A DNA stretch of 64,000 nucleotides, taken from contig JACPAV010000002.1 in the NCBI GenBank assembly GCA_016180645.1, positions 174,628 through 238,627 of the forward strand. Reading direction: 5' to 3'. The position numbers were made by a program, and so were the translations under genes. The DNA comes from Nitrospirota bacterium. Lineage in GTDB: Bacteria; JACPQY01. The notes beneath the pieces are model-generated. The model was given only the letters and a program-made list of their open reading frames with translations. It had not been told where the DNA came from and made no database searches. The stretch's first letter is position 1. Each line of letters begins with the position of its first letter. Shown piece by piece: positions 1 through 64,000 of the stretch.

Positions 1-258
1 CCCGCGCCTGCGGGCCGCAAGGGAGAAATGGCCGGCATGGCACGCCACGTCAAGGACCGTCATCCTCTCAAGGGATCCCCCACAGATCGTGGTGAGGAGC
101 TCGAAGGCGACGTCCTCGATATAGAGCAGGCGGGCCCCGTCTTCCGCGGCGCGAGGCACGACCATGGTGCCGTCACGCTTGCGATGAACGATGTGATAAT
201 CGCTTTCAACCGTTTGACCGACAGGGGCGTCGGCTAAGTCCAGGTAGGGTAGTCTCAT
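1..258 (-). CDS. putative SAM-dependent methyltransferase, N-terminal fragment; gene continues beyond window start
   Basis: My own minus-strand translation from ATG at 258-256 runs MRLPYLDLADAPVGQTVESDYHIV...LERMTVLDVACHAGHFSLAARRRG with no stop before position 1. VLDVACHAGHFS resembles methyltransferase motif I. Start overlaps the upstream stop (ATGA). Absent from ORF track, probably because no stop lies in the window. Confidence 0.4.
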   Translation of the reverse strand, partial: MRLPYLDLADAPVGQTVESDYHIVHRKRDGTMVVPRAAEDGARLLYIEDVAFELLTTICGGSLERMTVLDVACHAGHFSLAARRRG

Positions 259-1061
259 CTGATTGCAACCTCCTTCGTGGGATCGGCGGCGTCGACGCGC
301 CCAGGCACTCTCAGAGTCGCGCGCGGGACCCTTCTCATCCAGGGAAACGAAATCAGGCCTCCCTTCACAAGAGCCTCGGCCCTCTCGAATTCAGGAAGGG
401 AGTCGATCGACATTGCCCTCTGCTCAGGCGTTTCATAGAGAAGCGTATTCCGGCTGCTCCGCCAGGAGTCCGTCTGCCGCCGAACGAATCCCGCCCGCCA
501 CAAGTAGAGCGACCCGTTGATCCGGTATACCGGCGGGACGTCCTGACGACGCGTGTAACGGGCCGCATCGCCAAAAAGGTTCGCGAGGCGCCCCTTCCTC
601 TCCACCACGCACACCCAGATCGGGTTGAAGTCGGGCTTGGACACGGCAAGGATTCCGTCCGCGTCAGGAGCGGCCTTGAGCTTGGTCAAGGCGCCGGACA
701 CGTCTTCAGGAAGCCGGCCTGGGGATGTGGGATCCAGGAGAAGCACAAACTCGTACGGGGAGCCTTCCTGCCCCTCGACCGTCGCCAAGGCATGGTGGAC
801 CACTTCCCACATGGGAGTATCGTCTTGGGCCAAGGCGGCCGGACGGATGAAGGGCACATCGGCGCCGAATTGCCGGGCCACCTCGGCGATGGCAGGCGAG
901 TCGGTCGAAACGACCAGCCGCTCGACCTCGGGACAAGACCGGCCGAAGAGCACGGAATGGCCGATGAGCGGCACCCCGGCGAGGGGCCTTATGTTTTTCC
1001 CCGGCAACCCTTTGGATCCCCCGCGCGCGGGGATAAGGGCGAGAAGTCTGCCCGGGCTCAC
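255..1061 (-). CDS. CMP-nonulosonate (acylneuraminate-type) cytidylyltransferase, NeuA family
   Basis: N-terminal LALIPARGGSKGLPGKNI motif typical of CMP-NeuAc/Leg/Pse synthetases; 268 aa. Confidence 0.75.
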   Translation of the reverse strand: MSPGRLLALIPARGGSKGLPGKNIRPLAGVPLIGHSVLFGRSCPEVERLVVSTDSPAIAEVARQFGADVPFIRPAALAQDDTPMWEVVHHALATVEGQEGSPYEFVLLLDPTSPGRLPEDVSGALTKLKAAPDADGILAVSKPDFNPIWVCVVERKGRLANLFGDAARYTRRQDVPPVYRINGSLYLWRAGFVRRQTDSWRSSRNTLLYETPEQRAMSIDSLPEFERAEALVKGGLISFPWMRRVPRATLRVPGRVDAADPTKEVAIR

Positions 1062-2086
1062 GGGTACTCAATCCTTTCCTCCCGCCCGGTACGGGAGGAA
1101 CGTCGCGCCGCGTCGCAAACGGCCAGGGCCTTCACCCCTTCGTTCGCCGTCGCCAGTTGCGCCGAGGCCCCAGGGTCCTTGCCGCCGTTCACGAAAGCCC
1201 GGTCTTGTGCCAGGAGCATGTCCTCCTTGGCCTGCGGGAAAGTCGTCACGTGCCGGTCTTCCCCAACTCGGGAAACCGCGGTCGTACCCGTGAGACCGTC
1301 CCACTCGATCGTGCCCTCGGAGCCGTGGGCGCGCATCATGCGCCTCCACGGTCGGGTGACATAGTCCAGCGTGAGCGAGACCATCCAGCCTCCCGGAGCC
1401 TCCCAAAGGAGGTCGGCCGACTCTTCAGACTCTATGCCCAACTGCTTCCCTTTCTTCAACTTCGCCTGAATGTGCGCGGGCCATCCGTACAGCCATCCCG
1501 CGTAGTCGATTTCGTGGATCAGATCCCTCAACACACCGCCTTCCCCTTCACGTGCCGAGTAGGTTGACCGATAAGGCCGCGCCGGCCTCCAATCCGGAAG
1601 ATAGGACTGGCATTCAATCCGTACGCTGTGCAAATCCCCGATTCGAGGGAGGATTCGCCGGAACGCGTTCAGGGAATCACAAAATCGCAAGGTGTTCCCG
1701 ATGAAGAGACTTCGGCCCAAATTCACGGCCCTCCTCCTGAGTGCCTCGGACCGAGGAGCGTCTTCCGCAAGGGGCTTCTCGATGAGCACATCCATCCCGG
1801 TCTCCAAGGCCGTCCAGCCGTCCTCATAGTGACAGCCTGTATCCGTTGCAATGACGGCGATCTTCGCGCCCTCGCGGGCGGCCTCCTGAAGATCCGAAGC
1901 CGTTTCCAGGCCAAGGGCCAGAAGCTCCGTCCGTCTTTCCTTCCTCCGCGGCACCGCAACGGGAACGGCCTCGCCCATCCGTCGGATCACTTCCAAATGC
2001 CGCAGCCCGATGGTGCCCGTTCCGCGAACAGCCACCCTCACGGGGGAGGCCGTCCCGTCTACGCCGCCAGGCTCTTGGGTGCGCAT
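1058..2086 (-). CDS. Gfo/Idh/MocA family NAD(P)-dependent oxidoreductase
   Basis: Rossmann VRVAVRGTGTIG near N-terminus and EKP motif. Track ORF runs to 2188 but that would overlap the upstream gene; internal ATG (MRTQEP) at 2086 chosen, no clear SD. Confidence 0.6.
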   Translation of the reverse strand: MRTQEPGGVDGTASPVRVAVRGTGTIGLRHLEVIRRMGEAVPVAVPRRKERRTELLALGLETASDLQEAAREGAKIAVIATDTGCHYEDGWTALETGMDVLIEKPLAEDAPRSEALRRRAVNLGRSLFIGNTLRFCDSLNAFRRILPRIGDLHSVRIECQSYLPDWRPARPYRSTYSAREGEGGVLRDLIHEIDYAGWLYGWPAHIQAKLKKGKQLGIESEESADLLWEAPGGWMVSLTLDYVTRPWRRMMRAHGSEGTIEWDGLTGTTAVSRVGEDRHVTTFPQAKEDMLLAQDRAFVNGGKDPGASAQLATANEGVKALAVCDAARRSSRTGREERIEYP

Positions 2087-2099
2087 CGCCCCGGAAATA

Positions 2100-3701
2100 T
2101 CAAGCGGCCGGTTTGTCCGCCGGCAGCGGCGGTGGGGAGGGGAAAGCGGACGCGGGAGGACGATCATGGCCGGTTTCGGCAACCCCATTTCCCCTCCCGG
2201 AGCGCCGATCGTTTCCTCTCTGCTCGACTTCGGCCAATCTCTTGAAATCGAACCTCACCATCAGTTCCCGAAGCCCGTAGAGTTCGAGGGCGCTGAACCG
2301 TTCCGAAATGACCGCCGAGATCTTTGTCGCGTCGCCCAAATCCAAAAGGAATGCCTCCAAGTCGCCTCCGTACTGCTCCAGGATTCGATCCTTGTAGACG
2401 GCGTACCACTCCGAGCCCGGATAAGGGGTGGCGAAGAATGGCTTGACCACGAGGCCCAGCTCCTCCCAGGCCTTCACGTTGTCCATCAACGAATCGAAAT
2501 CCTCCGTCGGAAAACCCATCATTTGATTGGGAATGGGCCGGATACCCGCATCGATGGTCCAGTGGAACGAACGGATGTTTGTCTCGGGAGTCGCTCCTTT
2601 ACCGAGCGTCTTGAGTATTCTCTTTGAGAAAGACTCATATCCATAGACCAGATGGGAGCAACCCGACTGCCGCATTTTCCTCAAGATCTCCGGGGTGCAG
2701 AGCGTCGCGTGGCTTGTTCCGCTCCAGTGCATCCCCTCGCAATCGGCGCCGTGCCTGACGCCCTCCCGGACGCATTTCGGTTGCAGCCCTTCGCCGATCC
2801 ACAAGTCGCAAATCGCGCTCAGCCAGGTCCTCCCGGATGTCTGATCCATCGTCATCAAGTTCTCATCAAGAAACCCGATAAAATCGACTTGGTATCGTTC
2901 CCGAAGGTGCCGGGCCAGGTTCACAACATAGCGCGGGCTGTGATACCGAATGTCACGCGTGTAGGAACCCGGCAGGTCAAAACTCACGTCCCGCTCTCCC
3001 TCCTGATTGATCACGTACTTCATGTCCCCGCTGAGCCCCAGATGAAAACAGAATTTGCACACCAACGAGCATCCGTAGGAGGCGTTGATGTCCAATCGCC
3101 GCCGGGCCATCATTCCTTCTTCCGAGAACAGGGCTTGGCTGTTGCGAAAATAAACCTCTTCGAGGGGAAAGAGATCGTAGGCCGGAAAGGGAAGAGTATC
3201 CAGGTCCCTGAGGAGATCTCTCGGACGCGTCATGGCCAGACGTCCATCGCCGGAACGATAGATCAGGCCGTCAATCCCGGAAGGATCGGGTTGGCCGCCG
3301 CCAAGCCGGGAGAGCAACTCCGGAAAGGTCTGAAAGGCTTCCCCCACTACGCCCAGGTCGAATTCAGGCAGGAGCCGCATGATTTCCCTCGGCATCGCCG
3401 TCAGGATCCCCCCGCCGAGCACCCTTAGAGCGCGTGGGGCGAATTCTTTGGATAGCCGGCCGATCTTCCTGACGTAGCCATAGGTCGTCGTGATCCCCCC
3501 GGTCGCCACCACGTCCCAACCATCCGCCTCCAGGACCTGCCTCAATACCTCGTCGCCCAGACGCCAAGCGTTGGCGTCGTACACCTGGACCTGGTGGCCG
3601 TTCCGCATCGCCAGGGCCGCCAGAAGGGCCATGCCGTACGGAACGTGGCGCGGAACGTCTTCCGCCCGCACGATAGGATTGATGAACAAGACTTTGGCCA
3701 T
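2100..3701 (-). CDS. B12-binding domain radical SAM enzyme (probable methyltransferase-type)
   Basis: N-terminal cobalamin-binding-like domain (MAKVLFINP...) followed by CSLVCKFC (CxxxCxxC) radical SAM cluster motif; 533 aa. Confidence 0.8.
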   Translation of the reverse strand: MAKVLFINPIVRAEDVPRHVPYGMALLAALAMRNGHQVQVYDANAWRLGDEVLRQVLEADGWDVVATGGITTTYGYVRKIGRLSKEFAPRALRVLGGGILTAMPREIMRLLPEFDLGVVGEAFQTFPELLSRLGGGQPDPSGIDGLIYRSGDGRLAMTRPRDLLRDLDTLPFPAYDLFPLEEVYFRNSQALFSEEGMMARRRLDINASYGCSLVCKFCFHLGLSGDMKYVINQEGERDVSFDLPGSYTRDIRYHSPRYVVNLARHLRERYQVDFIGFLDENLMTMDQTSGRTWLSAICDLWIGEGLQPKCVREGVRHGADCEGMHWSGTSHATLCTPEILRKMRQSGCSHLVYGYESFSKRILKTLGKGATPETNIRSFHWTIDAGIRPIPNQMMGFPTEDFDSLMDNVKAWEELGLVVKPFFATPYPGSEWYAVYKDRILEQYGGDLEAFLLDLGDATKISAVISERFSALELYGLRELMVRFDFKRLAEVEQRGNDRRSGRGNGVAETGHDRPPASAFPSPPPLPADKPAA

Positions 3702-3784
3702 CTAGTAGGTTCTCATGTCCGCTCCCCGCTCACCTGCGGAACGACAAGCCATGGGGCCGATGTGATCCGACGGCTCTCCGGTGG

Positions 3785-3979
3785 TCAGGAACCGGCCTCC
3801 CCGCTGTTCCCCGTGCCCGCATCCCCCTTGTAGATGAACTTCTTCCTGGAAACGAAGGAAATGCTTCCCCCCAATTTTTTCAGGGCTTCCCTCTCGAACG
3901 TCTCCGTCAAGTCGTCGGATGGTTCGCCGGCCCGCACGGGATTCTTCGGTGTGAAATTTCCTTTCAAGACTTCACGCAT
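3785..3979 (-). CDS. small 64-aa ORF, candidate leader-type peptide or small protein of unknown function
   Basis: ATG at 3979-3977 preceded by AGGAGAGGAGG about 6 nt upstream (strong Shine-Dalgarno). Peptide MREVLKGNFTPKNPVRAGEPSDDLTETFEREALKKLGGSISFVSRKKFIYKGDAGTGNSGEAGS. Track ORF extends to a GTG at 4030 that lacks an RBS. Confidence 0.4.
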   Translation of the reverse strand: MREVLKGNFTPKNPVRAGEPSDDLTETFEREALKKLGGSISFVSRKKFIYKGDAGTGNSGEAGS

Positions 3980-4117
3980 GGCTTTCCTCCTCTCCTGTCC
4001 TTTTCGGATTTCCGCAGCCGGCGGTTGCACAACCCCAGCCTATAGCTCCGCAGTGTCCCGTGCCGGCGCCGCCATCGCATCGGACTACAGCCCATCCTGA
4101 ACCGAACGGGGGAACGT

Positions 4118-4624
4118 TCAGCAGGGCTCGACGGACCGCGGCTCGACTTCAACCGCCACGGATTGACCGAGCAGGTCTATCGAGACGATCAGGACGCCTT
4201 TCTTGTCGCAGTTCCTGACGAACTGACCGGCCAGACCTCTCAGAGGACCCCGCGTTACACAGACCACATCCCCCCCCCTGAGATAGGGGTGGGGCCGGGG
4301 CAGACCGTTGCCTAGAAGTTGCCTGACGGCCCCAATCTGATCTTCCGGAATCGCCTCAGGCCGAGCGGGATCGTACCCGATCAAGTCCACCACTCCATGG
4401 GTTTTCTTTGCGTCAAGCCAGTCCTCATAGCTCTCCTCGCATTGGAGAAAAACGTACCCCGGGAAAAGTGGGCGATTCGTCTCTACCTCACGGGATCGAA
4501 TCCAGCGCGAAGCCCGATAGGTGGGGAAAAAAACCTCGGGGAATCGATTCTTCAGAGCACCGGCGACTGCGGCCTCGTGATTGGAGCGTGTCCTTGCTGC
4601 GTACCATTCCATGGTCACTCGCAA
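4118..4624 (-). CDS. NusG-paralog transcription antiterminator (RfaH/UpxY/LoaP-like)
   Basis: N-terminal NGN domain (WYAARTRSNHE...FPEVFFP) and C-terminal KOW-like segment (GDVVCVTRGPLRGLAGQFV); 168 aa; sits at head of a long polysaccharide-type operon. Confidence 0.75.
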   Translation of the reverse strand: MRVTMEWYAARTRSNHEAAVAGALKNRFPEVFFPTYRASRWIRSREVETNRPLFPGYVFLQCEESYEDWLDAKKTHGVVDLIGYDPARPEAIPEDQIGAVRQLLGNGLPRPHPYLRGGDVVCVTRGPLRGLAGQFVRNCDKKGVLIVSIDLLGQSVAVEVEPRSVEPC

Positions 4625-4674
4625 TTCCCTTTCGAAAACCCTATCTGCCTACAACTTCAAGTACTTTCCAGAGA

Positions 4675-4704
4675 TATTCTACCGTATATTGATCCAACGT
4701 GTCA
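4675..4704 (-). promoter_or_regulatory. sigma70-like promoter upstream of NusG-paralog: TTGACA-N18-TAGAAT
   Basis: Minus-strand reading gives TTGACACGTTGGATCAATATACGGTAGAAT in the AT-richer 170-bp gap between the KdsB-like gene and the NusG-paralog start. Confidence 0.4.
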
Positions 4705-4796
4705 AGTTGAAGGCTCCATTCCATGCCCTTTCCATCGTTCGTTAACTTAATAATAGATCGGCCTCAAATTGCAGAAAGTTTAGCCGCCGGCAGCGA

Positions 4797-5582
4797 TCAG
4801 GCGTATCCAAGAGACATGACCTGCCGCAGAACCTCGCCCTGCCGGATCTGCCCACTCAGGCAGCTCTCGACAAGCTGCGCGTCCTCTGGAATGTTGATCG
4901 ATGGAAAACCGCGCGAGAACTCGACCCCCCACAGAGGCTCGTCATGCTCGACCACCCGCGACTGATCGATGGATTCCAAGCATTCAAGAGGGGTGCGCTC
5001 CATCCGGGTGAATCGTCCCAGGAAGTTTCGATGGTAACCCAGGATTCCCAGGATTTTCCTGACCGGATCGAAGGCGCCGTTCCTGAGAGGGAGGCCCGAG
5101 AAATCTCGAGAGCAATACAGGACACGGCCTTTTCGGGAGACTACGCATTTGACCACCGTCCGGTCGGCCAACTCCTTTTTCTCATCGATCTTGGCCACGG
5201 CGTTCCAAGCCTGGATGTCCGGCCTTTCGCGAATGGCCGCGGTCATCCGAAGCAGGTCCTCGGGCAGGACCAGCGGCTCATCGCCCTGGATGTTGACGAC
5301 GTGGGTGCAACTCAGCCGCTCCGCGGCTTCCGCCACTCGGTCCGAGGCCGCCACGTGCGACGCGGACGTCATGGCGACCTTGGCGCCGAGCGGCTCGATC
5401 GCTTCCCGGATCCGCTCGTCGCACGTCGCCACAACCACCTCGCTGAAGCCGCCGCTCAGGACCGCCCGCCGACGCACATGCTCCACCATGGGCAATCCCC
5501 GAATCTCCAGGAGGGGTTTTCCGGGAAAACGACCGGAGGCCATCCTCGCAGGAATGACGGCGGCAATGCGAATCATCTCCAT
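4797..5582 (-). CDS. KdsB-family cytidylyltransferase (CMP-Kdo synthetase-like)
   Basis: AAVIPARMASGRFPGKPL motif typical of 3-deoxy-manno-octulosonate cytidylyltransferase family; 261 aa. Confidence 0.7.
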   Translation of the reverse strand: MEMIRIAAVIPARMASGRFPGKPLLEIRGLPMVEHVRRRAVLSGGFSEVVVATCDERIREAIEPLGAKVAMTSASHVAASDRVAEAAERLSCTHVVNIQGDEPLVLPEDLLRMTAAIRERPDIQAWNAVAKIDEKKELADRTVVKCVVSRKGRVLYCSRDFSGLPLRNGAFDPVRKILGILGYHRNFLGRFTRMERTPLECLESIDQSRVVEHDEPLWGVEFSRGFPSINIPEDAQLVESCLSGQIRQGEVLRQVMSLGYA

Positions 5583-5589
5583 TCTTCGA

Positions 5590-6345
5590 TTATTGCGGAA
5601 ACGCGCCGCAGTCTACATTGATGCATTGTCCGGTGATGGCGGACGCCGCGGGACTCACCAGAAAATGCACGAGTCGCGCCACCTCTTCGGCGATCGGAAG
5701 CCTTCCCAAGGCGGTTTGCTCCCCGGCAAAAGCCGCCAGGTAGGCTTTCACGGACGACCCCGCGGCCGGGGACGCGGGCTCCTCCAGTGCCCCGAGAAGA
5801 TGCTCGGTCTCGATGTAGACGGGGCACACCGCATTGACCCGTATTCCGCGAGGTCCCAGCTCCTTGGCCAATGCCTGCGTAAGGCCGTTCACCGCGAACT
5901 TGCTCGCGCAGTAAACGCTGTTGTTCGCACTCCCCCTCTTCCCCGCCAGGCTGGAAACGTTTACAATGGATCCTCCCGGGCGGATGAAGTTCGACACCTC
6001 GGCGCACCCCCACAAGGTTCCATAAACATTCGTCTCAAAGATCCCCGCCACAAATTCCGGATCCAGGTCACCCAGACTCCGCCATCGCGATCTCCCGGCG
6101 CAATTGACCCACACATCCACTCCCCCCCACCGCCTGACGATTTCGGACACGAAGCCCCCCACTTCCCCTCTATGTCGCACGTCCGCCTGAACATGCACCA
6201 TGCCGTCGGGGAGAGGGTCCGGCCTTGACGATCGCGAGCAGACTCCCACACGGTACCCTTCGGCCAGGAAAACGTCGGCGATGGCCCTTCCGATGCCGCG
6301 CGTGCCGCCCGTTACGGCCGCGATCCCTCCGGAACCCGCCTTCAT
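5590..6345 (-). CDS. short-chain dehydrogenase/reductase (SDR)
   Basis: TGGTRGIGRAI glycine-rich motif, NVSS and YCASK catalytic region. Start set to internal ATG (MKAGSGG) at 6345, giving a 4-bp overlap with the upstream stop. Confidence 0.7.
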   Translation of the reverse strand: MKAGSGGIAAVTGGTRGIGRAIADVFLAEGYRVGVCSRSSRPDPLPDGMVHVQADVRHRGEVGGFVSEIVRRWGGVDVWVNCAGRSRWRSLGDLDPEFVAGIFETNVYGTLWGCAEVSNFIRPGGSIVNVSSLAGKRGSANNSVYCASKFAVNGLTQALAKELGPRGIRVNAVCPVYIETEHLLGALEEPASPAAGSSVKAYLAAFAGEQTALGRLPIAEEVARLVHFLVSPAASAITGQCINVDCGAFPQ

Positions 6346-7082
6346 AGGGTCATCGCCGTGAAACCGCCATCGACCGAGATGACCGCTCCCGTGACGAATC
6401 GAGCCGCAGCGGAGGACAGCCAAAGGACGGCGCCCACCAACTCCTCGGGCCGGCCGAACCGTCCCATGGGCGTGTGACCCAGGATCCTGGCTTTTCGGTC
6501 GTCGTCGATGAAATGCTCCATGCTCCATGGTGTGGGAAAGAAACCCGGCCTCAGGGCGTTGACCCGGACGTCGTACGGCGCCCATTCTCGGGCGAGATTC
6601 TGCGTCAGATTGGTAATCGCCGCCTTCGCCGCTGAATAGACAAACGCCTTCGACAGAGGAGGGCCGGACGAGACGGAACTGAAATTAATGATGGAGCCGC
6701 CGCGTTGCCGGATCATCGTCTCTCCAAACACCTGGCACGCGTAGAGCGGTCCCACAAGATTGACCCCCATGATCCTCTCGATCTCCGCCGCTGAGATCTC
6801 CATGAACGAGGTCGGAGCATTCGTCCCGGCGGCATTGAGGAGGACATCCACCCGTCCAAACCGCCGAAGGATTTCATCGCGACACCGACCGAGATCGTTC
6901 TTGGAGGTCACGTCACACGGCAGGCACCGGGCATCCTTCGACCCCGCTCCCGCAACGTCAAGGACCACGACTTCCATCCCCGCCCCCCGCATGGCCTCGG
7001 TGAGAGCGGAACCCAGGTGCCCGTGCCCCCCGGCCACCACGGCCACCTTGCCCCTCAGAGCGAAGAGATCCTCCAGATTCAC
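6342..7082 (-). CDS. short-chain dehydrogenase/reductase (SDR)
   Basis: VAVVAGGHGHLGSAL glycine-rich motif and YSAAK catalytic region. GTG codon at 7082-7080 begins VNLEDLFALRGKV and overlaps the upstream TGA (GTGA), so the long N-terminal extension in the track is probably not translated. Confidence 0.65.
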   Translation of the reverse strand: MNLEDLFALRGKVAVVAGGHGHLGSALTEAMRGAGMEVVVLDVAGAGSKDARCLPCDVTSKNDLGRCRDEILRRFGRVDVLLNAAGTNAPTSFMEISAAEIERIMGVNLVGPLYACQVFGETMIRQRGGSIINFSSVSSGPPLSKAFVYSAAKAAITNLTQNLAREWAPYDVRVNALRPGFFPTPWSMEHFIDDDRKARILGHTPMGRFGRPEELVGAVLWLSSAAARFVTGAVISVDGGFTAMTL

Positions 7083-7936
7083 GGACGCGCGGGAAAGGGA
7101 CCGCCTTCGGCAGACCGCCCGGCCGAAGCCCGTCCCTTCTTCACGTGAACGACGGCCCCTTTGCCTCGGCACGCGCAAATGAGAGCCCGCATCCGCTCGC
7201 TCCATTTCCAGAGCACAAAAACGTCGGACGCTAGGACCGCAAAGGTGTATCCCATCTTGAGCACCCGTCCCACGCCCGCACGGGAGGGCGACACCAATTG
7301 CGTGCCGCACGCTTTTCCCCGTCGTCGGCACGCCTGAATGACCCGGGTGCACGCCTGGACGACTCGCCGGTCCTCCAATTGCCCGGGGATCCCCAGGGAT
7401 CCGGACAGGTCGTAGGGTCCCACCATCACGCCGTCCACCTCGGGGCAGGCCAGAAGCTCATCCGCGGCGTCCACTCCCTCGATGGACTCAATCTGAATGA
7501 TGATCGACGAACGCGCGTTCCAGTTCCTAACGTACTCTTCGAAACGGAACCCGTAACCTTGGGCGCGCGCTACGCCGTAGCTCCGTTTTCCCACCGGCGG
7601 GTACTTGCACCACTCGACCAGGCGTTCCACCTGCTCCCGAGTCGAGACTTGCGGCACGATGAGTCCGGCGGCTCCGGAGTCCAGCAGCCGCTTGGCTTGC
7701 TCCGAGTTATGGGAGGAGATTCGAGGAAGACAGGGCACCCCCGCCGCGTGGGCTGCCGCGATGATTCGTTGCGCCTGTTCCTGACCGATCGTACTGTGCT
7801 CAAGGTCAATGCCGAGGAAATCGAAACCCGCCAGGCCGAAGGTTTCCGCGATCGAGGGATGGGCGAGCGACATCCAGGCCCCGAAGACGGGGCTCCGCCG
7901 TTGGAAGATTTTCCCGTTCAGGGGGGGACGGGCCAC
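7079..7936 (-). CDS. HpcH/HpaI family class II (pyruvate) aldolase
   Basis: GLAGFDFLGIDLEHS and LDSGAAGLIVPQV segments characteristic of HpcH/HpaI aldolases; GTG start per my reading; 285 aa. Confidence 0.7.
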   Translation of the reverse strand: MARPPLNGKIFQRRSPVFGAWMSLAHPSIAETFGLAGFDFLGIDLEHSTIGQEQAQRIIAAAHAAGVPCLPRISSHNSEQAKRLLDSGAAGLIVPQVSTREQVERLVEWCKYPPVGKRSYGVARAQGYGFRFEEYVRNWNARSSIIIQIESIEGVDAADELLACPEVDGVMVGPYDLSGSLGIPGQLEDRRVVQACTRVIQACRRRGKACGTQLVSPSRAGVGRVLKMGYTFAVLASDVFVLWKWSERMRALICACRGKGAVVHVKKGRASAGRSAEGGPFPARP

Positions 7937-7942
7937 CGTCGT

Positions 7943-8275
7943 TCAGGCCGGTCGGCCGTTCCGTGTCCAACGCAACTGGAGCAGGCGTTTCCCGCCCGCC
8001 GGCCACTGTCTCAAGGCTTGGTCCAACGTGTAGACGGGATTCGCATCCCGGCGATCTTTCACCGCAACCGTCCCGGGCGCGTTCGTCTTGAGAAACACCC
8101 CGACCGCCGATTCGACGGCGCCCGATTCGGGACAATAGCAATCCTTCGGAAGAAACCGGTTGTGTGGGCCGCCCAGCACCATTCGGTTTCTGTAGATCCA
8201 TATTTCCGGGCCAGGTTGCCTCGGCCCAGGCCGACGCGGAAGTCGAACGCCTCCGCATGCTTCCGGTTCTGCCAC
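7943..8275 (-). CDS. hypothetical protein (about 110 aa)
   Basis: ORF fits the operon gap: 27 nt after the transaldolase stop and 6 nt before the HpcH start. No recognisable motif. An alternative ORF in another frame (8059-8302) overlaps it. Confidence 0.3.
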   Translation of the reverse strand: MAEPEACGGVRLPRRPGPRQPGPEIWIYRNRMVLGGPHNRFLPKDCYCPESGAVESAVGVFLKTNAPGTVAVKDRRDANPVYTLDQALRQWPAGGKRLLQLRWTRNGRPA

Positions 8276-8302
8276 TTTTGATACCAGCGGTGGGGCTCCA
8301 TC

Positions 8303-8998
8303 TCACTTCTTTTGAAGTCGGGTTCCGTCTTCCAGGAATTGCCGGACCGTCTCTTTGCTGTAGGGATGCACCAGGATCGTTTCCACCAGCGAGGGGACCA
8401 CCGTGACGATGTCCGCGCCGGCCTCAAACCACTCGATCACGTTCAACGCCTCCCGCGTGGACCCGGCGATAATTTTCGCCCCGTTCCCGAAGGCATCGAG
8501 CAGACTCCTCGTCCGCCGGATCTCCGTCCGGGAATCATATCCCATGTTGTTGACCCGCCCGCCGAAGATCGAAACATACGTTGCCCCGGCCATCGCGGCG
8601 AGCAGGCACTGTTGCGCGCTCAACATGGCCGTCACATTCACACGAATGTTTCCTTTCGATTCCAGCTCGTGCGCCAGTTTCAGGTATTCCGTTCCCCCGT
8701 TGGGTCCGTGGATGGGAATTTTCACGACCGCATTCTTGCCCCATCCCGCCATGAGGCGGGCCTGCTCCCGCATTTCGGCGGGGTCTCCCGCCGTCACCTC
8801 GAAGGAAACCGGCAAGGGGTCCACAAGGCGGGCCATCTCCCGGCAGTGCGTTTGCATGCCTTCCCAACCGCCCCCGATTCCATCTCTCAGAAGGATCGTG
8901 GGATTCGTCGTCACTCCGCGGATGATTCCCAGTCGATGGTACTTCTCAATTTCCTCCAGTTTGCCGGTATCGAGAAAAAGGCCCGTGAGCCGCGTCAT
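8303..8998 (-). CDS. transaldolase / fructose-6-phosphate aldolase (TalC/FSA) family enzyme
   Basis: GVTTNP motif and VVKIP lysine region. Start set to internal ATG (MTRLTGLFLDTG) at 8998, a 4-bp overlap with the upstream stop. Confidence 0.75.
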   Translation of the reverse strand: MTRLTGLFLDTGKLEEIEKYHRLGIIRGVTTNPTILLRDGIGGGWEGMQTHCREMARLVDPLPVSFEVTAGDPAEMREQARLMAGWGKNAVVKIPIHGPNGGTEYLKLAHELESKGNIRVNVTAMLSAQQCLLAAMAGATYVSIFGGRVNNMGYDSRTEIRRTRSLLDAFGNGAKIIAGSTREALNVIEWFEAGADIVTVVPSLVETILVHPYSKETVRQFLEDGTRLQKK

Positions 8999-9711
8999 GG
9001 CGCCGCTCCCACCGAGGCGCCCCCCGCCTCCCTGGAGGCGGATTTCGACTCGGACTCCCACCTGTTCCCCGCGATCGCGAGGCGCGGATCGCAAACCATG
9101 GCGTGCCACACCACGGACTGGAACGACTCCGTGTAGGGCGTCACGCTCTCAGCGTTGACCGTTGGGACAATCAAAACGATGTCCCCCCGCCTCGACGTGT
9201 GGCCGCCGTCGCGTCCGACGATGCCCAGGACGTCCATCCGGCGTCGCTTGGCCTCCTCGATGGCGTCCACCAGGTTCAAGCTGACTTGAGGTTCCACGCT
9301 CCCTCCCCCCACCGAAAGGACAAAGAGGACATCCCGCGGGCCGGCGTGACTCACGCCCAGCCACGCGGAAAAGACGGTCCGCCACCCCTCGTCATTGGTC
9401 CTCGCCGTCAATTCGGAAACGTTGTCCACGGGCGAATAGGCTTCGATTCCGGCCAACTTTCGGAAATCGTTCACGGCGTGACTGCAGTTTCCCGCACTCC
9501 CGCCGACACCGCACAAGAAAAGGCGTCCACCCGCTTCGCGAAGTCCCACCAGGCGTTCCACCATGCGATCCATCACGGAAACGTCGATTCGGCGGGCCAC
9601 CTGCGCAGCCTCCCGCATATAGCGCCGGAGATATCCGGAATCGCGGACCTTCCCTCGTGCGCCCGCGGCGCGGTTGTTCGTGCCCCGGTTGCGGCCTACG
9701 AGCATGCTCAT
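8995..9711 (-). CDS. SIS-domain sugar-phosphate isomerase (GmhA / phosphoheptose isomerase-like)
   Basis: GGRLFLCGVGGSAGNCSHAVNDF matches the SIS/GmhA nucleotide-sugar isomerase signature; 238 aa. Confidence 0.7.
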   Translation of the reverse strand: MSMLVGRNRGTNNRAAGARGKVRDSGYLRRYMREAAQVARRIDVSVMDRMVERLVGLREAGGRLFLCGVGGSAGNCSHAVNDFRKLAGIEAYSPVDNVSELTARTNDEGWRTVFSAWLGVSHAGPRDVLFVLSVGGGSVEPQVSLNLVDAIEEAKRRRMDVLGIVGRDGGHTSRRGDIVLIVPTVNAESVTPYTESFQSVVWHAMVCDPRLAIAGNRWESESKSASREAGGASVGAAP

Positions 9712-10790
9712 GCCTCGCTTCCCTTTCGCCCATCGGATTTCCTGCCGACCACCCGCGCAAAAGAGCTCATTCGCATCTCCTGGAGGAAGGACTGAAATGC
9801 TTCTTGCACCTCGGAACCGCTCTCCAGAAGCCGGCGCTCGAAGGGAGACAGGGGAATGGCCCCATCTTCTTGTGCGTGAACACGAACCGTCTCGATATCC
9901 AGAGCGCCCGGCGTGCTGACCTCGATCAATTCAAACCCTGTGGCCCGGAGGAGCTGCTCAAGCCCCGCAAGCCCAAAGCAATTCGTCCGATCCGGCGGAT
10001 AGAGATACTTGTTGCGCAATCCCAAGACGGTCATATCGAACCCCGAGCTGACCGCCGCCGTCAGAAAGAGGAGACCACCCTCCACCAAGCGTTCGCGGAC
10101 CCCGCGGAGGAGCCGGGCCGGGTCTCGCGCCCGGTCGAGCGCCTCCAGCAGAACCGCAACCCCCGCCCGCGCGACCGTTCTCCTCCGGGTGCCTTCTTCC
10201 AATTCCCGGACCTCGCTCCCCACGGCCGTTTCGGTCAATCGTGCCTCATCCACCGTTGACACTTCGGAAAACAGCCGCGACCCCCGGAGCAGGGGGGCCA
10301 TGTCGCCCGGCGGTATCCCCACATCCAGCGCGTGAGTTCGGCCCATTCCGTGAAGCCGCAGACTGTTCCGGATCCATTCGATCTTGGGGAGATACACCTT
10401 GTCCTGCCTCGAAGCCGCCAATCCCGGGGAGAATTCCAGGTTCCTCCGTCGTCCCTCTGCGGTGCTCCTCAAGACTTCCGCCCACCGATCGGCGTTGGGA
10501 ATCTCCTGAAGGAAGAATCCTCGGCAGCGGCCGCAGCCGGCGTACGGAAGTTGCTCCACCACCCCGATCGGCGCCAGGTCCAAGTGACACGCCGGACAGG
10601 AGGTTCGGGGTGTCCCCGACACCCGCAAGGCGTTTCTCACCGTGTCGATGCAGAACGACCGGTATCCGCCCAGCCGGTCCAGCGGCTTGACGGAAGACAG
10701 GGGAACCGCAAGACCGGATTGGACCGAGAAAGGGACCGGAGACAACGATTCAGGCGTGGGAGAAGCGGAGCGATATTCTTCACCCCACAT
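9708..10790 (-). CDS. putative SAM-dependent methyltransferase with N-terminal zinc-ribbon
   Basis: CPACHLDL...GCGRC (CxxC-N17-CxxC) followed by HALDVGIPPGD motif-I-like and downstream methyltransferase-like segments; resembles sugar C-methyltransferase architecture. Family assignment tentative. Confidence 0.5.
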   Translation of the reverse strand: MWGEEYRSASPTPESLSPVPFSVQSGLAVPLSSVKPLDRLGGYRSFCIDTVRNALRVSGTPRTSCPACHLDLAPIGVVEQLPYAGCGRCRGFFLQEIPNADRWAEVLRSTAEGRRRNLEFSPGLAASRQDKVYLPKIEWIRNSLRLHGMGRTHALDVGIPPGDMAPLLRGSRLFSEVSTVDEARLTETAVGSEVRELEEGTRRRTVARAGVAVLLEALDRARDPARLLRGVRERLVEGGLLFLTAAVSSGFDMTVLGLRNKYLYPPDRTNCFGLAGLEQLLRATGFELIEVSTPGALDIETVRVHAQEDGAIPLSPFERRLLESGSEVQEAFQSFLQEMRMSSFARVVGRKSDGRKGSEA

Positions 10791-12342
10791 AGGTCAACCT
10801 CCGGGTGACTTCGTCCTCGCCGTACATGATTTGGTAGTACTCGCGAGAAAGCCGCTCAAAGACCTTGTTTCCCAACTCATCGAAACTCTCCGCCCTTCGG
10901 ATATCGCCGGCGCGCGAAATCGGAAGTTTGACATGGAGCGGGAACGTTCGCTGCAGCCCAAGGATCTCCTTGGCCGAGAGGTAGGGGGCGGGCATGTCGA
11001 GAATGGACTCCCCGATGACGGACGTCGTCTGCCGTTCGGGATCCAGCCAACCCGCCCGGACCGCCGCATCTCGGAGCCCCGTGCCATGGTAGGGCACAAA
11101 AATATTGACGCTGACCGAGTCGAACGACCCGATTTCGCGATTCAGCGCGATGGTGTCGAAGAACAGTTCCCGCGTTTCAAACGGAAACCCCACCATGTTG
11201 TTGAGCGTAAACGGGATGCCCACTTTGGCCACGGTGGAACATTTCTCGAGGATTTTCGCGTTCGTCACGTGCCGCTCGATCACCTTCTTCCGAAACGCTT
11301 CATTTCCGTGCTCAAGGCCGAAAGAGATCCGGTAACATCCGACCTCTTGAAGCCAAGTCAGTTTCTCCTCATCGATGTCTTCGAGGCGCGTCTGGAACCA
11401 GAAGGGGATTTTGAAATCACGGTACATACGCGCGAAAGATGCGATTTCCGCCTTGGGGCGGGCCATGAACGCATCGTCCACGAAGTAGAAGAACTCCGGG
11501 GAATAGCGCCGGATCATCTGCTCCATCTCGTTTCGGAGGGTTTCCATGCTCTTCCGGCGGAGGAAGAAGCCCTGCTTCTTCTCCTTGGCGATCACGAGCT
11601 GCGTGGGTGAATTGCAGAAGGAGCAGGTATAGGGGCAGCCCCGGTAGGTCTCGATCGGGATGGTCTTCCATATCTTCTTTCCGAGGGGTCGGAAGAACCG
11701 CTTTTCGGAGAAGAGTGACCAATCGGGAAGGACCCGGTTGATGTCGACCAGCGGTCTCGGGAGGTTCCGCGCGAAGGCGCCGTCGGGCGTTCGAACCCAG
11801 GCGCCCGGCAGGGTCGCGAGATCGGCTCCTTGACGGACGCGCTCGCAGAATTCCACGAGGGTCTCCTCCCCTTCACCGGTTCCCATGACGGAAACTTGGG
11901 GGGCTGCGGCGACGATGTCGGGGGCCATGGTGGCAAATACGCCTCCAACGAGAGTCCGGATGTCCGGGTAGGTGGAGAGGATCTCCAGCATGCGTTTCGC
12001 CTGCGGCCAGGCATCCTCGACCAGTGTGCACAGGACGGCCGCGTGAGGCTTGAACGCGTCGAGCTTGCGGGCGAAATCTCCATCCAGATCTTCGCGGACG
12101 TCCGGGAAGATGTCGCCCGGCTCGAACCGCCGGCTGTTGACCATCTTGTTGGCGCGCGTGATGGGCAAGGCCTCCCCGAGAAACTCGATGGCGGGGCGAT
12201 AGGGCGTGGCATCGAAAAGATCGATTTCGTAGCCCTGATTCTTCAAGAGAGAAGTGAAGAGCGCGACGGCGTACGAAGGGGTAAGCATGAGGCTCAAATT
12301 GGGGTAGACCAGGAGTACGCGGAATCGGGTTTTCTCAATCAC
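10780..12342 (-). CDS. B12-binding domain radical SAM enzyme (second paralog)
   Basis: N-terminal RVLLVYPN B12-binding-like region and CPYTCSFC (CxxxCxxC) motif; 520 aa. Confidence 0.8.
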   Translation of the reverse strand: MIEKTRFRVLLVYPNLSLMLTPSYAVALFTSLLKNQGYEIDLFDATPYRPAIEFLGEALPITRANKMVNSRRFEPGDIFPDVREDLDGDFARKLDAFKPHAAVLCTLVEDAWPQAKRMLEILSTYPDIRTLVGGVFATMAPDIVAAAPQVSVMGTGEGEETLVEFCERVRQGADLATLPGAWVRTPDGAFARNLPRPLVDINRVLPDWSLFSEKRFFRPLGKKIWKTIPIETYRGCPYTCSFCNSPTQLVIAKEKKQGFFLRRKSMETLRNEMEQMIRRYSPEFFYFVDDAFMARPKAEIASFARMYRDFKIPFWFQTRLEDIDEEKLTWLQEVGCYRISFGLEHGNEAFRKKVIERHVTNAKILEKCSTVAKVGIPFTLNNMVGFPFETRELFFDTIALNREIGSFDSVSVNIFVPYHGTGLRDAAVRAGWLDPERQTTSVIGESILDMPAPYLSAKEILGLQRTFPLHVKLPISRAGDIRRAESFDELGNKVFERLSREYYQIMYGEDEVTRRLTYVG

Positions 12343-12381
12343 CGGCCATCGCCTCCGCGCGTCGCGTCCCGTCTCGACCGG

Positions 12382-13470
12382 TCATCGCGATTCGGCAAGG
12401 GTCGCAGACGGGCCCGGGCGCCGATCTCCCCAGATCCTCGGTCGACGGGGCTCTTGGGGTTCGAGGCCCGGCCGGCGTCCCACACAGGCATAGACTTCAC
12501 GCACGAGACTCATGATATGGGCGGCCTCCGGGAGCGTGCCGTGCGTTGGGGATCGCCCTTCGAGGATGGAGTCGACGAATTCAAACGTTTCTTTCTTCCA
12601 TGAATCGTCCCGATCGAAGTAGATGATTTCCTCCCGAGGATTGCCCAGGGCCAGCGCCTCGTCTTCGAATTGGCGCCGACCGACCACCAGTTGTTCCCGC
12701 CCATAACTGCCTGTCTGGGACAGGAGGCCCGAGAGAACCAAGTACCCGTCCCTGCACCCGACCTCGACTCGAAAGGTATGCTTCCAGAGGGTCGCGGACG
12801 AGTGCAGGAAAGCCGGGACTCCCCGTTCCGATTCGAGAAGCACGAAGGCATTGTCCTCCACCCCGCATCCCCAGAATGAATCGCGGAGAACGGCCTGAAC
12901 CACCCTCATCGGGCCGCAGAAAAATTGAAAGAGATCCAGCATGTGGACTCCCTGGTCCAGCAGGATTCCCCCCCCCGACACCTCGTATCGATTCCGCCAA
13001 TTTTCCCGATAGTTCAATCCGCCGGACTTGCCGTAGGTGGCCTTAAGGTGAATGACCTCCCCCAACCCGCCTTCTCCCAGAAATGCCTTCGCCGCCTGGA
13101 CGGATGGGTGGAGCCTGTGGTTGAACCCGAAGACGATCCTCCGACGGGTCTTCCCCGACACGGCCTCTGCGATCCGAGAAAAATCCTCCCAGTTCCGGCC
13201 CGGCGGTTTCTCACAAAAGACATTTCCGCACCGTTCCAACGCTTCCACGCAGAGGTCTACGGTCACATCGTTCGGTGTGCAGACAAACGCCGCGCCTACG
13301 TCGCTCCAGTCTACCTCCTCCGAGGACGTCACCCAGGCCACATCCCCGCCGGTCACCGGGACAGGACCGGCAGGCTCCACGATCCAGATCCTGCCGACGC
13401 GCGGATGTTCCCGGAGAACCCGATGGCGAATTTTCCCCATGTATCCGAATCCGAAAATGACGCAGTTCAC
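12382..13470 (-). CDS. Gfo/Idh/MocA family oxidoreductase (second paralog)
   Basis: MNCVIFGFGYMGKIRH Rossmann start, VCTPND and EKPPG motifs; 362 aa. Confidence 0.7.
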   Translation of the reverse strand: MNCVIFGFGYMGKIRHRVLREHPRVGRIWIVEPAGPVPVTGGDVAWVTSSEEVDWSDVGAAFVCTPNDVTVDLCVEALERCGNVFCEKPPGRNWEDFSRIAEAVSGKTRRRIVFGFNHRLHPSVQAAKAFLGEGGLGEVIHLKATYGKSGGLNYRENWRNRYEVSGGGILLDQGVHMLDLFQFFCGPMRVVQAVLRDSFWGCGVEDNAFVLLESERGVPAFLHSSATLWKHTFRVEVGCRDGYLVLSGLLSQTGSYGREQLVVGRRQFEDEALALGNPREEIIYFDRDDSWKKETFEFVDSILEGRSPTHGTLPEAAHIMSLVREVYACVGRRPGLEPQEPRRPRIWGDRRPGPSATLAESR

Positions 13471-15170
13471 GCCGCTCCTCCACGGTGCGTGAATCCCGCC
13501 GCCTCGAGAAAGGTCGAAATCGAACGCTCCGTCACGAGCCCCAAGTAGGTTTCAACATATTTCAGGGCATTCTCCCAAGCCCCGGGATCGGGCCTGTAGT
13601 CCGGCTGGAAGGCGGTGTCCAACACCTCGGCCAGCGCGCCGGGTGACTCCGTCCAAAGCCGCCATTCGTTCATGCCCGCAAGGGGATCGCCGGAATGGGC
13701 GGATTGGCCCCTCAGATAGACCGGCCGCAATCCCTGGAGCACCGCATGGAGCGCCGCGGAGGAGCCTCGATAGATGACGAAGGAAGACCGCGCAAAGTCC
13801 TCCTCGACCGGTCTCTCGGAGATCTCCAGATTGGGCCATTTCCGGGCGGACTCTCGTACGCTCGCCAAGACCCGGCGGTCTGGAAGCATGGGGTGTGCCC
13901 TGAGAATAAATTCGCGGTCCGGGAATCGGCGGGCGCACTCCTCCGCCGCGCGATAGAAATCGTCCACTTCCGTCTCCAATCCCTCCGGAACGAAGAGGAC
14001 CGCGCCGAGGTTGGACCGTGGCTGAGACGCTCCCGATCGGAGCCGCCGCCGACAACTTCCGAACCGAATCAGGTCAATTCCGTGGACGTCGTGTCCGGAA
14101 CGCATCGCGGCCAGGGTCTCTTCCCCCAGGCACAAGACCAAGTCGGGTGTGGAACCGGGCCCCAGTTCCTTCGTGGGTCGGATCAACGACAAGGACTCGG
14201 GAAAAAGCATCGTGTGCGCGTAGCCGGCAATTCGCGTGGCCGGCGAGATCTCCTTGATTCCCCGGCCCGCGCACTTCTCCCAACCGTGCCCTTCATAGAG
14301 GGTCAGGAACACGCGGGGACTCCATCGACGGGCGACCTCCCGGCCGATCCAGTAGAACAGGCCGTTGCGATGGGGAAGAAGCCCCAGGCAATCCTGACTC
14401 GCTTGGCGGCAGAGTCCGCGTTCCACGGGGTCGGTCGCGCGCGAGGCTTCCCGCGCCAATCGCCAGGACCATTTCGTTTGGAGGATGGCCATTTGAATCG
14501 GCGCCGACGGCGGCACGAGGGCCACTTCCGCCATCGCGTGCTTCTCCTTCGTCGACAGACGGGATCGGGCAAAAGCGTGAGGATCTCCGCTTGATCCGTC
14601 TCCGCATATCATCAGCGTCCGCACGCCCTTCCGCTCGAGCCTCCCTTGGAGATCACCAAAATAAAAATCGCTGCCGTCCTCCGCCCGGGCCGGGCCATAA
14701 CACCAAGTCTTGATTACAACGTCGAAGTTTCTTCGCGTAAGCTCTTGAATCTCGCGCCTCTGCGAGGCCCGGATTGTCCGAACGGTTTTCCCCGTGCGGA
14801 GCGCGAACCGCCACAGGGTCCGGGTTGAAGACCAAATGCTCCGGAGGGAAAAGGAACCGGCCTTCCCCGCGGCTTGGAGGACTGCATCCGGCCCGCCCTC
14901 CTGCGTCAGAACGGATTCCTGAACGGCGTGGACGGGATGTTTGAGATACAACCAGGGGATAGCCATGACGGGTAGGACCGGAAACCTTCGCCTGATCCGT
15001 TCAAGGACGAGACCCAATTGATGCAGGTCGGGGGACACCGCCGGACCCGATTCCCACCGTCCTGAAAGCTCGCGCCCGGCGCGATTCGGGACGGCCCCGC
15101 CCAACCCCCGCCCAACGGCGTCGGCCATGGCGGTGGGTGTTGAGAGTGGAGCTAGGTCCACCATCCCCAT
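13467..15170 (-). CDS. hypothetical protein, possibly TagF-like transferase (HP motif)
   Basis: 567 aa; contains FILRAHPMLPD resembling the HP motif seen in the two TagF-like paralogs at 34212-37046 and 38749-40122. No clear RBS; start uncertain. Confidence 0.35.
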   Translation of the reverse strand: MGMVDLAPLSTPTAMADAVGRGLGGAVPNRAGRELSGRWESGPAVSPDLHQLGLVLERIRRRFPVLPVMAIPWLYLKHPVHAVQESVLTQEGGPDAVLQAAGKAGSFSLRSIWSSTRTLWRFALRTGKTVRTIRASQRREIQELTRRNFDVVIKTWCYGPARAEDGSDFYFGDLQGRLERKGVRTLMICGDGSSGDPHAFARSRLSTKEKHAMAEVALVPPSAPIQMAILQTKWSWRLAREASRATDPVERGLCRQASQDCLGLLPHRNGLFYWIGREVARRWSPRVFLTLYEGHGWEKCAGRGIKEISPATRIAGYAHTMLFPESLSLIRPTKELGPGSTPDLVLCLGEETLAAMRSGHDVHGIDLIRFGSCRRRLRSGASQPRSNLGAVLFVPEGLETEVDDFYRAAEECARRFPDREFILRAHPMLPDRRVLASVRESARKWPNLEISERPVEEDFARSSFVIYRGSSAALHAVLQGLRPVYLRGQSAHSGDPLAGMNEWRLWTESPGALAEVLDTAFQPDYRPDPGAWENALKYVETYLGLVTERSISTFLEAAGFTHRGGAA

Positions 15171-15264
15171 GCGGTCGGGTGTGTGGATGGGATGGGAGAC
15201 GGAAGGCGTGCTCCGCGTCCCTGGCGCACTTTGTATCTTCGCATCATCCTTGAGCTTATCCTAG

Positions 15265-15293
15265 ATTATAGTTTCAGGTTGAGAGCCTGTCAA
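15265..15293 (-). promoter_or_regulatory. consensus sigma70-type promoter for the leftward operon: TTGACA-N17-TATAAT
   Basis: Minus-strand reading gives TTGACAGGCTCTCAACCTGAAACTATAAT, about 90 nt upstream of the ATG at 15170. Confidence 0.5.
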
Positions 15294-15357
15294 GGCGCGA
15301 TCCTTGTTTCCAAGCACCCCTAAAGTCGCGGCCCCAGCGTCCGAACATCCCCCTATA

Positions 15358-15378
15358 TGTTCGTTCATCAAACGAACA
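15358..15378. promoter_or_regulatory. perfect inverted repeat TGTTCGTT-CATCA-AACGAACA between divergent promoters (candidate operator)
   Basis: 8-bp arms are exact reverse complements with a 5-bp spacer; located between the two consensus promoters. Confidence 0.4.
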
Positions 15379-15398
15379 AACTTTAGGCTCGGGCCGGC

Positions 15399-15426
15399 TT
15401 GACACCGCGACATGCATCACTATAAT
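15399..15426 (+). promoter_or_regulatory. consensus sigma70-type promoter for rightward genes: TTGACA-N16-TATAAT
   Basis: TTGACACCGCGACATGCATCACTATAAT about 24 nt upstream of the GTG start at 15450, with GAAGG/AGGGAAG as possible SD. Confidence 0.5.
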
Positions 15427-15449
15427 TTTCCCCCTGAAGGCACAGGGAA

Positions 15450-16211
15450 GTGGCGCCGCTAGGAAAGAAGTCCGTACTGGTCCTCATACCCGCCCGAGGC
15501 GGGTCCAAAGGCATTCCCCACAAAAACATCGTTGATCTTTGCGGGTACCCCCTTCTGGCCTACGCGATCGCCGCCGCGCGAAAGAGCGCTTTCAACCCGC
15601 GGATCCTCGTCACCACGGACGACGAGGAAATCGCGAGAGTCGCGAGGTCGTTCGGCGCCGATGCGCCCTTTCTTAGACCCGCCGAACTGGGCCAAGACAC
15701 AAGTCCTCTCACGGTGGCCCAACTCCACGCCCTCCATTGGCTTCGCGAGCACGAAGGCTACAGGCCGGCGGCCACCGCCACCGTGCTTCCGACGTATCCG
15801 TTCGTTCGCGCGAAGACGATCGATCAGGTGATCGGGCATGCGTTGAAAGGTATGTCGGCCCGAACGGTGATTCGCACTCCGGCATCGAGTCGCCTCTTTT
15901 TTCTCGAGGATGAAGGAGTATTGAGCCGCGTCCAATTCCGAACGCGATCCAAGCGGTGGTATCTGGGTACGGCCGCCGCGGGGGCCGTGCGGTACTTCCC
16001 CTCCTTTGATCCCGCGGCCATGAACGAGCGCGAGATCCTCCGTCTCATGAAACGATATGCGACCCGTCTCCGGAACTTGGGGATCAACACCCGAGGGCAT
16101 GCCACCATCGAGGTGACTTGGGTTGAAGCCGTGGACATCGATACGCCTCGTGAGCTGACCCTGGCCCGAAAACTGATCGCCTCGGGCGTAAGGCCTGCCC
16201 TTCTTCAATGA
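15450..16211 (+). CDS. CMP-nonulosonate cytidylyltransferase, NeuA family (second copy)
   Basis: VLIPARGGSKGIPHKNI motif; GTG start; 253 aa. Confidence 0.75.
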   Translation: MAPLGKKSVLVLIPARGGSKGIPHKNIVDLCGYPLLAYAIAAARKSAFNPRILVTTDDEEIARVARSFGADAPFLRPAELGQDTSPLTVAQLHALHWLREHEGYRPAATATVLPTYPFVRAKTIDQVIGHALKGMSARTVIRTPASSRLFFLEDEGVLSRVQFRTRSKRWYLGTAAAGAVRYFPSFDPAAMNEREILRLMKRYATRLRNLGINTRGHATIEVTWVEAVDIDTPRELTLARKLIASGVRPALLQ

Positions 16212-16945
16212 GTGCGATCGATTCCACCCTGGTCTTTTGCGCCGTGGTTCGACCCGGCACGTTCTGGAGCGTAGGCCCCCACTGGCGGTCGGCCCTGGCC
16301 AACGTTACGGGCCGGGCCTTGGAAGTTCACCACACTCTCCACCCCTTCCGCACGAATTTCGTCAGCGACTCAATGGACATGCTCCGGGAAGCGGCCGGGC
16401 TCCTATCCGGCCATGGGGTCCGCTTTTGCCGTTCGAACTCGCCGGCCAAGGCCCTCCGACGGCTGGCGCCGAAGAAGACCGAGGGGACGCTGATGGTCGT
16501 AAACCCCTTCTTCTGCTTTATCGAGCCGGGGGCCCTCTTGACGGCCCTGCGGCGACAAGGGGAGGCCCAGCAAATCCATGCGACCGTCCGCCGGCCGGAT
16601 CCTCATCCCCTTCATTTCTGCCATGAACGACGGATTCCCCAGGGGCGGGGCAAGTACGTTTGCGCGATCCACACCAATCAGTGGTACAACTACAGCCTCT
16701 ACTTCTCTCACAAGGGCAAGAATTTCGAATTCCGCCGGCAGAACTACCCGACGGTGCATGAAGCATGCAGCGCCATGACCGTCTTTCCATACTCGCTCGT
16801 AAATTCGTGGGAGCGATCCCTGAGGTCCGGACGATTCCGCGCCCTTCGACTCGAGGAGCCCGCCAGTCTGGATGCCTCCTACGAGCGGGATTTCTTCCTG
16901 GCCCAAGTCCTGCTGGAGGGCCGCCGGGAGGGGACGGCGGCCTGA
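16208..16945 (+). CDS. hypothetical protein
   Basis: 245-aa ORF whose ATG overlaps the upstream stop (ATGA); no motif recognised. Confidence 0.35.
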   Translation: MSAIDSTLVFCAVVRPGTFWSVGPHWRSALANVTGRALEVHHTLHPFRTNFVSDSMDMLREAAGLLSGHGVRFCRSNSPAKALRRLAPKKTEGTLMVVNPFFCFIEPGALLTALRRQGEAQQIHATVRRPDPHPLHFCHERRIPQGRGKYVCAIHTNQWYNYSLYFSHKGKNFEFRRQNYPTVHEACSAMTVFPYSLVNSWERSLRSGRFRALRLEEPASLDASYERDFFLAQVLLEGRREGTAA

Positions 16946-16946
16946 A

Positions 16947-18119
16947 TCAGCCGGGTGCGTGGCGGCTTCCCGTCCGCTCGGACACCAGACGATCCAGCGC
17001 GCGAGCCAGGTCCGGGAAGCCGATTTTCGACATCCGATCCCGCGCCCTTTCACGGCCCTTCTTGCCCATGCGCTTCCGCGCGGCGGAATCGGTTAGGAGG
17101 AACCGCAGCCGGTCCGCCAACGCGTTTACCTCGCCTACGGGGAAGAGAAGTCCGTTCAGCCCTTCGATCACCCACTCACGGACGGATGGGATGTCGGCCG
17201 ATATCACCGGCAGACCGCAGCTCATGGCCTCCAGCATCGAAACGCCCGTGGCCTCCGACTCCACGCACTTGAGGTAGACGTCCGCCGCATTGTACAGGCC
17301 GGCCATCTCCTCGTGAGCGAGATGGCCCATGAAATCCACCCGATCGAGCGCGCCCAGGTCGGCGGCCAATCGCCGGAGTGAGGGCCTCAGGCTTCCATCC
17401 CCGCAGAAGACGAGCCGGCATCCAGGCACCCGCTTCGAGAGGAGGGCGAAGGCCCGGACGGCGTCCGCCGGGCGATAGAGCGGTTCCAGATGCCGCGCCA
17501 TCAGGATCACTTTCTGATTTCCCCAACGGTACCTTTTTCTCACGGCGTTGCGGAGGGAGAGGGAGGGTCGGAAACGAGTCACATCCACCAACGCGGCGAA
17601 TACCTGGGATCGATCGGCGGCCCCGCCCAGTCGGACGACCTCGCTCAGCACGTACTCATTGTCGGCAAGAATCAGTGAAGACCGGGCCAAGGTGAACCTC
17701 CCTAGACGTCGCACCCAGGCGCGGTCCTTGGCGCGAATCAGAATGTCGCTGCCGAACACCCAGAGAGAAACCGGCCGGTAGCCGGTGAGCGCGGGCCAGG
17801 AGCCGACCGCAGGGAACCAGCCGGTGTGGATCAAATCGGGTCCGAATTGTCGCGCGATCCGAAGATACCTCAACAGCGCAGGCAGCTTGCCCGCAAAGCG
17901 ACGCCCGGAGCGCCATACCCCTTCACCGCGGATGGCGTGGTACCCCAGCCAGGTTCGGGGCACGGCGGGAGGGCAGTGCTCCTTTCCCTCCTCCTGCAAG
18001 TAGACATAGTGGAGATCGAAGCCCTCTCCGAGAAGACCTTGCAGAAAGAACCGGTCGAACGGCACCCCCATCGAGAGGTACAGAATGCGCGCGCGGGCCT
18101 GCCGCTCCTCGCCGATCAA
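16947..18119 (-). CDS. glycosyltransferase, GT4-like (GT-B fold)
   Basis: C-terminal EAMSCGLPVI (E-x7-E type) region and GDGSLR segment; 390 aa. Confidence 0.7.
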   Translation of the reverse strand: MIGEERQARARILYLSMGVPFDRFFLQGLLGEGFDLHYVYLQEEGKEHCPPAVPRTWLGYHAIRGEGVWRSGRRFAGKLPALLRYLRIARQFGPDLIHTGWFPAVGSWPALTGYRPVSLWVFGSDILIRAKDRAWVRRLGRFTLARSSLILADNEYVLSEVVRLGGAADRSQVFAALVDVTRFRPSLSLRNAVRKRYRWGNQKVILMARHLEPLYRPADAVRAFALLSKRVPGCRLVFCGDGSLRPSLRRLAADLGALDRVDFMGHLAHEEMAGLYNAADVYLKCVESEATGVSMLEAMSCGLPVISADIPSVREWVIEGLNGLLFPVGEVNALADRLRFLLTDSAARKRMGKKGRERARDRMSKIGFPDLARALDRLVSERTGSRHAPG

Positions 18120-19324
18120 CCGATGGTCTGGAATTGGCGCACCAGTCTGCCCGCGTCGTCCGCCCAGGCGTATTGTTTTTCGACGGCCTCACGCCCACGG
18201 GAACCGAATTCCCGGAGGACCTTGGGCTCCGACAACAGGCTGAAGGCCTCGGCGAAGGAAGGTCCATCGAAGGAACACGACAGGCCGCACTCCGTCGATC
18301 GGAGGAGGGTCGAAACATGCCGCATGGCGGAGGAGAGGACGGGACGCGAAAAATACATGTACTCGAAAACCTTGCTGGGGGAGGTCTGATGCGTGAACGG
18401 ATTGACACGGAAGGGGATGAGGCACACTTTGCACGCCTCAATCAGCTCGCCGAACCGTTGCTTCTGAACCCAACCCAACGGGGTCACCGCCTCGTCCAGT
18501 TGCAAATGGGCGACAAGGGATCGAACCTCGGTCTCCTGCTCACCCGCGCCGGCCAGGAGGAGTTTCGGCCGCCTCGCTTTGGGAATGCCCGCGACGGCGC
18601 GAATCAGGCCCGGGATGTCCTTCATGAGATCGTAAGAACCGAGGTAGCCCAGATCGAAACTGAACGGAGCAAACTCGCGGCGGCCATTCGGGCGGGGCAG
18701 GTCTCCGGGTCGAGGGGTATTGCGCACCACCGCAAGCTTGTCCTTTGCGCAACCCCGGTCTGAAAAAACCGCGATGAGCGCTTCGTCAACCATCAGAATG
18801 CGGGTCGCGCCGAAAAAACATGATTGCTCGATTTCCTCCCACAGTCGGAAAACCTCTTCTCGCTGAGACCACCAAGGTGTCGTGGCCCCCCGGATCTCCG
18901 CCAAGGCCCTGACCATCTCCGGCCAGCCCTCATGATGATAGTCCACCACGACCGGGAGGGATCGTTCCACGGCAATGCGGCACACGACGGCGCTGAGGGG
19001 GAGATCGTTCACATGCAGCACATCCGGCTTCACCTCCCGCAAGAACCGCTCGATTTCCGGGACCCAGGGGGAACGGGGCGAAAGATACGTTTCGCTGAGA
19101 AATTCCAGTGTCCAGACCTTGGAGAAGCCCGCCGGAATCGGCAGCTCCGAATAGGCGGTCCCATCGGGCGAGACACCCGCGGACGCCGCCTCCCCTCCTC
19201 CGCACAAGACGAAAATGGAGTGCCCGGATTGTTTCAGTTCATCGAGGAGCTTCCGCAACCGGATATCCGAGGCCCATGGACGCTCAGATATGACACCGAT
19301 CCGCACGGCGGTTTCCTCTCTCAA
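18116..19324 (-). CDS. glycosyltransferase, GT4-like (GT-B fold)
   Basis: SPSKVFEYMYFSRPVLSS resembles the GT4 sugar-donor binding motif; 402 aa; 4-bp overlap with downstream gene. Confidence 0.6.
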   Translation of the reverse strand: MREETAVRIGVISERPWASDIRLRKLLDELKQSGHSIFVLCGGGEAASAGVSPDGTAYSELPIPAGFSKVWTLEFLSETYLSPRSPWVPEIERFLREVKPDVLHVNDLPLSAVVCRIAVERSLPVVVDYHHEGWPEMVRALAEIRGATTPWWSQREEVFRLWEEIEQSCFFGATRILMVDEALIAVFSDRGCAKDKLAVVRNTPRPGDLPRPNGRREFAPFSFDLGYLGSYDLMKDIPGLIRAVAGIPKARRPKLLLAGAGEQETEVRSLVAHLQLDEAVTPLGWVQKQRFGELIEACKVCLIPFRVNPFTHQTSPSKVFEYMYFSRPVLSSAMRHVSTLLRSTECGLSCSFDGPSFAEAFSLLSEPKVLREFGSRGREAVEKQYAWADDAGRLVRQFQTIG

Positions 19325-19371
19325 GTTTCATCCGACCGGAGGATACCCTCGATCGTGCCGGGACCGGCCGG

Positions 19372-20469
19372 CTAGTTTCCACGTGGGAAGCCCGGCGACT
19401 CCGCAAAAATATTGCGGTTGAGCGCCTCGCCCACGTAACCCGTGTACTCTCCCAACGATCCCAATCTCCTTGCGCCGGTATCGTCCCGGATGCCGTATCC
19501 AAGGCCGGTCAAGGCGTCCCATACTCGCTCAAGATTGTTTCGATACCGGCTCACTTCGATGTAGAGCCGCGGCCGGAATCGGGACAGGACCTGCGCGGCC
19601 CCTTCAAGAACATCCGCCTCGCCCCCATCGACATCGATCTTGATGAAATCGAGCCGATCCATCCCCCGTTCGGACACGAACGAGTCCAAAGTAATCTGGG
19701 GTACGATCTCCACGGGCCCCAGCGTTGCAATCTGCAGATAGTCCTGACCGGGAATCATCCCGTGTTCCCTGACCCATCGTTCGATCTCCCATCGGAACAT
19801 CCCCGTGATCAGGACGGTTGAGCCGGGACGGGGGCGGAAACCGTCCAGAAGATTGTAGACCGGCAGTCCCTCCAACGTCCCACCGGACTTCGCGTAGGTG
19901 TCCATGAACCCGAGAATGTTGTGAGACGGATCCGAGCGGAGAAACTGGAAAAGCTCGCGCGCAGATCCACCCGTGGAATAGATGTAGACGCCCGTCTTCA
20001 GCCGATCCGCAAGCAGACGGTTGACTTGCGGATCCCAGTGGGTCTCCGGCGAGCCATCGGTGTAGAAGCCTGCCGTCGATCCGGTCCACCCGGAGTGGAC
20101 CAACGTGGCCGACCCTTTCCTGGCCCCGACCGCCCCGCGCACCAACTGGACGCGAGGTCCGGCATCGTTGGCTTGAACATTCTGTATCAGAAGTCGGGAG
20201 TATGTGGAGGAAGGCTCGAAACTGTAGACCCGCCCCGCCGCGCCCACCCGCAGGGCGGCCGCTACGGTGAACCACCCGATGTTGGCCCCGATATCCACGA
20301 AGACCTCTCCGGATCTCAGTCTGGAGATGCACCCCCCCACGTCATCCGGGAGCGGACATTCCTGGACCAGGGGCGTTCCCGGACGGATGCACATGGATAG
20401 CCGGACCGACTCCAGCGCGACAGAATCCATATCAGACGGCCTCTCTCCGCCGACCACCCCATGGGTCAC
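19372..20469 (-). CDS. FkbM-family methyltransferase with an inserted Rossmann-like domain
   Basis: FVDIGANIGWFTV and DFIKIDVDGGE FkbM-type motifs, split by about 110 aa (VYIYSTGGSARELF...ILGFMD...VLITG) resembling a PglD/NeuD-type N-terminal nucleotide-binding domain. Confidence 0.6.
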   Translation of the reverse strand: MTHGVVGGERPSDMDSVALESVRLSMCIRPGTPLVQECPLPDDVGGCISRLRSGEVFVDIGANIGWFTVAAALRVGAAGRVYSFEPSSTYSRLLIQNVQANDAGPRVQLVRGAVGARKGSATLVHSGWTGSTAGFYTDGSPETHWDPQVNRLLADRLKTGVYIYSTGGSARELFQFLRSDPSHNILGFMDTYAKSGGTLEGLPVYNLLDGFRPRPGSTVLITGMFRWEIERWVREHGMIPGQDYLQIATLGPVEIVPQITLDSFVSERGMDRLDFIKIDVDGGEADVLEGAAQVLSRFRPRLYIEVSRYRNNLERVWDALTGLGYGIRDDTGARRLGSLGEYTGYVGEALNRNIFAESPGFPRGN

Positions 20470-20478
20470 GATTCACAT

Positions 20479-21297
20479 TCACCCCGCGAAGGAATCCCCG
20501 TCACGCTTCAAGAAAGCCGCGGAGTGCGGGCGAATTCCATGTCCACTCCGACCCGCGGGAAGTCCCGCCTCCGGGGCCAAGGCCGATGGGCCGAGAGCCT
20601 TTTCCACGAAGAACAGGAACCTTCGCGGATGCACGAGCGAAGGTACCTGCGAAGCCCGCAGCGAACGCTCGTTTTTCAGCGCAGGGTACTTTCGGATATG
20701 GTCGCGATGGACAAACAGCAAGATGTTCTGCGCATACCACCATTCCACGCGCGGATCCGACCAGATACGCGGCCGGATACAATCCAGTGCCGAGAATCCG
20801 GCGCGATCAAACAGCCTGGCCCACCACATCGGCCACCGTTCGTGCACGTGCTCCGGCCCACCCTGAAAGGGCGAGGCTGCCGAGAAGAGCACCACTGGCG
20901 CGTGCCGTGTCAGGCTCCGCACGAGATTCGCGCCTCCCTTTGGCGCCAAGTGCTCGCCGACCTCCACGGAGACGGCCAGATCGAACCGCTCATGAAGGCG
21001 GATGGGCTCCGCCAAGTTCCCCGGGCGAAAGAACTCGTAAGGCAGGTGGAATGTTTCAGCCGTGACATAGGGACCGTCCACCCCCACCAGCCGCTCCGCT
21101 CCGTATTTCCTGAAGGCATGGAGCCACTTGCCGTCGTTGCAGCCCAGATCGAGGACGGATTTGGGTGCTATCCATTTCATCACCATGGGAACGACAACGT
21201 CCTGAGAGCCCAGCCGGGGAGGGCCGCATAACTTGGGCGCTGTCAGGAACTCCTGCGTGTAGTAGGGCGAAACGGATCCGCTCGCCGATCTCGTCAT
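20479..21297 (-). CDS. class I SAM-dependent methyltransferase
   Basis: VLDLGCNDGKWL motif I and downstream acidic motif; 272 aa. Confidence 0.6.
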   Translation of the reverse strand: MTRSASGSVSPYYTQEFLTAPKLCGPPRLGSQDVVVPMVMKWIAPKSVLDLGCNDGKWLHAFRKYGAERLVGVDGPYVTAETFHLPYEFFRPGNLAEPIRLHERFDLAVSVEVGEHLAPKGGANLVRSLTRHAPVVLFSAASPFQGGPEHVHERWPMWWARLFDRAGFSALDCIRPRIWSDPRVEWWYAQNILLFVHRDHIRKYPALKNERSLRASQVPSLVHPRRFLFFVEKALGPSALAPEAGLPAGRSGHGIRPHSAAFLKRDGDSFAG

Positions 21298-21331
21298 GGC
21301 AGCCCCCCTCCCGGAATATGCTTCTGCGCGC

Positions 21332-22762
21332 TCATAATGCAGCCTCCTCCGCTAAATGATCCTCCGTGGGGAGAGACCTCTCCCAATCCGTCTCCGCGGG
21401 CATCGGCTCGGCGGAACCCAATCCCAGGGCGAAGTACTCCAGCCCCGCTCGGCCTTCGAGTTGCCGCCGGAGAACTCTCCAAGCGTCCACGACAACGCTC
21501 GGAAACCCCGGGGTCCCCCATGACTTCAGGTCCATGCTCATGAACTCGTCCATCGGGTGACACACCACCACCCCTCGCGCTCCCCGCACCGCCTGCTCCA
21601 GTGAGTCGGCGTACGTCACCGCAGTGCCCAGGAGACCCCGGGCGGATTCGATGGCCAGAGCGTCATAGACCACGACGCGCCGACCCGAAGAGGCCAGGCG
21701 CCGGGCAATCGCCAGCCCCTGCGACTCCTCCACCACCATCGTGTTCGGTTTGTAGGCCAAGCCCAGAACCGCCACCGTGTCCTCCGGAGCAAGTTTCGAC
21801 TGCACCAGAGCCACGATTCTCTCCACCTGGCGCCGATTGAATCGATCCGTGGCCAGCGGCAGGCTGTCCGGACACCCGAGCTTCTTCTGAAGAAAACTTA
21901 TCGCCAGGTTGTCGCGAGGAAAACACGGGCCTCCGTACCCCATCCCCCCTTTCAGGAACCGCGGACCGATGCGCGAATCGCGGCCCAGGGCCTGTGTGAC
22001 GGTATCCACGTCCCCTCCCGGCAATTTCTCGCAGATTTCAGTCAACATGTTGGCAAAGCTGATCTTCATCGTGACGTACGTGTTCACCGCCAATTTCGCC
22101 AGCTCGGCATTCTCGAAATTCATCCGCACGACCGGAGGATCATTCTGGAGCCGGCGCCGGTACAAATCCTCGAGCCACCGGCCAGCGCGCTCGTCCCCCT
22201 GACCGATCAGAACGAAATCGGGGTTCAGAAAATCGTGGATCACGCTCCCCAACGCGATGAATTCCGGGCTGTAGCACAGGCCGAAATCGGAACCGCAGAT
22301 CCGGCCTGAACTGCGCTCCAGGAGCCGACGTATCGGCCCCCGGGTGGCGCCCGGCAGAACCGTGCTGCTGATGACAAACAGGTGGTAGCCCCGCTTCCGG
22401 GAGAGGGCCTCCCCCGCTTTCTCCAGCGCCGGCTCCAGGAATCTCAAAGAGAACCCCCCATCCGCGTCGGAGGGCGTCGGGAGAACAAAGAACGTGACCT
22501 GGGTCCCGCGGACCGCTTCGGCCAGATCGGCGGTGGCGGTCAGGCGGCTCCTGGAATCCGCGATTGCCTCTCCAAGTCGGGGCTCGTACAGAGGGGCTTT
22601 CCCTTCCCGAATCGATTGCACAACATCGGGACGGATGTCCACGCCCACCACGGTCGATCCTCGCCAGGCCATGCAGGCCGCCATACACGCCCCCAATTTC
22701 CCAAGACCGACCACGGATACGGGATCGAGGCATTCCGCGGGGGGGACCCCTTCGTCACGCAT
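21332..22762 (-). CDS. nucleotide-sugar dehydrogenase (UDP-glucose/GDP-mannose dehydrogenase family)
   Basis: N-terminal VVGLGKLG Rossmann motif, GGPCFPRD catalytic-cysteine region, C-terminal UDP-binding domain. Start set to ATG (MRDEG) at 22762. Confidence 0.75.
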   Translation of the reverse strand: MRDEGVPPAECLDPVSVVGLGKLGACMAACMAWRGSTVVGVDIRPDVVQSIREGKAPLYEPRLGEAIADSRSRLTATADLAEAVRGTQVTFFVLPTPSDADGGFSLRFLEPALEKAGEALSRKRGYHLFVISSTVLPGATRGPIRRLLERSSGRICGSDFGLCYSPEFIALGSVIHDFLNPDFVLIGQGDERAGRWLEDLYRRRLQNDPPVVRMNFENAELAKLAVNTYVTMKISFANMLTEICEKLPGGDVDTVTQALGRDSRIGPRFLKGGMGYGGPCFPRDNLAISFLQKKLGCPDSLPLATDRFNRRQVERIVALVQSKLAPEDTVAVLGLAYKPNTMVVEESQGLAIARRLASSGRRVVVYDALAIESARGLLGTAVTYADSLEQAVRGARGVVVCHPMDEFMSMDLKSWGTPGFPSVVVDAWRVLRRQLEGRAGLEYFALGLGSAEPMPAETDWERSLPTEDHLAEEAAL

Positions 22763-23888
22763 CGTTGACCCCCTCCGCGAACGGTTCGAGAGGCACGGCG
22801 CCCGCGAAAGGAACTTTTCCACCTGCCGTTTCAACCTGCGCGGAATGGGCCACCCGTCGCCTCGCGCCGACGGATTTCACCTCCCGCCACCGGGCCACAA
22901 GATCCCGCGCGCGTTCGAGATACGTGTGGTCCGCTCTCACTCGCCTGCAACCCGAACGCGCTATCTTCTCACGCTCCGAATCCCGCTCCAGATAGTGACG
23001 GACGAGAGAGGGGATCTCCGCAGGATCCCGGTAGGTCACCACGTCCCTTCCGGCGTCGAAGAAGCGCGCCAATTCCTCTTTGTGCGGGGTGACCACCATG
23101 CACCCGTTCCCCATCGCCTGGAAAACCCGATCCGAAATCACGCCATCCTCATCGTTGGCGTCCACGCAGATCCGGGTTTCGCCGTACATCCCATAGACGG
23201 CCCGAGTGTCTTCCAGACGCCCCCGGTAGGATTGGCGCAGGCCTGAGCGGTCGATCGCGGGCTGCCCCGCGGACCCAAACAGATCCAGCCCCAGCGATTG
23301 AAGATTCAACAGCGCCCGCTGCCTCCATCCCCCCTCCTCGCGCACGTTTCCCACGAAGGCCACCTTTCTGACCCGGCCCTCTCCGGGCGGAACGGAAATG
23401 AGGCTGTCGAACGCGTTTGGAAGATAGAAGGCCCGGCCCGCGAGCGCGCGAACCCGCGTCGCATCCTGCTCCCGGTGCATCGCGAAACAGTTCCGTTCGG
23501 ACCCCACCAACACCTGGAATATTCGACTCCGAATCGAGCCGTCCCCTCGAAGATACCCCGACACGAGATCGTCCACGTAGGTCACGCTCCGGAACCCCCA
23601 GGCGTCAAAGAGCGAGCAGAGCCTTCCGCGATTCTCGGCGACGAGGCATGCGTTCAGATTGCACCCCAGAACAAAGTCGACCTCGGCTCGTTCAAGATAC
23701 CGCCTGAGCGCGCCCAGAAGGGACTCACGATGCGCGGCCAGAAGCGAGAGAAGCTTCGAACGATCGAACAGGTGGACCCGGTGTCCTCCCACGCCCAGGG
23801 CGCGCGCCAACCCCCCGATGATTCCCGCCTCCGCGTACCAACTCGACGGATCCGTGATGACCGCGACGGAAAGTTTCCTATGAGGCAT
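22755..23888 (-). CDS. CgeB-family glycosyltransferase-like protein
   Basis: C-terminal DRVFQAMGNGCMVVT segment typical of CgeB/DUF3880-type GT1-like proteins. Start set to ATG (MPHRKLSVAVI) at 23888; the track's 5-prime extension is less plausible. Confidence 0.5.
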   Translation of the reverse strand: MPHRKLSVAVITDPSSWYAEAGIIGGLARALGVGGHRVHLFDRSKLLSLLAAHRESLLGALRRYLERAEVDFVLGCNLNACLVAENRGRLCSLFDAWGFRSVTYVDDLVSGYLRGDGSIRSRIFQVLVGSERNCFAMHREQDATRVRALAGRAFYLPNAFDSLISVPPGEGRVRKVAFVGNVREEGGWRQRALLNLQSLGLDLFGSAGQPAIDRSGLRQSYRGRLEDTRAVYGMYGETRICVDANDEDGVISDRVFQAMGNGCMVVTPHKEELARFFDAGRDVVTYRDPAEIPSLVRHYLERDSEREKIARSGCRRVRADHTYLERARDLVARWREVKSVGARRRVAHSAQVETAGGKVPFAGAVPLEPFAEGVNDA

Positions 23889-24110
23889 AGATCCGAAAAA
23901 AGCTTGGAAAACAGAAATCCCAGGTCTCGGATCCAAGCCGGACCGTGAAGGGAGGAATGGGCCGCGTTTCACCCGCCTTCCCCCCCATGATGCCCCGCTC
24001 CTTCAAGGACCGGGCCAGTTCCGCGGAGGCATCCGCGACGGGCGATCCTCCTTTCCGCCGTAAAGGTTCCCCCCGAGCCGCACTTGGTCTGGAACGGAAG
24101 ATCCGGCGTT

Positions 24111-25148
24111 TCATAGCCGGCGATACTCGACCATGAGGGCATCCACGATCTTGCGGGGGTGCCAGTGCTGAACCATGAACTCCCGCGAGTTCCTTCCGGT
24201 TTCCATGCGATGGTCCCCATCCGAGATCAGCCGCCCGAGCACGGTTTCAAGCTCGGCCGAATCCCCCGCGGCCAGCCAAGGCAGTGCATCGGTTCCCGCA
24301 AACCGCGCCGCCTCCGAGCGGGTCCTCTCCGCCAGACGGGCAATGGTGGGGGTGCCTTGGCTCAAAGCTTCGAGCGACGACACGCCGAAGTATCCCTGCA
24401 AATGATCGAAAAAGATGTGGCAGTTTCGCTTCCGCTCCAGGCACTCGGAGTGGGGGACGTTTTCAATGAGGTCGAGGTCCAGGAAACCGTTGTATCGGGC
24501 CTTGAGACCCGCGTAGACGCGCACCAGGAGTTCGGTGTCCTTGATCTCCTTCTTGGTCGGCGACTGACCGATTCTTACTCGTGACTCGTGAGTCGCGACT
24601 CGTGACTCGTGGGGAAGGTAGAGTGGATCGTCGATGGGAACGAGATTGGGTATCCACGTGGCCTCCGGAAGAAAATCCAAGAGGTCCGGCGTGCTGACCA
24701 GAAATGTTCTTCGAGAACTCTGCGCGCGGAATCGAGCCGGATCGGATCGAAGGGGCTCGCCATGTTGATGGTAGATCGCCCTTTTCCCCTTCATGAAATC
24801 CTTGGCCCTGAAAGGACCCAGAGGCGTTTCCTCATCGGCAAAGGCGTGAAAGTGAAAGAGATCGGCATCGCGGAGAACCTGTTCGATCTCCTCCACGTTC
24901 GAGGTTCGATGACCTCCACGAAGGGGGAAATGCCGCGGGAGGGCAGGAGCCCGGAGCGGCCGTTCGACATCCGACGATTCCGGAACATGGATGTCCTTCC
25001 TGTAGTTGAAGTTGTATTTGACGGCCGTGGTCACCAGACGGCAGGAATGTTCGGTGTGACGGTTGATCGCATCGGTGAAGGCGATCCCCATCCCGGCGGG
25101 ATCATTGGTGCAAATCATGAGGATGCGCATCCCAATTCCCCTCGGCAC
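24111..25148 (-). CDS. glycosyltransferase-like protein carrying an in-frame heptanucleotide repeat
   Basis: C-terminal SSLEALSQGTPTIA region resembles a GT-B donor-binding motif; contains HESRVATHESRV encoded by the tandem heptamer array. Confidence 0.5.
   Translation of the reverse strand: MPRGIGMRILMICTNDPAGMGIAFTDAINRHTEHSCRLVTTAVKYNFNYRKDIHVPESSDVERPLRAPALPRHFPLRGGHRTSNVEEIEQVLRDADLFHFHAFADEETPLGPFRAKDFMKGKRAIYHQHGEPLRSDPARFRAQSSRRTFLVSTPDLLDFLPEATWIPNLVPIDDPLYLPHESRVATHESRVRIGQSPTKKEIKDTELLVRVYAGLKARYNGFLDLDLIENVPHSECLERKRNCHIFFDHLQGYFGVSSLEALSQGTPTIARLAERTRSEAARFAGTDALPWLAAGDSAELETVLGRLISDGDHRMETGRNSREFMVQHWHPRKIVDALMVEYRRL
24577..24611. repeat. tandem heptanucleotide array (ACTCGTG x2, AGTCGCG, ACTCGTG x2) inside a coding region
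   Basis: Five adjacent 7-nt units read directly; central GAGTCGCGACTC is palindromic; encodes HESRVATHESRV in frame. Confidence 0.7.
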
Positions 25149-25152
25149 GTCC

Positions 25153-27099
25153 TCAGAGAAAGCGGCTCAGGCGGCTGAGGGCCTCCAGCGCCCGTTTCCC
25201 TTTCCACTGGTGGCCGCGCCAGATCTCGGGGACGAACCCCTCGTCGTAGTCTTTCAATTCGCCGAATACGGCTTCGAAGGGAATCTCACCCTCGCCGATT
25301 TGGACTCCCTCCCCATGCACGCCATGGGCGTCCGCCACGTGCAAGTGGCGAATGTAGGGCCTCACCGCGCGGACGAAAGAAACAATGTCCTTGCCGACGT
25401 GCTTGCAGTAGAGCTGGGCATGCGACGTATCCAAACAGATGTTGAACTTCGTTTCCGCGCAAAACGCGGCGATCTCTTCGGGATTCAGAAAAAGGTAGCC
25501 CGTCCATTGGCCCCCGAAATACCACGGAAAGGGCGGCAGGTTCTCGAGGAGGACTTCCACTCCGGTCGTGTCAAGCCGGCGGAGGGAGTCGATGAATCGG
25601 CCCGACATTCCATTCGCGCCGGGATATCCATTCAGACTCATCCCCCCCGGATGGAGGATCACTTTGGGCTTCGACCCGTGATTGAAGGAAGGACCCATCT
25701 TCCGAGCCATGTTGATCACGCGCTGAGCCACGGAAATCGAGCACTGGCGGGTGGCCATGTCTTTCGATGCCAGATCGAGAATGACGTCTCCGTCGTACTC
25801 GGGGGCATGAACGACAAGGTTCTGGGGAAATCGACCCGGGGGCGGCTCGATCTCCAAGTCGCGGTCCGTCATGTGGAATTCGAAGAGGTCGGGCTTGTAT
25901 TCGACAAACTTGTCCACGTCCGTCACCCGGACGATCAAGCCCCACTTCTTGGAGCTGACGGGGCGGGCCATCGGCGCCTCCGGCTCCCTCAGATCGTCCT
26001 CCACAAAAAGCTCACCCGCCATCATGTCCCGATGTGCGGTTCTCCCGATGAGCTGGTCGGCCAGATGGGGCGAGAGGCCTTTCCCCGGCCCCATGACGGT
26101 GATTTTGTCCTGCGTGATGACCTCGCCGATCTTGATATCGGCGGCGGCCACGAGGCTCTTGGCGAACAGCTCCCGATTGAGCTGTTCTCCCTGAGTCATT
26201 CGCTTGACGCCGGTGCCCAAGCACTCCTCCACAACGCGTATCCCATGAACCAAGCGGGCAAATTCATCTTTCTCGAGACTGACTTTGTGGTCGGGCCCCC
26301 ACGCCGTCCGATCATGCGTGAAATGTTTTTCGACAATCCGCGCGCCGCGCGCGACGGCGGCGAGTGAAACTTCGATCCCGCGGTCGTGCCCCGAGTAGCC
26401 TACGGTGACCCCGAACTTCTGGAGTTCATCCATGACTTTCAGATTCACTTCCCGGTAGAGGGCCGGATACAGGCTTACGCAATGGAGAATGGCGAATTCG
26501 GCTCTTTTCGATTTGAGGAAGTTCACCGTGCCTTCGATTTCCGGCATGAGCGACATCCCGGTGGAGAGAAGAAGCGGTTTCCCATGGGCGGACATTCTCG
26601 CCAGCAGCGGCCAATTGGTGAGATCCGCCGACGAGACCTTGAAGGCCTGCACCCCCAGTTGGGCGACAAAGTCCACGCTGGGCGGATCGAAGGCCGTGCA
26701 CAGAAGTTCGATTTCCAGCTCCCGACAGCGTTCGGCCAGCCGCGAGTAGGCTTCTTCATCCAGCTCCACCCGGCGGAGGATCGGGATCATGTACTGAAAG
26801 TGTCTCTCGTGCTGGATCACCTGCTCCAGCACGTCGGAGGTGTAAAGGGATTTCAGATCGCGCTTTTGGAACTTGACGGCATCGGCGCCTGCCGCCTTGG
26901 CGTCCTCAATCAGGCGAAGAGCAAGGTCCTCGCTCCCATTATGATTGATTCCTATTTCGGCGATGACGAAGGTTCGCTGCCCTTCGCCGATGAGCCGCCG
27001 GCCTATCCTAAGAGGATCCGGCACGCTCCGCTCCAGCCAAGGAAGGCGCGGTCCCTCACGCCATGGGGCCACGACGGCCCCGCGCCGACAGGCGCACAT
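25153..27099 (-). CDS. NeuB-family nonulosonate synthase fused to a C-terminal xylose-isomerase-like TIM-barrel domain
   Basis: N-terminal FVIAEIGINHNGS and SAF-like IKIGEVITQDKITVMGPGKG of NeuB-type synthases; C-terminal about 300 aa with LLENLP, DTSHA, HLHVAD, GEGEIPF resembling sugar-phosphate isomerase/epimerase TIM barrels; 648 aa. Confidence 0.65.
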   Translation of the reverse strand: MCACRRGAVVAPWREGPRLPWLERSVPDPLRIGRRLIGEGQRTFVIAEIGINHNGSEDLALRLIEDAKAAGADAVKFQKRDLKSLYTSDVLEQVIQHERHFQYMIPILRRVELDEEAYSRLAERCRELEIELLCTAFDPPSVDFVAQLGVQAFKVSSADLTNWPLLARMSAHGKPLLLSTGMSLMPEIEGTVNFLKSKRAEFAILHCVSLYPALYREVNLKVMDELQKFGVTVGYSGHDRGIEVSLAAVARGARIVEKHFTHDRTAWGPDHKVSLEKDEFARLVHGIRVVEECLGTGVKRMTQGEQLNRELFAKSLVAAADIKIGEVITQDKITVMGPGKGLSPHLADQLIGRTAHRDMMAGELFVEDDLREPEAPMARPVSSKKWGLIVRVTDVDKFVEYKPDLFEFHMTDRDLEIEPPPGRFPQNLVVHAPEYDGDVILDLASKDMATRQCSISVAQRVINMARKMGPSFNHGSKPKVILHPGGMSLNGYPGANGMSGRFIDSLRRLDTTGVEVLLENLPPFPWYFGGQWTGYLFLNPEEIAAFCAETKFNICLDTSHAQLYCKHVGKDIVSFVRAVRPYIRHLHVADAHGVHGEGVQIGEGEIPFEAVFGELKDYDEGFVPEIWRGHQWKGKRALEALSRLSRFL

Positions 27100-27144
27100 T
27101 TGTCTCCCAGCGTGAGGGGCCGACTTTGCATCGGCGTATTCGCG

Positions 27145-27759
27145 CTACAGCTGAATGACACAAATCCCTCCCTGTTCCAGCCCCTTGACCTGTTCCAGGA
27201 TCTCGTTCTTGCGCGCGAAGGAGGTGATGATCACGCCGTCCGGGCTCAGCTCCCTGATGGAATCCGGACGCGAGACCTTCCATTGCCCGAAGGATTGCCC
27301 CCATTTGCGTTCATCGTTGTCCACCACGCCAACAATCTCCACCGGAACGTTGCGAAGGGCCGCGCTGACCACTTCTCCCGTTTCCGAGGCCCCAAACAGA
27401 ACCACTCGGCGGATATGCCCGTTCAGATGTTTCTGTACCGCCCGCTGGATGGCGCCCTTGATGTACGAATAAGCCCGCACCAGCTCGACGGACGACTCCA
27501 TCAGAAAATTCATCCTGGCTTCGTTCCCCAGTGGAGTGACTTGGTACGTCATCCTCTTTCTTGAGAGTTCCTCCTTGGCAATCCACCCCTTCCGGATGCC
27601 TTCGTCGATGTAGTAATTGACTTGGGCGCTGGAGACGCCGACCAGTCCGGACAACTTGTGTTGGCTCAAGTTCGGATTCTCGCTGAGAAAATTCAGGAGA
27701 TAGAGCAACTTAAACTTGTGTGTGGGTTTCCAGCATGAGAAGCTGGAGAATTCTTTCAT
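27145..27759 (-). CDS. winged-helix transcriptional regulator with C-terminal Rossmann/CoA-binding-like domain (Rex-like architecture)
   Basis: N-terminal wHTH-like segment (LSQHKLSGLVGVSSAQVNYYI) and C-terminal RVVLFGASETGEVV...VGVVDNDERKWG. Start set to ATG (MKEFSSF) at 27759; first gene after the AT-rich gap. Confidence 0.45.
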   Translation of the reverse strand: MKEFSSFSCWKPTHKFKLLYLLNFLSENPNLSQHKLSGLVGVSSAQVNYYIDEGIRKGWIAKEELSRKRMTYQVTPLGNEARMNFLMESSVELVRAYSYIKGAIQRAVQKHLNGHIRRVVLFGASETGEVVSAALRNVPVEIVGVVDNDERKWGQSFGQWKVSRPDSIRELSPDGVIITSFARKNEILEQVKGLEQGGICVIQL

Positions 27760-27842
27760 GTCTATTCGCAATCCTTCCTTAGTTGCGGCCCTTTCGGCAC
27801 CGGGGATTATCCCCCGGATGCTATCCTTAGCAATTCCTTTGA

Positions 27843-27871
27843 GTCTATTACAACATATGGTGGTTTGTCAA
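27843..27871 (-). promoter_or_regulatory. possible promoter for the regulator gene: TTGACA with weak -10 (TAATAG)
   Basis: Minus-strand TTGACAAACCACCATATGTTGTAATAG; overlaps the 10-mer AACGAACAAA shared with the 15371 operator region. Confidence 0.25.
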
Positions 27872-28120
27872 GCGAACGAACAAAGGAACAAGCCCCCTGC
27901 CAGGTTTCGGCAGGGGGCCCAAGGATCAACACCAACCATCCACAGATTCTCTTTCAAGTTTCGTTTGTTAACTTACTGAACAATATCGGACAGAGCTGCA
28001 ATAACTTTAGGGAGAAGTGAGGACGCGATTGTTCATGAAACAATACCAATATTGTATTGAAATTAAATATATATCTAATCGATTGGCGGAGCCTCAAGGT
28101 TCCGCAATTGAACGATTTCT

Positions 28121-29983
28121 CTACGCGCGAGAGGAGCGCATGCTCTGCTGCAGTTCAAACAGGGCATGCTCAACCAGCCTTCCCATCAACGGGATGTCTC
28201 CCACAAGATTCACAAGGAATGCCTGCCCCGATTCCAGGTGCCGCGCAAGCTGCTCCGAGCCCGACGTTGATTCGCGCCAGGGCCGAAGAACCCGCCGGAC
28301 CAAGGGTTTCGCCACCGCTGAAATCAGCCTGGAGGGAGCCGCCCGATCGGCCACATCGCTGACGAAACTGCCGATCCGCAGCCTTCGTTCCTCCAAGATC
28401 GAGGCGGCGTCTCCATCCGCGGGCCGGCGCCCTATCTCCCCCCACCTCTCGAAGAGATCTCCCATCCGGGCTGAAAATGAGTGGAGTGCTGTTCTTTCTT
28501 CCACAAGGGAGTCGTACAGCCGGCACAGGCTCTCGCGATCCACGGGGGCATCCGCGAGAAAATTCCCGGAAAGATCTCCTCCATTCCAAGCGCTGTCCCG
28601 CGGCAATGCGGCGACCTCGGACCGCAATTCGTCCAGCGTCATCCGCACCGATCCTCCGGTCTCACCACCCGCCACATCACTCAACACGACTTTGAATCCC
28701 CCCCCCTGCCGGTAGCCCGCCCCCATCTCCAAAAGGAAGCGCCTATCCGCCAATCGGTCGTACGCGCTGGGATCGGAAGCATCGGCCGGGTCGAGGTCGA
28801 CCCAGAACGTGCGGTCAAACCATGCCCCGCAAAGAACCGCGGCATCCACGGGGGCGGAGAGACCGAGAGGAAGGTGGAGAGCAGTCGAATCACCCGACAC
28901 CACCCTCTCCATCCATGCGCCAAGATCATCCTGCGCGCGCGCATACACCACCGGTCGCTCAGGGGAATCTTTGAAGGCCAGGGGATCGGCGTCCAAGGGG
29001 AGCACGGCCAGCGCCGGGTCACGAGGGGAACGGGCATCCGCCCCGAAGCGCAAGCGCGGTTGGATTCCCGATGCCGTGCCGGACGTCGCCGTCCCCTCCG
29101 CTCCGCTCCACGGACGGCGAAATGAATTTTCATAGGGTCCTGTCGCCGCGACCACGGTTCGCGCTTCGATCGCTCCCATCAGATCCGCCGGAAGACGACC
29201 GGCGCAGCCGCTGTTCAACACCACCGCGTTCAGCCAGACCTGCCGATCGGGCCGGGGCTGGACCCCGCGGCCTTTCCACAGCCACGGCAGATTCTCGAGC
29301 GAGCGGAGCAGGATCCGACGGGATTCGGTTGCCGGGATTTCCACCTGTCGCCTGAACAGGGACAACCGGCAAGCCGCTCTGCCTTGGATTCTCGCCACCC
29401 TGTCGGTGAACGATTTTGCATAGCCGGGAAGAATCAACCACGAGACCCGGAGGCCGATCCGAAGTGAAGCGTCCATCGCCTTGTTGAAGTGGGGTTCATC
29501 GTGAACGAGTACCAACCGATCTGGCACAAAGAGGCTTCCGTAGTCAATCCGGCCCATGAGGTCGGCCAGCAGGGCTCGGTCCGGCTCATACAGGATGACC
29601 TTCGCGGAGGTCCGGTCCAGAAGTTCGCGCACGTGGTAGCCCAAGCCAAGACCCACCACGAGGACCAACTCCGCACCGGTATCCACCGCCGTCTGGACAA
29701 GTCCCTTGGCCTCGAGCACAGGATGGAAGGGGCTGTGGAGGAATTCGCTCTTGTACTTGAGCGTCGGCGGTCCGGCGCGGGAGGGCAGGATGTCAACCGC
29801 CCCGACTTCACCATCGCCAAGCTCCGGGATCGAACCTCGGACAACTCGGCGGAACGCTTCGGAGTTGCTCGCCCAGCGGAGCCGGCGACGCGGGGATCCG
29901 GTCGCCGTTCCGTTGACCGTCTCCGGCGCGGAGCCGCCGGGGAGGCGTTCAGCGAGCGGCAGGTTGCCGGCCGAGCGGCTCAT
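28121..29983 (-). CDS. Maf-like (motility-associated-factor / DUF115 type) putative nonulosonate transferase, paralog 2
   Basis: ELVLVVGLGLGYHVREL aligns with VDVVVMMGVGLGYDLKE of the adjacent paralog. Start uncertain: track start 30052 overlaps the upstream gene; ATG at about 29983 chosen. Confidence 0.4.
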   Translation of the reverse strand: MSRSAGNLPLAERLPGGSAPETVNGTATGSPRRRLRWASNSEAFRRVVRGSIPELGDGEVGAVDILPSRAGPPTLKYKSEFLHSPFHPVLEAKGLVQTAVDTGAELVLVVGLGLGYHVRELLDRTSAKVILYEPDRALLADLMGRIDYGSLFVPDRLVLVHDEPHFNKAMDASLRIGLRVSWLILPGYAKSFTDRVARIQGRAACRLSLFRRQVEIPATESRRILLRSLENLPWLWKGRGVQPRPDRQVWLNAVVLNSGCAGRLPADLMGAIEARTVVAATGPYENSFRRPWSGAEGTATSGTASGIQPRLRFGADARSPRDPALAVLPLDADPLAFKDSPERPVVYARAQDDLGAWMERVVSGDSTALHLPLGLSAPVDAAVLCGAWFDRTFWVDLDPADASDPSAYDRLADRRFLLEMGAGYRQGGGFKVVLSDVAGGETGGSVRMTLDELRSEVAALPRDSAWNGGDLSGNFLADAPVDRESLCRLYDSLVEERTALHSFSARMGDLFERWGEIGRRPADGDAASILEERRLRIGSFVSDVADRAAPSRLISAVAKPLVRRVLRPWRESTSGSEQLARHLESGQAFLVNLVGDIPLMGRLVEHALFELQQSMRSSRA

Positions 29984-31817
29984 TTTCCAGCGGGGTGTCC
30001 TCAATATCGGAAAGCGCCTCCTCGATTCGGGGCGCCAGGATCTCGCAGCCATCCACAGCCTGGGAGACCCACTCCTCCAGTCGTTTGAGCGTATCCTCGT
30101 AATGAACCGTCCGCCCTCCGGCGCATCCCCTGACGCACCACTCGGCCACCAGAGATTCTCCCATGACGTGGTAGTTGAGTAGGAAGCTGGACGAAACGTA
30201 GTCGGAGATGTCGTCCAAGAGCGCCTCCACGAGGGCCTGCTCGCCGAACATCCCCGCCAATCGATGAATCGTGGTCTCGCCGCTCCGGTACCGCTGGACG
30301 CGTTCCATCTGTTCTTCCAGCAGCGGCCTGAGTTCCCGCACCCGAAACGCTTCGGCGCGCAACAGCTCCCTCAGCGCTCTCAGCTTGTCTCCATGCAACA
30401 GCGGCGACATCGTCCGACGGAAAAAGGATTTGTCCACCTTCCGCCCGAGATATCGGGGAGCGGCCTCTTCGAGCGGAACGTGCTGGAACCCCTCAATCCA
30501 GACGCCGTCGCCGGTGGCGTTGACAAGTGTAATGCCCCGGGCCGACGTCCGGGCGGCCAATTCGAACCAGTTGACCGTTTTCTCGAACTGCCTCCACGTG
30601 AGCACTTCGCCGCCCTTGTATCCCTTCACGGTGGTGAACTGGGGATCATCCTTCAGCGCCTTCGGGGGGGGCAAGGCATGCTCTCTCGAAACGCCCCGGG
30701 CGTGGGTCCGCCCGCCGGGAAAGGAGAGATCCTGCCCGGCCATGAGAATCCGATCGCATCCGAGCCGCATGGCAAAGCTGAAAGCCGTGGTGGACACGGA
30801 ATAGGCATGCGGCAACACGGCGTTGAATCCCGTCAGGTTGAAAAGCGGACGCTCGAAGGGGCTGGAGGATTCGACGTACAACCAGATCCGCGTGAGCGGG
30901 AGGTCGAACAACTTGGGGCACACCTTGAGGGGGAAGATCGCGGAAAGGGTTTCCGGAAGGTCCACCTCATCGAAGAAATCCGTCACATCGATCGCCTCAT
31001 CGCTGAAGACAAAGTCCGGGACCACTCCAGACCGTAGGAGGGGTTTGAGAGACGCATCCGTGGCCAGGAGGATCGCGCGTTCCTGCACCTCCTTCAAAAG
31101 CGGCAGATGACCGGCGAGGGACGGTCCCGCACCGATGATGATGGCCGGCAACCCCATCCCGCTCCCCTCCAATGCGGCCGCCATCGGGTATTCGACGACC
31201 CGATGGAGATTCAGGAGGTTGGTCCCCACCCATTCCCGTGCGCGGTTCTTCCAAATGCCGAGGCACATCCTCGAATTCTCGATGTCCACCGTGAAATTGG
31301 CGACAAGTTCCCGCACCTGCTCGGGGAAGAGGATCTCGTGCGCGGCGCCCACGAAAATTCTTCCCTCCAGCCCCAGCCGGAACCAGACGCGGAACGCCAG
31401 GGCCAATTCCTCCGATTTGCGGGTCAGGAACACGCGGTCCTGACGGAAGAGGTCCGAAAAGTCGTGGATCATCAGCGCGACTTTCAACAGGGGGAGTTCC
31501 GGTTCGAGAATGAGCAGGTCCTTTCCGGTCTCCCTCGATGCCTCCTTCAAATCGTAGCCGAGGCCGACTCCCATCATGACCACAACATCCACTCCCTCGC
31601 TCCTGAAGGCCATCCAGCGGGCCCGGGCCTCGGCCCCCGGATGTTCACGGCTGTGGAGAAGCACTCCCTTCCACGAGAGCGTCCACTGCCCGTTCGCGCT
31701 CTCCTCCAGGAGATGCAGCGGTGCTTCAGCTTCCTCAAGCTCCGCGGCCAGCTCCGGAAAGCGGGGCCGGAGGGCCGCCAGGTTCTTGTGAAGGCGCTCG
31801 AGGCTGGGCTTAAGCAT
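29949..31817 (-). CDS. Maf-like (motility-associated-factor / DUF115 type) putative nonulosonate transferase, paralog 1
   Basis: LPAIIIGAGPSLAGHL (GxGPSL) motif characteristic of Maf/MptE-like glycosyltransferases. Start set to ATG (MLKPSLERL) at 31817. Confidence 0.55.
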   Translation of the reverse strand: MLKPSLERLHKNLAALRPRFPELAAELEEAEAPLHLLEESANGQWTLSWKGVLLHSREHPGAEARARWMAFRSEGVDVVVMMGVGLGYDLKEASRETGKDLLILEPELPLLKVALMIHDFSDLFRQDRVFLTRKSEELALAFRVWFRLGLEGRIFVGAAHEILFPEQVRELVANFTVDIENSRMCLGIWKNRAREWVGTNLLNLHRVVEYPMAAALEGSGMGLPAIIIGAGPSLAGHLPLLKEVQERAILLATDASLKPLLRSGVVPDFVFSDEAIDVTDFFDEVDLPETLSAIFPLKVCPKLFDLPLTRIWLYVESSSPFERPLFNLTGFNAVLPHAYSVSTTAFSFAMRLGCDRILMAGQDLSFPGGRTHARGVSREHALPPPKALKDDPQFTTVKGYKGGEVLTWRQFEKTVNWFELAARTSARGITLVNATGDGVWIEGFQHVPLEEAAPRYLGRKVDKSFFRRTMSPLLHGDKLRALRELLRAEAFRVRELRPLLEEQMERVQRYRSGETTIHRLAGMFGEQALVEALLDDISDYVSSSFLLNYHVMGESLVAEWCVRGCAGGRTVHYEDTLKRLEEWVSQAVDGCEILAPRIEEALSDIEDTPLENEPLGRQPAAR

Positions 31818-32877
31818 ATCCGCCGCCCCTGAAGAGGGAGGCCTCCTTGAGAACGTCGCGCCATTGGGCGACGAAGCGGTCCATGGAAAACTGACTCTCA
31901 ACCGTCCGGCGCGCCTCCCCTCCCATCCTCGCCGCCTCTTCGGAAGAGTCGAGCAACTCGCGGAGGCGAGATCGTAGCGCGCCGACGTCCGACGTAATGT
32001 ATCCATTCACGCCGTTCCTGATCGGCGAGGACGTATTCCACGTCGAGAGGACCGGCGTGCCCGCGGCCATGGCCTCCAACATGCAAAGCGTGTACCCGTC
32101 CTCCAGCCCCTCCACGGTCGTGTTCACGAACAGACGCGCGCTTCGATAAATATCCTTCAGTTCATCGAACGACGAGGCCGATTCACTTTTCACGCCCTGG
32201 TCGTTATCCCCCACCACGCGGAGCGGAAATCCGTCGCAAATGGCCAGGAGGTCCCGCAGGCCCTCTTTCGCGCGGGAAAGGCCGTTGCACACCCTCAGCG
32301 CGCTCGCCACTTCGCCCGTGTGGTCGGGAAAATCGGAAATGTCGATGCCGTGCACAATCACGCGCGAGGGGCATCGCAGCCCCCAGTTCTTCCGCTTGAA
32401 CTCCGAGATAAAAACAAAGAAGACATTTCCGGATTTCAGGAAAAGCCTCTGCAGAGATCTCAGGAATTCCCGCTTCCGGAGGGCCTGGCCGAGAAGGTCC
32501 GTTTCGGAATAGGGGAACGCATTATGGAACACGAGCACTTTCCCGGAAGGGCTCGCGATGCACGCCAGGAGATCCTCCACATCGTGGCAAACGATCGCAT
32601 CATAGTAGGCGTCTCGGCTCCGTTCCTTCATGTCGCTCTCGGAGATCAGCCGGGCGTTGGGAGGAAGCGGGCGAAGTCGGGGATTCCACGCGCGCACGTA
32701 GCCCAAGCTGGGAATGTGCCGTTCGCAGATATCGAATTCGTGTCCCGTCCTTGCGAGGTTGCACAGATACGGTTCGTGCCGGCAGAAGGTCAGTATCCGG
32801 AGGGTTCGACGCGAGGCCCCGATGACGTTTCCATTCGTCGTCCCGGAAGCGAAGCGGAGGGGGCGCGTCGTACCCAT
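31810..32877 (-). CDS. glycosyltransferase, GT4-like
   Basis: CMLEAMAAGTPVLST motif. Start set to ATG (MGTTRPL) at 32877, adjacent to the upstream stop. Confidence 0.6.
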   Translation of the reverse strand: MGTTRPLRFASGTTNGNVIGASRRTLRILTFCRHEPYLCNLARTGHEFDICERHIPSLGYVRAWNPRLRPLPPNARLISESDMKERSRDAYYDAIVCHDVEDLLACIASPSGKVLVFHNAFPYSETDLLGQALRKREFLRSLQRLFLKSGNVFFVFISEFKRKNWGLRCPSRVIVHGIDISDFPDHTGEVASALRVCNGLSRAKEGLRDLLAICDGFPLRVVGDNDQGVKSESASSFDELKDIYRSARLFVNTTVEGLEDGYTLCMLEAMAAGTPVLSTWNTSSPIRNGVNGYITSDVGALRSRLRELLDSSEEAARMGGEARRTVESQFSMDRFVAQWRDVLKEASLFRGGGYA

Positions 32878-34190
32878 CAGACCGGAGCGCGGAGTTTGTC
32901 CCCGAGGATGAACGAGGCCATTTGGAAACACTCAAGCTGCTCCGGGGAGACGGGCGGTCCGGACATCAGGTCCGTGACGACGGCCTGGTAGTAGGCCTCC
33001 GCCCGCCCCGGGTCCTGTCCCGAGAGGAGCAAGGCCAGAATCCAGGCCGCGATCGGGCGATCACCGGGCTGCCCCATCGCTTCCGTGAGATGTTGAATGG
33101 CCGCGGCGGGCTGCCGCTTCAAGATTGAAAGGAGCGCCAGGTAGGGAGACACACCTGCCTTGCCGCCGGCCTGCGCGGCCTTCGTCAGCAGTCCGGCCGC
33201 CAGATCCATGCGCTCTGCGAAAACGGGCGAGTCCGGGTAGACCAGCATGAGGCAGGTTTTTCCCAGAAGAGAGTATTCCCGCGCGGACCAGACACGAGGC
33301 ACATGATCGAGGAGGGCGCGTTGCAGCACCTCCGCCGCCTCCCGCGCGCGGTGATCAGACGTGTGCCGCTCCATGACCTTGCGCCGGCCGGCCTCCGCGA
33401 TGGCCGCCCGGTCCGTCTCATGTTCGAGGTAGTAGCGGATGAGCTCCGCTACCTGGTCCGCATCACCGTGACGGTAAATCACTAGATCCCGGCCTGGCTC
33501 GAACAGGTCCGCTTGGCCGTTCTCCAATTCTTCGGCGAGCAGCATTCCTCCGCATGCCATCGCCTCGAAGGTCCGCTGATTCAAGTCTCGATTGACCGAT
33601 TCGTTCAGGATGATCTTCGATCGATTGTAGGTCTCCGCATAGGCTCCGCTGTCGACCACGAATCGAATGCTGCCGTTCAACCGGACTTTGAGCCGATCGA
33701 GGAAAGCAACCCGATGGGGATGGATCCGCGGATCCAGCTTTCCCACGAAGCAGGCGTCGATGTCGCGCGGGAGGCCAAGATCCTTGTCGGTGCCTGCCGA
33801 GCAGGCCAGTGGAAGCCAGGAGGCCGATACCGCGCCCCATTGCCTGAACGGTTCCACGTAGTCCTTCTGGGCCACGAACAGCACATCGAAAAGCGGGGCA
33901 TAGTTCCTCTGCCACGCGAAATTGAGATGGGAATCCACCGCGTAGTACGCTTTCAATTGCGGAACGCGGTCCATGTCCCGCCATAGATGCTTGACGCCCC
34001 TCTCAATGAACAGGAGGACCTCCGGCTCGAAGAAATCCTTCCGACAGCGGGCGACCACCGTTTCCAATGAAGGATGGAGCTCGTTGCAGATAATTTGGAA
34101 CCGATCCTCCCATCGGCCGCAGGTCACCACCTCATGCTCCCGGCGCAGTTCATCCACGAGAGCGGGATTGTCCAGGACCAGAATCTTCAA
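32877..34190 (-). CDS. CgeB-family glycosyltransferase-like protein
   Basis: NQRTFEAMACGGMLL segment typical of CgeB-type proteins; TTG start preceded by GGGGAGG SD per my reading; 437 aa. Confidence 0.55.
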   Translation of the reverse strand: MKILVLDNPALVDELRREHEVVTCGRWEDRFQIICNELHPSLETVVARCRKDFFEPEVLLFIERGVKHLWRDMDRVPQLKAYYAVDSHLNFAWQRNYAPLFDVLFVAQKDYVEPFRQWGAVSASWLPLACSAGTDKDLGLPRDIDACFVGKLDPRIHPHRVAFLDRLKVRLNGSIRFVVDSGAYAETYNRSKIILNESVNRDLNQRTFEAMACGGMLLAEELENGQADLFEPGRDLVIYRHGDADQVAELIRYYLEHETDRAAIAEAGRRKVMERHTSDHRAREAAEVLQRALLDHVPRVWSAREYSLLGKTCLMLVYPDSPVFAERMDLAAGLLTKAAQAGGKAGVSPYLALLSILKRQPAAAIQHLTEAMGQPGDRPIAAWILALLLSGQDPGRAEAYYQAVVTDLMSGPPVSPEQLECFQMASFILGDKLRAPV

Positions 34191-34204
34191 TCGACCTCCC
34201 CGTT

Positions 34205-34225
34205 CCCCTCCTTACGAAGGAGGGG
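34205..34225 (-). other. intercistronic stem-loop CCCCTCCTT-ACG-AAGGAGGGG spanning the upstream stop codon
   Basis: Perfect 9-bp inverted repeat with 3-nt loop; contains the TAA stop of the 944-aa gene and lies about 15 nt upstream of the SD of the next gene; one arm is itself SD-like. Confidence 0.4.
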
Positions 34226-37046
34226 AACCTCCTTCGTCCAGCCGGCGAGGAAAGACATCTGCCCCCTCCTCCCCTTTGTGCGGGGAGGCCGGGGGGGGTG
34301 GAGCTTCCGAGACTCGAACCAAGAGCCTCCGCGCGCCCCCGTGCCCCGGGTTCAGGGCCAGGAGCCGCTTGATTTCATCCATGCAGTCGGTTTCCTGCCC
34401 CGTTTCGGAAAGGAAAAGGATCAGGAGGTACCGGACCTCGTAGTCGGCGGCATGGAGGGCCAGGTAGTTCCTCAGGTGGCGAAGGGCCTCGCGCTTGTGT
34501 TCCATGGAAGCGGCACACGAGGCGAGGCCGATGACCGCCCGGCGATGATCACCGTTCCCGTCGATGAGGCCGCAGAAAATATCGCGGGCTCGGGCGTGGT
34601 CTTTCAGTTGAACCCGGAGCGCTGCAATTTCAACCAGCCGATCCGGGTCGCTCCCGGCTTCGCGGGCCAACTCGTCGACTTCGTGAGATACCTTGCCGGC
34701 GCCTTCCGACACGATCCTCACCTGAAGCAGCCCCACGCGACCGGCGAAGGATTCAGGGTCCACCGCGAGGAGGGATTCGAAGGCCCGCGCCGCTTCGTCC
34801 ATCCTCGCCGCCGCCAGCTTGCCCTCTCCGAGCAGCAAGTAGTACTCGCATAGCCGTCGCTCATGCAGCGAGAAGCGGGAGGAGACATGGGAAAGCACCT
34901 GAAAGGCCTTCGCAAGTTTCTTGGAACCCAGCAGGGCTCGCACCAGGGCCAGGTGGGATTCCGGCTTAGTTTCGTCGAGTCGAACGGCTTCCTCGAACTT
35001 CTTGGCCGCCTCATCCCACTGGGCCGAGTCCAGATGGGCTCGGCCTTCCGAGAGCAGGCGGGCAATGACCTGCTGCCTCGGGCGCGCCCGGAGGAGGTAC
35101 TGGAACGTCCTCATTTCATCGGCTGCGTTTTCCGCGTCGCTCCGCAGCTCCGCGGCAACCTTCTGAAGGCCCGGCAGGATGGCGTGCGGCGGCGTGGTAC
35201 GCGCGCCCATTTCCTCGATCACCCAGCCGGTGGTTTCGAACAGGCTCCGAATTTCCTGGAGCGTGAAAAATCGCACGTGGTCCCGATCCAGAATCCCCTC
35301 CTCCGCGTAGGACCATCGTCCGGACAGGAGTTGGCCGATCACGGACCAGTGGCCGACGTTCGGGACACTGGATACGACGCACCCCTGGGGCGTGAGCCGG
35401 GCCTGAAGGCCTTCGAGCAGGCCCCACGGGTCGTCAAGGTGCTCCAACACGTCGGACAGAACGATACAATCGAAGGTCTCGTCGCCCAGCGTCTTCGGGT
35501 CCCGCGCGTCCCCCGTGATCACCCGGTCCAATCGGCGCGCGGCCTCTGCCGCTGCTTCTTCCACCATCTCCACTCCCGTGATATGGACCCACGGTCGTCG
35601 GGTTTTCAGGTACGCACCGAAGCCGCCGGTGGCGCATCCGACATCGAGGATCCGTTCGGCCTCCCGCGGGATGAGCGGCTCGACTTCTTCCCTCGAATGC
35701 GAGTAGTAAACGAATGACCTCCCGCGAAAACTGCGGGTCTCCATCATCCCCATGGCCAGATGGGCCGTCCGCTCCGCCGCCTTGCCGTCGTCCATGTAAT
35801 TCAGTTCGTAGATGGAACGAGGACGCTTCAGCTCGAACTCCTGCGCGAGGGCGGCATCGTACAGTACGCGCCGTATCGCCTCGGCCAGGCCCGGAGCGTC
35901 CGTCACCTGGAGCACCGGATCGTGCGGCTGAAAAAGGGGATCGTGATAGCGCACGACCGGGAGGTTGATCACCGGTTTGCCGCACAAGATGCCGGCGACC
36001 CCCAGGAGGGAGTCCGCGCACACGACGGCATCCGAAACGTAGACGATGGGCTCGGGGTTCGCATCTCTTTCCACGATGCGGACGCGGGCCACTCCGGCCG
36101 AATCCGCCTTCCGGCGATACCACTCCTTTCCCTTCTGATCCGAGGGATGCAGCTTCACCAACCAGTCGCAGGATTCCGACTCCAAAGCCCGCGCCGCCTG
36201 GAGGAAGAGATCGTAGGCGCGCTCGACGAGAGCCGGGTCCGAGTGCGTGGACAGGCCGTGGGTCCAGGTCGAACAGTAGAGAACGATTTTCCGATCCGGC
36301 TGGAGATCGAACTTCTGCCGGAGAGCCGCCGCCCGTCCGCTGTTCCGTAGAGAATGATAGACGTCCCAGTAGGGGGCGCCGGTCACCACGATATTCTTAG
36401 GATCGTTTCCCCACCGAAGATACCACTGCCGGGTCCGCTCCCCCTGCACGGCGATCCGGTCCGCCCAGATCCGATCGTGGGCGTTGTGGAAAAGCGCCCC
36501 CATGCCGTGGAGCATGTGGAGCACGGGGATACCCCGTTTCCTGAAGAAGAGCGCGAGGGTCTTTCCATCGAGTAGGACGTCTTCCCAAAGGAGGGCGAGT
36601 TGGGGGCGATATCGCTGGACGGCCTGGTCGAGCATTTCAACCAGCAGAATTTGCTCCCGGATGCGTTCCCGCTTGAAGTGTTCCGCCGCCAATTGGGCGG
36701 CCACAACCCACGGTTCGGGCCAACCGAGATTCGTGGGCCAGAATCCGGGGAGTGGACGTTTCTCGTAGTCGTCCAAGATGCCCGCCATGGAAGGATTGAG
36801 CGACGCCTCGCGCACGTCCTTTTCCAGCTCGGGGACAACGGACACGCAATCCACTCCCACCTTCGTGAGCGTGGAAAAGATGTTTTCGCCGTAGACGAGA
36901 TAGGTGCTCGGACGGATCCGCTCGATTTCCTGGATCACCGGCAGGTACGCCGTGCCCACATAGGTGAAGATGGCGGGCTTGTCAACCACGGGTCGCCTCG
37001 CGTGGGGGGGGGGAAGAAATGGGAACAAGCTTGGAAAAGACGGCAA
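34212..37046 (-). CDS. multidomain protein: TagF-like (HP motif) transferase domain + class I SAM methyltransferase + TPR repeats
   Basis: CSTWTHG and LVKLHPSDQ resemble CDP-glycerol glycerophosphotransferase motifs; RILDVGCATGGFGAYL methyltransferase motif I; C-terminal TPR-like helical repeats; 944 aa. Start uncertain; G10 tract near 5-prime end. Confidence 0.5.
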   Translation of the reverse strand: MPSFPSLFPFLPPPHARRPVVDKPAIFTYVGTAYLPVIQEIERIRPSTYLVYGENIFSTLTKVGVDCVSVVPELEKDVREASLNPSMAGILDDYEKRPLPGFWPTNLGWPEPWVVAAQLAAEHFKRERIREQILLVEMLDQAVQRYRPQLALLWEDVLLDGKTLALFFRKRGIPVLHMLHGMGALFHNAHDRIWADRIAVQGERTRQWYLRWGNDPKNIVVTGAPYWDVYHSLRNSGRAAALRQKFDLQPDRKIVLYCSTWTHGLSTHSDPALVERAYDLFLQAARALESESCDWLVKLHPSDQKGKEWYRRKADSAGVARVRIVERDANPEPIVYVSDAVVCADSLLGVAGILCGKPVINLPVVRYHDPLFQPHDPVLQVTDAPGLAEAIRRVLYDAALAQEFELKRPRSIYELNYMDDGKAAERTAHLAMGMMETRSFRGRSFVYYSHSREEVEPLIPREAERILDVGCATGGFGAYLKTRRPWVHITGVEMVEEAAAEAARRLDRVITGDARDPKTLGDETFDCIVLSDVLEHLDDPWGLLEGLQARLTPQGCVVSSVPNVGHWSVIGQLLSGRWSYAEEGILDRDHVRFFTLQEIRSLFETTGWVIEEMGARTTPPHAILPGLQKVAAELRSDAENAADEMRTFQYLLRARPRQQVIARLLSEGRAHLDSAQWDEAAKKFEEAVRLDETKPESHLALVRALLGSKKLAKAFQVLSHVSSRFSLHERRLCEYYLLLGEGKLAAARMDEAARAFESLLAVDPESFAGRVGLLQVRIVSEGAGKVSHEVDELAREAGSDPDRLVEIAALRVQLKDHARARDIFCGLIDGNGDHRRAVIGLASCAASMEHKREALRHLRNYLALHAADYEVRYLLILFLSETGQETDCMDEIKRLLALNPGHGGARRLLVRVSEAPPPPASPHKGEEGADVFPRRLDEGGSPPS

Positions 37047-37209
37047 TCAATTCCTGTAGCAGGTCGTATTCAAGCGTGGCGGCCAGCGGGACGCCCTTGT
37101 ACGTAAGCGAACGCGCCACCGCGGGGTCCGTGCTCCACGCCAGGAGGTACTCATCCACCGTGAGGTCCAGCCGGCACCCCGTGCAGAGCGGCATCTCCTT
37201 CCACATCAT
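36982..37209 (-). CDS. small zinc-ribbon-like protein, paralog B (5-prime end possibly disrupted)
   Basis: Homologous by eye to the 40109-40351 ORF (shared CxxC...CxxC, W, LEY, KL positions). Only the second CxxC lies after the first ATG at 37209; the first knuckle is upstream with no canonical start and abuts the heptamer arrays. Confidence 0.3.
   Translation of the reverse strand: MMWKEMPLCTGCRLDLTVDEYLLAWSTDPAVARSLTYKGVPLAATLEYDLLQELIAVFSKLVPISSPPPREATRG
37004..37013. repeat. homopolymeric G10 tract (C10 on coding strand) in the 5-prime region of the TagF-like/MTase/TPR gene
   Basis: Read directly; encodes the PPP of FPFLPPPHARR. Confidence 0.6.
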
Positions 37210-37250
37210 TTCCGCGGTCCGGTGGTGACACCAGCCACAGGAAGGGCTGA

Positions 37251-37313
37251 GTGCCGAGTGCCGAGTGCCGAGTTTCTCGGACTCAGGACTCGGGACTCGG
37301 GACTCGGGACTTT
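37251..37313. repeat. twin heptanucleotide tandem arrays: (GTGCCGA)x3 and (GGACTCG)x4 flanking GTTTCTC
   Basis: Read directly; immediately downstream of the PIG-L stop. The two arrays are imperfect inverted copies of each other. Confidence 0.7.
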
Positions 37314-37319
37314 CGTTGC

Positions 37320-38003
37320 TCACTGTTCGATGCTCCTCACCAGCACGAATGCCTCTGCCGCGCCCAGCCCACAGTGGATGCCCCACTTCTTCGCATAAAC
37401 ACGCAACGATTCCGGCGACCGGGGATGGCCGTTGGCGCCGACCTCGCCCCGGTACTGCAAGAAGGCGTGAATCTTGGTTTCCAAAGTCCGGGAAATATCG
37501 CTGAAGGCGTTCGGCGTGAACGTGTTCTGCGCCCCGTAGATGTTCCACTCGGTCGAAGAGGGCGTTTCAAACGCGAAGATCCTTCTTACGGTTTCCCCGT
37601 GAATCGGCCGGAAGGCGGTCAACACAGCCTGATAGGTAATGCGGTGGTCCACGTTCAGGTCTCCCCAGAAATGGGTGTAGACGACTTCAGGGCGAAACTG
37701 TTTCTTGATCCGTTCAATGGTCTTGACCATGTCGAGGAGAGACATCGTATCGAAACGATTGTCGGGCAGGCCGAGGAAATGCACCCGCTCCACCCCCAGA
37801 ATGTCCGCGCTCCGGCGGCAGTACGTTCGAAGCGCCGAGACCAGCCGCTTGGGTGCGTGTTCCCGTCGTTCGAATCGCGCCGTGGCGCCTTCTCCCAGGA
37901 TGACCGTGTGGATCCGGTGCCCCTTGCGGGCCAGGCGGGCCATGGTGCCGCCGCAGCCAAGCACTTCATCATCCGGATGGGCGGCAACGACCAATACATT
38001 CAT
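37320..38003 (-). CDS. PIG-L/LmbE family N-acetyl-sugar deacetylase
   Basis: MNVLVVAAHPDDEVLGCGGT with the HPDDE zinc-binding motif; ATGA overlap with upstream gene; 227 aa. Confidence 0.7.
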   Translation of the reverse strand: MNVLVVAAHPDDEVLGCGGTMARLARKGHRIHTVILGEGATARFERREHAPKRLVSALRTYCRRSADILGVERVHFLGLPDNRFDTMSLLDMVKTIERIKKQFRPEVVYTHFWGDLNVDHRITYQAVLTAFRPIHGETVRRIFAFETPSSTEWNIYGAQNTFTPNAFSDISRTLETKIHAFLQYRGEVGANGHPRSPESLRVYAKKWGIHCGLGAAEAFVLVRSIEQ

Positions 38004-38752
38004 GCGGACACTCCCGATCGGATGATTTCCAGCGCCCGCGGACCCTCGTTGAGCATCAGATCGATGACAGACATGTTCGGAATGAAGGGATCGAAGCCTT
38101 GCCGATACGTAGGGTGCTGATAGTCTTGAAAAATAACCGCAATTTTCTCCCTATTGAAGGCCTCAAGGTCCATGTAGAGCCGTCCATGGGTACCCGCGTA
38201 GTATGTATCAGCTTGGAAATGCTTGCAGATCGAGACAAGCCGATGTGTGGCTAGTTCCTTTACATTCAATCGGTCGGTTGGACCGATTGAATCGGTCGAT
38301 CGGACCGATTCGATCGATCGATCGGTCAGTCTCAAGTCTGAACTCCTATACGTTCGAGGGGTAAGATTCATGCATCGAGAGACAACCTCGATAGACTTGA
38401 GACAGAGCAGGGACAGGTTCGAGCCTGACTCGGCGTAGATCGAACCGATGGGGGCTTCATACTCGGAGTAGAACGGGGCCTTCCTGTAGTTTGACTCGAT
38501 CGCTTTCAGGTGCTTCCGCCGCCAGGGCGAGCGCTCGTCCGTTTGGGTTTCGTTGATGGTTTGTCCGAAGTGGTGCTGGACCGGCACGGTGAGCCATTGC
38601 CATCCCTCGGCCGTGCGGATCTTGTTCCGGTTCTGCCAATCGTTCTTCGTGTATTGCACATCGTCGAGAAACACGAACACATCGGCACGGTCCATCTTCT
38701 CGAAATACCCGAGCCACGGGAGGTACTGCGGCTGGTGGATGGAGACGATCAT
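38000..38752 (-). CDS. WbqC-like family protein, paralog 1
   Basis: MIVSIHQPQYLPWLGYFEKMDRADVFVFLDDVQY matches the WbqC-like N-terminus. Start set to ATG at 38752 (ATGA overlap); carries an about 19-aa in-frame insertion relative to paralog 2. Confidence 0.65.
   Translation of the reverse strand: MIVSIHQPQYLPWLGYFEKMDRADVFVFLDDVQYTKNDWQNRNKIRTAEGWQWLTVPVQHHFGQTINETQTDERSPWRRKHLKAIESNYRKAPFYSEYEAPIGSIYAESGSNLSLLCLKSIEVVSRCMNLTPRTYRSSDLRLTDRSIESVRSTDSIGPTDRLNVKELATHRLVSICKHFQADTYYAGTHGRLYMDLEAFNREKIAVIFQDYQHPTYRQGFDPFIPNMSVIDLMLNEGPRALEIIRSGVSA
38265..38330. repeat. array of alternating-orientation 8-mers GACCGATT/AATCGGTC forming overlapping perfect palindromes, in frame inside WbqC-like paralog 1
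   Basis: CAATCGGTC-GGTTG-GACCGATTG, GACCGATT-G-AATCGGTC, AATCGGTC-GATCG-GACCGATT and GACCGA-TCGATCGATCGA-TCGGTC read directly; encodes TDRSIESVRSTDSIGPTDR. Confidence 0.7.
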
Positions 38753-40122
38753 GGGAGTGGCAAGTGGTGAGTGGCGAACGGCGAGTCGAGGGGGCCACGG
38801 CTCGGTTCTTTTGGCCCTTCGCTCGTCGCTCCTCGCTCGCTCCTCGTTGCTCGTTGCTCGTTGCTCGTTGCTGTCATGGCGTCCACCAACGCGCACACCC
38901 GGTCCGTGGCGCGTCCGTCGTTCAAGGCATTGAGGGTCAGGAGATCCGCCTCTCTCAACATCTCCTCCTCCATCGTCCTCGGTGCGCGAAGGGCCTCCAT
39001 GGTTTTCCGAAAGACCTCTTCCTCAGTGCGCGCTTTGAGGATCGAGGCCGCATCATTGAAGATCGTCTCCGGCACATGGAGCGAGAGCGACATAACCCGG
39101 GCGCCGTAGATCAGCGCCTCGACGGCCATCGTCGATTGAAAGCAAATCACCACGTCCGACGCCCTGAGCAGCGGCGCCAGCGCGGGCGCCAAGGAAAGGT
39201 GTCGCGGGTAGGTCGAGTGGACCCGGAGACCCTCGGCTTGAGCCAGCGCCTCATACTCTTTGTCCGCATAGGGATCGGAGGGATGGGGTTTCAAAACCAA
39301 CTGGAAGGCCCGGGCCTTTTGGGCCCGAGCGAGCGCGCGGAACGTATCGGCCATGACGTCTCCCGGCCGATAGGAATGCTCCCGGAGGTACAGACCGCTC
39401 CGCCACGTGGTGGCCAGACACACCACGGGGAGACCGCTCTGCAGCCCGATCTCGCGCAACGCCCTCGACTTCTCCCATTCGCCGCGGAGGCGGTAGTGCA
39501 GGTCCATGACGACCGATCCCGTGACGGCCAATCGATCTTCCGCCACGCCCGCCCGCCGGTACCAATTCCGGCAGCGCTCCCCGAACACAGACATGATGTC
39601 CGCATACACACGGTCATGCAGATTGGCCAGTCCGGGCAGCCCATGCGCGAGGCAGAGGCTGGGAACGCCATAGGCCCTCGCCAATTGAATCGCCACCCGC
39701 TGGAGGGGCCGGACGTCGTTGTCCACCATCAGCAGGCCCAATCCGCCCTCGACCGCCATTCTCTTGACGGCCACCGCAATGCCCAGCATCTGGCGGCTCA
39801 GGTTGGAGAACCGTGGCGCGAGACTCTCGTAGATTTTCACATCGGCGTATCCCCGCTCGGACAAGGCCGCCTCGAAGCCCATCGCCAAGCGGGCGCAGTC
39901 CTCCGGACTCTTCTCCAGGACGTAGCGGTCGATCGCCGCCAAGTCGCCCGGATCGAACAACGTCTCCAGGGAGGCCACGCTCCCCCCCCCCGATTTCCGG
40001 ATGAAATCGTAGGTCGTCGGGTTCACCACGAGGTCGTGCCGGGATGCCAATCTCCGGCAGAGGTGCTCATACCTCTGGTTCAGCAGCGCGAGAATTCGGA
40101 CCGGCACGTCAGGACCCTCCAT
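38749..40122 (-). CDS. TagF-like (CDP-glycerol glycerophosphotransferase-type, HP motif) putative transferase, paralog 1
   Basis: VVCLATTWRSG (PTWR-like) and QLVLKPHPSDP motifs; 457 aa. The C-terminal about 45 aa is encoded by heptamer arrays and may not be native; G10 tract near 5-prime end. Confidence 0.5.
   Translation of the reverse strand: MEGPDVPVRILALLNQRYEHLCRRLASRHDLVVNPTTYDFIRKSGGGSVASLETLFDPGDLAAIDRYVLEKSPEDCARLAMGFEAALSERGYADVKIYESLAPRFSNLSRQMLGIAVAVKRMAVEGGLGLLMVDNDVRPLQRVAIQLARAYGVPSLCLAHGLPGLANLHDRVYADIMSVFGERCRNWYRRAGVAEDRLAVTGSVVMDLHYRLRGEWEKSRALREIGLQSGLPVVCLATTWRSGLYLREHSYRPGDVMADTFRALARAQKARAFQLVLKPHPSDPYADKEYEALAQAEGLRVHSTYPRHLSLAPALAPLLRASDVVICFQSTMAVEALIYGARVMSLSLHVPETIFNDAASILKARTEEEVFRKTMEALRAPRTMEEEMLREADLLTLNALNDGRATDRVCALVDAMTATSNEQRATRSERGATSEGPKEPSRGPLDSPFATHHLPLP
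38755..38873. repeat. two heptanucleotide arrays (GAGTGGC-like x3-4 and GCTCGTT x4 exact plus degenerate copies) at the TagF-like/WbqC junction
   Basis: GCTCGTTGCTCGTTGCTCGTTGCTCGTT read directly at about 38847-38873; degenerate units extend upstream to about 38821; second array at about 38755-38790 directly upstream of the WbqC ATG. Confidence 0.7.
39982..39991. repeat. homopolymeric C10 tract (G10 on coding strand) in the 5-prime region of TagF-like paralog 1
   Basis: Read directly; encodes the GGG of IRKSGGGSVAS. Confidence 0.6.
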
Positions 40123-40351
40123 CCGGCGGGGAGAAGCGCGCCCCCAACTTCTCCATCGTCAACATGAAGATCTCGTACTCCAAGGCCCCCGCGAAGCTCT
40201 CCCCATCCCAGCGAAGGATGTCTTCCGCGGCTTCGCTCGCGCTCCATTCCGACAGCGCCGCGAGGACCTCCTGGTCGGTATGGCAGAGTTCACACACGGT
40301 GCCGTTCAGGCGCGACCCTCCAAGACCGCAGCGTTCGCACCTATCCTGCAT
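40109..40351 (-). CDS. small zinc-ribbon protein, paralog A
   Basis: MQDRCERCGLGGSRLNGTVCELC with two CxxC knuckles; 80 aa; lies between WbqC-like paralog 2 and TagF-like paralog 1. Confidence 0.4.
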   Translation of the reverse strand: MQDRCERCGLGGSRLNGTVCELCHTDQEVLAALSEWSASEAAEDILRWDGESFAGALEYEIFMLTMEKLGARFSPPDGGS

Positions 40352-41117
40352 GGCCTGCCGCCTCCCATGCGCTCTGCGTCGGGGCCCGACGCGCCTCAGA
40401 AGCCCGAAATGCGGGCCTCCGACCGGAACGAAGGATCTCCAGGCTCGCGGGACCGCAGTTCAGGAGCAGGTCCACCGCCGAGAGGTGTGAAACGAAGCCC
40501 TCGAATCGTTGGGGATAGACGGGGTGATCGTAGTGGTGGAAGCGCAATCGGACCCCCGAGTCCGAAAAGATTTCGGAATGTTGAAGATACGCTCGCGCGC
40601 CAAGCGGGGAGAGGTACTCATCCGCCCCCAGGCTCTCGCAAATGGAGACAAGGTAGTCCACCCGGTCCACTTGCTCCACGTCCAACTCGGAAGCCCGGAT
40701 GAACGGCGTGCGAATTCCCAACCGCGCCGCCAGCGCTTCCACAAGCGGAATCGTCACCTCCACCAAGCGGTCTTCCTCCGACCGTGCAAGCAGCGTGGAG
40801 AGAAGGGCATCGCCATGATCCCTCCACGACTCCGCGCGGCGATAGGCAACTTCGATCGATCGCGCGTGCCGGCGGATCCATTTCCCCTGAACGATCCTCG
40901 CCTCGCGGAGGGATTGGCCCAGCGGGTCCTTCCGCGTGAGCGGCAGCGTCAGCCAGCACCAGCCTTGGTCGGTTCGGATGCGGTTCCGGTGATGCCACGA
41001 ATGCCGCACGCGCTGCACCGTGTCCAGAAACACGAAGGTGTCGACCTGGTCGATCATGTCGAAATATCCAAGCCAGGGCAGGTAGTGCGGTTGGATGATG
41101 GCCACCGTCTTTCTCAT
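40341..41117 (-). CDS. WbqC-like family protein, paralog 2
   Basis: MRKTVAIIQPHYLPWLGYFDMIDQVDTFVFLDTVQ; start set to ATG at 41117. Confidence 0.65.
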   Translation of the reverse strand: MRKTVAIIQPHYLPWLGYFDMIDQVDTFVFLDTVQRVRHSWHHRNRIRTDQGWCWLTLPLTRKDPLGQSLREARIVQGKWIRRHARSIEVAYRRAESWRDHGDALLSTLLARSEEDRLVEVTIPLVEALAARLGIRTPFIRASELDVEQVDRVDYLVSICESLGADEYLSPLGARAYLQHSEIFSDSGVRLRFHHYDHPVYPQRFEGFVSHLSAVDLLLNCGPASLEILRSGRRPAFRASEARRAPTQSAWEAAGHAG

Positions 41118-41154
41118 CACCCGGCTCCCCTGTCGCATGACACCTGACGCATGA

Positions 41155-41844
41155 CTATTTTCGCCCCTCCACCAGCCAGTCCGAATCGGTCCGACCCGGC
41201 GCGCTTCCCACCTTCGCATATCCGATAAACCGCTGACGAAACCCGGCCGTCAGCGCATCGACGGCCGCCGCGTCGACAAACGTCACCGACATCCCCTCCT
41301 CACCGGTCTCGTTCGAATTCATGAGAAAGCAATGGGGAGCCAGCTCCCGCCCCCGCCCGTATCGGGAGTCATCCGTTCCCCGCAACGAGAAGAAGGCCCA
41401 CCCCCCCGGTTTCAAGAGTCGACGAATTTCCATGATGCCCGCGGCGGTCTCCTCGGGCCTGCCGTAGTAGAGGACGCCATAGCAGATGACCGCATCGAAG
41501 GCGTCCGACTTGAGAGGCACGTCCAGGAAGGTGCCCACGGCCAGCCGCCCGGGACTCCTCTCCGTTCGGATGCATCGGCGCAGGGAACGTCTCGCTCCAT
41601 CGATCCCGACGACGTCGAATCCTTCTCTTTTCAGCATCACGAGGTGCCGTCCTCCGCCGCATCCGAGGTCCAGAACGCGCTTCGGCCGCCGACGATTCCA
41701 AGAGCGAACGAGCCTCCGAGATACGAACCGGACGACATGATCGACAGGGTAGCGGGGGACCTTGTCGAGATTCTCCCGCGCGTAGAAGATTTCCCAGGGA
41801 GTGCCGGTGTTGTTCCTCTCTTGAACCGGTGTGGCGATCCCCAT
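41155..41844 (-). CDS. class I SAM-dependent methyltransferase
   Basis: RVLDLGCGGGRH motif I and DAVICYGVLYY; start set to ATG (MGIATPV) at 41844. Confidence 0.6.
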   Translation of the reverse strand: MGIATPVQERNNTGTPWEIFYARENLDKVPRYPVDHVVRFVSRRLVRSWNRRRPKRVLDLGCGGGRHLVMLKREGFDVVGIDGARRSLRRCIRTERSPGRLAVGTFLDVPLKSDAFDAVICYGVLYYGRPEETAAGIMEIRRLLKPGGWAFFSLRGTDDSRYGRGRELAPHCFLMNSNETGEEGMSVTFVDAAAVDALTAGFRQRFIGYAKVGSAPGRTDSDWLVEGRK

Positions 41845-41855
41845 GGTGGACACTT

Positions 41856-42941
41856 TCAGCGGGCGGAATTCGGTCCCGTCATGCGGAGCCCTATCCGGAG
41901 CAGCCCGCTGATCCTCGCCACCGACTTGGGCGGGAGGGCAGGATAAACGGGGATCGAAAGCGTCGTCTCGACCACCTTCTCGGCTTGGGAAAAACCTGCC
42001 GGATCCTGGCCAAGATATCGGTGGAGGAGTTCGAACCTCCGAATGGGAACCACGGTTTTCACGCCGCGGGTCTCGAGCCATTTTCTCAGGCGGTCCACCC
42101 GCCGGGACGGCGCGCGCAGCACGTACCGATAGAAGGTGGAACGGGTCCCGGCCGTTTCGAAGGGTCCGTGGGTATCGCTTCCCAACGGCAATGCCCGCAA
42201 GTAGAGGGAAGCGGCGCGGCGCCGGCGGCGGATCATCTCGGGGAGCTTGCGAAGCTGCACGCGCCCCACGGCCGCCGCGACGTCTGTCATCGCATAGTTG
42301 TATCTTACCTTGTAGGTCGGCCGCTGGTCGTAATCCCGAAGGTCTCGCGCCTGCTCAGCCCATTCCTTTCTTCGGGTAACCAGCATCCCGCCGTGACCCG
42401 TGGTCATCATCTTGGTGGCATGGAAGGAGAAGATGGAGATGTCGCCCGTAATCCCGACCCGGCGACCGCCGATCTCCGCCCCGATGGCCTGGGCACAATC
42501 TTCGATGACCGGAACGCCGAGCCGACGCACGGCATGAATGCCGGCGGGGAATCCAAACAGGTGCGGTACCACCACGACTTTCGTCCGGCGACGCAGCTTC
42601 TTCTCCACGTGATCGGCGGTCAGGTTGAAATCGCGGTCATTCACGTCGACCAGGACCGGCTTCGCGCCCACGTAGAACGCCGCGTTGAGGAGAGCTGAAC
42701 ACACGTAGGTGGGCATGATGACTTCGTCCCCACGGCCCACCCCCAGAATCTGCAACGCCAAGTGAAGCGCAGCGCTCCCACTGCTCAGAGCGACACCGTG
42801 ACAGCCCTTCCCAATCCAAGACGCAAGCTCCCGTTCAAAGGCCGCCACCTCCGGCCCGGGGGCGGGCCAGCGACGCAGAATGACCCGTCGGACGGCGTCG
42901 GCCTCTTCCTTCCCGATCCAAGGTTGATTGTGGGGAATCAT
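41856..42941 (-). CDS. pseC: DegT/DnrJ/EryC1/StrS-family PLP-dependent sugar aminotransferase (PseC-like)
   Basis: FSFHATKMMTTGHGGM contains the PLP-lysine region; context with PseB/PseI/PseG-like genes supports PseC; 361 aa. Confidence 0.7.
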   Translation of the reverse strand: MIPHNQPWIGKEEADAVRRVILRRWPAPGPEVAAFERELASWIGKGCHGVALSSGSAALHLALQILGVGRGDEVIMPTYVCSALLNAAFYVGAKPVLVDVNDRDFNLTADHVEKKLRRRTKVVVVPHLFGFPAGIHAVRRLGVPVIEDCAQAIGAEIGGRRVGITGDISIFSFHATKMMTTGHGGMLVTRRKEWAEQARDLRDYDQRPTYKVRYNYAMTDVAAAVGRVQLRKLPEMIRRRRRAASLYLRALPLGSDTHGPFETAGTRSTFYRYVLRAPSRRVDRLRKWLETRGVKTVVPIRRFELLHRYLGQDPAGFSQAEKVVETTLSIPVYPALPPKSVARISGLLRIGLRMTGPNSAR

Positions 42942-43005
42942 CCTGCGTATAACAGGTAACAGTATACTTTATGAGGATCAACCCGTAGGCTAATAAAGTA
43001 TACTG

Positions 43006-43704
43006 TCACCTGTTATACTCCTCGTAGACTTCGAGCCGCAGGTAGTAACGCTTTCCGTTCACCTCGACGAATGCATTGTCATACGGCGGAAACGTGAGGG
43101 CCCGGAGCCGATTGATGAGATCGGCGCCCCGATACGTTCGATCCAAATCAATTCGCATCAGCTCCCAGAACTCCTGATCCCGATGGTAGGTGCCCTCGCC
43201 GGAAGAAACGTCCAGCGGATTCCCCTCCCCGGATCGAATCAAGGGCCAGTGCTCCCGGAAGAGGTCGAATCCGGCGGCCTCAAGTTTCTCGTAGAGAGAT
43301 TTCCCCGTGTCGCTGAATTCAACCGCCACGCGACGTCGAGCGAAGATCGGCCCGCTGTCCACGCGACGGACCATCTTGTGAATGGAAACGCCCGCCGGCG
43401 TATTGTCGAGGATGCTCCACGCGTTGGTGTAAGTCCCCCGATTATGCGGCAGGTAGGACGTGTGCACATTGATGCATCCCAGCGGTGGCATCTCCAGATA
43501 CTTGGGCGGCACGAGAAATCGGAATCCGCAACTCACCACCAGGTCGGGCCTGAGTCGGCGGAGAAGAGGCAGTTGTTCCCGGCGCGTCAATACACAGGCA
43601 ATCTGCTCCCCTTGCTCCGCCAGCCAGCCGAGAATTCGGCTCCCGAGCCCGTTCAGGCCCAGAAAAACAAGAGTGGGGCCGGATTTGGGAGACGGACTAC
43701 GCAT
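43006..43704 (-). CDS. formyltransferase (Fmt/ArnA N-domain family)
   Basis: VVSCGFRFLVPPKYLEMPPLGCINVHTSYLPHNRG matches the formyl-transferase HxSLLPxxRG region; start set to ATG (MRSPSPK) at 43704. Confidence 0.6.
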   Translation of the reverse strand: MRSPSPKSGPTLVFLGLNGLGSRILGWLAEQGEQIACVLTRREQLPLLRRLRPDLVVSCGFRFLVPPKYLEMPPLGCINVHTSYLPHNRGTYTNAWSILDNTPAGVSIHKMVRRVDSGPIFARRRVAVEFSDTGKSLYEKLEAAGFDLFREHWPLIRSGEGNPLDVSSGEGTYHRDQEFWELMRIDLDRTYRGADLINRLRALTFPPYDNAFVEVNGKRYYLRLEVYEEYNR

Positions 43705-44716
43705 GACCGGCCACCCCGGAGGAAGTCTCCAGATGTTCGGCCACCCGTTCGACCCCACGGCCGTCCAGCCGGAACCGACCTGTCTCGCTGATCCTTCTTC
43801 GCAGCGTCGCCGATCGAACAAGTTCATCCAGCCGTTCCGGCACCGAGTTTTCATTGCCGGCGCGAAGCGCCAGACCTTGCTTGTCCATCGCATCCAGGAA
43901 AATGGAATGGCCCGGCGTGGGATCGACCAATACGGCGGGCACGCCCATGGTAGCCAGCTCGTACATCGTTACGCCGACTGCTCCCACGGCCGCGTCTGCC
44001 CGCAGGACGAGAGGAACGATGGAGACCACATTTCGGATCGTCTTCACATTTCCGGGAAGGCTCCGATCCCGATTCAGAGTCCCGCGATAACCGGGGCCCA
44101 GGAGGGATACAAATCGGACGCGCGCAAAGCGCCGGGCCAGTACCGGCACGAGCCGGCCTGCCATGTCCTGCGGGTCGCTCCCCCCGAAGGTCACCAGCAC
44201 CTGCCGCACGTTTTTTCGCAGACGATAACGAGGTCGAGCCCGCGCCCACTGGGGCTTCAGCAGGGCATATCGAAGACCCATCAATCGAACTTGACGGCGT
44301 TTGCGCACGATTTCATCGCGCCAGAGCACGTGGCCGTTTACCAGAACATCGGCCGGCGTACAGTCCGCGTCCCAGTCGTCGATCACCACCAATCGCCCGA
44401 CCTTCTCGCCCCACGCACTCAGGAGCCTCTCGTCCCTCCGGGGAATGTCAACGACCAAAGTCTCCACCCGGTCCCGTCGGATCGCGGCGCCCAGCGAGGT
44501 CTGGTTCCTCAGCCGGGTGAAGCGCGGAGCGGCCGCGGCAAAGAACCGTGCGGCCAGAAGGTCATGCTCCGAATAGAAACGAACCCCTCGGCCCCGCCGG
44601 ACACACACCTCCGCAAGGGCCAGCGCGCGCGAAACGTGTCCGAATCCTATGCGCGGCCCGGCCTGGACGTAGAAGCCCAGGGTCCCTCCGCGCGCGTCAT
44701 CGGCTGAGAATCGCAT
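43697..44716 (-). CDS. PseG-like UDP-sugar hydrolase (MurG-like GT-B fold)
   Basis: N-terminal GFGHVSRALALAE (GxGHxxR) typical of PseG; C-terminal GT28-like domain; 339 aa. Confidence 0.6.
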   Translation of the reverse strand: MRFSADDARGGTLGFYVQAGPRIGFGHVSRALALAEVCVRRGRGVRFYSEHDLLAARFFAAAAPRFTRLRNQTSLGAAIRRDRVETLVVDIPRRDERLLSAWGEKVGRLVVIDDWDADCTPADVLVNGHVLWRDEIVRKRRQVRLMGLRYALLKPQWARARPRYRLRKNVRQVLVTFGGSDPQDMAGRLVPVLARRFARVRFVSLLGPGYRGTLNRDRSLPGNVKTIRNVVSIVPLVLRADAAVGAVGVTMYELATMGVPAVLVDPTPGHSIFLDAMDKQGLALRAGNENSVPERLDELVRSATLRRRISETGRFRLDGRGVERVAEHLETSSGVAGHA

Positions 44717-45389
44717 CGAACATGTATGGGGTTTGCCAGGGGGAACCGCTCAGTTTCTGAACGTGGACGGTGAAGCCGGCGCTCTGGCCCGCCTCCGTGA
44801 ACTCCTGCCGGTGGAACCACAGCGCCCGTCGATTTCGATCCCGGATGTGTTCCTTCGTGGAGTCATCGGCGCCCAGCCGGTCGATGCCTTCGAAGTAGGC
44901 GTCCCTCTTTTCGGCGTCGAGAATCCATCCCGCCCAAAGCGCCCCGCCCCGCCGGATGACCTGCGCCAGTCCAAGGAAAACCCGGCGTACGTCGTCGAAT
45001 CCGTCCAGACATTGGAGCACACCCACGAGGAGCACCTTTGTGAACATGGGCTGCCGGAGAGGAAGTTGTCGCACATCGGCGGCAAAAAGATGAACATTGC
45101 GCGACCCGTTCTGCATGGCACGGGCCTGTGACAACATCGAGGGGATGAGGTCACAGGCCCATATCTCCCTAACCCACGGGGCAAGCGCGAGAGCGATGAG
45201 CCCATTCGCGCACCCTGCATCTAGAACGACATCCTGGCGATCAACCTTCAGTCCGCGGGCAATGCCCGCAACCATGTGCAAGAATTCCGATGGCCTGTTC
45301 GACGGCCGGCCGCCGACCGCCAGCTCACTGGGCAGCGCCGATCGCTCCGTCCAGTGCTCTTTCCAGAAGTGATTCTCCATCCCCCCCAT
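44697..45389 (-). CDS. class I SAM-dependent methyltransferase
   Basis: VVLDAGCANGLI motif I; begins ATG-GGGGGGG-ATG, a G7 tract immediately after the start codon. Confidence 0.6.
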   Translation of the reverse strand: MGGMENHFWKEHWTERSALPSELAVGGRPSNRPSEFLHMVAGIARGLKVDRQDVVLDAGCANGLIALALAPWVREIWACDLIPSMLSQARAMQNGSRNVHLFAADVRQLPLRQPMFTKVLLVGVLQCLDGFDDVRRVFLGLAQVIRRGGALWAGWILDAEKRDAYFEGIDRLGADDSTKEHIRDRNRRALWFHRQEFTEAGQSAGFTVHVQKLSGSPWQTPYMFDAILSR

Positions 45390-45398
45390 TGCGATAGC

Positions 45399-46220
45399 CT
45401 ACGCCCGCGCTTCCTCGAACGGGCTCCCCACGGTCCGACCCGCCGGCGTCACCTTGTACACCATCTTCAACCGCGTATGTCGGACATCCCGGTTCAAGTC
45501 CCGCACCTCGGGGTGTGCATCCAGCCATCGGATCGCCTCGACCGCATCCACCGGCCGACCTGGCTCGTAGAGGGCATCGAACACCCCGCGCAGAACCTCG
45601 TAGTCCTGGCCTCGATCCAGCGTCAGTCTCACATCGCCGCGGGCCAGTTCCGGCGTCCGTGCCGGCAAATTCGTCACGCTGAACGTTTCGGGATTCTCCA
45701 GGATCAAGCTGGTCACATGCTCCCGATGCTGGGGCTGGAGGTCGAACTTTTCCTGAGCCAGCAAGGCCTCCCGGCGGATGACTTCCCCTCCCAAACCGAG
45801 GGCCGCCCCGCGGGAAAGCGTTTCGTACCCCGTGTCACCGCAATTATGGGTGTAGTCCGCTCCCGACTTGAGGTGATGCTCCACACAGAGGTCCAGACCG
45901 GGTACGTCGATCAATGGGCAATCGCTCGTAACCCGCACGATGTGGTCTGCCGCAAATCTTTCCGCCGCGCGCGTGTATCGCCCAAGCACGTTGAGCTCTC
46001 CCCCCATCACAATCGGCCAGCCGCGCAGACCGGCGAGCGCGCGAAGGGGTCTGTCGCGATCGACACCGGTGGTCGCCAAGACCGCCGCATCGAGGGTCCG
46101 CGAAGCCGCAAGCCGCTCAAAAATGTGTTCGACGACGGACTTCCTCGCCAGGGGCAAAATCACCTTTCCCGGCAGACGGGTGCTCCCCATCCGCGCTTGT
46201 ACCACCGCCACCACCTTCAT
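45399..46220 (-). CDS. cytidylyltransferase-domain protein (SpsF/PseF-like)
   Basis: MKVVAVVQARMGSTRLPGKVI N-terminal motif of the SpsF-type CTP-transferase family; 273 aa. Confidence 0.6.
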   Translation of the reverse strand: MKVVAVVQARMGSTRLPGKVILPLARKSVVEHIFERLAASRTLDAAVLATTGVDRDRPLRALAGLRGWPIVMGGELNVLGRYTRAAERFAADHIVRVTSDCPLIDVPGLDLCVEHHLKSGADYTHNCGDTGYETLSRGAALGLGGEVIRREALLAQEKFDLQPQHREHVTSLILENPETFSVTNLPARTPELARGDVRLTLDRGQDYEVLRGVFDALYEPGRPVDAVEAIRWLDAHPEVRDLNRDVRHTRLKMVYKVTPAGRTVGSPFEEARA

Positions 46221-46224
46221 TCCG

Positions 46225-47277
46225 TCACTCCAAATCCGAGAGATGAACCAAGTCGTCCGGAAGAATGGCGCGTCTCGATCGTCGCCCGATCACCTTGCCC
46301 ACCTCCGAGGGGGAAAGTCCCGTTCCCGGACGCTTCAACGCGATCATGTCGCGGCCGATGACCATCCCCGGATCGATGGCCACGCGAGCGACAATGCTTC
46401 GCCGGCAGAGTTTCTTCATGTCCTGCTCCTCCGGACCGGGAGCGATGCGGCCTCCGCCGAGCATAAGTTCGGTTTGGCGTACCGCCTTGACCAAGGCCCG
46501 CAGCTCCGACGGATCGCAGGAGAAGGCGTGGTCCGGCCCGGCGAGCGACTTGTCCAGTGTGAAATGCTTCTCGATCATCACCGCGCCCAGGGCCGTGGCG
46601 AGGCGCGCCGCCTCGATGCCTTCCGTATGGTCCGAATAACCGACCGGGTAGGGAAAGAGCCGTCGCAGGCCGGAGATCCTTCGCATGTTGCAGGCCAGGT
46701 CGGGCGTGGGGTAGAGGGACACGCAGTGAAGGAGGACGATCTGCGAATTGCGGCTCGAACGCACGGCGCGGATGGCGTCGCGGATCTCCGCTTCGGAAGC
46801 CATGCCCGTCGAAAGGATCATGGGCAGCCTGAACCGGGCCAGATCCTTGAGGAGGGGGAGATTCGTCAGATCGTCCGATCCGACTTTGACGCACGGAACC
46901 TCCGTTTCAATCAGGGCTTCGACGGCATCCACGCTCGAAGGCGTGGAGAAAAACAGGACCCCCGCATGATCCGCCTCCGCCTTCAGGTCCGCCAGAAGCG
47001 GCAATGGAAGCTCATACCGGCGGAACATCTCGCGCATGGATTCAGTGATGGTGTTTCCCTTGGACACATACGTGTAGGTCGTGCCGCCATCCCCCACGAA
47101 ATCGTCCGCAAAAAAAGTCTGAAACTTTACCGCATCGACTCCACACTCCGCAGCTGTGCGGATCATCGCTTTGGCGGTTTCGGGGTCACCGTTGTGGTTG
47201 ATGCCGACCTCGGCCACGATGAGCGTCGGCTGCCCGCGGCCGATCAGCCGGTTCCCCAGCGCCACAGTGGTCTTCAT
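46225..47277 (-). CDS. pseI: NeuB-family nonulosonate (pseudaminic-acid-type) synthase
   Basis: LIVAEVGINHNGD and SAF-like domain; start set to ATG (MKTTVALG) at 47277 overlapping the PseB stop (ATGA). Confidence 0.7.
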   Translation of the reverse strand: MKTTVALGNRLIGRGQPTLIVAEVGINHNGDPETAKAMIRTAAECGVDAVKFQTFFADDFVGDGGTTYTYVSKGNTITESMREMFRRYELPLPLLADLKAEADHAGVLFFSTPSSVDAVEALIETEVPCVKVGSDDLTNLPLLKDLARFRLPMILSTGMASEAEIRDAIRAVRSSRNSQIVLLHCVSLYPTPDLACNMRRISGLRRLFPYPVGYSDHTEGIEAARLATALGAVMIEKHFTLDKSLAGPDHAFSCDPSELRALVKAVRQTELMLGGGRIAPGPEEQDMKKLCRRSIVARVAIDPGMVIGRDMIALKRPGTGLSPSEVGKVIGRRSRRAILPDDLVHLSDLE

Positions 47278-48290
47278 GTCACCCGTGCCTCCATTTCCAC
47301 GTTCTGACTCTTCCCGTTTGCGCGGGAGGCCACGAAAGTTTTCATCTCCTCCGCCTTCAGCCACCACTCATTGGTGTTGCTCGCATAACGGAAATCGTCG
47401 GGCAGCAGCCGCCCCTCGCGGGTTCGCTCCGGGTTCCACCATGGGAACTCCGGCTCTACCACGAAGTAGGAATCAAACTCGCGGGCGTGGCGGGCTTCAT
47501 CCTCGGTGAGAAGCACTTCGTGAAGTTTCTCGCCGGGGCGGACCCCCACTTCGGAAATTTGGGCTTCGGGCGCCACGCTGCGCGCCAGGTCAAGCACCTG
47601 CATGCTTGGAATTTTCGGCACAAAGATTTCCCCGCCCTTCATCCGTTCCAGGCATTCAAGGACGAATTGCGCGGCGCGGTCCAACGTGATCCAGAACCGC
47701 GTCATGCGCCGGTCCGTGATCGTCAAGACCCCCTTCATCCTTTGCAGTAGGAATAACGGGAGAACGCTTCCACGACTGCCAACCACGTTCCCATACCGGA
47801 CAACGGAAAACCGCGTTCCCCCCTGCCCGCCGTACGAGTTCCCTTGGATGAAGATTTTCTCCAGACAAAGTTTCGTCGCGCCGTAGAGATTCACCGGGTT
47901 GACCGCCTTGTCCGTGCTCAGGGCCACCACTTTCTTTACGCCACAATCGATGGCGGCCTCCATGACGTTCTCGGCGCCGAGGATGTTCGTCTTGACGGCC
48001 TCGAAAGGGTTGTATTCGCAAGCGGGGACCTGCTTGAGGGCGGCGGCGTGAATCACGAAGTCCACCCCCTCCATGGCGCGACGCAGCCGGTCCACGTCGC
48101 GGACATCTCCGAGCAGGAACCGCAGGGCCGGATGAGCCAGCTGCCGTCCCATGTCGTGTTGTTTGAGCTCGTCCCGGCTGAGGATGCGAACGGCCTTGGG
48201 AGGACCCGCCCTCAGGAGGAGTTGGGCAAACTCCCTTCCGAAGGAACCCGTTCCCCCGGTCACGAGAAAAGTGGTGTCATCCAGATTCAT
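47274..48290 (-). CDS. pseB: UDP-N-acetylglucosamine 4,6-dehydratase (inverting), PseB/FlaA1 family
   Basis: FLVTGGTGSFG, SRDELKQ, HAAALKQVPACEYNP, YGATKLC, TDRRMTRFWITLD, GGEIFVPKIPSM all match the PseB/FlaA1 family; 338 aa. Confidence 0.85.
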   Translation of the reverse strand: MNLDDTTFLVTGGTGSFGREFAQLLLRAGPPKAVRILSRDELKQHDMGRQLAHPALRFLLGDVRDVDRLRRAMEGVDFVIHAAALKQVPACEYNPFEAVKTNILGAENVMEAAIDCGVKKVVALSTDKAVNPVNLYGATKLCLEKIFIQGNSYGGQGGTRFSVVRYGNVVGSRGSVLPLFLLQRMKGVLTITDRRMTRFWITLDRAAQFVLECLERMKGGEIFVPKIPSMQVLDLARSVAPEAQISEVGVRPGEKLHEVLLTEDEARHAREFDSYFVVEPEFPWWNPERTREGRLLPDDFRYASNTNEWWLKAEEMKTFVASRANGKSQNVEMEARVT

Positions 48291-48393
48291 CCGCTCTTCC
48301 CCTTTCGCGAGGTTACGCCCCTCGTAGGCAACGAACGCACCTCTCCGTCAGGCGATATGCGCCCAATGGTTGATGATGGCGGTTGGACGGAGG

Positions 48394-48861
48394 CTACTTG
48401 CCGGCGGCAGCCGCCAAAGGAACGGGATCGATCATCACATCTGAGTGCCCGTTTCCCGTGGCCGGTTCCGGCTCGCGAATCATGTCCGCCACCCGGCGGG
48501 CGACGGCGGCGGCGATCCGGTCCACCAACGACTCGGGCAGTCCCGTCGTATCCACATGACCGTTGCCGTTCCCGTTGGACTTGCCGTTGGAGTGGCCGTT
48601 CCCGTTCATCCCGGCTGCGACTTCTTGCGAAGCTTCCACCGTGAGAGTATCGAGGAACCGCTTCGCGCCCTGAATGCTGTAGCCGTCTTCCTTGAGCAGC
48701 TTCTTGATCAGGGCCACGCGCGAAACATCCTCATCCGAGTAGAACCGGTGTTTCCCCTGGGAACGGGAGGGGGCGAGCAGCTCGCCGAACTCCTTCTCCC
48801 AGTACCTCAGCGTGTGGGAGAGAACTCCCGTGCGCTGGCTTACTTCTTTGATTCTGTACAT
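48394..48861 (-). CDS. MerR-family transcriptional regulator (HspR-like) with C-terminal Asn-Gly repeat
   Basis: MYRIKEVSQRTGVLSHTLRYWEKEFG HTH; strong AAGGAGG SD upstream; C-terminal NGNGHSNGKSNGNGNGH low-complexity region. Confidence 0.7.
   Translation of the reverse strand: MYRIKEVSQRTGVLSHTLRYWEKEFGELLAPSRSQGKHRFYSDEDVSRVALIKKLLKEDGYSIQGAKRFLDTLTVEASQEVAAGMNGNGHSNGKSNGNGNGHVDTTGLPESLVDRIAAAVARRVADMIREPEPATGNGHSDVMIDPVPLAAAAGK
48560..48607. repeat. hexanucleotide tandem repeat (CCGTTG/CCGTTC units) encoding the Asn-Gly repeat
   Basis: About eight 6-nt units read directly; in frame, so copy-number change would alter repeat length without frameshift. Confidence 0.6.
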
Positions 48862-49371
48862 GCAAACACCTCCTTGTGTTGCGTCAAAATTGATCGCCGC
48901 GAGATGCTCCCAAGCACCACGGATCCCTGTAGTTCATATTCGCCCTTCCATAGTAGAACGGACTTCATGCCCCTTCTTGGATTTACTATCGGATAGTTTC
49001 ATAAAACACTTTAGTGTGAGCAAGTGGCGTTCCAACTGGACCGAGCGAAAAAGCTTGTAAGTTCATTGCGATAGAGGTCGGATAGGCGGAGCGGCGCGAA
49101 GGTCGGCAATTCCTGCCAACCTCCAGTGAAAATTCGCCCTGGGCTTGAATGTCCGATAGCACACTCAGAGTCACCCTCCTCACCCGCCAACCTGACGCCT
49201 CTTCGCCCCTTCCCCACCTTCGGGCCACGTCAACCTGACGCAGGCTTCAGGCCGCGCGCTGATTCCCCAGTCATGACATGCCCTCATTCGCCGCTGCGAT
49301 GGCATCAGCGTTGCGCTCATGAGGAGCAGAAAAGAATCTAGAACGGAAAGCCAAAAGAAAGGAGCACAAAC

Positions 49372-49803
49372 ATGTTGGTACGATGGATCCCCGCTGCGGA
49401 GGGGTCGGATTTGAATCGGGCGATGGACCGATTTTTCGGCCGCCCCTTGTTCAACCTCTTTGACGGCGCGGACACCGAATTGCCGCGAGCGGACGTTTCG
49501 GAAACCGAGGACGCGTATCAGTTTGAGATCGACGTTCCGGGATTGGACAAGAACGACCTCAAAGTGGAGTTGAAGGAGAGCGTCCTCACCGTCTCCGGCG
49601 AGTACAAAGAGGAGAAGGACGAAAAGAACAAGGCCTATCTGTCGCGCGAGCGGCTGCTGGGTCGATTCGCCCGGTCCTTCGTGGTCCCCGGCGATATTGA
49701 CGACAAGAAACTGAAGGCCGAATTCAAATCCGGCATTCTCCGCATCCTTCTCCCCAAGACGGAACGTGCGCGGAGCCGCGAAATCCCAATCCAGGTATCG
49801 TAG
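49372..49803 (+). CDS. Hsp20/alpha-crystallin family small heat-shock protein
   Basis: YQFEIDVPGLDKNDLKVELKESVLTVSGE and GILRILLPK are alpha-crystallin-domain signatures; AAGGAG SD 7 nt upstream; 143 aa. Confidence 0.85.
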   Translation: MLVRWIPAAEGSDLNRAMDRFFGRPLFNLFDGADTELPRADVSETEDAYQFEIDVPGLDKNDLKVELKESVLTVSGEYKEEKDEKNKAYLSRERLLGRFARSFVVPGDIDDKKLKAEFKSGILRILLPKTERARSREIPIQVS

Positions 49804-49824
49804 TCTTCCTGGCGTTCACACCGT

Positions 49825-49905
49825 AGGGGGCGGGGCTTCGGCCTTCGAAGCCGCTTCGGCGAAGCAGGCCCGACCCGCCCCCTCCGCCTTCCTTCGCACT
49901 TTTTC
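49825..49905 (+). terminator. GC-rich stem-loop (AGGGGGCGGG ... CCCGCCCCCT) followed by a T-rich stretch; possible bidirectional terminator
   Basis: Perfect 10-bp inverted repeat with nested smaller hairpins, then CTTTTTCT about 15 nt downstream; lies between convergent hsp20 and higA. Confidence 0.3.
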
Positions 49906-50039
49906 TGGGGACACCATGCCAATTCTTGCGAAATGAGTGAGGTGCTCCCCGGATTCGTCCCGGATTCCCCGATGGCCGGCCCGCTGTCAAGTTATGGTCA
50001 GGTTTACTGACCTAAACAATATCGTAAGTGGGTGGGCGA

Positions 50040-50351
50040 TCAGGCGGCTACCGCCTCCGACCGGCTCAGCACCCGTGCCCGCCGCCAGGATCTCGATTCT
50101 CGGCAGGCGTGCCAGAGATCGTAATTGCGCTGTAGGTTGAGCCAGAGCTCCGGCGAGGTGCCGAAGGCCCTGGACAGGCGCAATGCCATGTCCGTGGTCA
50201 CGGGCGCGTGCTCATTAATGATCTTGGAAAGCGTCTTGCGCGAAACCCCCAATGCCGAGGCGGCCCCGGAGACCGTCAAGGAAAGAGGCTCGAGATAATC
50301 TCTCTTGAGGATCCCACCGGGGTGCGTGGGCGGTCGCTTTCTCGGAATCAT
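50040..50351 (-). CDS. higA: HigA-type antitoxin (XRE-family HTH)
   Basis: LSLTVSGAASALGVSRKTLSKIINEHAPVTTDMALRLSRAFGTSPELWLNLQ is a typical HigA HTH; 103 aa; directly downstream of the toxin gene. Confidence 0.75.
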   Translation of the reverse strand: MIPRKRPPTHPGGILKRDYLEPLSLTVSGAASALGVSRKTLSKIINEHAPVTTDMALRLSRAFGTSPELWLNLQRNYDLWHACRESRSWRRARVLSRSEAVAA

Positions 50352-50366
50352 GGGGTCTCGCTCAGT

Positions 50367-50645
50367 TCAGTGGTAGTCGACATAGTCCACCTCGGAGGCG
50401 CCGCCGTCCTCCCAGCGGAAGGTGACGCGCCAGTTGCCGGAAACTTTCAGCGACCAATGCCCCTTCAAGTCACCCTTCAACGGGTGGAGATTGGAGCCGG
50501 GGTAATCCATGTCCTGGGGCCTCACGGCGGCGTTGAGCCGGTCCAGGATGTCCGCCAGCTTGCCCGCGTGAGCGGGTTGGATGCCCTTTTTCGATCCATC
50601 ATAGAAGAATGTTTCCAAGCCCTTGTGCCGGAAGCTCTTGATCAA
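50367..50645 (-). CDS. higB: HigB-type toxin (RelE/ParE superfamily)
   Basis: MIKSFRHKGLETFFYDGSKKGI...LKGDLKGHWSLKVSGNWRVTF matches HigB killer proteins; TTG start per my reading; 92 aa. Confidence 0.75.
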   Translation of the reverse strand: MIKSFRHKGLETFFYDGSKKGIQPAHAGKLADILDRLNAAVRPQDMDYPGSNLHPLKGDLKGHWSLKVSGNWRVTFRWEDGGASEVDYVDYH

Positions 50646-50651
50646 TGTCCA

Positions 50652-50680
50652 CAGTGTAACCTATAGGGTTACGTTGTCAA
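50652..50680 (-). promoter_or_regulatory. candidate higBA promoter (TTGACA-N16-TACACT) with operator palindrome GTAACC-TATAG-GGTTAC
   Basis: Read directly, immediately upstream of higB; palindrome overlaps the spacer and -10. Confidence 0.35.
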
Positions 50681-50835
50681 GCGCGGGGCGAGCCGGATCG
50701 GGCTGTGAAGTATGGTGTTCTACGGGGGATCGCCGGCACCGTATGCTCGCGTTTAGAGATATTAACCCGTTCATGGCCTACACCCCCCCGTCTTGTGATG
50801 CTCTCCATCTTGGGAACGACAGGTCTCCATTTCCA

Positions 50836-51540
50836 TCATTCTCCTGCATCAGATCGAAAAACATAGTGGACTCCCAACCCCACTAGCCAGGACTTTGAGT
50901 AGACGTCCCCGTCCACGAGAATCAAGCGGTAGGTGACTGGCAAACTCATCCTAACCAGCTTGTGGGCCTCGTACTCGAAGCCACCGGTCATCGAGACAGA
51001 CATTCCCATACGCTGGGAGTATCCCGTGCCAAGAACAATACCACCTCCCGCGGCCAACTCGCCTGCGAACCCGGGCAACCCGCCCCCCCATGGACTCACT
51101 GGTCCATTGATAGAAGATGGATCCGACGTGAAACCAATCAAAGACGCCGGATTCGATTCTTCCAAGAAAAGGAGGGCGGGCCCTGCGCCGGCACGAAGGA
51201 ACGGCAGGATCTCCACTGTTCTGTAGCTCAGTTGGACGCCGAGGTTTGAGTCCAGAGCATGGATATCGCTTCCGCGTACCACAACGGGCGCCACTGGATG
51301 TAAGATACGCATCCCACCAGCGAGATGAGTGTACCCGAGGTCGATAAAGCCACCGAGCAGCGCCGCCTTGCTTGGTTGTACCGAGAGGCCCGCTCGGAGG
51401 GTCATCACCTTCTCAATCCCGGGGGGAGTCTCGGCGTCCCCAATACCATATTCGTGCACCCCTCCACTAACAACCAGTGAGTTCGCTGCGCGAGGCGTCG
51501 CAATCAACATCATGAGGAAAAGGGGTGTGCCGAACTTCAA
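50836..51540 (-). CDS. putative outer-membrane beta-barrel-like protein (low confidence)
   Basis: Gly/aromatic-rich alternating pattern and C-terminal aromatic-rich end (VHYVFRS); signal-like PLFLMMLIATPRAANS; start ambiguous (TTG at about 51540 or ATG at about 51513); lower-GC region. Confidence 0.3.
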   Translation of the reverse strand: MKFGTPLFLMMLIATPRAANSLVVSGGVHEYGIGDAETPPGIEKVMTLRAGLSVQPSKAALLGGFIDLGYTHLAGGMRILHPVAPVVVRGSDIHALDSNLGVQLSYRTVEILPFLRAGAGPALLFLEESNPASLIGFTSDPSSINGPVSPWGGGLPGFAGELAAGGGIVLGTGYSQRMGMSVSMTGGFEYEAHKLVRMSLPVTYRLILVDGDVYSKSWLVGLGVHYVFRSDAGE

Positions 51541-52250
51541 GGGTTTGAACTCCCAACCGTCCACAGCAAACCAATCCCGATGTCGAACATCTCGATATCC
51601 CTCCCACCAGCCATGACACGTCGGTATACCATCGGTAGTCTGGCATGCCATTGATTGGAACAGTTGACCTGGATTCCGGTAGTGAGTTCGGCCACGGGGT
51701 GGAATCCCGCTTCCTGTACCTCTGAGGCTGCACCCGCCGATAGAGGCATCACCAGCTTCGCCGATGTATTGACGTAGGACAGGCCCCCCCCAAGAGCAAG
51801 AAAGGGCGCGATCCTTGCTTCAGTCGGGTGGTACCAGATCCCAATAGTTGAAGGCAGTTCAAGTGTATGCTGGCTGGCAGAGAGTTGCACCTGAGAGTTT
51901 TCTCCACTAGTAGCAGAGGCGCCTAGTGAGAGCCCAAGGGCAGCAGTGCCGAGCAATCTCCGTTCCACGTGAATCCGGAATGCGTAGCCCACGCCTGCAA
52001 CTGAGTCATAAGAACCGATCGGTACTGCCAAGCCAGCGTACCCAATGCCTAGGCTGGTGGCAGGGGAATCGCCTACCGCAATTCTCGGCAATCCGTGATA
52101 GAGCAGGGCTAGGAGGAATAACAATACTGTGTTTCTAATCAAGTCTCTCTCGATGGATGGATTTGGAAAGTGCAGCCTAATGTTTCCTGACCATGGTCCC
52201 ATCCAAAATAGTCCGTGCATATCGTAGTTGGTCAGTGGCCTATTGCGCAA
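51537..52250 (-). CDS. putative outer-membrane beta-barrel-like protein (low confidence), tandem paralog or frameshifted partner of the downstream ORF
   Basis: Signal-like TVLLFLLALLYHGLPRIAVG followed by a Gly/Ala/Ser-rich region; stop overlaps the putative start of the next ORF; lower-GC region. Confidence 0.3.
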   Translation of the reverse strand: MRNRPLTNYDMHGLFWMGPWSGNIRLHFPNPSIERDLIRNTVLLFLLALLYHGLPRIAVGDSPATSLGIGYAGLAVPIGSYDSVAGVGYAFRIHVERRLLGTAALGLSLGASATSGENSQVQLSASQHTLELPSTIGIWYHPTEARIAPFLALGGGLSYVNTSAKLVMPLSAGAASEVQEAGFHPVAELTTGIQVNCSNQWHARLPMVYRRVMAGGRDIEMFDIGIGLLWTVGSSNP

Positions 52251-52378
52251 GCCCGTACTGATCTAGTATGCGGAGGTGCAAGTCCAATGGTATTGGGGTC
52301 TGGCTTGCTATATTGACTTATTCGAGAAGGACAGAAGGGGAATCGGAAGGAAAAACATATAGGCTGCGTGTTCCACTA

Positions 52379-54037
52379 CTACACTTTGACGTCCCGGTCT
52401 TTCCAGTAGCGGTCGCGGAGCTCTCGCTTGAGGACCTTGCCGGAGGGATTGCGCGGAAGATCGTCGACGAACTCGACTGTTTTCGGCTTCTTGTAGCCGG
52501 CGAGCTTCGCCTTGCAGAATTGGATGAGAGCCTCGGCCGTTGGTTTTGACCCGCTGCGGGGGACCACGAACGCCTTGAGCGCCTCGCCCCACTCCTCGTC
52601 CGGCACTCCGATCACGGCGACGTCGTCCACGTCGGGATGCTCGCGGAGCGCCACTTCAATTTCCGCCGGATAGATGTTCACTCCCGCGGAGAGCACCATG
52701 TCGCTCTTGCGGTCCACGATGGTGAGGAACCCCTCCTCATCCATGACGCCCACGTCCCCCACGCTGAAATACTTCCCGCGGAAGCATTTCTTGGTTTCCT
52801 CCGGGAGTTCGTTGTATCCGTCGATCAGGGCCGAGCTGTAGGCGAATATTTCCCCTCGCTCTCCCGGTCCCACTTCGCGGCCCTCGTCGTCGTACAGCTT
52901 GACTTTGTTTCCCGGCGCAATCCGGCCGACGGACCTTGATTTCCTGCGGACATCCTGCGGGTAGAGGATCGTATTGATCCCCGCCTCGGTCGACCCGTAG
53001 AACTCATAGAGCACCTCACCGAACCGGTCGAGGGTCTTCAGCTTCGCATCGGCGGGAAGCGGAGCCGCCGACGAGATGATCGCGCGCAGGCTGGAGGTGT
53101 CATATTTCTTGAAGACCTCCTCGGGCAGCTTGAGGATGGCTTGGAGCATGTAGGGAACCAGGAACACGCTGGTCACTTTCTCCCGATGGATGGTCGCCAG
53201 CACTTCTTCGGGATCAAACTTCTTCATGATGACGAGAGGAACGCCCACGATAAGATTCATCGAGGCCAGCGCGATGGGAGCCCCGTGGTAGAGCGGGCAG
53301 ACTACAAGATGGACGTCATCCGCGTTGAATCCAAATTCGCTGATCATGACCATTCCCATGGTCACGGCCTTCTTCACGTTTCGCACGGCCCCCTTGGGCC
53401 GGCCCGTCGTCCCGGATGTGTAGAGGAGCCCTTTCGGTTCCACCTTGTGCGCCTTCTTCGTGGCTTCGGGTGGAAGCGCCGGTTCCTTGTCGATCATCAA
53501 CGCCGCATAGCTGGGGTCGTCGAGGTCCATTTCCTCGGAGGAATACCAGTGCTTGACCTCCGGCAGGCGCTTCTTGAGTTCCCGGACCGTCTCTGTCAGG
53601 TCCTCACTGTAGAAAACGATCCGGCTCTTGGAATCCTTGAGGATGTATTCGGCTTCCGCGGTCTTCAGACGGTAGTTGATGAGCACGCCGTCCGCCTGGA
53701 TAGAGTTGAAGGCCGCGATGAGTTGCGGGTACGAAAACGTGTTTCGGCTGAAAATCGCCATGGGCACCTGCGCCCGGATGCCGATGTCCCACAGGCCCCG
53801 CGAAAGGCACCCAACCCGCTCGGCGAATTCCGAAAAGCGCAACCGCCGGTCGCCGCACACCAAAACAATCCGGTCCGGCTCGATGCCCGCGCGCGCCTGG
53901 ATCAGATCCAGCAGGCTCCCCCGGCCCATCATTCGCTGCGCGAGGAGGCGCAAGAATTCCCCATGACCCAGACGGCCTCGGAACTGCTTCGCTCCGCGGC
54001 GGACGCTCCGCGCTAGATTCACGTAATAGTCAAGCAT
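52379..54037 (-). CDS. acyl-CoA synthetase / AMP-dependent ligase (ANL superfamily)
   Basis: LLYTSGTTGRPKG AMP-binding motif, YGSTE, and C-terminal PRNPSGKVLKREL; 552 aa. Confidence 0.8.
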   Translation of the reverse strand: MLDYYVNLARSVRRGAKQFRGRLGHGEFLRLLAQRMMGRGSLLDLIQARAGIEPDRIVLVCGDRRLRFSEFAERVGCLSRGLWDIGIRAQVPMAIFSRNTFSYPQLIAAFNSIQADGVLINYRLKTAEAEYILKDSKSRIVFYSEDLTETVRELKKRLPEVKHWYSSEEMDLDDPSYAALMIDKEPALPPEATKKAHKVEPKGLLYTSGTTGRPKGAVRNVKKAVTMGMVMISEFGFNADDVHLVVCPLYHGAPIALASMNLIVGVPLVIMKKFDPEEVLATIHREKVTSVFLVPYMLQAILKLPEEVFKKYDTSSLRAIISSAAPLPADAKLKTLDRFGEVLYEFYGSTEAGINTILYPQDVRRKSRSVGRIAPGNKVKLYDDEGREVGPGERGEIFAYSSALIDGYNELPEETKKCFRGKYFSVGDVGVMDEEGFLTIVDRKSDMVLSAGVNIYPAEIEVALREHPDVDDVAVIGVPDEEWGEALKAFVVPRSGSKPTAEALIQFCKAKLAGYKKPKTVEFVDDLPRNPSGKVLKRELRDRYWKDRDVKV

Positions 54038-54049
54038 GTGACTGGAGTG

Positions 54050-55150
54050 CTACCTTGCGTAGGAAGTGGAATCAAGTGAATCGCGACGGCGGGCCGACGA
54101 TGAGCGGAATTCCCTCAGGTGTCGTTGCACTTCCTCCAACACTTTTTGAAGATTCGGTTTGCCATCCACGAATTTCCTCTGGAAGTCTTCCGATACACGC
54201 CTGAACTCCTCCTCGGCCGGGCCGTCGAGCTGCAATACTTGCACACCCCTCTTGCTGATGCCCTTGAGCGCCGTCTCTTCGTCCCTCCGCATGATTTCGA
54301 ACAGCTTGGGAAGTGCCACTTCCACTTCGGCCAGGATCAATTTGCGCACGCCCTCCGGGGCTTGGTCCCATTGCTTCCTCCCCGTCACCAACACGGCCTG
54401 CGCAAACACGCCGCCGAGCCTCGTCACGTACCCGACATCGCGATACCAGCCCAGAACCACCGCACCCAGGGCGTTGGCGAAAACGACTTCCAGACGATCC
54501 GCGCGTAGGGCCTCCTGCACCTGGGCCAGAGGGAGTGGAACGGTCTGAATGCCAAGATACTCCGCGAAGGCCGGGAGAATCCGTTCGCCCGGCCATACCC
54601 AGATCTTCCGCTTCTTGAACTCTTCGAACGTGGGAACGGGAACACGGGTAAACAACAAACCCGATCCGATGTCCGCCCACACGATCAGACGGAAACCTAC
54701 ACGGCTGAACGCCTCAGCAATGGTGTCGTTCATCTTGTTTCGGACGTACTCGATCTCCCTCTCGTTGCGGAAAAGATAGGGAAGGAGGAGGACCGTGAAC
54801 TCCGGAGAGATCTCCCCGATGCCGGAGAGGGTGAACACGCCCGCGGACAAATCGCCCTTCCGGACCATTTCCACCATGGCAGGTTCGTCGCCAAGCACGC
54901 CGCTCGCATGAAGTTTGAAACGGACCTGCCCCTTGCTCAGCGCCTCCACGTGATCCGTCGCTTCCTTGAGGATCTTCATGTAAGGGGAGTTGCCGGGGGC
55001 GATGGTGCCGAGTGAAAACTCCCAGGACTTTTGGGCTTGGCCGTAGGCGGAGAGGGGTAAAAGGAGCGTGGCGGCCGCGAACAGCAGACACAGGACTGAG
55101 GGCCGAGGGCTGAGGACTGAGCGGTGGAGATCCGCCAGTCTGCAACTCAT
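54050..55150 (-). CDS. TRAP-transporter solute-binding protein (DctP/TatP-like) with signal peptide
   Basis: N-terminal hydrophobic signal (VLCLLFAAATLLLPLSAYG) and DctP-family fold features; 366 aa; heptamer-like repeat lies in the signal-peptide n-region. Confidence 0.65.
   Translation of the reverse strand: MSCRLADLHRSVLSPRPSVLCLLFAAATLLLPLSAYGQAQKSWEFSLGTIAPGNSPYMKILKEATDHVEALSKGQVRFKLHASGVLGDEPAMVEMVRKGDLSAGVFTLSGIGEISPEFTVLLLPYLFRNEREIEYVRNKMNDTIAEAFSRVGFRLIVWADIGSGLLFTRVPVPTFEEFKKRKIWVWPGERILPAFAEYLGIQTVPLPLAQVQEALRADRLEVVFANALGAVVLGWYRDVGYVTRLGGVFAQAVLVTGRKQWDQAPEGVRKLILAEVEVALPKLFEIMRRDEETALKGISKRGVQVLQLDGPAEEEFRRVSEDFQRKFVDGKPNLQKVLEEVQRHLREFRSSSARRRDSLDSTSYAR
55091..55125. repeat. 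degenerate heptanucleotide array (AGGACTG, AGGGCCG, AGGGCTG, AGGACTG, AGCGGTG)
   Basis: Read directly at the 5-prime end of the TRAP binding-protein gene. Confidence 0.5.
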
Positions 55151-55159
55151 CGCTCAATC

Positions 55160-56053
55160 CTAGAAGATCTCATCCTTCCTCTTCTGGAGATCCGCCGCCA
55201 TTTGCTTGGCCAGTTGATTCAGGACGCCCGCCTCGGGCAGAAGTTCGTCCGGCGCCTCGAGAACGGCCCTCAGGTCCTCGTCGAACTGCTTTTCGTCGTT
55301 CATCAGCGTGTCGTAGTATTGCGCCCGGAGCACACGGATCATGAGAAATCGACCCTGAGTCGCCTTGAGCGCTTCCTCGAATTGCAACCGCGCCTGATCG
55401 GCCCCCCCCCCGGCCACGGCGGGAAGCGTCGCGTAAAAGACACCAAGGAAAACCCGCGGGCTGCTGAAGAAGTAGTCCGGATCCACCTGATTCACGCGGA
55501 ACAGGAGCGCCCGCACATCCGGAAGGTCGAACAGGGAGTCCACATCCATGAGATGGAGATTCACGTACGCGGCCCATGCCGTGAGCGTCCAGAACATGGC
55601 GTCCATGTCCTCCTTGTCAAGTCGCCTGACCGCAAGATCGAACGCCTCGCCTTTCTCGAGCGCTTTCGCGAACCCACGATGGGTCTTGAGCGCGCGCAAG
55701 CCGAAATCCCTCGCCTTGATGTACATGGCCGAGGCCCGCGATGGATCCGTTCTCTCAAGAAACGCCTGCGCGTAGCCTGCGAACGACCGGCAGGCCAGAA
55801 CGAGGAGGTCCCGGTGCTCCGGGTTCTGTTCCACCATCGCTTCGAGGAGCAGGAGGCTCGTAGGGGCGGCATCCCGTAGGAGAGCCAGATCAGTCTGCCG
55901 CTCGGCCACAGCCGAGAGGGCCTGGAGCTGACCGATGATCTGGTTCGCAGCCATCCGGCGGACGGCGCCGCACGAAGACGTAAAGAGTGATGAGTAAAGG
56001 GTGATGAGGAGGAGCAGAGGCCGTACGACTTGCCGGGGCTTCACATCACTCAT
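55160..56053 (-). CDS. TatT-like TPR lipoprotein associated with TRAP transporters
   Basis: Lipoprotein-like signal (LLLLITLYSSLFTSSC) and helical TPR-like body; adjacent to the TRAP binding protein; contains a G10 tract encoding AGGGA. Confidence 0.5.
   Translation of the reverse strand: MSDVKPRQVVRPLLLLITLYSSLFTSSCGAVRRMAANQIIGQLQALSAVAERQTDLALLRDAAPTSLLLLEAMVEQNPEHRDLLVLACRSFAGYAQAFLERTDPSRASAMYIKARDFGLRALKTHRGFAKALEKGEAFDLAVRRLDKEDMDAMFWTLTAWAAYVNLHLMDVDSLFDLPDVRALLFRVNQVDPDYFFSSPRVFLGVFYATLPAVAGGGADQARLQFEEALKATQGRFLMIRVLRAQYYDTLMNDEKQFDEDLRAVLEAPDELLPEAGVLNQLAKQMAADLQKRKDEIF
55402..55411. repeat. homopolymeric C10 tract (G10 on coding strand) inside the TatT-like gene
   Basis: Read directly; encodes GGG in AVAGGGADQ. 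Confidence 0.6.
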
Positions 56054-56060
56054 CACGCTT
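55981..56060. repeat. 14-mer direct repeat (TAAAGAGTGATGAG / TAAAGGGTGATGAG) plus inverted GTGATGAG/CTCATCAC copies at the TatT start
   Basis: Read directly; spans the start codon and signal-peptide region of the TatT-like gene and the gap before purS. Confidence 0.5.
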
Positions 56061-56075
56061 CACCCATCTCGCCGC

Positions 56076-56321
56076 TCAGTCCTGGATATCAAATGTGTAG
56101 TCCTCGATCACCTGATTCGCGAGGAGCTTGCGGCACATCTCGTCCACCTTCGAACGGGCATCCTCCCGGCCCAACGAATTCTCGAGGTCGATCAGGAAAA
56201 TCTTTCCCTGACGGCAATCTTCCACCATCCCGAATCCAATCGATTGGAGAACCCCCTTGATGGCCTCGCCCTGCGGATCGTACAGCCCGGGTTTGAGAAA
56301 GACTTGAACGCGCGCTTTCAT
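56076..56321 (-). CDS. purS: phosphoribosylformylglycinamidine synthase subunit PurS
   Basis: 81-aa protein MKARVQVFLKPGLYDPQGEAIKGVLQSIGFGMVEDCRQGKIFLIDLE matches PurS. Confidence 0.75.
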   Translation of the reverse strand: MKARVQVFLKPGLYDPQGEAIKGVLQSIGFGMVEDCRQGKIFLIDLENSLGREDARSKVDEMCRKLLANQVIEDYTFDIQD

Positions 56322-56330
56322 GGTCAGGTT

Positions 56331-56942
56331 TCAGGCCGGGGTGGCAGGCTTTTCCTTCGGAGAGCCGAACTTTCCTTCGGTCCCCTCGATCAGTTTTCGA
56401 ATGTTCTCCCGGTGGCGCAGGTAGATGATGAGGGCGATCAGGAGCGCGAGGACGGTCAGAAACTTGTCATCGCGGATGATCCACAGTGCAACCGGGAAAG
56501 CCGTCGCCGCCGAGAGGGAACCCACCGACGAATATCGAAAGATCGCAAACATGACGAGCCACACACCCGCGGCGATCAGGGCGACGCTGGGCTGTATGCC
56601 GAGGAAGACGCCGAACGCCGTCGCCACCCCCTTGCCGCCCTTAAGCTTGAGAAAAACAGTGAACACATGACCGCAAAAGGCCGCCAGAGCCGCCGCCGCG
56701 ATCCACAAGGAACTGAAATCCATAATGCGCGCGAGGACCACCGGCAGCACGCCCTTGAGGAGGTCGCCGATCAAGGTCACCGCCCCCAAAGCTTTCCCGA
56801 GATTGCGCGTGACGTTGGTGGCTCCGATGTTCCCGCTCCCCACGGTCCGGATATCGATGCCTTTCGCCTTCGCAAGAAGCAAACCGGTGGGAATGGATCC
56901 CAACAGATAGGCCAGAAGTACGACGGCGATCTCCTTCGCCAT
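56331..56942 (-). CDS. plsY: glycerol-3-phosphate acyltransferase PlsY (acyl-phosphate dependent)
   Basis: IRTVGSGNIGATNVTRNLGK signature and multi-pass hydrophobic profile; 203 aa. Confidence 0.85.
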   Translation of the reverse strand: MAKEIAVVLLAYLLGSIPTGLLLAKAKGIDIRTVGSGNIGATNVTRNLGKALGAVTLIGDLLKGVLPVVLARIMDFSSLWIAAAALAAFCGHVFTVFLKLKGGKGVATAFGVFLGIQPSVALIAAGVWLVMFAIFRYSSVGSLSAATAFPVALWIIRDDKFLTVLALLIALIIYLRHRENIRKLIEGTEGKFGSPKEKPATPA

Positions 56943-57187
56943 GCGGCTGCTATATCACTACTCCGGACGGCGGAGCAAATGGGAGGAAGTATCCGACACC
57001 CCGGCGCCGATCTGTTTGAGGAGGATCGGACTGCGCGCGAACGGCGATTTCGTTTCACTGGACGACCGCACGACGAGCGCCCCGATCAACTCCTCTCTGA
57101 TTCAGTCGCAGGCTTGCGGCAACACCGGCTTGTGAGGTAGACAATCACCCGGAACCTCGGCACAGATGGCCGGGGCCGTTTTTCCTC

Positions 57188-58777
57188 ATGCCGACGAAAC
57201 TGCTGCTACGAATGTTCTGCGCCCTCACGGTTGCCGCGGGTTCCTGCGGCGATCCCACCTCCTCGAAGGGCCCCGGCTGGGACGCTTTGGAACGCTGGGA
57301 TGCGCTGCCGGTTCTGGGAAACGGCGCCTACCGCCAGTTCTCCAGCTACGATCGGCTCAAACGGACGGACTATCCCGTCGCCGATCCAGGCAATAAGGAC
57401 GCAAACAATTTTCTCGCCGTATGTGCTAGGCAGGAGACCCCCCCTCTCACCGAACAGGACGACCCGGGTCTATGCGACGCAGGCCTGGAGGGATTCCTCA
57501 TCGCCCGTGTCTCCGGGCAAAGCGGATTCGTTTCCCGCCTCTGGCTGACCGCCGCGCCGTTCTATTCGAATGAAACCATCCGCATCTACGCCGATGATCT
57601 CACGCGGCCCGCCTATGAGGGTCGTCCGGCCGATTGGGCAAACCGAACGGATCCGATCTTCACCGAGCCCCTGGCCGGACCGCGCTCGGGCGCCGTGGTC
57701 AGTTATAGGCCCATTCCCTTCAAGCACGATCTGCGGGTCTACCTCGACAAGCTGCTCCCGGTCGGGCTTTACTTTTACCAGGTCGACACCCAACTCGATC
57801 TCCCGGTGGAGGACACGTTCGCGGCGGTGCCCCTCGCGCCCGCCAATCTCGCCCGGTACGACGTTCTCCTCAACAGTCCGGGTTCCGGAACGGAGTCGCG
57901 ACGTGCCGGCGAGACGAACTCCCGAAGCGCGTCCCTCGAGCCGTCCGAGGGTACGACGGTCTTTGACCTCAAGGGCCCGGGCACGATACGCAAACTCAGC
58001 TTTTCGCTCGATGCAACCACACTCAGCCAACTCCGATCCCTGACTTTGGGCATCCGGTGGGATGAAGAAACCGAATACTCGGTTCAACTCCCCCTTTCAG
58101 CTTTCTTCGGCAACCATCTTTCGATCCAGCCCTATTCAACCCTGCCCATGGAAATTCAACGGCAGAGCAACACGCTCACTCTCTCGACCTATTTCCCAAT
58201 GCCATTCCAGAAGGCGGCCGAGATTCGGTTGATGAATGCAAGTGGCTCGCCGGTATCCTTCGCGGCATTGGCCCGCGTCGAGCCGCGAACGCCGACAGCC
58301 GAGTGGGGCTATTTCGGCACCGAATTCAATGAAACGGTCGGACCCTTCCAACCAAACCTGAAACATCCGATTGTTTCGCTTGATGGACGGGGCAAATACG
58401 TGGGGACGTTCATGTTCATGGAAGGCCACAAAGACGTCCAAACGGTGATCGCCGACGCCTTCAACTTCCTCGAGGGCGACGAATTCGGAACGATCGACGG
58501 CGAGCTGCGGATTCCCGGAACAGGCACGGAGGACTATTTCAACGCCGGCTTCTATTATCTCAAGGGTCTGTTTGATTCTCCCTTCGCCGGGTTGAATCAC
58601 AAGCAGACGACGGAAGACGGCCGGTCAGGCGCCATCTCCACCTATCGCTGGCACGTGTTGTCGGATGAAATCAATTTCTCCCGCTCCTTCGACCTCAACA
58701 TCGAGTATGGCGCCAACCGCCCCGACCTCGCCGATCGCTACGCGTCGGTCGCCTACTACTACCTGAGTCGCCCTTGA
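57188..58777 (+). CDS. secreted lipoprotein, possibly DUF2961/glycoside-hydrolase-like
   Basis: Signal peptide with lipobox-like VAAGSC; 529 aa; weak resemblance to DUF2961-type proteins; family call tentative. Confidence 0.35.
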   Translation: MPTKLLLRMFCALTVAAGSCGDPTSSKGPGWDALERWDALPVLGNGAYRQFSSYDRLKRTDYPVADPGNKDANNFLAVCARQETPPLTEQDDPGLCDAGLEGFLIARVSGQSGFVSRLWLTAAPFYSNETIRIYADDLTRPAYEGRPADWANRTDPIFTEPLAGPRSGAVVSYRPIPFKHDLRVYLDKLLPVGLYFYQVDTQLDLPVEDTFAAVPLAPANLARYDVLLNSPGSGTESRRAGETNSRSASLEPSEGTTVFDLKGPGTIRKLSFSLDATTLSQLRSLTLGIRWDEETEYSVQLPLSAFFGNHLSIQPYSTLPMEIQRQSNTLTLSTYFPMPFQKAAEIRLMNASGSPVSFAALARVEPRTPTAEWGYFGTEFNETVGPFQPNLKHPIVSLDGRGKYVGTFMFMEGHKDVQTVIADAFNFLEGDEFGTIDGELRIPGTGTEDYFNAGFYYLKGLFDSPFAGLNHKQTTEDGRSGAISTYRWHVLSDEINFSRSFDLNIEYGANRPDLADRYASVAYYYLSRP

Positions 58778-58848
58778 ATCCCTCCGGCCTCGGATTCGCG
58801 GCCGTTTCCCGGATTGTCGAATTGTATTCTTTAGGATACAATTACTCC

Positions 58849-59322
58849 ATGCGTCCATGGCACTTGACGCTTCGCCGTCTACGACTTGAGCTGGGCCTCA
58901 CTCAGGAGCAATTGGCCCGGCGGGCGGGCATGGCCAGACCTTCGCTCACAAGGGTTGAACGGGGGCAGAAGGACCTGACGGTCTCTTCGCTCTTGCGGCT
59001 TTCCCAGGCGTTGGGAATGGATCCCGCGCGATTTTTCGAGGAGGCGCCCGCGCCGAAACCCCTGGGGCGGCATGGCATCGACCGGATCGCAAGAGCGGTT
59101 GTGGCGGGGCATGGCGGAGACCGCAAAGAGGAATCTCACTTGATTCAAGGCCTTGCCTATCAACTTCGCCCCTCCCTTGAGGCTTCAAAGGCCCCCGGGG
59201 CGGCCGCCGCCCGGCGAGCGGCCCGACGAAACTACGAGGCGATCCGCCAGGAGTATCGGCCGGAGGACCTCGAGAAACTCATGCGGCGGGTCCACGCTCT
59301 CCTCGCCGCGCTGCCGGCATGA
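58849..59322 (+). CDS. XRE-family helix-turn-helix transcriptional regulator
   Basis: LRRLRLELGLTQEQLARRAGMARPSLTRVERGQKDLTVSSLLRLSQALGMD is a classic XRE HTH; start set to internal ATG (MRPWHLT). Confidence 0.6.
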   Translation: MRPWHLTLRRLRLELGLTQEQLARRAGMARPSLTRVERGQKDLTVSSLLRLSQALGMDPARFFEEAPAPKPLGRHGIDRIARAVVAGHGGDRKEESHLIQGLAYQLRPSLEASKAPGAAAARRAARRNYEAIRQEYRPEDLEKLMRRVHALLAALPA

Positions 59323-59939
59323 CACGCCGTCAGCTCGACCGATTCCTCCGGGCCCTGTCAGAACGAGTTCCCTTCCATGCCTCGCTGATTCTGACGGGTG
59401 GAGTCGCAGCCGGAATCCTCGGTCGGGTACGTCCAACGGAAGATATCGATTTCGAGGCGCGATCAAGGGACCGGAGGCGGCAGGAGGAACTGGAGCGGCA
59501 GATTCAAGCCACCGCCCGGGAGACCGGTACGGCCGTGCAGTACTCGGAGGATATCGACCGTTGGTCTTCGATCACCTTGCCGGACCACCGCAGCACGGCG
59601 CGTCGATGGAAGGCCTACGGCCGATTGCGGGTCGACGTGCTCCATCCTCTTGTCCTTGCCGTGCCGAAACTCGCCCGTGGCACGGAAGACGACCTGCGGG
59701 ACGTCGTCGCGTGTTTCAAGAAGCAAAGAGTGTCCTGGCGTTCGGCCGCTTGCACCTTCGGTCTTGCCGCCCGGCGCAGTCCGCGATCCACCGCTCTGAC
59801 ACTCTACGCCCGCCGCGTGGAGTACTTCTTTGATCGATTCGGTTCCAGAATCTGGGGATCTCGTTTCAGAAGTCCGGACGCGCAATCGCTTTTCCGCCGC
59901 CACGCCCGGCGCAGGAGTCGGATCAATCGGAGGGCGTAA
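59319..59939 (+). CDS. hypothetical protein with nucleotidyltransferase-like motif
   Basis: LILTGGVAAGILGRVRPTEDIDFE resembles the GG...D.D nucleotidyltransferase-fold signature; ATG overlaps the stop of the XRE gene. Confidence 0.35.
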   Translation: MTRRQLDRFLRALSERVPFHASLILTGGVAAGILGRVRPTEDIDFEARSRDRRRQEELERQIQATARETGTAVQYSEDIDRWSSITLPDHRSTARRWKAYGRLRVDVLHPLVLAVPKLARGTEDDLRDVVACFKKQRVSWRSAACTFGLAARRSPRSTALTLYARRVEYFFDRFGSRIWGSRFRSPDAQSLFRRHARRRSRINRRA

Positions 59940-61503
59940 ACCGCCGTTCGACCGTCTTCCCATCCAGCACGGATCGCACCTCACCCTCGGCTGCCTTGTC
60001 CGAGAAGGTCAAATCCACCGTCAACGTGCCCGAGTGCTTTCCTGACAACTCCACCTTCTCGTTGAATCGAGCGTCGGTAAGAAGGGTGCGAAATTGTTGT
60101 GTCCCGTTGAGCACCTCATCTCCGTTCTCGCTGTAATCCCCGTACTCAATGGTCATTTGTCCTGCAGGGAGAGAGCCGGAGAAAACGATCTTGACCGTGC
60201 CGCCGCGGGCGCCGGAGAGAGTCGTTTCAAGCGGTGGAGGATTCGGCGCGTAGTCGCTCAAGAAGGGAGCCCAATCGAGACTGGGCGATCGAATCCCAAT
60301 CGGGACCGCAGCGTGGGAGGAGCGGAGCGTAATGAGACGGATTCGCGTTTGGTCGTCACTCCTCGGGATGAACTCGCCGACCACCAACCGCCGCCCGTCA
60401 GGTGCCCAACGAGGTGCATCGCCGACAAACCATTCATCTCCGGGATCGTCGAGAGGAATACCCGCGGAACCGTTCGCGTCCCCCTCCGCCGAAAAAAGGA
60501 CGGCGGAGCGTCTTGCCGAACGGCGACTGGTCCCACTCCCGGCCAGTTGATAAGCAACAACAGGCAGCGTCTGTAGAAAATCGCCAAACGGTGGCAACGG
60601 AAGCGTCGCAAATGCCTCCAGCACATTCCGTCCCCGGCTCGTGGCGGTAACAAAGGATGAGCCGTCCGGGGACCAGTGCCCGTCCTCGTCCCAATCCGGA
60701 TGGAAGGTGTGACGGGTCACCTCGCCGGTCTCAAGATCCATCAGATAGTCGTCCAGATTCATCGACTGATCCCGCGTTGCGGAGAAGGCCAGGGCAGTAC
60801 CCCCATGCGAAATGTCCTTCGTCTCGTAGAAGGCGCCCCGCACGCGAATGTCGTCGGCCGAATTCTTGGTTATTCCCCTCGGTGCGCCTACCACACGCGG
60901 CCCGCTCACCCGGAATCGTCCATCTACTCTGATCAAATCACCGATCAGCATCAGAAAACCGTCCGTGCGGACCTTGGTCCACGCAATCCTTCCGCCATCG
61001 GGGGAGATGGACGGCCAGCGATCCTGGAGTGTCCCTTCCCCCTCGCTCAAACCATCCAGCAGGTACTCCCCGGTCATCGAGGGACTCTCCTCCAGCAAGG
61101 GTCGGTCGCCACCGAGCACATACGTTTGCAACTCCCAGGCGGTGCCTTTGCCGGGATTGGAATGGATGAAGACATCTCTCCCATTCGGATGGGGCACGGG
61201 CCGCTCCCGATTCCGCGCCGGCAACGCGCACGTGAGGCATCGAAACTGTGAGGAGGCCAGGTTCAGGATCGCCAGATCCTGCCGGGACGGGTTGTCATCG
61301 GGCAGGAACACAACAAGGAGATGGTCATCGTCCAGCCACACGGGATCGCGCCACCCGGCCACCCCTTCCGGTCGGGCCAAGACGACGCTGGATTCCACCT
61401 CGCGGGACGTTTGGGGTTTTGCGCACCCCATCGCCGCGCATCCGAGGATCCAGGCAAAAGGCAATGCCAGTGAGAACAGAGTCCCGGTCCCCCGTGGCCG
61501 CAT
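59923..61503 (-). CDS. TolB-like beta-propeller lipoprotein (PD40 repeats)
   Basis: Lipoprotein-type signal (LFSLALPFAWILGC) and repeated SPDG/WSPDGS/WAPDGRRL motifs; 526 aa. Confidence 0.55.
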   Translation of the reverse strand: MRPRGTGTLFSLALPFAWILGCAAMGCAKPQTSREVESSVVLARPEGVAGWRDPVWLDDDHLLVVFLPDDNPSRQDLAILNLASSQFRCLTCALPARNRERPVPHPNGRDVFIHSNPGKGTAWELQTYVLGGDRPLLEESPSMTGEYLLDGLSEGEGTLQDRWPSISPDGGRIAWTKVRTDGFLMLIGDLIRVDGRFRVSGPRVVGAPRGITKNSADDIRVRGAFYETKDISHGGTALAFSATRDQSMNLDDYLMDLETGEVTRHTFHPDWDEDGHWSPDGSSFVTATSRGRNVLEAFATLPLPPFGDFLQTLPVVAYQLAGSGTSRRSARRSAVLFSAEGDANGSAGIPLDDPGDEWFVGDAPRWAPDGRRLVVGEFIPRSDDQTRIRLITLRSSHAAVPIGIRSPSLDWAPFLSDYAPNPPPLETTLSGARGGTVKIVFSGSLPAGQMTIEYGDYSENGDEVLNGTQQFRTLLTDARFNEKVELSGKHSGTLTVDLTFSDKAAEGEVRSVLDGKTVERRFTPSD

Positions 61504-61512
61504 GGTGCGGAC

Positions 61513-63015
61513 TTACTTTTTCTTCTTCTTGCGTTCGCGGGGGGATACGTAGCGCGGTTCACCGTCGCCGTCGTACAGCGAGCCCGCCACGTAGGACATG
61601 AGGATCTGGTGCAGGTTCACACTCGCCTTGAGGCGTGTGAGGTAGGACCAGAAACCGACCACGGTGCGGTCGATGAACACAAATTCGGGTTGGTACTGGG
61701 GGAGGAACTTGTTGCGGAGGATGTGCTTCGCCCCCTCCGTGCCCATCTTGAGCACGTCGAGTGAGGCGACCTGATAAGGGCGGTCCTCCAAAACCGGCGT
61801 GAGGTACATCCGGCTCATCGGCCAGAGAAGTTCGGGATCCTCGCCCTCCTTCAGGAAGCCCACCTTCACGTAGTATTCCGCGGCAGACTCCCGATCCTCC
61901 TCCATAACGGCCCGAAGCAGACCTGCCAGATCTTTCACAAAAGCTCCGGGATAGCGCCGCACACACCCAAAATCGAGTACACCGAAGCGTGGCAGGCCGC
62001 TGCGCTCTCCGGGCTTCGCCGGAAGAATGAGGTAGTTCCCTGGGTGGGGGTCGCCGTGAAGCAACCCGAAATGGAAGAATTGGCGCCAGAAGAAGTGGGC
62101 TAGTTTTTCGGCCAGCCACGCATTGCAGGCCTGCGCGTCCGCACCGATCCGGATCGGAAGACCATCGCGGGAGGGATTCATCACCCACGTGATGAAATCC
62201 GCGATCGGCATGCCTTCCAGAAGCTCCATCGTGAGGACGCGTTCCGTTGAGTATTCTTCGTACATCCGGGGAACGACAATTTCTTCATCGTCCTTGAACA
62301 GCTTCTTGAACTCCCTGGCGTTCTTCAACTCCAGCTCGTAATCGATCTCACGGTAAAGATTTTCGGCGATTTCTTCGTACACGTTCGAAAGGTCGAGTTT
62401 GCGCTCGCGCAGGAGATCCGCCGCGATTCCCTTGAGCATGCCGATGCCGGACTTGAGGACGCCCAGATCGGACTCCACGAGCTTGAGAGCGCCGGGGTAC
62501 TGGATTTTCACGGCCACTTCCGTGCCGTCTTTCAATACGGCCTTGTGAACCTGTCCCAAAGATGCGGCGGCGAACGCATGGGTCTCGAAGTGCTTGAAGA
62601 CTTTTTCAGGAGGCGCTTTGAATTCCTTCTGAATCTGTTTCTTGATCTGCGCGTAAGGCATGGGCGGAACGCTGCTGTGCAGCCCCGCCAGGGCGCGCAG
62701 GTATTCCCCCGGGAGAAATTCCTGTTGCGACAGCATTTGTCCCACCTTGAGCAGGGGACCCTTGAGTTGCTTGAATACTCCCAGAATGCGCTCGGCGTTC
62801 TTCAGGTGCTTGGCGAGAAGTGCGGTCTCGCGTTTGTCCGGGTCGATGAACCGCGACGTGGCCTTGTGCAGGAGATAGCTGGCGGAGACCTGCGTGGAAA
62901 GCGCACCCAGACGCAACATCCGGCCGAGACCGGATCGGGGCCCACTCGATCGGGTTTCTTTCTCGTCAGAATCGGGCATCGTGGAATGGTATCCTCGATT
63001 GTCCACGAATTCCAC
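61513..63015 (-). CDS. ABC1/UbiB-family atypical protein kinase
   Basis: AAASLGQVHKAVLKDGTEVAVKIQYPG and HGDPHPGN motifs typical of the UbiB/ABC1 family; poly-Lys C-terminus; 500 aa. Confidence 0.8.
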   Translation of the reverse strand: MEFVDNRGYHSTMPDSDEKETRSSGPRSGLGRMLRLGALSTQVSASYLLHKATSRFIDPDKRETALLAKHLKNAERILGVFKQLKGPLLKVGQMLSQQEFLPGEYLRALAGLHSSVPPMPYAQIKKQIQKEFKAPPEKVFKHFETHAFAAASLGQVHKAVLKDGTEVAVKIQYPGALKLVESDLGVLKSGIGMLKGIAADLLRERKLDLSNVYEEIAENLYREIDYELELKNAREFKKLFKDDEEIVVPRMYEEYSTERVLTMELLEGMPIADFITWVMNPSRDGLPIRIGADAQACNAWLAEKLAHFFWRQFFHFGLLHGDPHPGNYLILPAKPGERSGLPRFGVLDFGCVRRYPGAFVKDLAGLLRAVMEEDRESAAEYYVKVGFLKEGEDPELLWPMSRMYLTPVLEDRPYQVASLDVLKMGTEGAKHILRNKFLPQYQPEFVFIDRTVVGFWSYLTRLKASVNLHQILMSYVAGSLYDGDGEPRYVSPRERKKKKK

Positions 63016-63088
63016 AGCGCCGCCTCCAAGCCGTTCCAGTCCGCGAACTGATTTTGAGGCCCCCCGCCCTCGCGGGGGGCTTCTCGTC

Positions 63089-64000
63089 TCAGAGCTTTCT
63101 GGAGCGGAAATCCTTCAGCCGATGAAGAACCGCCTCGAGGATGCTTTTCGGATACAGCTTGCCCGCATAGTCGTTCCATCCCTTGCGGCCAAGGGATTCG
63201 AATTCAGCCATCGCCTCGGGCGAGGGCATCACCACCTGAATGCCCGAGCGGATCAATCCCCTCAAAGCGGTGTCATCGTCGGCCCGTGCGCGGGCGACCA
63301 TCTTGGGAGTGTACTTGCGCAAGGTGTCCGTCAGGATCCCTTGAAGATCGGCGGGCAATTCGTCCCACATTTTCTTCGAGCCGACCAGGGCCACGGGAAC
63401 ATACGAGAAGTTCAGGCGCGTCATGTATCGCACGTTTTTCTGGAGTTGAAATACGAGCAGGAAAAGCGGATTGATGAAAGCGGAATCCACCATCCCCGTC
63501 TGGAAGGCCTGGACCAGGTTCGTGACATCGATGGGGACACCCTTCATGGGAAACACGCGGAGAAACTCGTTGGCCAGGGGGATCTCCGACCACATCCAGA
63601 CCTTTCGAGAGGCCATATCCGAGACGGAAGCCACCGGCTGACTGGAGAAGAATTGGGTGAACCCGCCTACGTCGAACCAAAGCAAGAGCACCATTCCCTG
63701 TTTCTCAAACGCTCCGGCGAACGCTTCGAAAAGTCCCTCTCGCGCGTAGTCCACCTCTTCGTACGAGCGAAAGAGGAAGGGGAGAGACAGAACGGCCGTA
63801 TCCGGAACCACCGTTCCCATACCGCCGCTGAGGGCCACCGCGTCCACTTGGCCGATCCGGAGTTTCCGGATCATGTCGGTCTCTCCCCCAAGGACCCCGC
63901 CCGTGTAGAGAAGAAACTTCAGTCGCCCGCGGCTCTTCTCTTCGGCTTCCTGAAACCCCCCTCGTGCTTCATGAACGAGGGAAGATCCCTCGGGGGCCAA
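63089..64000 (-). CDS. TRAP-transporter solute-binding protein (DctP family), 5-prime end beyond window
   Basis: DctP-like fold features; no signal peptide in window and the ORF reaches the window edge, so the gene is truncated by the window. Confidence 0.55.
   Translation of the reverse strand: MAPEGSSLVHEARGGFQEAEEKSRGRLKFLLYTGGVLGGETDMIRKLRIGQVDAVALSGGMGTVVPDTAVLSLPFLFRSYEEVDYAREGLFEAFAGAFEKQGMVLLLWFDVGGFTQFFSSQPVASVSDMASRKVWMWSEIPLANEFLRVFPMKGVPIDVTNLVQAFQTGMVDSAFINPLFLLVFQLQKNVRYMTRLNFSYVPVALVGSKKMWDELPADLQGILTDTLRKYTPKMVARARADDDTALRGLIRSGIQVVMPSPEAMAEFESLGRKGWNDYAGKLYPKSILEAVLHRLKDFRSRKL

What the first reader, a model, noticed from the sequence alone, without database searches (positions are those of the whole stretch)
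37004..39991. Both TagF-like paralogs carry a 10-nt G:C homopolymer near their 5-prime ends
G10 at about 37004-37013 encodes PPP and C10 at about 39982-39991 encodes GGG, each within the first about 50 codons of the two paralogous TagF-like genes. Homopolymeric tracts of this length are classic slipped-strand phase-variation sites in nonulosonate glycosylation loci. Caution: by a simple composition estimate a 64-kb GC-rich sequence is expected to contain roughly one to two runs of 10 or more by chance, so the argument rests on the paralog-specific 5-prime placement, not on enrichment.
Basis: partly seen in the sequence, partly recalled or inferred. Interest (0 to 1): 0.55.

Follow-up and report, generated by a model that had tools for sequence, protein, structure and literature searches.

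The report
Two G:C runs in glycosylation genes
Two real 10-base G:C runs lie in a sugar-decoration gene cluster of an uncultured groundwater bacterium, but only one is inside the enzyme gene it was assigned to, neither changes length between samples, and similar runs occur in unrelated genes, so they are possible on/off switches, not shown ones.

Summary
Both runs exist exactly as reported: G10 at 37004-37013 and C10 at 39982-39991. Both genes are on the minus strand and are true paralogs (29% identity, E=3e-26).

- **Gene 2 (38749-40122):** the run covers codons 44-47 (Ser-Gly-Gly-Gly) in a non-conserved loop. A slip of one base truncates the 457-aa protein to 94 or 169 aa. This is a plausible translational switch, currently ON.
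- **Gene 1:** orthologs place the start at GTG 36989. The run lies 15 nt upstream of it, in the tail of a conserved 113-aa Cys-rich upstream ORF (36982-37323). A slip changes that tail or fuses the two ORFs. It does not switch gene 1 off.
- **Enrichment:** two synonymous-shuffle nulls show long runs are enriched (>=10: 3 observed vs 0.4 expected; >=9: 6 vs 1.5; P about 0.003-0.007). The others sit mid-gene, in frame, in NusG-like, Gfo/Idh/MocA, Maf-like and TatT genes.
- **Variation:** every independent assembly has the same length (MAG plus 4 runs for gene 2, MAG plus 2 for gene 1). Syntenic relatives lack both runs.

Verdict: slippage-prone sites, with phase variation unproven and the "paired 5-prime placement" argument not supported.

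The parts
39982..39991 (-). G10 on the coding strand of gene 2: third base of codon 44 (TCG) plus codons 45-47 (GGG GGG GGG), giving S-G-G-G
   Evidence: The length is identical in 4 independent Logan assemblies.
38749..40122 (-). Gene 2: 457-aa GT-B-like putative nonulosonic-acid transferase (NCBI HYT87_00935, annotated from GTG 40107, 452 aa). In frame (ON) with G10.
   Evidence: G9 gives a 94-aa product and G11 a 169-aa product.
40109..40351 (-). small2: 80-aa Cys-rich ORF (CxxC...CxxC, EYE motif). Its stop overlaps the gene 2 ATG by 14 nt. NCBI HYT87_00940.
   Evidence: Homologous to the ORF that precedes the gene 2 ortholog in L004.
37004..37013 (-). C10 on the coding strand: codons 104-107 (S-P-P-P) of small1. 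Ends 15 nt upstream of gene 1's GTG and 4 nt upstream of its GAGG.
   Evidence: Identical in 2 Logan assemblies.
36982..37323 (-). small1: conserved small Cys-rich ORF. It is 113 aa from a GTG that overlaps the PIG-L stop; NCBI annotates 75 aa from ATG 37209 (HYT87_00920). Its TGA overlaps gene 1's GTG by 8 nt.
   Evidence: 47-54% identity to the small ORFs at the same position in L003 and L004.
36996..36999 (-). GAGG Shine-Dalgarno-like motif, 6 nt before gene 1's GTG
   Evidence: Read directly from the sequence.
34212..36989 (-). Gene 1: 925-aa protein with a TagB/KpsC-like GT-B domain, a SAM methyltransferase domain and TPR repeats. Start is GTG 36989.
55402..55411 (-). Third 10-nt run: G10 on the coding strand, G-G-G at codons 217-219 of a TatT TRAP-transporter component, outside the glycan island
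   Evidence: Invariant in 2 further assemblies.
28698..28706 (-). G9 on the coding strand, in frame, about codon 450 of a 643-aa Maf-like protein
12968..12976 (-). G9 on the coding strand, in frame, in a Gfo/Idh/MocA oxidoreductase (S-G-G-G-I-L-L-D)
4270..4278 (-). G9 on the coding strand, in frame, about codon 117 of a 168-aa NusG-like protein

Best explanation
The two runs are genuine 10-bp homopolymers whose length is the same in every assembly examined. They lie in a roughly 48-kb nonulosonic-acid/Maf surface-glycosylation island of a groundwater Nitrospirota MAG.

Each run sits in one copy of a duplicated two-gene module: a small Cys-rich ORF followed by a TagB/KpsC-like GT-B putative nonulosonic-acid transferase. 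The two positions are not equivalent.

1. 39982-39991 is inside transferase gene 2, at codons 44-47, in a loop that orthologs do not conserve. A +-1 slip destroys the protein.
2. 37004-37013 is in the non-conserved C-terminal tail of the small ORF upstream of transferase gene 1. C10 gives the native-looking tail (PPPREATRG) and a stop that overlaps gene 1's GTG. C9 or C12 would fuse the two ORFs into 1036-1037 aa. C8 or C11 would give a 128-129-aa small protein that runs about 65 nt into gene 1.

Any G:C run of 10 must slip at an elevated rate; this is an inference from established SSR biology. My preferred reading is that these runs belong to a general excess of long G:C runs in this genome. 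Such runs could arise from GGG/CCC-rich codon usage plus run-extending substitutions. I do not think they form an evolved, paired phase-variation system. Gene 2's run remains a credible but unproven ON/OFF site. The gene 1 run cannot act as a simple ON/OFF switch for gene 1.
For: - **Anatomy and start codons:**
- **Slip consequences:**
- **Where the long runs are:** all six runs >=9 are in frame and five of six are not 5'-proximal. They occur in NusG-like, Gfo/Idh/MocA, Maf-like and TatT genes as well.
- **Enrichment is window-wide:** 5 runs in the 48-kb island versus 1 in the 16 kb outside it, which is proportional.
- **No length variation:** MAG plus SRR12113425/431/385/390 for gene 2; MAG plus SRR12113425/385 for the gene 1 site; two extra runs for TatT. 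All are 100% identical to the window.
- **No slipped products on record:** no predicted G9, G11 or C11 product is in the 15-billion-protein collection.
- **Relatives lack the runs:** syntenic loci L003-L006 keep the module but have only G5 at the gene 2 site and no run at the gene 1 site. There the small ORF and gene 1 are separated by 44-112 nt.
- **The observed frame looks native:** the C10 frame reproduces the weakly conserved P-R-E tail of the small-ORF orthologs.
Against: - Runs >=9 and >=10 are 4-7 times more frequent than two synonymous nulls predict (P 0.003-0.007). This holds even though GGG|G and CCC|C contexts are slightly avoided overall. That pattern is what selection for mutable tracts would give.
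- Both 10-nt runs in the island fall within 170 nt of the start codons of the two copies of one module. By a rough post hoc estimate of mine this is unlikely for random placement.
- Flagellar and surface-glycan modification genes are the classic homes of poly-G phase variation in Campylobacter (PMC6321876).
- Consensus assemblies cannot reveal minority length variants.
Confidence: 0.55

Rival explanations
1. Evolved contingency locus. The G10 in gene 2 is a slipped-strand translational ON/OFF switch that varies a nonulosonic-acid decoration of flagellin or another surface glycan, for example to escape phage. The other long runs in the island (Maf-like G9, small1 C10) belong to the same phasome.
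For: - In-frame 5' run with truncation on +-1.
- The run sits in a non-conserved loop and its codons are all GGG preceded by TCG.
- Excess of long runs over two nulls.
- Island context with Maf, NeuB and CMP-sugar synthetases.
- Precedent of poly-G in maf and flagellin-modification genes (PMC6321876, PMC13130089).
Against: - No consensus length difference across 4 samples plus the MAG.
- No slipped products on record.
- Orthologs lack the run.
- An equally long run sits in TatT, outside the island.
- The genome is 61% GC, with GGG at 31% of Gly codons and CCC at 38% of Pro codons.
Confidence: 0.3
2. Three-state coupling/fusion switch at the small1-gene 1 junction. C10 gives two proteins with stop-start overlap, that is, translational coupling. 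C9 or C12 gives a single small1-transferase fusion. C8 or C11 lets small1 ribosomes run about 65 nt past the gene 1 start and uncouple or occlude it.
For: - The frame arithmetic is exact.
- The 8-nt GTGGTTGA overlap and the SD lie just 3' of the run.
- Some distant homologs carry an N-terminal extension of about 90 aa that weakly resembles the small-ORF core (hhalign E=0.0012, probability 20%).
Against: - In relatives the small ORF and gene 1 are separate and not overlapping.
- The similarity to the fused homologs is weak.
- The local RNA fold is not significant (z=-1.4).
- No C9 or C11 variants were seen.
Confidence: 0.08
3. Sequencing or assembly error at a homopolymer. The true length differs, so that for example small1 and gene 1 are really one gene.
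For: Homopolymers are error-prone, and the run lies exactly at a frame junction between two ORFs.
Against: - Three independent assemblies agree on C10 and five on G10.
- The C10 frame gives an ortholog-like tail and a separate gene 1 start that matches the orthologs.
- NCBI annotates the small ORF as a separate gene, and the Logan gene calls give gene 1 as its own 925-aa ORF.
Confidence: 0.03

Closest known systems
Poly-G/C simple-sequence-repeat phase variation of flagellin-glycan modification genes in Campylobacter (maf1/maf4/maf7, cj1295 groups; PhasomeIt, PMC6321876; maf3, PMC13130089)
   Same: A G:C homopolymer of at least 7-8 nt lies inside the reading frame of a glycan-modifying gene in a nonulosonic-acid/Maf island. 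A +-1 change truncates the product (gene 2). Paralogous genes each carry runs.
   Different: - No length polymorphism was found here.
- The host is a 61% GC environmental Nitrospirota MAG, where such runs arise far more easily than in 30% GC Campylobacter.
- The run is not conserved in orthologs.
- One of the two runs is not in the transferase ORF.
- Comparable runs occur in a transporter gene and a NusG-like transcription-factor gene.
Tannerella forsythia Pse/Leg-derivative transferases (Tanf_01245, TFUB4_00887, BFO_1060; PMC5420450), TagB-like GT-B with an HP motif
   Same: Both paralogs give their best named NCBIfam hit to this family. Both carry an HP motif (KLHPSD, KPHPSD). Both sit among NeuB and CMP-sugar synthetase genes.
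   Different: Scores are 47-48 bits against a cutoff of 200, so they are not members. Gene 1 adds methyltransferase and TPR domains. Each gene is preceded by a small Cys-rich ORF, a feature I did not find mentioned in the passages of PMC5420450 that I read.
TagF/TagB CDP-glycerol glycerophosphotransferases (Pfam PF04464) and KpsC/KpsS (PF05159)
   Same: Gene 1 passes both Pfam gathering scores marginally (25.4 vs 22.1 and 30.6 vs 20). It has a weak KpsC match in the PDB (E=0.005).
   Different: Gene 2 matches neither family. No teichoic-acid or Kdo context is present. The likely donor is a CMP-nonulosonate; this is an inference from the locus.

Membership tests
SSR-mediated phase-variable (contingency) gene | A repeat tract placed so that a change in length alters expression (in the ORF, or in the promoter spacer) | tested here: met
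   Gene 2 only. G9 gives 94 aa, G11 gives 169 aa, and G10 gives the full 457 aa.
SSR-mediated phase-variable (contingency) gene | The same placement criterion, applied to the gene 1 paralog | tested here: not met
   The run is 15 nt upstream of the ortholog-supported GTG start and 5' of the SD, so SD-start spacing is unaffected. No sigma-70-like promoter was found in 36800-40500. A slip alters the small upstream ORF instead.
SSR-mediated phase-variable (contingency) gene | Tract-length polymorphism between or within populations | tested here: not met
   This was tested at consensus level only. G10 appears in the MAG plus 4 SRA-run assemblies, and C10 in the MAG plus 2. No slipped-frame products are in the protein collection. 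Read-level heterogeneity cannot be tested with these tools.
SSR-mediated phase-variable (contingency) gene | Over-representation of long tracts relative to composition and coding constraints | tested here: met
   Runs >=10: 3 observed vs 0.42-0.44 expected. Runs >=9: 6 vs 1.5. P=0.003-0.007. The excess is window-wide and not specific to these genes.
SSR-mediated phase-variable (contingency) gene | The tract recurs in homologs or related strains | tested here: not met
   L003-L006 have no G/C run >=7 at either site and only G5 at the gene 2 site. No same-species strains were available.
SSR-mediated phase-variable (contingency) gene | Reversible, high-frequency switching of a phenotype | not testable with these tools
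   The organism is uncultured and no read data were available.
TagF/TagB-like glycerophosphotransferase (Pfam PF04464) | Score above the Pfam gathering threshold | tested here: inconclusive
   Gene 1 scores 25.4 bits against a cutoff of 22.1, which is marginal. Gene 2 has no hit and gives only Epimerase_2 at 22.8, below its cutoff of 30.6.
BFO_1060 family glycosyltransferase (NCBIfam NF046086) | Score above the curated cutoff of 200 bits | tested here: not met
   48.6 bits for gene 1 and 47.4 bits for gene 2. This is similarity, not membership.
GT-B fold with an HP motif (as in sialyl/nonulosonate transferases) | Conserved His-Pro motif in the C-terminal Rossmann half, and a GT-B fold | tested here: inconclusive
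   H280 and P281 are invariant in alignment A1, and KLHPSD is present in gene 1. The fold was not confirmed because the AlphaFold model reached only pLDDT 46.

The most novel reading that the evidence does not exclude
A free-living groundwater Nitrospirota bacterium uses long G:C runs as contingency loci in its flagellin or surface nonulosonate glycosylation island. This would include an unusual junction switch in which one poly-C run toggles a small Cys-rich partner protein and its transferase between three states: separate and translationally coupled, fused, and uncoupled.
Probability: 0.12. Interest if true: 0.6.

Novelty: new member of a known kind. Interest (0 to 1): 0.3.

Why it matters
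If the gene 2 run really switches, it would extend homopolymer-driven phase variation of nonulosonate glycans from host-associated pathogens to an uncultured environmental lineage. That would point to phage or grazing pressure as the driver. As it stands, the value of the work is corrective. One of the two "5' tracts" is a start-codon artefact, and long G:C runs are a general feature of this window. The locus also shows a conserved, duplicated, undescribed module (small Cys-rich ORF plus TagB-like transferase) that deserves annotation.

Tried and rejected
- **Homolog search with a hypothetical C9-fused small1-gene 1 protein.** It found only one distant hit and not even the parent protein.
- **Relatives in genome contigs and metagenome contigs**, and a variable-length DNA pattern across the gene 2 run. 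All found nothing, so no strain-level comparison was possible.
- **Exact look-ups.** Gene 2, in both its 457-aa and 452-aa forms, is not on record. The flanking small2 ORF was used instead. A look-up of the 533-aa right-edge ORF also failed.
- **AlphaFold model of gene 2 from a 5-sequence alignment.** It reached pLDDT 46 and was unusable, so no fold search was run.
- **PDB sequence search.** Nothing significant for gene 2 and only weak KpsC matches for gene 1.
- **Promoter-spacer phase variation at the gene 1 run.** Rejected: no promoter-like hexamers were found and the run lies inside an ORF 5' of the SD.
- **RNA structure around either run.** Not significant, with z=-1.4 and +0.9.
- **Island-specific clustering of runs.** Rejected: 5 of 6 long runs fall in an island that covers 75% of the window.
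- **Literature.** A search found no paper addressing homopolymer phase variation in Nitrospirae.


Full report
**Observation.** The + strand carries G10 at 37004-37013 and C10 at 39982-39991, exactly as reported. The window is 61.3% GC. It also holds a third 10-nt run (C10 at 55402-55411) and three 9-nt runs (at 4270, 12968 and 28698). Nearly all genes, including both genes of interest, are on the minus strand.

**Source.** Gene 2 is identical to NCBI MBI2058311.1, locus tag HYT87_00935, from a "MAG: Nitrospirae bacterium" contig of 369,728 bp. Logan assemblies of four SRA runs contain contigs 100% identical to the window: SRR12113385, SRR12113390, SRR12113425 and SRR12113431.

**Locus context.** Pfam scans show that window 1-48.3 kb is one large nonulosonic-acid and surface-glycosylation island. 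It contains:
- two NeuB genes and five CTP_transf_3 cytidylyltransferases;
- DegT aminotransferase, formyltransferase, PIG-L deacetylase and two WbqC genes;
- many methyltransferases and GT1/GT4 glycosyltransferases;
- two B12-radical-SAM enzymes;
- a Maf (MptE-like) protein and a Maf-like protein;
- a NusG-like protein.

**The two "TagF-like" genes.** They are true paralogs, with 29% identity over 285 aa and E=3e-26.
- Gene 1 (925 aa) has a GT-B-like N-terminal half that marginally passes Pfam Glyphos_transf (25.4 vs 22.1 bits) and Capsule_synth (30.6 vs 20). This is followed by a SAM-methyltransferase domain and TPR repeats.
- Gene 2 (457 aa) passes no Pfam family.
- Both give their best named hit to NCBIfam "BFO_1060 family glycosyltransferase" at 47-49 bits, against a cutoff of 200. 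That family is named after the Tannerella forsythia putative pseudaminic/legionaminic-acid-derivative transferases, described as TagB-like GT-B enzymes with an HP motif (PMC5420450).
- Both window proteins carry an HP motif, KLHPSD in gene 1 and KPHPSD in gene 2.
- "TagF-like" is therefore a loose label. A CMP-nonulosonate transferase role is an inference from similarity and context.
- The family is rare near these sequences. Gene 2 has only three relatives at about 50% identity in 5.8 billion proteins. Gene 1 has one relative at 57% (P0006) and then hits at 38% or below.

**Where the gene 2 run lies.** With the ATG at 40122, the run is the third base of codon 44 (TCG) plus codons 45-47 (GGG GGG GGG), giving ...IRK-S-G-G-G-S.... 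At this position the orthologs read NPAGA, PPGVV and PPGAA. At DNA level they have only G5. The Gly triplet is therefore lineage-specific and sits in a variable segment. G9 would give a 94-aa product, G11 a 169-aa product, and G10 gives the full 457 aa. This site has the anatomy of a translational phase switch and is currently ON.

**Where the gene 1 run lies.** The mechanical ORF (TTG 37046, 944 aa) does place the run at codons 12-14 (PPP). That start is not supported.
- P0006 (913 aa) aligns from its residue 3 to query residue 22, so its Met corresponds to the GTG at 36989.
- The N-termini match: P0006 has MQEKPVVF, L004 has VSEKPVVF, and the window has MVDKPAIF.
- The Logan gene calls use the same start and give 925 aa.
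- A GAGG lies 6 nt upstream of this GTG.

The run therefore ends 15 nt before the start and 4 nt before the SD. It lies inside a second minus-strand ORF, small1 (36982-37323).
- small1 is 113 aa from a GTG that overlaps the PIG-L stop (GTGA). NCBI annotates 75 aa from ATG 37209 as HYT87_00920.
- It has high third-position GC by inspection.
- It is 47-54% identical to small ORFs at the same position in the syntenic loci L003 and L004/L005.
- The conserved features are CxxC(...)CxxC, W-x3-P, YKG and EYDL. The run encodes S-P-P-P in the variable tail that follows this core.
- The observed frame ends ...PPPREATRG*, which resembles the ortholog tails ...HPREDRT* and ...PARKEGRQG....
- A paralogous small ORF, small2 (40109-40351, 80 aa, HYT87_00940), precedes gene 2. 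Its homolog precedes the gene 2 ortholog in L004-L006.

The unit that is duplicated is therefore "small Cys-rich ORF plus transferase".

Consequences of slippage at the gene 1 site:
- C9 or C12 fuses small1 in frame to gene 1, giving 1036-1037 aa.
- C8 or C11 gives a 128-129-aa small1 with a new tail that ends about 65 nt inside gene 1.
- None of these removes gene 1's own SD and start.

No promoter-like site is present and local RNA structure is not significant.

**Is it more than chance?** Two nulls were run, each with 3000 replicates over about 89% coding coverage.

| Run length | Observed | Synonymous-codon shuffle within genes | Dinucleotide-preserving third-base permutation |
|---|---|---|---|
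| >=9 | 6 | 1.56 expected, P=0.004 | 1.48 expected, P=0.003 |
| >=10 | 3 | 0.44 expected, P=0.006 | 0.42 expected, P=0.007 |

- Overall, GGG before G (0.287 vs 0.315) and CCC before C (0.338 vs 0.398) are slightly avoided. The excess is therefore confined to the longest runs.
- All six long runs are in frame. Five are poly-G on the coding strand and encode Gly-Gly-Gly.
- Besides small1 and gene 2, they lie in a NusG-like protein (about codon 117 of 168), a Gfo/Idh/MocA oxidoreductase (codon 193 of 389), a Maf-like protein (about codon 450 of 643) and a TatT TRAP-transporter component (codon 217 of 299, outside the island).
- Only gene 2's run is 5'-proximal.
- Five of the six are in the island, which covers 75% of the window, so there is no island-specific clustering.
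- A rough post hoc estimate of mine suggests it is unlikely by random placement that both island 10-mers fall within 170 nt of the two module start codons. The many paralog pairs in this island weaken that argument.

**Variation.**
- Gene 2's run is G10 in L007-L010, from four runs.
- The gene 1 site is C10 in L001 and L002, from two runs.
- TatT's run is G10 in L012 and L013.
- All these contigs are 100% identical to the window.
- Predicted G9 and G11 products of gene 2 and the C11 product of small1 are absent from a 15-billion-protein collection. The wild-type small1, small2 and gene 2 products are present.
- Syntenic relatives (L003 at 61% GC; L004-L006 at 66% GC) have no run >=7 at either site.

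**Interpretation.** A 10-nt G:C run must be slippage-prone; this follows from established SSR biology, for example the cut-offs and rates discussed in PMC6321876. Gene 2's run is therefore a legitimate candidate translational switch. The specific argument offered does not hold, because one run is not in the paralog. The wider pattern fits a genome-wide tendency to carry long G:C runs better than a dedicated paired switch: comparable runs in transport, transcription and sugar-redox genes, no variation, and no conservation. I put about 0.55 on the incidental reading. I put about 0.3 on a real contingency function centred on gene 2, about 0.08 on a coupling/fusion switch at the small1-gene 1 junction, and about 0.03 on assembly error.

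A weak lead bears on the fusion idea. Some distant homologs (P0009, P0011, P0061, P0066) carry an N-terminal extension of about 90 aa whose WYLHP...Y.G...E[YF] segment aligns with the small-ORF core (hhalign E=0.0012, probability 20%).

**Novelty.** At most this is a new candidate member of a well-known kind, homopolymer phase variation of glycan-modifying genes, in an unusual host. The duplicated module of small Cys-rich ORF plus TagB-like transferase appears to be undescribed: the small ORFs gave no Pfam or NCBIfam hits.

Noticed in passing
window 36982-37323 and 40109-40351 (minus strand); L003:2878-3126, L004:9935-10237, L004:6920-7204: A conserved small Cys-rich ORF (CxxC...CxxC, W-x3-P, YKG, EY[DE]L) immediately precedes each TagB-like transferase paralog, here and in syntenic relatives. 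It has no Pfam or NCBIfam family. Some distant transferase homologs carry a weakly similar N-terminal extension, which may be a natural fusion.
   Followed up: partly
window 37249-37311, 38755-38872, 24577-24611, 41134-41155, 55092-55121: Heptanucleotide tandem arrays lie at gene junctions. Two pairs form bulged hairpins (RNA dG -34 kcal/mol with z -4.3; dG -43 with z -2.9) and are translated into the N-terminal part of small1 and the C-terminal tail of gene 2. All Logan contigs break in the 38819-38872 array. A 7-nt unit would shift the reading frame if the copy number changed.
   Followed up: partly
window 55402-55411: A third 10-nt run (G10 on the coding strand, Gly-Gly-Gly) lies mid-gene in a TatT TRAP-transporter component, outside the glycan island. 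It is invariant in two further assemblies.
   Followed up: yes
window 4118-4624 (run at 4270-4278): A NusG-like paralog lies inside the glycan island and carries an in-frame G9 just before its KOW region. It may be an island-specific antiterminator.
   Followed up: no
L004:5310-5318: In a related 66% GC organism, a G9 run sits in the last codons of the DegT aminotransferase, 7 nt upstream of the overlapping ATG of the next methyltransferase gene. That is where a Shine-Dalgarno would lie.
   Followed up: no
window 25153-27144: A NeuB-family synthase is fused to a xylose-isomerase-like TIM-barrel (AP_endonuc_2) domain (663 aa). It is one of two NeuB genes, alongside five CTP_transf_3 cytidylyltransferases, suggesting that several nonulosonate pathways are encoded in one island.
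   Followed up: no
window 28121-30052 and 29949-32006: Two adjacent Maf or Maf-like genes carry runs of 9 (28698-28706) and 8 (30664-30671) G:C. This echoes the poly-G-bearing maf paralogs of Campylobacter. Both are in frame and invariant in L001 and L002.
   Followed up: partly

What the first reader, a model, noticed from the sequence alone, without database searches (positions are those of the whole stretch)
37251..37313. Twin heptamer arrays (GTGCCGA x3 and GGACTCG x4) forming an imperfect inverted structure directly after the PIG-L gene
The two arrays are near reverse complements of each other around a short spacer, giving a long imperfect hairpin at the junction between the PIG-L stop and the small zinc-ribbon ORF B. 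The first zinc knuckle of ORF B lies just downstream with no canonical start codon, so the element may have displaced or may regulate the start of ORF B. It could also act as an intra-operon attenuator.
Basis: seen in the sequence. Interest (0 to 1): 0.5.

Follow-up and report, generated by a model that had tools for sequence, protein, structure and literature searches.

The report
Inverted heptamer repeat pair at junction
Two short runs of 7-base repeats that mirror each other sit where two genes of a sugar-modification operon overlap in an uncultured Nitrospirae bacterium; the hairpin is real, but it belongs to a known class of slippage-prone bacterial heptamer repeats and has most likely become the translated front end of the small downstream gene rather than a dedicated switch.

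Summary
On the + strand, GGCTGAG+(TGCCGAG)x3 (37245-37272), a TTT loop, and CTCGGA+CTCAGGA+(CTCGGGA)x3 (37276-37309) form an interrupted hairpin with 6 of 7 positions paired per unit. The genes are on the minus strand, and the element starts 10 nt after the PIG-L stop.

It is not a one-off. Period-7 arrays are specifically enriched in the window: 7 arrays, against 0 for periods 6 and 8-12. The same junction in related metagenomic contigs carries twin arrays with different heptamers, or none. In every array-bearing case the two arms match each other.

A GTG (37323-37321) overlaps the PIG-L stop as GTGA and reads in frame through both arrays into the conserved first CxxC of ORF B. The same holds for an ATGA start in a relative. 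The proximal ATG seen in two relatives is absent here.

There is no U-tract terminator on the sense strand and no Rfam family. Paired inverted heptamer arrays are already described in Xanthomonas, and I saw the same architecture in a cyanobacterial locus.

Best reading: an in-situ, slippage-grown inverted heptanucleotide repeat pair, tolerated because it stays in frame, with an incidental effect on coupled translation. It is a new member of a known kind, of modest interest.

The parts
37320..38003 (-). PIG-L/LmbE-family deacetylase gene, with its stop TGA at 37322-37320
   Evidence: Pfam PF02585, E 1.9e-28; ORF list
37321..37323 (-). GTG start codon of ORF B, overlapping the PIG-L stop as GTGA. 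A GAGGAG SD-like motif lies 9 nt upstream.
   Evidence: Sequence. In-frame translation VSNESPESRVPSPESEKLGTRHSALSPSC. The Logan gene call gives 113 aa. The equivalent ATGA/GTGA starts are in frame in L085/L086 and L088/L089.
37276..37309 (-). Arm 1 on the gene strand: (TCCCGAG)x3, TCCTGAG, TCCGAG. It encodes part of the ORF B leader.
   Evidence: L090 (PIG-L 91% identical) has only 2 TCCCGAG units.
37273..37275 (-). AAA loop of the hairpin (TTT on the + strand)
37245..37272 (-). Arm 2 on the gene strand: (CTCGGCA)x3, CTCAGCC. The last units are homologous to the native codons ATG GCA CTC AAC of the L083 ortholog.
37228..37239 (-). First zinc knuckle of ORF B (TGT GGC TGG TGT = CGWC), conserved as CxWC in all five lineages
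   Evidence: Alignments
36982..37323 (-). ORF B, 113 aa from the GTG. A four-Cys small protein with no Pfam family. NCBI annotates only 75 aa, from the ATG at 37209.
   Evidence: In the AlphaFold2 model residues 1-31 have pLDDT below 50.
38755..38874 (-). Sister element at the next junction upstream. Gene-strand twin arrays (AGCAACG/AGCGAGG units, and GCCGTTC GCCACTC ACCACTT GCCACTC) are read in frame as the C-terminal tail of the 457-aa epimerase-like ORF, which ends at the ATGA overlap with WbqC.
   Evidence: The L085 equivalent uses GGGGTCA/CCCCGAY units.
24575..24611 (-). Related heptamer array with the same GACTC core (ACTCGTG x5, partly palindromic), in frame inside a 345-aa ORF (encodes HESRVATHESRV)

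Best explanation
The element is a pair of inverted heptanucleotide simple-sequence repeats. It is of the same kind as the heptamer long simple sequence repeats (LSSRs) and short tandemly repeated repetitive (STRR) sequences known from Xanthomonas, cyanobacteria, Geobacter and Beggiatoaceae.

Origin (inferred). It grew in place at the PIG-L/ORF B overlap junction. Replication slippage duplicated native 7-nt stretches on both sides of the junction. The two arms were kept complementary either by template switching between the arms of the hairpin or by weak selection for pairing.

Current state (shown from the sequence). The element lies inside the 5' coding part of ORF B. ORF B starts at the GTG that overlaps the PIG-L stop (GTGA), and the arrays encode most of a 28-residue low-complexity leader ahead of the first CxxC. 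The proximal ATG used in some relatives has been overwritten.

Effect (inferred). In the polycistronic mRNA the arrays form an interrupted stem-loop of about -35 kcal/mol that begins about 14 nt after the start codon. This should disfavour independent 30S initiation and make ORF B translation depend on ribosomes terminating on PIG-L, that is, tighter translational coupling and probably lower output. I regard this as a by-product of a lineage-specific mutational process that is tolerated only when the frame is preserved, not as a dedicated regulator.
For: 1. Real and non-random: TRF arrays, hairpin z-scores, a period-7-specific excess (7 arrays against 0 for other periods), and identity in three assemblies.

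2. The same junction in relatives carries different units:
- L090: (TCCCGAG)x2 and onward.
- L083: GTCAGCN x3.7 / CTGAnnG x3.
- L084/L087: GGGGTCA / GATCCCC-GACACCC.
- L085/L086: GAGCAAC x4 / CTCATYG x3.
- L088/L089: no arrays, with all genes intact.

3. The arms are matched within each locus. Native arm1-arm2 duplex energies average -34 kcal/mol (sense) and -41 (antisense), against -18 and -21 for swapped arms. The native pair ranks 1 or 2 in its row and column in all but one case. In most cases where it is not first, the better partner shares its heptamer family. All array-bearing junctions fold with z -2.3 to -7.2, while the array-less one gives z +0.8.

4. In-situ origin:
- The window's arm-2 unit GGCACTC runs straight into sequence homologous to L083's native ATG GCA CTC AAC.
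- L085's unit GAGCAAC is present once as native sequence at the window's ORF B start (GTGAGCAACGAA).
- Arm-1 TCCCGAG resembles L088's native CGT CCC GAA in the same frame.

5. Translation through the arrays:
- The first CxWC knuckle is conserved in all five lineages, yet the window and L085 have no other ATG, GTG or TTG upstream of it in frame.
- The overlap start is in frame and stop-free in the window, in L085/L086 and in the array-less L088/L089.
- L083, whose overlap frame is broken by a stop, has its own ATG after the arrays.
- At the next junction the arrays of both the window and L085 are read in frame, so the upstream ORF still ends at the ATGA overlap.

6. Lineage property: L085 has 6 arrays in 5.9 kb, while L088 and L089 have none. 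In 879 kb of unrelated loci there are 17 arrays, 9 of them in one cyanobacterial locus.

7. Literature:
- Over-representation of heptamer simple sequence repeats (SSRs), with a polymerase-slippage explanation (Mrazek 2007, as summarised in PMC4679880 and PMC4692102).
- 70-75 convergent heptamer pairs per Xanthomonas genome, with length and sequence variation between species at the same intergenic positions (PMC4692102).
Against: - No expression, ribosome or protein data exist for this uncultured organism. Use of the GTG start, translation of the leader and any effect on coupling are all inferences.
- The in-frame evidence is thin. Four of five testable junctions are in frame, roughly P = 0.05 by a crude binomial. 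L090 and L084 are cut by contig ends.
- Preserved arm complementarity despite complete turnover of the unit sequence could equally mean that the stem-loop is under selection and therefore functional.
- No copy-number variation is seen among the three assemblies of the window's own population, so ongoing slippage is not directly shown.
- The exact-match arguments for native origin rest on 7-11 nt stretches.
Confidence: 0.6

Rival explanations
1. A selected RNA stem-loop. The hairpin would be maintained by selection as a post-transcriptional element of the operon mRNA. It could act as a REP-like 3' stabiliser of the PIG-L segment, as an RNase III or RNase E processing site, or as a device that sets the PIG-L:ORF B translation ratio. 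Heptamer periodicity would only be the way the helix grows.
For: - Arm complementarity is preserved although unit sequences differ completely between lineages.
- Every array-bearing junction folds significantly better than shuffles.
- Helices of 25-30 interrupted base pairs are in the size range of RNase III substrates (general knowledge).
- A heptamer SSR working together with an RNase III-targeted 5'-UTR structure is documented in Haemophilus influenzae (abstract of PMC12721329).
Against: - The L088/L089 lineage keeps the whole syntenic cluster with no arrays at all.
- The strand that folds better is not consistent. The antisense strand folds better for the window's J1 and J2 and for L085's J1 and J2, and the sense strand for L083 and L084. 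This argues against selection on the mRNA.
- The same arrays occur inside ORFs and inside a signal peptide.
- No U-tract and no Rfam match.
Confidence: 0.2
2. A phase-variable contingency switch. Gain or loss of one 7-nt unit would shift ORF B out of frame relative to its coupled start. At the neighbouring junction it would move the upstream stop. This would give reversible on/off expression within a surface-glycan or flagellin-glycosylation-type island.
For: - The unit length is not a multiple of 3, and the tract lies between the start codon and the conserved domain.
- The context is a nonulosonic-acid/Maf-type glycosylation cluster: NeuB, MptE/Maf, DegT, formyltransferase, WbqC and PIG-L. 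In Campylobacter, loci of this kind are rich in phase-variable genes (general knowledge).
- L090 differs by one unit in arm 1.
Against: - The tracts are only 3-4 perfect units long.
- The three assemblies of the population are identical.
- The arrays are in frame wherever this can be tested and no proximal start exists, with no out-of-frame alleles seen.
- Arrays also occur at a TRAP-transporter signal peptide and at other non-glycan sites.
- The inverted twin arrangement is not needed for a frameshift switch.
Confidence: 0.07
3. Insertion of a small mobile palindromic element of the REP/BIME, MITE or Rickettsia-palindromic-element type, which happens to have internal 7-nt periodicity.
For: - It is palindromic and sits at gene junctions.
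- It is read in frame inside ORFs, as Rickettsia palindromic elements are (general knowledge).
- It is present or absent among relatives.
- The heptamers GAGCAAC and GGGGTCA recur at different junctions in different lineages.
Against: - No second copy of the element exists in the 64-kb window. The only related site is the GACTC-core array at 24.5 kb.
- Units differ from site to site.
- The array ends blend into native coding sequence, and I saw no terminal inverted repeats or target-site duplications.
- No transposase or REP-associated tyrosine transposase (RAYT) was noted among the ORFs scanned. This was not an exhaustive scan.
Confidence: 0.05
4. Tandem binding sites for a DNA- or RNA-binding protein that recognises heptamer repeats, as speculated for the Beggiatoaceae TAACTGA repeats and the Nostoc heptamers next to start codons.
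For: - The position is next to a start codon.
- Such proposals exist in the literature (PMC4679880; bioRxiv 10.1101/2022.06.06.494920).
Against: - There is no shared heptamer consensus among sites or lineages, which a single binding protein would require.
- The arrays are absent in a sister lineage.
Confidence: 0.04

Closest known systems
Paired (convergent) heptameric SSRs of Xanthomonas, GGGAATC type (Rehm et al. 2015, PMC4692102)
   Same: - Tandem 7-nt units, usually about 4 copies.
- Two arrays in inverted orientation close together, able to form stem-loops (70-75 such pairs per genome).
- Located at gene boundaries.
- Present between the same genes in related species, but with extensive length and sequence variation.
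- Function unknown.
   Different: - Xanthomonas arrays share one genome-wide consensus (GGGANTN) with G-quadruplex potential. Here the unit differs from site to site, and this element has only three GGG tracts.
- This element is apparently read as coding sequence.
Cyanobacterial STRR / heptanucleotide repeats (Calothrix and Nostoc, as cited in PMC4692102; Nostoc heptamers near start codons, bioRxiv 10.1101/2022.06.06.494920)
   Same: - Several different heptamers per genome, in tandem arrays next to or overlapping start codons.
   Different: - A different phylum (Nitrospirae MAG) and a higher G+C content (61%).
- Shorter arrays.
- In Nostoc only a few paired arrays were reported (PMC4692102).
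Heptanucleotide long SSRs in prokaryotes in general (Mrazek et al. 2007, as summarised in PMC4679880 and PMC4692102; Geobacter metallireducens GGACCGG x4 family, PMC2700814)
   Same: - Period 7 specifically over-represented among 5-11 nt repeats.
- Sporadic phylogenetic distribution.
- Found both between and within genes.
- Proposed origin by polymerase slippage.
   Different: - The Geobacter family has 49 copies of one consensus. Here there is no single consensus.
- The twin inverted arrangement with co-varying arms is not part of the general description.
Rickettsia palindromic elements / REP-BIME
   Same: Palindromic DNA at gene junctions or inserted in frame into ORFs, and tolerated by the protein (general knowledge).
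   Different: Those are dispersed copies of a conserved sequence mobilised in trans. This element has no dispersed copies, and its ends derive from local sequence.

Membership tests
Heptanucleotide LSSR / STRR-type tandem repeats | Head-to-tail copies of a 7-nt unit, at least 3 copies, with high identity | tested here: met
   TRF: 3.6 copies at 100% and 4.7 copies at 96%
Heptanucleotide LSSR / STRR-type tandem repeats | Period 7 over-represented relative to other periods in the same genome | tested here: met
   7 arrays at period 7 against 0 at periods 6 and 8-12 in 64 kb; shuffles give 0.25. L085 has 6 arrays in 5.9 kb. Only 64 kb of the genome could be examined.
Heptanucleotide LSSR / STRR-type tandem repeats | Length or sequence polymorphism at the same position between related strains or species | tested here: met
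   L090 has 2 rather than 3 TCCCGAG units. L083, L084/L087 and L085 carry other units, and L088/L089 carries none. There is no variation among the three assemblies of the same population.
Xanthomonas-type paired inverted heptamer arrays | Two arrays in convergent orientation close together, able to form a stem-loop | tested here: met
   3-nt loop, 6 of 7 positions paired per unit; -49.4 and -35.0 kcal/mol, z -4.8 and -2.3
Xanthomonas-type paired inverted heptamer arrays | One genome-wide G-rich consensus unit (GGGANTN) with G-quadruplex potential | tested here: not met
   Units differ by site (GGACTCG, GAGTGCC, ACTCGTG, CTCGTTG, AGGACTG). This element has only three GGG tracts. Relatives do carry GGGGTCA arrays.
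Rho-independent (intrinsic) terminator / attenuator | G+C-rich stem-loop followed by a U-tract on the transcribed strand | tested here: not met
   On the gene strand the stem is followed by CCCTTCCTGTGG. The scan reports no minus-strand site here, only a weak + strand (antisense) match at 37289-37308.
Any curated RNA family (Rfam 15) | Score at or above the family's gathering threshold | tested here: not met
   Only spurious miRNA-precursor hairpin matches at 24-25 bits, against thresholds of 89-90
REP/BIME or MITE | Multiple dispersed near-identical copies; terminal inverted repeats and target-site duplication (MITE) | tested here: not met
   No second copy in the window. Only the GACTC-core array at 24576-24608 is related. 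The whole genome was not available.
Phase-variable contingency locus | Repeat tract within an ORF or between the start and the functional domain, with a unit length that is not a multiple of 3 | tested here: met
   GTG 37323 to the arrays to CxxC, all in one frame
Phase-variable contingency locus | Copy-number heterogeneity within a population, giving in-frame and out-of-frame alleles | tested here: inconclusive
   Three assemblies are identical. Raw reads could not be examined.
Zinc-ribbon small protein (ORF B) | Two CxxC knuckles conserved across homologs | tested here: met
   CxWC and CxGC are invariant in five lineages, and paralog A also keeps both knuckles. There is no Pfam family, and the AlphaFold2 model has low confidence (pLDDT 56), so the fold itself is not shown.

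The most novel reading that the evidence does not exclude
The twin arrays are a selected and tunable structured spacer. In this reading the stem-loop sets how strongly the small zinc-ribbon gene, and at the neighbouring junction WbqC, is translationally coupled to the upstream cistron. Heptamer slippage, together with copying between the arms, lets lineages retune or phase-switch the stoichiometry of a flagellin/glycan-modification pathway. The complete turnover of the unit sequence with preserved arm pairing would then be compensatory evolution of a functional RNA helix.
Probability: 0.1. Interest if true: 0.6.

Novelty: new member of a known kind. Interest (0 to 1): 0.3.

Why it matters
The result matters in three modest ways.

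1. **Annotation.** The deposited annotation of ORF B (75 aa, HYT87_00920) probably truncates the protein and removes one of its two zinc knuckles. Heptamer arrays at overlapped gene junctions can hide real start codons and add low-complexity tails, which misleads gene callers.

2. **Comparative evidence.** The orthologous junctions show, in one small system, that the two arms of an inverted heptamer pair change their unit sequence completely yet stay complementary. The arrays persist at coupled junctions only when the reading frame is preserved. This bears on the old open question of why heptamer repeats are over-represented in some bacteria.

3. **A possible handle on the cause.** An array-rich lineage (window, L085) and an array-free lineage (L088/L089) with the same gene cluster occur in the same sample set. 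This is a natural contrast in which to look for the determinant of heptamer slippage, such as a polymerase or a repair system.

None of this changes current understanding unless the hairpin proves to be functional.

Tried and rejected
- **Genome-contig scan with PIG-L.** The best hit was 52% identical, so there was no close relative and no usable junction. The 80 loci served only as a control set for repeat density.
- **Both metagenome-contig scans.** The ORF B profile and a degenerate DNA pattern of the DLTVDEYLxAWSTDP stretch found nothing.
- **ORF B searches.** The single sequence and a five-lineage profile recovered only the same five lineages, so no further junctions could be added.
- **Exact look-up of the 250-aa WbqC2 product.** Not on record.
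- **AlphaFold2 of ORF B from a 4-sequence alignment.** pLDDT was 56, too poor for a fold search, so none was run.
- **Strand of action.** I tested whether one RNA strand consistently folds better, which would indicate a functional transcript. The result is mixed: antisense is better at four sites and sense at two. At window J2 the three G.U pairs per unit on the + strand looked suggestive. However, all three are transitions, so having them all on one strand has about a 1 in 4 chance.
- **Intrinsic terminator, Rfam family, REP/MITE and integron attC-like readings.** All rejected, for the reasons given in the membership table. The cluster is syntenic among relatives rather than a cassette array, and no integrase was noted among the ORFs scanned.
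- **The repeat finder with an 8-nt seed.** It does not report this inverted pair, because the periodic mismatch leaves no 8-nt exact seed. This is a tool limitation, not evidence against the hairpin.

Full report
**1. What is there**

The genes of this part of the window run on the minus strand. They are DegT aminotransferase (41856-42941), a methyltransferase (41155-42081), WbqC (40341-41219) and the small four-Cys ORF A (40109-40351). These are followed by a 457-aa epimerase-like ORF (38749-40122), a second WbqC (38000-38752), PIG-L (37320-38003) and ORF B. Last is a 944-aa methyltransferase/TPR protein.

Further upstream lie NeuB and a Maf/MptE-like protein, and a formyltransferase sits next to DegT. 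The setting is therefore a nonulosonic-acid or flagellin-glycosylation-type island. Most neighbouring genes overlap by a few bases, in ATGA or GTGA style.

On the gene strand the junction reads:

TGA gcaacgaaag (TCCCGAG)x3 TCCTGAG TCCGAG AAA (CTCGGCA)x3 CTCAGCC cttcc TGT GGC TGG TGT.

TRF reports the two arrays at 37249-37273 (3.6 copies, 100%) and 37279-37311 (4.7 copies, 96%). The arms pair at 6 of 7 positions per unit. The fold is -35.0 kcal/mol on the gene strand (z -2.3) and -49.4 kcal/mol on the + strand (z -4.8). The element is identical in two independent Logan assemblies.

**2. It is one of a kind of element, not a unique device**

With a fixed criterion (at least 3 copies, at least 85% identity), the window has 7 period-7 arrays at 4-5 sites and none at periods 6 or 8-12. 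Shuffles give 0.25. The other sites are:

- 38755-38874, twin arrays at the epimerase-like/WbqC junction.
- 24575-24611, ACTCGTG x5 with the same GACTC core, inside an ORF.
- 41129-41155, in the methyltransferase/WbqC spacer.
- 55092-55121, inside the signal-peptide region of a DctP-family protein.
- 55980-56072, inverted 14-mers bracketing the start of a TAtT lipoprotein gene.

As a control, 879 kb of unrelated loci held 17 period-7 arrays. Nine of these were in a single Moorena (cyanobacterium) locus.

**3. The same junction in relatives**

The source is a Nitrospirae MAG (locus tag HYT87_00920). No close relative exists among GTDB species representatives or in JGI metagenomes. Protein searches plus contig look-ups recovered four further lineages with the same gene order.

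| Locus | PIG-L identity | PIG-L/ORF B junction |
|---|---|---|
| L090 | 91% | ATGA gccacgatag (TCCCGAG)x2 TCCTGAG TCCGGAG ..., then the contig ends |
| L085/L086 | 77% | ATGA ccggcaaa (GAGCAAC)x4 ... (CTCATYG)x3 C TGC TCT TGG TGC |
| L087 | same PIG-L protein as L085 | ATGA ... GGGGTCA GGGATCA GGGGTCA ... |
| L084 | starts inside the junction | starts inside GGGGTCA x3 ... GATCCCC GATCCCT GACACCC GACACC TGT |
| L083 | not determined (partial PIG-L) | small hairpin, (GTCAGCN)x3.7, spacer, (CTGAnnG)x3, then ATG GCA CTC AAC |
| L088/L089 | 76% | no arrays: TGA gcgagaaaacggacggg ATG CGT CCC GAA ... CGG TGC GAG TGG TGC |

The L088 and L089 contigs (11.9 and 7.2 kb) have no heptamer array anywhere. 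L085 has six in 5.9 kb.

L085 and L087 are nearly identical through PIG-L, with the same protein and scattered synonymous differences. They lose similarity right after TGAC. This suggests recombination at the junction rather than gradual change.

**4. The arms co-vary**

Every array-bearing junction folds better than its shuffles (z -2.3 to -7.2). The array-less junction does not (z +0.8).

In an arm-swap test, native arm1/arm2 duplexes average -34 kcal/mol (sense) or -41 (antisense). Non-native combinations average -18 or -21. The native pair ranks first or second in its row and column in all but one case. In most cases where it is not first, the better partner shares its heptamer family.

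So the unit sequence has turned over completely while the arms stayed complementary. This can be explained in two ways. One is a mechanism, template switching between the arms of a quasi-palindrome, which is established in E. coli genetics (my own knowledge). The other is selection for the helix. The strand that folds better is not consistent across loci (antisense better at four, sense at two), which speaks against selection on the mRNA specifically.

**5. The arrays look home-grown**

- The window's arm-2 unit (GGCACTC in another rotation) runs directly into ...TCG GCA CTC AGC CCT TCC TGT. This is homologous to L083's native ATG GCA CTC AAC TCC GAG ACC TGT.
- L085's unit GAGCAAC is present once as native sequence at the window's ORF B start (GTGAGCAACGAA).
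- Arm-1 TCCCGAG resembles L088's CGT CCC GAA in the same reading frame.
- I saw no terminal repeats or target duplications, and there is no second copy in the window.

These are short matches, so the in-situ origin is an inference, not a demonstration.

**6. Where ORF B starts**

The first knuckle CxWC is invariant in all five lineages, and paralog A keeps both knuckles, so it is coding. In the window the only ATG, GTG or TTG upstream of it in frame is GTG 37323-37321. This codon overlaps the PIG-L TGA and has GAGGAG 9 nt upstream. The frame is open through both arrays, giving VSNESPESRVPSPESEKLGTRHSALSPSC.

In L085/L086 the ATG of ATGA is likewise in frame with CSWC through both arrays. In the array-less L088/L089 the GTGA start is also in frame, so the overlap start may be ancestral. 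L083, whose overlap frame hits a stop inside the arrays, has its own ATG immediately after them.

At the neighbouring junction the arrays of the window and of L085 (different units) both begin right after the conserved ...D(A/R)M(T/V)(A/T) end of the enzyme. Both are read in frame, so the ORF still ends at the ATGA overlap with WbqC. L088 has a short tail and no arrays.

Four of five testable junctions are thus in frame. This is suggestive (roughly P = 0.05) of selection to keep coupled reading frames. NCBI's 75-aa call from MMWKEM lacks the first knuckle and is probably too short. AlphaFold2 gives low confidence overall (pLDDT 56), with residues 1-31 below 50. This is compatible with a disordered leader but is not informative about the fold.

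**7. What it is not**

- No U-tract follows the stem on the gene strand, and the scan reports no minus-strand terminator-like site at the element.
- Rfam gives only sub-threshold miRNA-hairpin noise.
- It is not a dispersed REP or MITE copy within the sequence available.

**8. Comparison with what is known**

Over-representation of heptanucleotide repeats in scattered bacterial lineages, and the polymerase-slippage idea, go back to Mrazek et al. 2007, as summarised in PMC4679880 and PMC4692102.

In Xanthomonas, 70-75 pairs of convergent heptamer arrays per genome were described. They lie between the same genes in two species but vary in length and sequence, and their function is unknown (PMC4692102). 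Geobacter metallireducens has 49 copies of a GGACCGG x4 element both within and between genes (PMC2700814). Beggiatoaceae have TAACTGA repeats just upstream of start codons (PMC4679880). Nostoc has heptamer arrays that in some cases overlap start codons (bioRxiv 10.1101/2022.06.06.494920).

The present element meets the defining features of this class: 7-nt tandem units, period-7-specific excess, polymorphism at orthologous sites and inverted pairing. It does not share the single genome-wide consensus of the Xanthomonas, Geobacter or Beggiatoa families.

**9. Verdict**

This is a real, statistically supported element that belongs to a known kind. The most likely account (about 0.6) is as follows:

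- It is a slippage-grown inverted heptamer pair.
- It arose in place at a translationally coupled junction.
- It overwrote the proximal ATG and is now translated from the GTGA overlap start as a low-complexity leader of ORF B.
- Its mRNA stem-loop incidentally reinforces dependence on upstream translation.

The steps about translation and coupling are inferred. The steps about sequence, frame, comparative turnover and arm matching are shown.

The main rival (about 0.2) is that the helix itself is selected as a post-transcriptional element. A phase-variation switch (about 0.07) is not excluded. Interest is modest at 0.3.

Noticed in passing
window 38264-38325: A 22-nt unit (ATTCAATCGGTCGATCGGACCG, 2.8 copies, itself palindromic with 21-nt arms 86% complementary) lies inside the WbqC2 coding region. 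It adds about 21 residues (DRSIESVRSTDSIGPTDRLNV) that the L085 ortholog and the paralog lack. Three 22-nt units make 66 nt, so the insertion is in frame.
   Followed up: partly
window 42947-43018: An AT-rich 29-nt inverted repeat (93% complementary, 14-nt spacer; GTATAACAGGTAACAGTATACTTTATGAG) lies between the formyltransferase and DegT genes. It is compositionally unlike the 61% G+C surroundings. It could be an operator or a terminator-like site.
   Followed up: no
window 38755-38874: The twin arrays at the epimerase-like/WbqC junction are complementary only through three G.U pairs per heptamer on the + (antisense) strand: -63 kcal/mol (z -2.5), against -44 (z -1.3) on the gene strand. They are translated as a 39-aa C-terminal tail that still ends at the ATGA overlap.
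   Followed up: yes
window 24575-24611: ACTCGTG x5, with a central 12-bp perfect palindrome GAGTCGCGACTC, lies in frame inside a 345-aa ORF with no Pfam match and encodes HESRVATHESRV. It shares the GACTC core with the element under study.
   Followed up: partly
window 55092-55121 and 55980-56072: A heptamer array (AGGACTG-like x4.3) lies in the N-terminal signal-peptide region of a DctP-family solute-binding protein. Inverted 14-mers bracket the start codon and signal peptide of the adjacent TAtT (TRAP T-component) lipoprotein gene.
   Followed up: partly
window 36982-37209 (NCBI HYT87_00920): The deposited annotation starts ORF B at MMWKEM (75 aa), which omits the conserved first CxxC knuckle. 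The Logan gene calls give 113 aa from the GTG that overlaps the PIG-L stop.
   Followed up: yes
L085:2740-2830 versus L087:1455-1499: Two contigs encode the identical PIG-L protein and have nearly identical DNA, yet they carry entirely different arrays right after the stop (GAGCAAC versus GGGGTCA/GGGATCA). There is also a more divergent mosaic patch in the 3' part of WbqC. The array junctions may be recombination breakpoints.
   Followed up: partly
window 36982-37323 and 40109-40351: The ORF B family is extremely narrow. A single-sequence search and a five-lineage profile search of 5.8 billion proteins return only the same five lineages, and there is no Pfam family. It is an orphan four-Cys protein that is always placed after PIG-L or WbqC in this cluster.
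   Followed up: partly
L075:1394-1529 (Moorena bouillonii): This cyanobacterial locus was fetched only as a PIG-L homolog. It contains nine heptamer arrays of several different units in 12.7 kb, including a twin inverted pair around a central perfect hairpin (-73 kcal/mol, z -6.1). This is the same architecture as in the window.
   Followed up: partly
L084:285-321 and L090:104-126: GGGGCCA/GGGGTCA arrays also form the 3' coding tail of ORF B in L084, which ends at an ATGA overlap with the next gene. They also sit just upstream of the PIG-L start in L090, where the upstream synteny differs (a divergent gene instead of WbqC).
   Followed up: no

What the first reader, a model, noticed from the sequence alone, without database searches (positions are those of the whole stretch)
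38265..38330. Palindromic 8-mer array inserted in frame in one WbqC-like paralog but absent from the other
The segment is built from alternating-orientation copies of GACCGATT/AATCGGTC forming several overlapping perfect palindromes. It translates in frame as TDRSIESVRSTDSIGPTDR and corresponds to an about 19-residue insertion relative to the second WbqC-like paralog. This looks like a small palindromic element tolerated as an in-frame insertion. It could promote recombination, form cruciform or RNA structures, or act as a protein-binding site inside the gene.
Basis: seen in the sequence. Interest (0 to 1): 0.6.

Follow-up and report, generated by a model that had tools for sequence, protein, structure and literature searches.

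The report
In-frame hairpin repeat inside WbqC gene
A sugar-modification gene of an uncultured Nitrospirae bacterium carries a real 66-base insertion made of three copies of a 22-base hairpin-forming unit, which adds a floppy 22-residue surface loop; it looks like a local repeat expansion, not a mobile element, and is a minor curiosity.

Summary
Window 38264-38329 holds three tandem 22-nt units (73-86% alike). Each unit is a near-palindrome, AATCGGTC-N5-GACCGATT. The array lies in frame in a WbqC-family gene on the minus strand (38000-38752).

It adds exactly 22 residues, not about 19. They fall in a segment that is 15-17 residues long in 118 of 119 close homologues and in the window's paralogue. 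Removing the 66 nt restores the canonical 15 residues.

Four independent assemblies carry the identical array, so it is not an assembly artefact. In the AlphaFold2 model the insert is the only low-confidence stretch.

Of two syntenic orthologues, one has no insert. The other has an unrelated-looking 12-residue insert at the same codon. More distant family members also lengthen this loop, so the site is permissive.

The "palindromic element" reading is not supported:
- the 8-mer is not enriched outside the array;
- the window holds no other copy, even at up to 3 mismatches;
- no donor sequence was found;
- scans of genome, metagenome, viral, plasmid and phage collections found no family.

The best explanation is hairpin-assisted local tandem expansion in a tolerant loop, kept because three copies preserve the frame. 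The whole source genome could not be reached, so a low-copy family is not excluded. Interest is low.

The parts
38264..38329 (-). 66-nt in-frame insertion: three tandem 22-nt quasi-palindromic units. It encodes LTDRSIESVRSTDSIGPTDRLN (residues 142-163 of the 250-aa protein).
   Evidence: TRF period 22, score 89. The repeat finder family D1. Deleting exactly these 66 nt restores the canonical 15-residue segment SSDLRVKELATHRLV. Protein alignments A1 and A4.
38264..38285 (.). Unit 1 (+ strand: ATTCAATCGGTCGGTTGGACCG).
   Evidence: reference copy.
38286..38307 (.). Unit 2 (ATTGAATCGGTCGATCGGACCG), 86% identical to unit 1.
38308..38329 (.). Unit 3 (ATTCGATCGATCGATCGGTCAG), 73% identical to unit 1. 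It contains a (TCGA)3 tract at 38310-38321.
   Evidence: TRF period-4 row at 38291-38324. Sequence read.
38265..38291 (.). Perfect hairpin 1: 11-bp stem TTCAATCGGTC/GACCGATTGAA with the 5-nt loop GGTTG.
   Evidence: Perfect-stem scan. DNA and RNA folds.
38289..38311 (.). Perfect hairpin 2: 9-bp stem GAATCGGTC/GACCGATTC with the 5-nt loop GATCG. The alternative pairing 38281-38297 (GACCGATT-G-AATCGGTC) bridges units 1 and 2.
38000..38752 (-). Host gene: WbqC-family protein of 250 aa. It is intact and keeps all family-invariant residues. Its ATG overlaps the stop of the upstream ORF, and its stop overlaps the ATG of the PIG-L gene.
   Evidence: Pfam PF08889, E = 2.9e-76. Homologue search and alignment. 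AlphaFold2 pLDDT 92.2.
40341..41219 (-). Second WbqC-family paralogue (about 36% identical), without the insert.
   Evidence: Pfam PF08889, E = 3.5e-65. Alignment A1.
37320..38003 (-). Downstream, translationally coupled PIG-L-family deacetylase gene. It served as the handle for finding independent assemblies.
   Evidence: Pfam. Exact-protein look-up.

Best explanation
The 66 nt are a lineage-specific, locally generated repeat expansion inside a permissive, disordered loop of an otherwise intact WbqC-family enzyme.

Proposed origin (inferred). A 21/22-nt hairpin-forming unit (AATCGGTC-N5-GACCGATT plus one base) was multiplied head to tail. In a tandem array of a palindromic unit each arm can pair with either neighbour, which favours slipped or hairpin intermediates during replication. 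The unit length is 22, so only a total of three units (66 nt = 22 codons) keeps the reading frame, and that is the state selection has let through. The three copies are read in three different frames. This gives the low-complexity peptide TDRS-IESVRS-TDSIGP-TDRL.

Proposed consequence (inferred). The insert probably has no dedicated function at the DNA, RNA or protein level. It is a tolerated loop extension.

Shown: the array, its frame, its absence from homologues, its position in the only low-confidence part of the model, and its reproducibility across assemblies.

Inferred: the slippage/hairpin origin and the neutrality.
For: 1. Exact anatomy. The array is three 22-nt units, 73-86% alike, each with an inverted 8-mer pair. 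Precise removal yields the family-standard 15-residue segment.
2. The site is permissive.
   - The segment is 15-17 aa in 118 of 119 close homologues. The syntenic orthologue P0002 has a different 12-aa insert that starts at the very same codon (gene nt 426), and P0001 has none.
   - In 148 more diverse representatives, 11 have 19-31 aa here.
3. Structure. The AlphaFold2 model has pLDDT 92.2 overall. Only blocks 141-150 (68) and 151-160 (55) are low, which corresponds to the insert.
4. The gene is alive. It has a full-length Pfam match, keeps all invariant columns, and sits in conserved synteny and operon overlap with its neighbours.
5. No sign of a repeated family or donor.
   - The window has no second copy at up to 3 mismatches and no 8-mer enrichment outside the array.
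   - The longest match elsewhere in the window or in related loci is 13 nt.
   - Public scans found no family.
6. The lineage is prone to short tandem arrays. Heptanucleotide arrays flank this very gene in the window and in orthologous locus L005, with different units.
7. A perfect triplication of unit 1 or of unit 3 would contain an in-frame stop, whereas the actual unit-to-unit differences keep the frame open. This is consistent with selection on the ORF.
Against: - The units are only 73-86% identical. The expansion is therefore not recent, and ongoing slippage would be inefficient.
- No seed copy of the unit is visible in the flanks or in the orthologues. Stepwise growth by one unit would pass through frameshifted null alleles. 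So the 66 nt arose in one event, or the gene survived null intermediates, or an older in-frame insert was remodelled (22 + 8 nt = 30 nt more than P0002's 36 nt). None of these was shown.
- Similarity between the window's insert and P0002's insert is weak: 66 of 2000 shuffles and 9% of random 36-mers score as well.
- Only about 70 kb of the source genome could be examined, so a low-copy dispersed family cannot be ruled out.
Confidence: 0.62

Rival explanations
1. It is a copy, or three copies, of a small mobile or dispersed palindromic element (REP/REPIN- or MITE-like, analogous to Rickettsia palindromic elements) that landed in frame in the gene.
For: - The units are 21-nt palindromes of REP-like size and sit next to each other like REP doublets.
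- In-frame survival of palindromic elements inside genes is documented for RPEs and for intragenic REPs (PMC10969869; PMC3733652).
- A 4-nt direct repeat TTGA lies 66 nt apart at the borders. This was read and is at chance level.
- No seed sequence exists in the orthologues.
Against: - There is no other copy in 64 kb at up to 3 mismatches.
- The 8-mer occurs at chance frequency outside the array.
- There is none in about 6 kb of extra sequence from the same organism or in related loci.
- The array pattern has a single, unrelated hit in 596 Gb of genomes and none in viral or metagenome contigs.
- The single hairpin pattern gives 7 isolated hits in unrelated contigs with GC from 40 to 70%.
- There is no GTAG or CGTC tag (read against PMC3733652).
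- The 66 nt is shorter than RPEs, which are about 150 bp.
Confidence: 0.12
2. It is a contingency (phase-variation) switch. Gain or loss of one 22-nt unit or one TCGA turns the WbqC gene off and on in a surface-glycan or flagellin-glycosylation island.
For: - Unit lengths of 22 and 4 are not multiples of 3.
- Simulated changes of one unit or one TCGA, up or down, give stops at codons 155-189.
- The gene lies in a nonulosonic-acid / Maf glycosylation cluster. By my own knowledge, this kind of locus is phase-variable in Campylobacter.
- The lineage is rich in heptanucleotide arrays at gene junctions.
Against: - Four assemblies from four sequencing runs show the identical three-unit allele.
- The units are only 73-86% alike and the TCGA tract has only three copies, both poor substrates for frequent slippage.
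- The orthologues lack the array.
Confidence: 0.1
3. The palindromes are a functional cis-element inside the gene. They could be two adjacent 21-bp operators two helical turns apart for a dimeric regulator, or an mRNA hairpin that tunes translation or stability of the WbqC/PIG-L message.
For: - There are two perfect palindromes with centres 22 bp apart.
- The predicted hairpins are strong in both DNA and RNA.
- Isolated TCAATCGGTC-N4-6-GACCGATTGA hairpins in other metagenome contigs look intergenic. This is my reading of the flanks and was not checked with an ORF list.
Against: - The array is absent from both syntenic orthologues, which have the same operon layout.
- There is no promoter-like site nearby.
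- Rfam gives only sub-threshold hairpin matches.
- There is no conservation to analyse.
Confidence: 0.05
4. It is an assembly or sequencing artefact, such as a chimeric or fold-back read.
For: Palindromic repeats are a known source of artefacts (my own knowledge).
Against: The sequence is identical in the window and in three independent Logan assemblies of different runs. The frame is preserved and the ORF is intact.
Confidence: 0.01

Closest known systems
Lineage-specific indels and intragenic short tandem repeats in surface loops of enzymes (slipped-strand or hairpin-mediated duplication)
   Same: The array is tandem and head to tail. It sits in a poorly ordered loop whose length varies in the family. 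The host protein is otherwise intact, and related sequences differ in length at the same site.
   Different: The unit length (22 nt) is not a multiple of three, so the three copies are read in three frames. The unit is itself a palindrome. No seed copy is visible in the orthologues.
Rickettsia palindromic elements (RPE) and other MITEs inserted in frame in genes (PMC10969869)
   Same: It is palindromic DNA tolerated as an in-frame addition to an enzyme, at a place compatible with the fold.
   Different: RPEs are about 150 bp, belong to multi-copy families and encode a conserved peptide. Here there are 66 nt, no second copy was found, and no family exists in public data.
REP / REPIN elements (PMC3733652)
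   Same: The palindromes are of 20-40 bp size. Neighbouring units can fold into larger structures. A few REPs are known inside genes.
   Different: There is no GTAG or CGTC tag, no high copy number in the 64 kb examined, and the location is intragenic. The presence of a RAYT transposase gene was not examined genome-wide.
[quoted passage not shown]
   Same: They are intragenic tandem repeats whose coding DNA has dyad symmetry.
   Different: PARCEL units are 25 residues (75 nt), amphipathic, variable in number, and found in ORFs without assigned function that are often membrane-targeted. Here the unit is 22 nt, there are three copies, and the host is a cytoplasmic-type enzyme.
Simple-sequence contingency loci in glycan genes (for example tetranucleotide repeats or homopolymer tracts in LOS, capsule or flagellin-glycosylation genes; my own knowledge)
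   Same: The repeat unit is not divisible by three, lies inside an ORF of a surface-glycan cluster, and a copy change would switch the gene off.
   Different: The copies are few and diverged, and no length variation was seen in four assemblies.

Membership tests
WbqC-like protein family (PF08889), host gene | Full-length match to the Pfam model above its gathering score | tested here: met
   E = 2.9e-76, 256.6 bits against a cut-off of 21.3, model positions 1-217 of 218. The paralogue scores E = 3.5e-65.
REP / REPIN | Short (20-40 bp) imperfect palindrome | tested here: met
   21-nt units AATCGGTC-N5-GACCGATT, with perfect stems of 9-11 bp.
REP / REPIN | Many dispersed copies in the same genome | tested here: not met
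   No other copy at up to 3 mismatches in the 64-kb window. None in extra loci of the same organism.
REP / REPIN | Unpaired GTAG or CGTC tag at one end (PMC3733652) | tested here: not met
   Neither GTAG/CTAC nor CGTC/GACG occurs in 38264-38329 (sequence).
REP / REPIN | Associated RAYT (Y1) transposase in the genome | not tested
   About 30 of the larger ORFs in the window were scanned against Pfam, and none matched a transposase family. The rest of the genome was unavailable.
MITE / RPE | Terminal inverted repeats plus a target-site duplication | tested here: inconclusive
   The whole array is palindromic, so terminal inverted repeats are trivially present. The only flanking direct repeat is TTGA, 4 nt at 66-nt offset, and I estimate about a 5% chance of this arising by chance (read).
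MITE / RPE | Multi-copy family with a conserved sequence or peptide | tested here: not met
   No copy in the window, in related loci, or in the genome, metagenome, viral, plasmid or phage scans.
Contingency locus (phase-variable simple-sequence repeat) | A change in copy number shifts the reading frame | tested here: met
   In silico, a change of one 22-nt unit or one TCGA, up or down, gives premature stops at codons 155-189.
Contingency locus (phase-variable simple-sequence repeat) | Observed length polymorphism among cells or strains | tested here: not met
   Four assemblies from four runs are identical.
Contingency locus (phase-variable simple-sequence repeat) | Long tract of near-identical units | tested here: not met
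   There are three units at 73-86% identity and a (TCGA)3 tract.
PARCEL | 25-residue amphipathic unit in variable-number tandem arrays | tested here: not met
   The unit is 22 nt (7.33 codons), with three copies read in three frames.

The most novel reading that the evidence does not exclude
The 22-nt palindromic unit could be a very small self-propagating or hairpin-templated insertion module that can persist in genes only as frame-preserving triplets. Alternatively, it could be a hairpin-based on/off switch for a glycan-modification gene in an uncultured Nitrospirae. The coincidence that a second orthologue has a different insert starting at exactly the same codon would then mark a targeted insertion site and not merely a permissive loop.
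Probability: 0.07. Interest if true: 0.55.

Novelty: new member of a known kind. Interest (0 to 1): 0.2.

Why it matters
Taken as the best explanation, it matters little. It is one more example of a tolerated, repeat-generated loop insertion in an enzyme.

It is a tidy illustration of two points:
- A repeat whose unit is not divisible by three can survive in a gene only in multiples of three.
- A palindromic unit gives similar peptides in several frames.

It would matter more in two cases. If the complete genome showed further copies, this would be a new very small in-frame-tolerated element outside Rickettsia. If reads showed copy-number switching, it would be the first contingency locus of this sort in Nitrospirae glycan genes.

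The heptanucleotide arrays at gene junctions in this lineage, noticed in passing, may be the more interesting lead.

Tried and rejected
- **Assembly artefact.** Rejected, because three independent Logan assemblies are identical.
- **Dispersed family within the window.** Rejected on 8-mer counts, the 21-mer with 3 mismatches, a perfect-stem hairpin scan, and blastn-short of the insert and each unit against the masked window and all loci. The longest match was 13 nt.
- **Family in public data.**
  - The array pattern hit one genome record. That hit (L001, a Thermoanaerobaculia MAG) is an intergenic array of 11.4 direct 22-nt repeats (AATCGGTCGTCGTCTTATTCGC). It shares little beyond the 8-mer the pattern demanded, and I treat it as selected by the search.
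  - The array pattern hit no viral contig and no metagenome contig.
  - The single-hairpin pattern gave 7 isolated sites in unrelated metagenome contigs.
  - BLAST against plasmids and phages gave nothing below E = 0.2.
- **Known RNA.** Rfam gave only sub-threshold miRNA-precursor matches (25 bits against gathering scores of 89-90). These are what any hairpin gives.
- **Internal promoter.** No promoter-like site.
- **Homology between the window's insert and the insert of orthologue P0002.** The best local alignment is GATCGAATCGGTCCGA / GACCGAATC-GCCCGA. It is reached by 3% of shuffles and by 9% of random 36-mers of that locus, so it is not convincing.
- **'PTDRL' inside the insert as a duplicate of the native motif.** PTDRL equals the family consensus at the start of the following helix. 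However, the native copy here is ATHRL, which is shared with P0002, and the DNA identity is no more than the shared amino acids require. I left this as a coincidence of the repeat.
- **Degenerate (TCGA)n microsatellite.** Rejected as the main description, because the 22-nt period (85% matches) is out of phase with a 4-nt period.
- **Reaching the source MAG.** Exact-protein look-ups for the 250-aa and 298-aa versions of the WbqC gene and for the upstream 457-aa ORF found nothing on record.
- **Solved structures.** There is no sequence match in the PDB. Foldseek against the PDB had a best E of 0.019 and a TM-score of about 0.3, so there is no usable structural relative.

Full report
**What is there**

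The finding lies in a gene on the minus strand. Window 38000-38752 encodes a 250-residue protein that matches Pfam WbqC (PF08889) over the whole model (E = 2.9e-76).

On the + strand, 38264-38329 reads ATTCAATCGGTCGGTTGGACCG / ATTGAATCGGTCGATCGGACCG / ATTCGATCGATCGATCGGTCAG. Tandem Repeats Finder calls a 22-nt unit x2.8 with 85% matches and score 89.

Each unit carries the inverted pair AATCGGTC-N5-GACCGATT. As a result the array contains:
- perfect hairpins with 11-bp and 9-bp stems, at 38265-38291 and 38289-38311;
- a bridging palindrome at 38281-38297;
- a (TCGA)3 tract in the third unit.

The paired arrangement never occurs in 100 dinucleotide shuffles. The region folds far better than shuffles as DNA (z = -3.9) and as mRNA (z = -2.9).

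**It is an insertion, and exactly 22 codons long**

I aligned the protein with its window paralogue (40341-41219, also PF08889) and with 119 homologues. The segment from the conserved 'SS.L' to 'RL[IV]' is:
- 15-17 residues in 118 homologues;
- 27 residues in one homologue (P0002);
- 37 residues here.

Deleting precisely the three 22-nt units gives SSDLRVKELATHRLV, which is the canonical 15 residues. Because 22 is not divisible by three, the three copies are read in three frames (TDRS.IESVRS.TDSIGP.TDRL). Any change of one unit or one TCGA produces a stop within about 50 codons.

**It is not an artefact**

The source is a MAG labelled 'Nitrospirae bacterium', because a UbiB-type kinase of the window is 100% identical to an NCBI protein of that name. 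The WbqC protein itself is not in the protein collection. However, exact look-ups with the neighbouring PIG-L protein and with a 111-residue fragment retrieved Logan assemblies of three different runs: SRR12113425, SRR12113385 and SRR12113390. All three carry the array base for base.

**Orthologues**

Two more distant relatives, P0001 and P0002 (59% and 57% identical by BLASTP), sit in the same gene order: DegT, methyltransferase, WbqC paralogue, small ORF, 430-aa ORF, WbqC, PIG-L, 913-aa protein.
- P0001 has no insert.
- P0002 has a 12-residue, proline-rich insert (PETESPEAPPGT) that begins at exactly the same codon.

Its DNA shows only a weak resemblance to the window's insert (p about 0.03-0.09). 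A shared ancient insert is therefore possible but unproven.

In 148 more diverse family representatives, 11 have 19-31 residues in this segment. The site accepts extra residues in several lineages, and the window's insert is the longest seen.

**Structure**

The AlphaFold2 model built from 120 sequences is confident (mean pLDDT 92.2, pTM 0.89). The only weak blocks are residues 141-150 (68) and 151-160 (55), which is the insert. The insert lies between a strand (133-136) and the conserved helix that starts with ATHRL. All family-invariant residues are retained. The gene therefore looks functional, and the insert looks like a floppy loop.

**Is it an 'element'?**

- Outside the array the 8-mer occurs 6 times against about 4 expected in the whole window.
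- The 21-nt palindrome has no second copy, even with 3 mismatches.
- blastn-short of the insert against the masked window and all related loci finds nothing longer than 13 nt.
- A pattern requiring three alternating 8-mers hit one record in 596 Gb of genomes. That hit is an intergenic direct-repeat array in a Thermoanaerobaculia MAG, which I regard as selected by the pattern. The same pattern hit nothing in viral or metagenome contigs.
- A single-hairpin pattern hit seven isolated sites in unrelated metagenome contigs.
- Plasmid and phage BLAST gave nothing below E = 0.2.
- The units lack the GTAG/CGTC tag of REPs (PMC3733652) and are much shorter than Rickettsia palindromic elements (PMC10969869).

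The caveat is that only about 70 kb of the source genome was accessible.

**Most likely mechanism**

I favour a local expansion of a hairpin-forming 22-nt unit in a permissive loop. Hairpin or slipped intermediates would assist it, and selection would filter for an open frame.

Three lines of support:
- the exactness of the 3 x 22 = 66 nt insert;
- the permissive site;
- the abundance of other short tandem arrays (heptanucleotides) right around this gene in the window and in orthologous locus L005.

In addition, a perfect triplication of unit 1 or of unit 3 would carry an in-frame stop, whereas the actual differences avoid it. This is only a weak argument, because 12 of the 27 possible unit orders are open.

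Against it:
- the copies are 14-27% diverged;
- no seed copy is visible;
- one-unit steps would be null alleles.

The origin may therefore have been a single event, a passage through null intermediates, or a remodelled older insert. These steps are inferred, not shown.

**Rivals**

- A dispersed palindromic element (about 0.12) needs copies elsewhere.
- A contingency switch (about 0.10) fits the context, a nonulosonic-acid/Maf glycosylation island, and the frameshift logic. However, four assemblies show no length variation, and the repeats are few and diverged.
- A cis-regulatory operator or mRNA hairpin (about 0.05) has no support from conservation or from the promoter scan.
- An artefact is excluded.

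**Verdict**

This is a real and neatly structured feature, but an ordinary one: a new instance of a repeat-generated, in-frame loop insertion. Interest is 0.2.

Noticed in passing
window 24577-24611, 37249-37273, 37279-37311, 38755-38786, 38819-38872, 55092-55121; L005 1-26, 1280-1373, 2747-2782, 2805-2827, 5890-5919: There are tandem arrays of 3.3-8 heptanucleotide units, most of them at gene junctions, in this Nitrospirae lineage. The unit sequences differ from site to site and between orthologous loci. GCAACGA occurs before the WbqC gene in the window but after the PIG-L gene in L005. L002 has almost none. Logan contigs L006 and L007 break in the AGCAACG array. The pattern resembles the heptamer repeats reported in cyanobacteria (STRR; my own knowledge), Beggiatoaceae (PMC4679880) and Geobacter (PMC2700814). 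I found no paper linking such repeats to Nitrospirae.
   Followed up: partly
window 38749-38900 (minus strand): The upstream 457-aa ORF reads straight through two heptamer arrays, which give it a C-terminal tail (TSNEQRATRSERGATSEG...) that ends on the WbqC start codon (ATGA overlap). The orthologues are 430 aa (L002, no arrays) and 441 aa (L005, different arrays). Repeat arrays therefore appear to be absorbed into coding sequence here as well.
   Followed up: partly
L001 5822-6072 (DASWNW010000017.1, Thermoanaerobaculia MAG): There is an intergenic array of 11.4 direct 22-nt repeats (AATCGGTCGTCGTCTTATTCGC) between two divergently oriented ORFs. Its period is iteron-like. It is probably unrelated to the window's array, with which it shares the 8-mer and the 22-nt period.
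   Followed up: partly
L002 6424-6462 (also L003, L004): The syntenic orthologue P0002 carries a different, proline-rich 12-residue insert (PETESPEAPPGT) that starts at exactly the same codon as the window's insert. It comes from the same set of samples, and the two populations co-occur in SRR12113385 and SRR12113390.
   Followed up: yes
window 38000-38752: The WbqC gene has a lower G+C content (54%, GC3 69%) than most of its neighbours (60-64%, GC3 69-80%). The same offset is seen in both orthologous loci.
   Followed up: partly
window 25153-27099 (minus strand): A 648-aa ORF fuses NeuB and SAF domains to a xylose-isomerase-like TIM barrel (AP_endonuc_2). A second, ordinary NeuB gene lies at 46225-47367. 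The window is a large nonulosonic-acid / Maf (29949-32006) glycosylation island.
   Followed up: no
model ma32b33bd9d60 (window 38000-38752): The WbqC family has no solved relative. There is no PDB sequence match. The best Foldseek PDB hit has E = 0.019 and a TM-score of about 0.3, to PIG-L-type deacetylases and TyrRS-like Rossmann folds. The AlphaFold2 model is nevertheless very confident.
   Followed up: partly
P0241 (494 aa; no locus fetched): The best hit in the representative library is a protein made of two WbqC domains in tandem (sequence).
   Followed up: no
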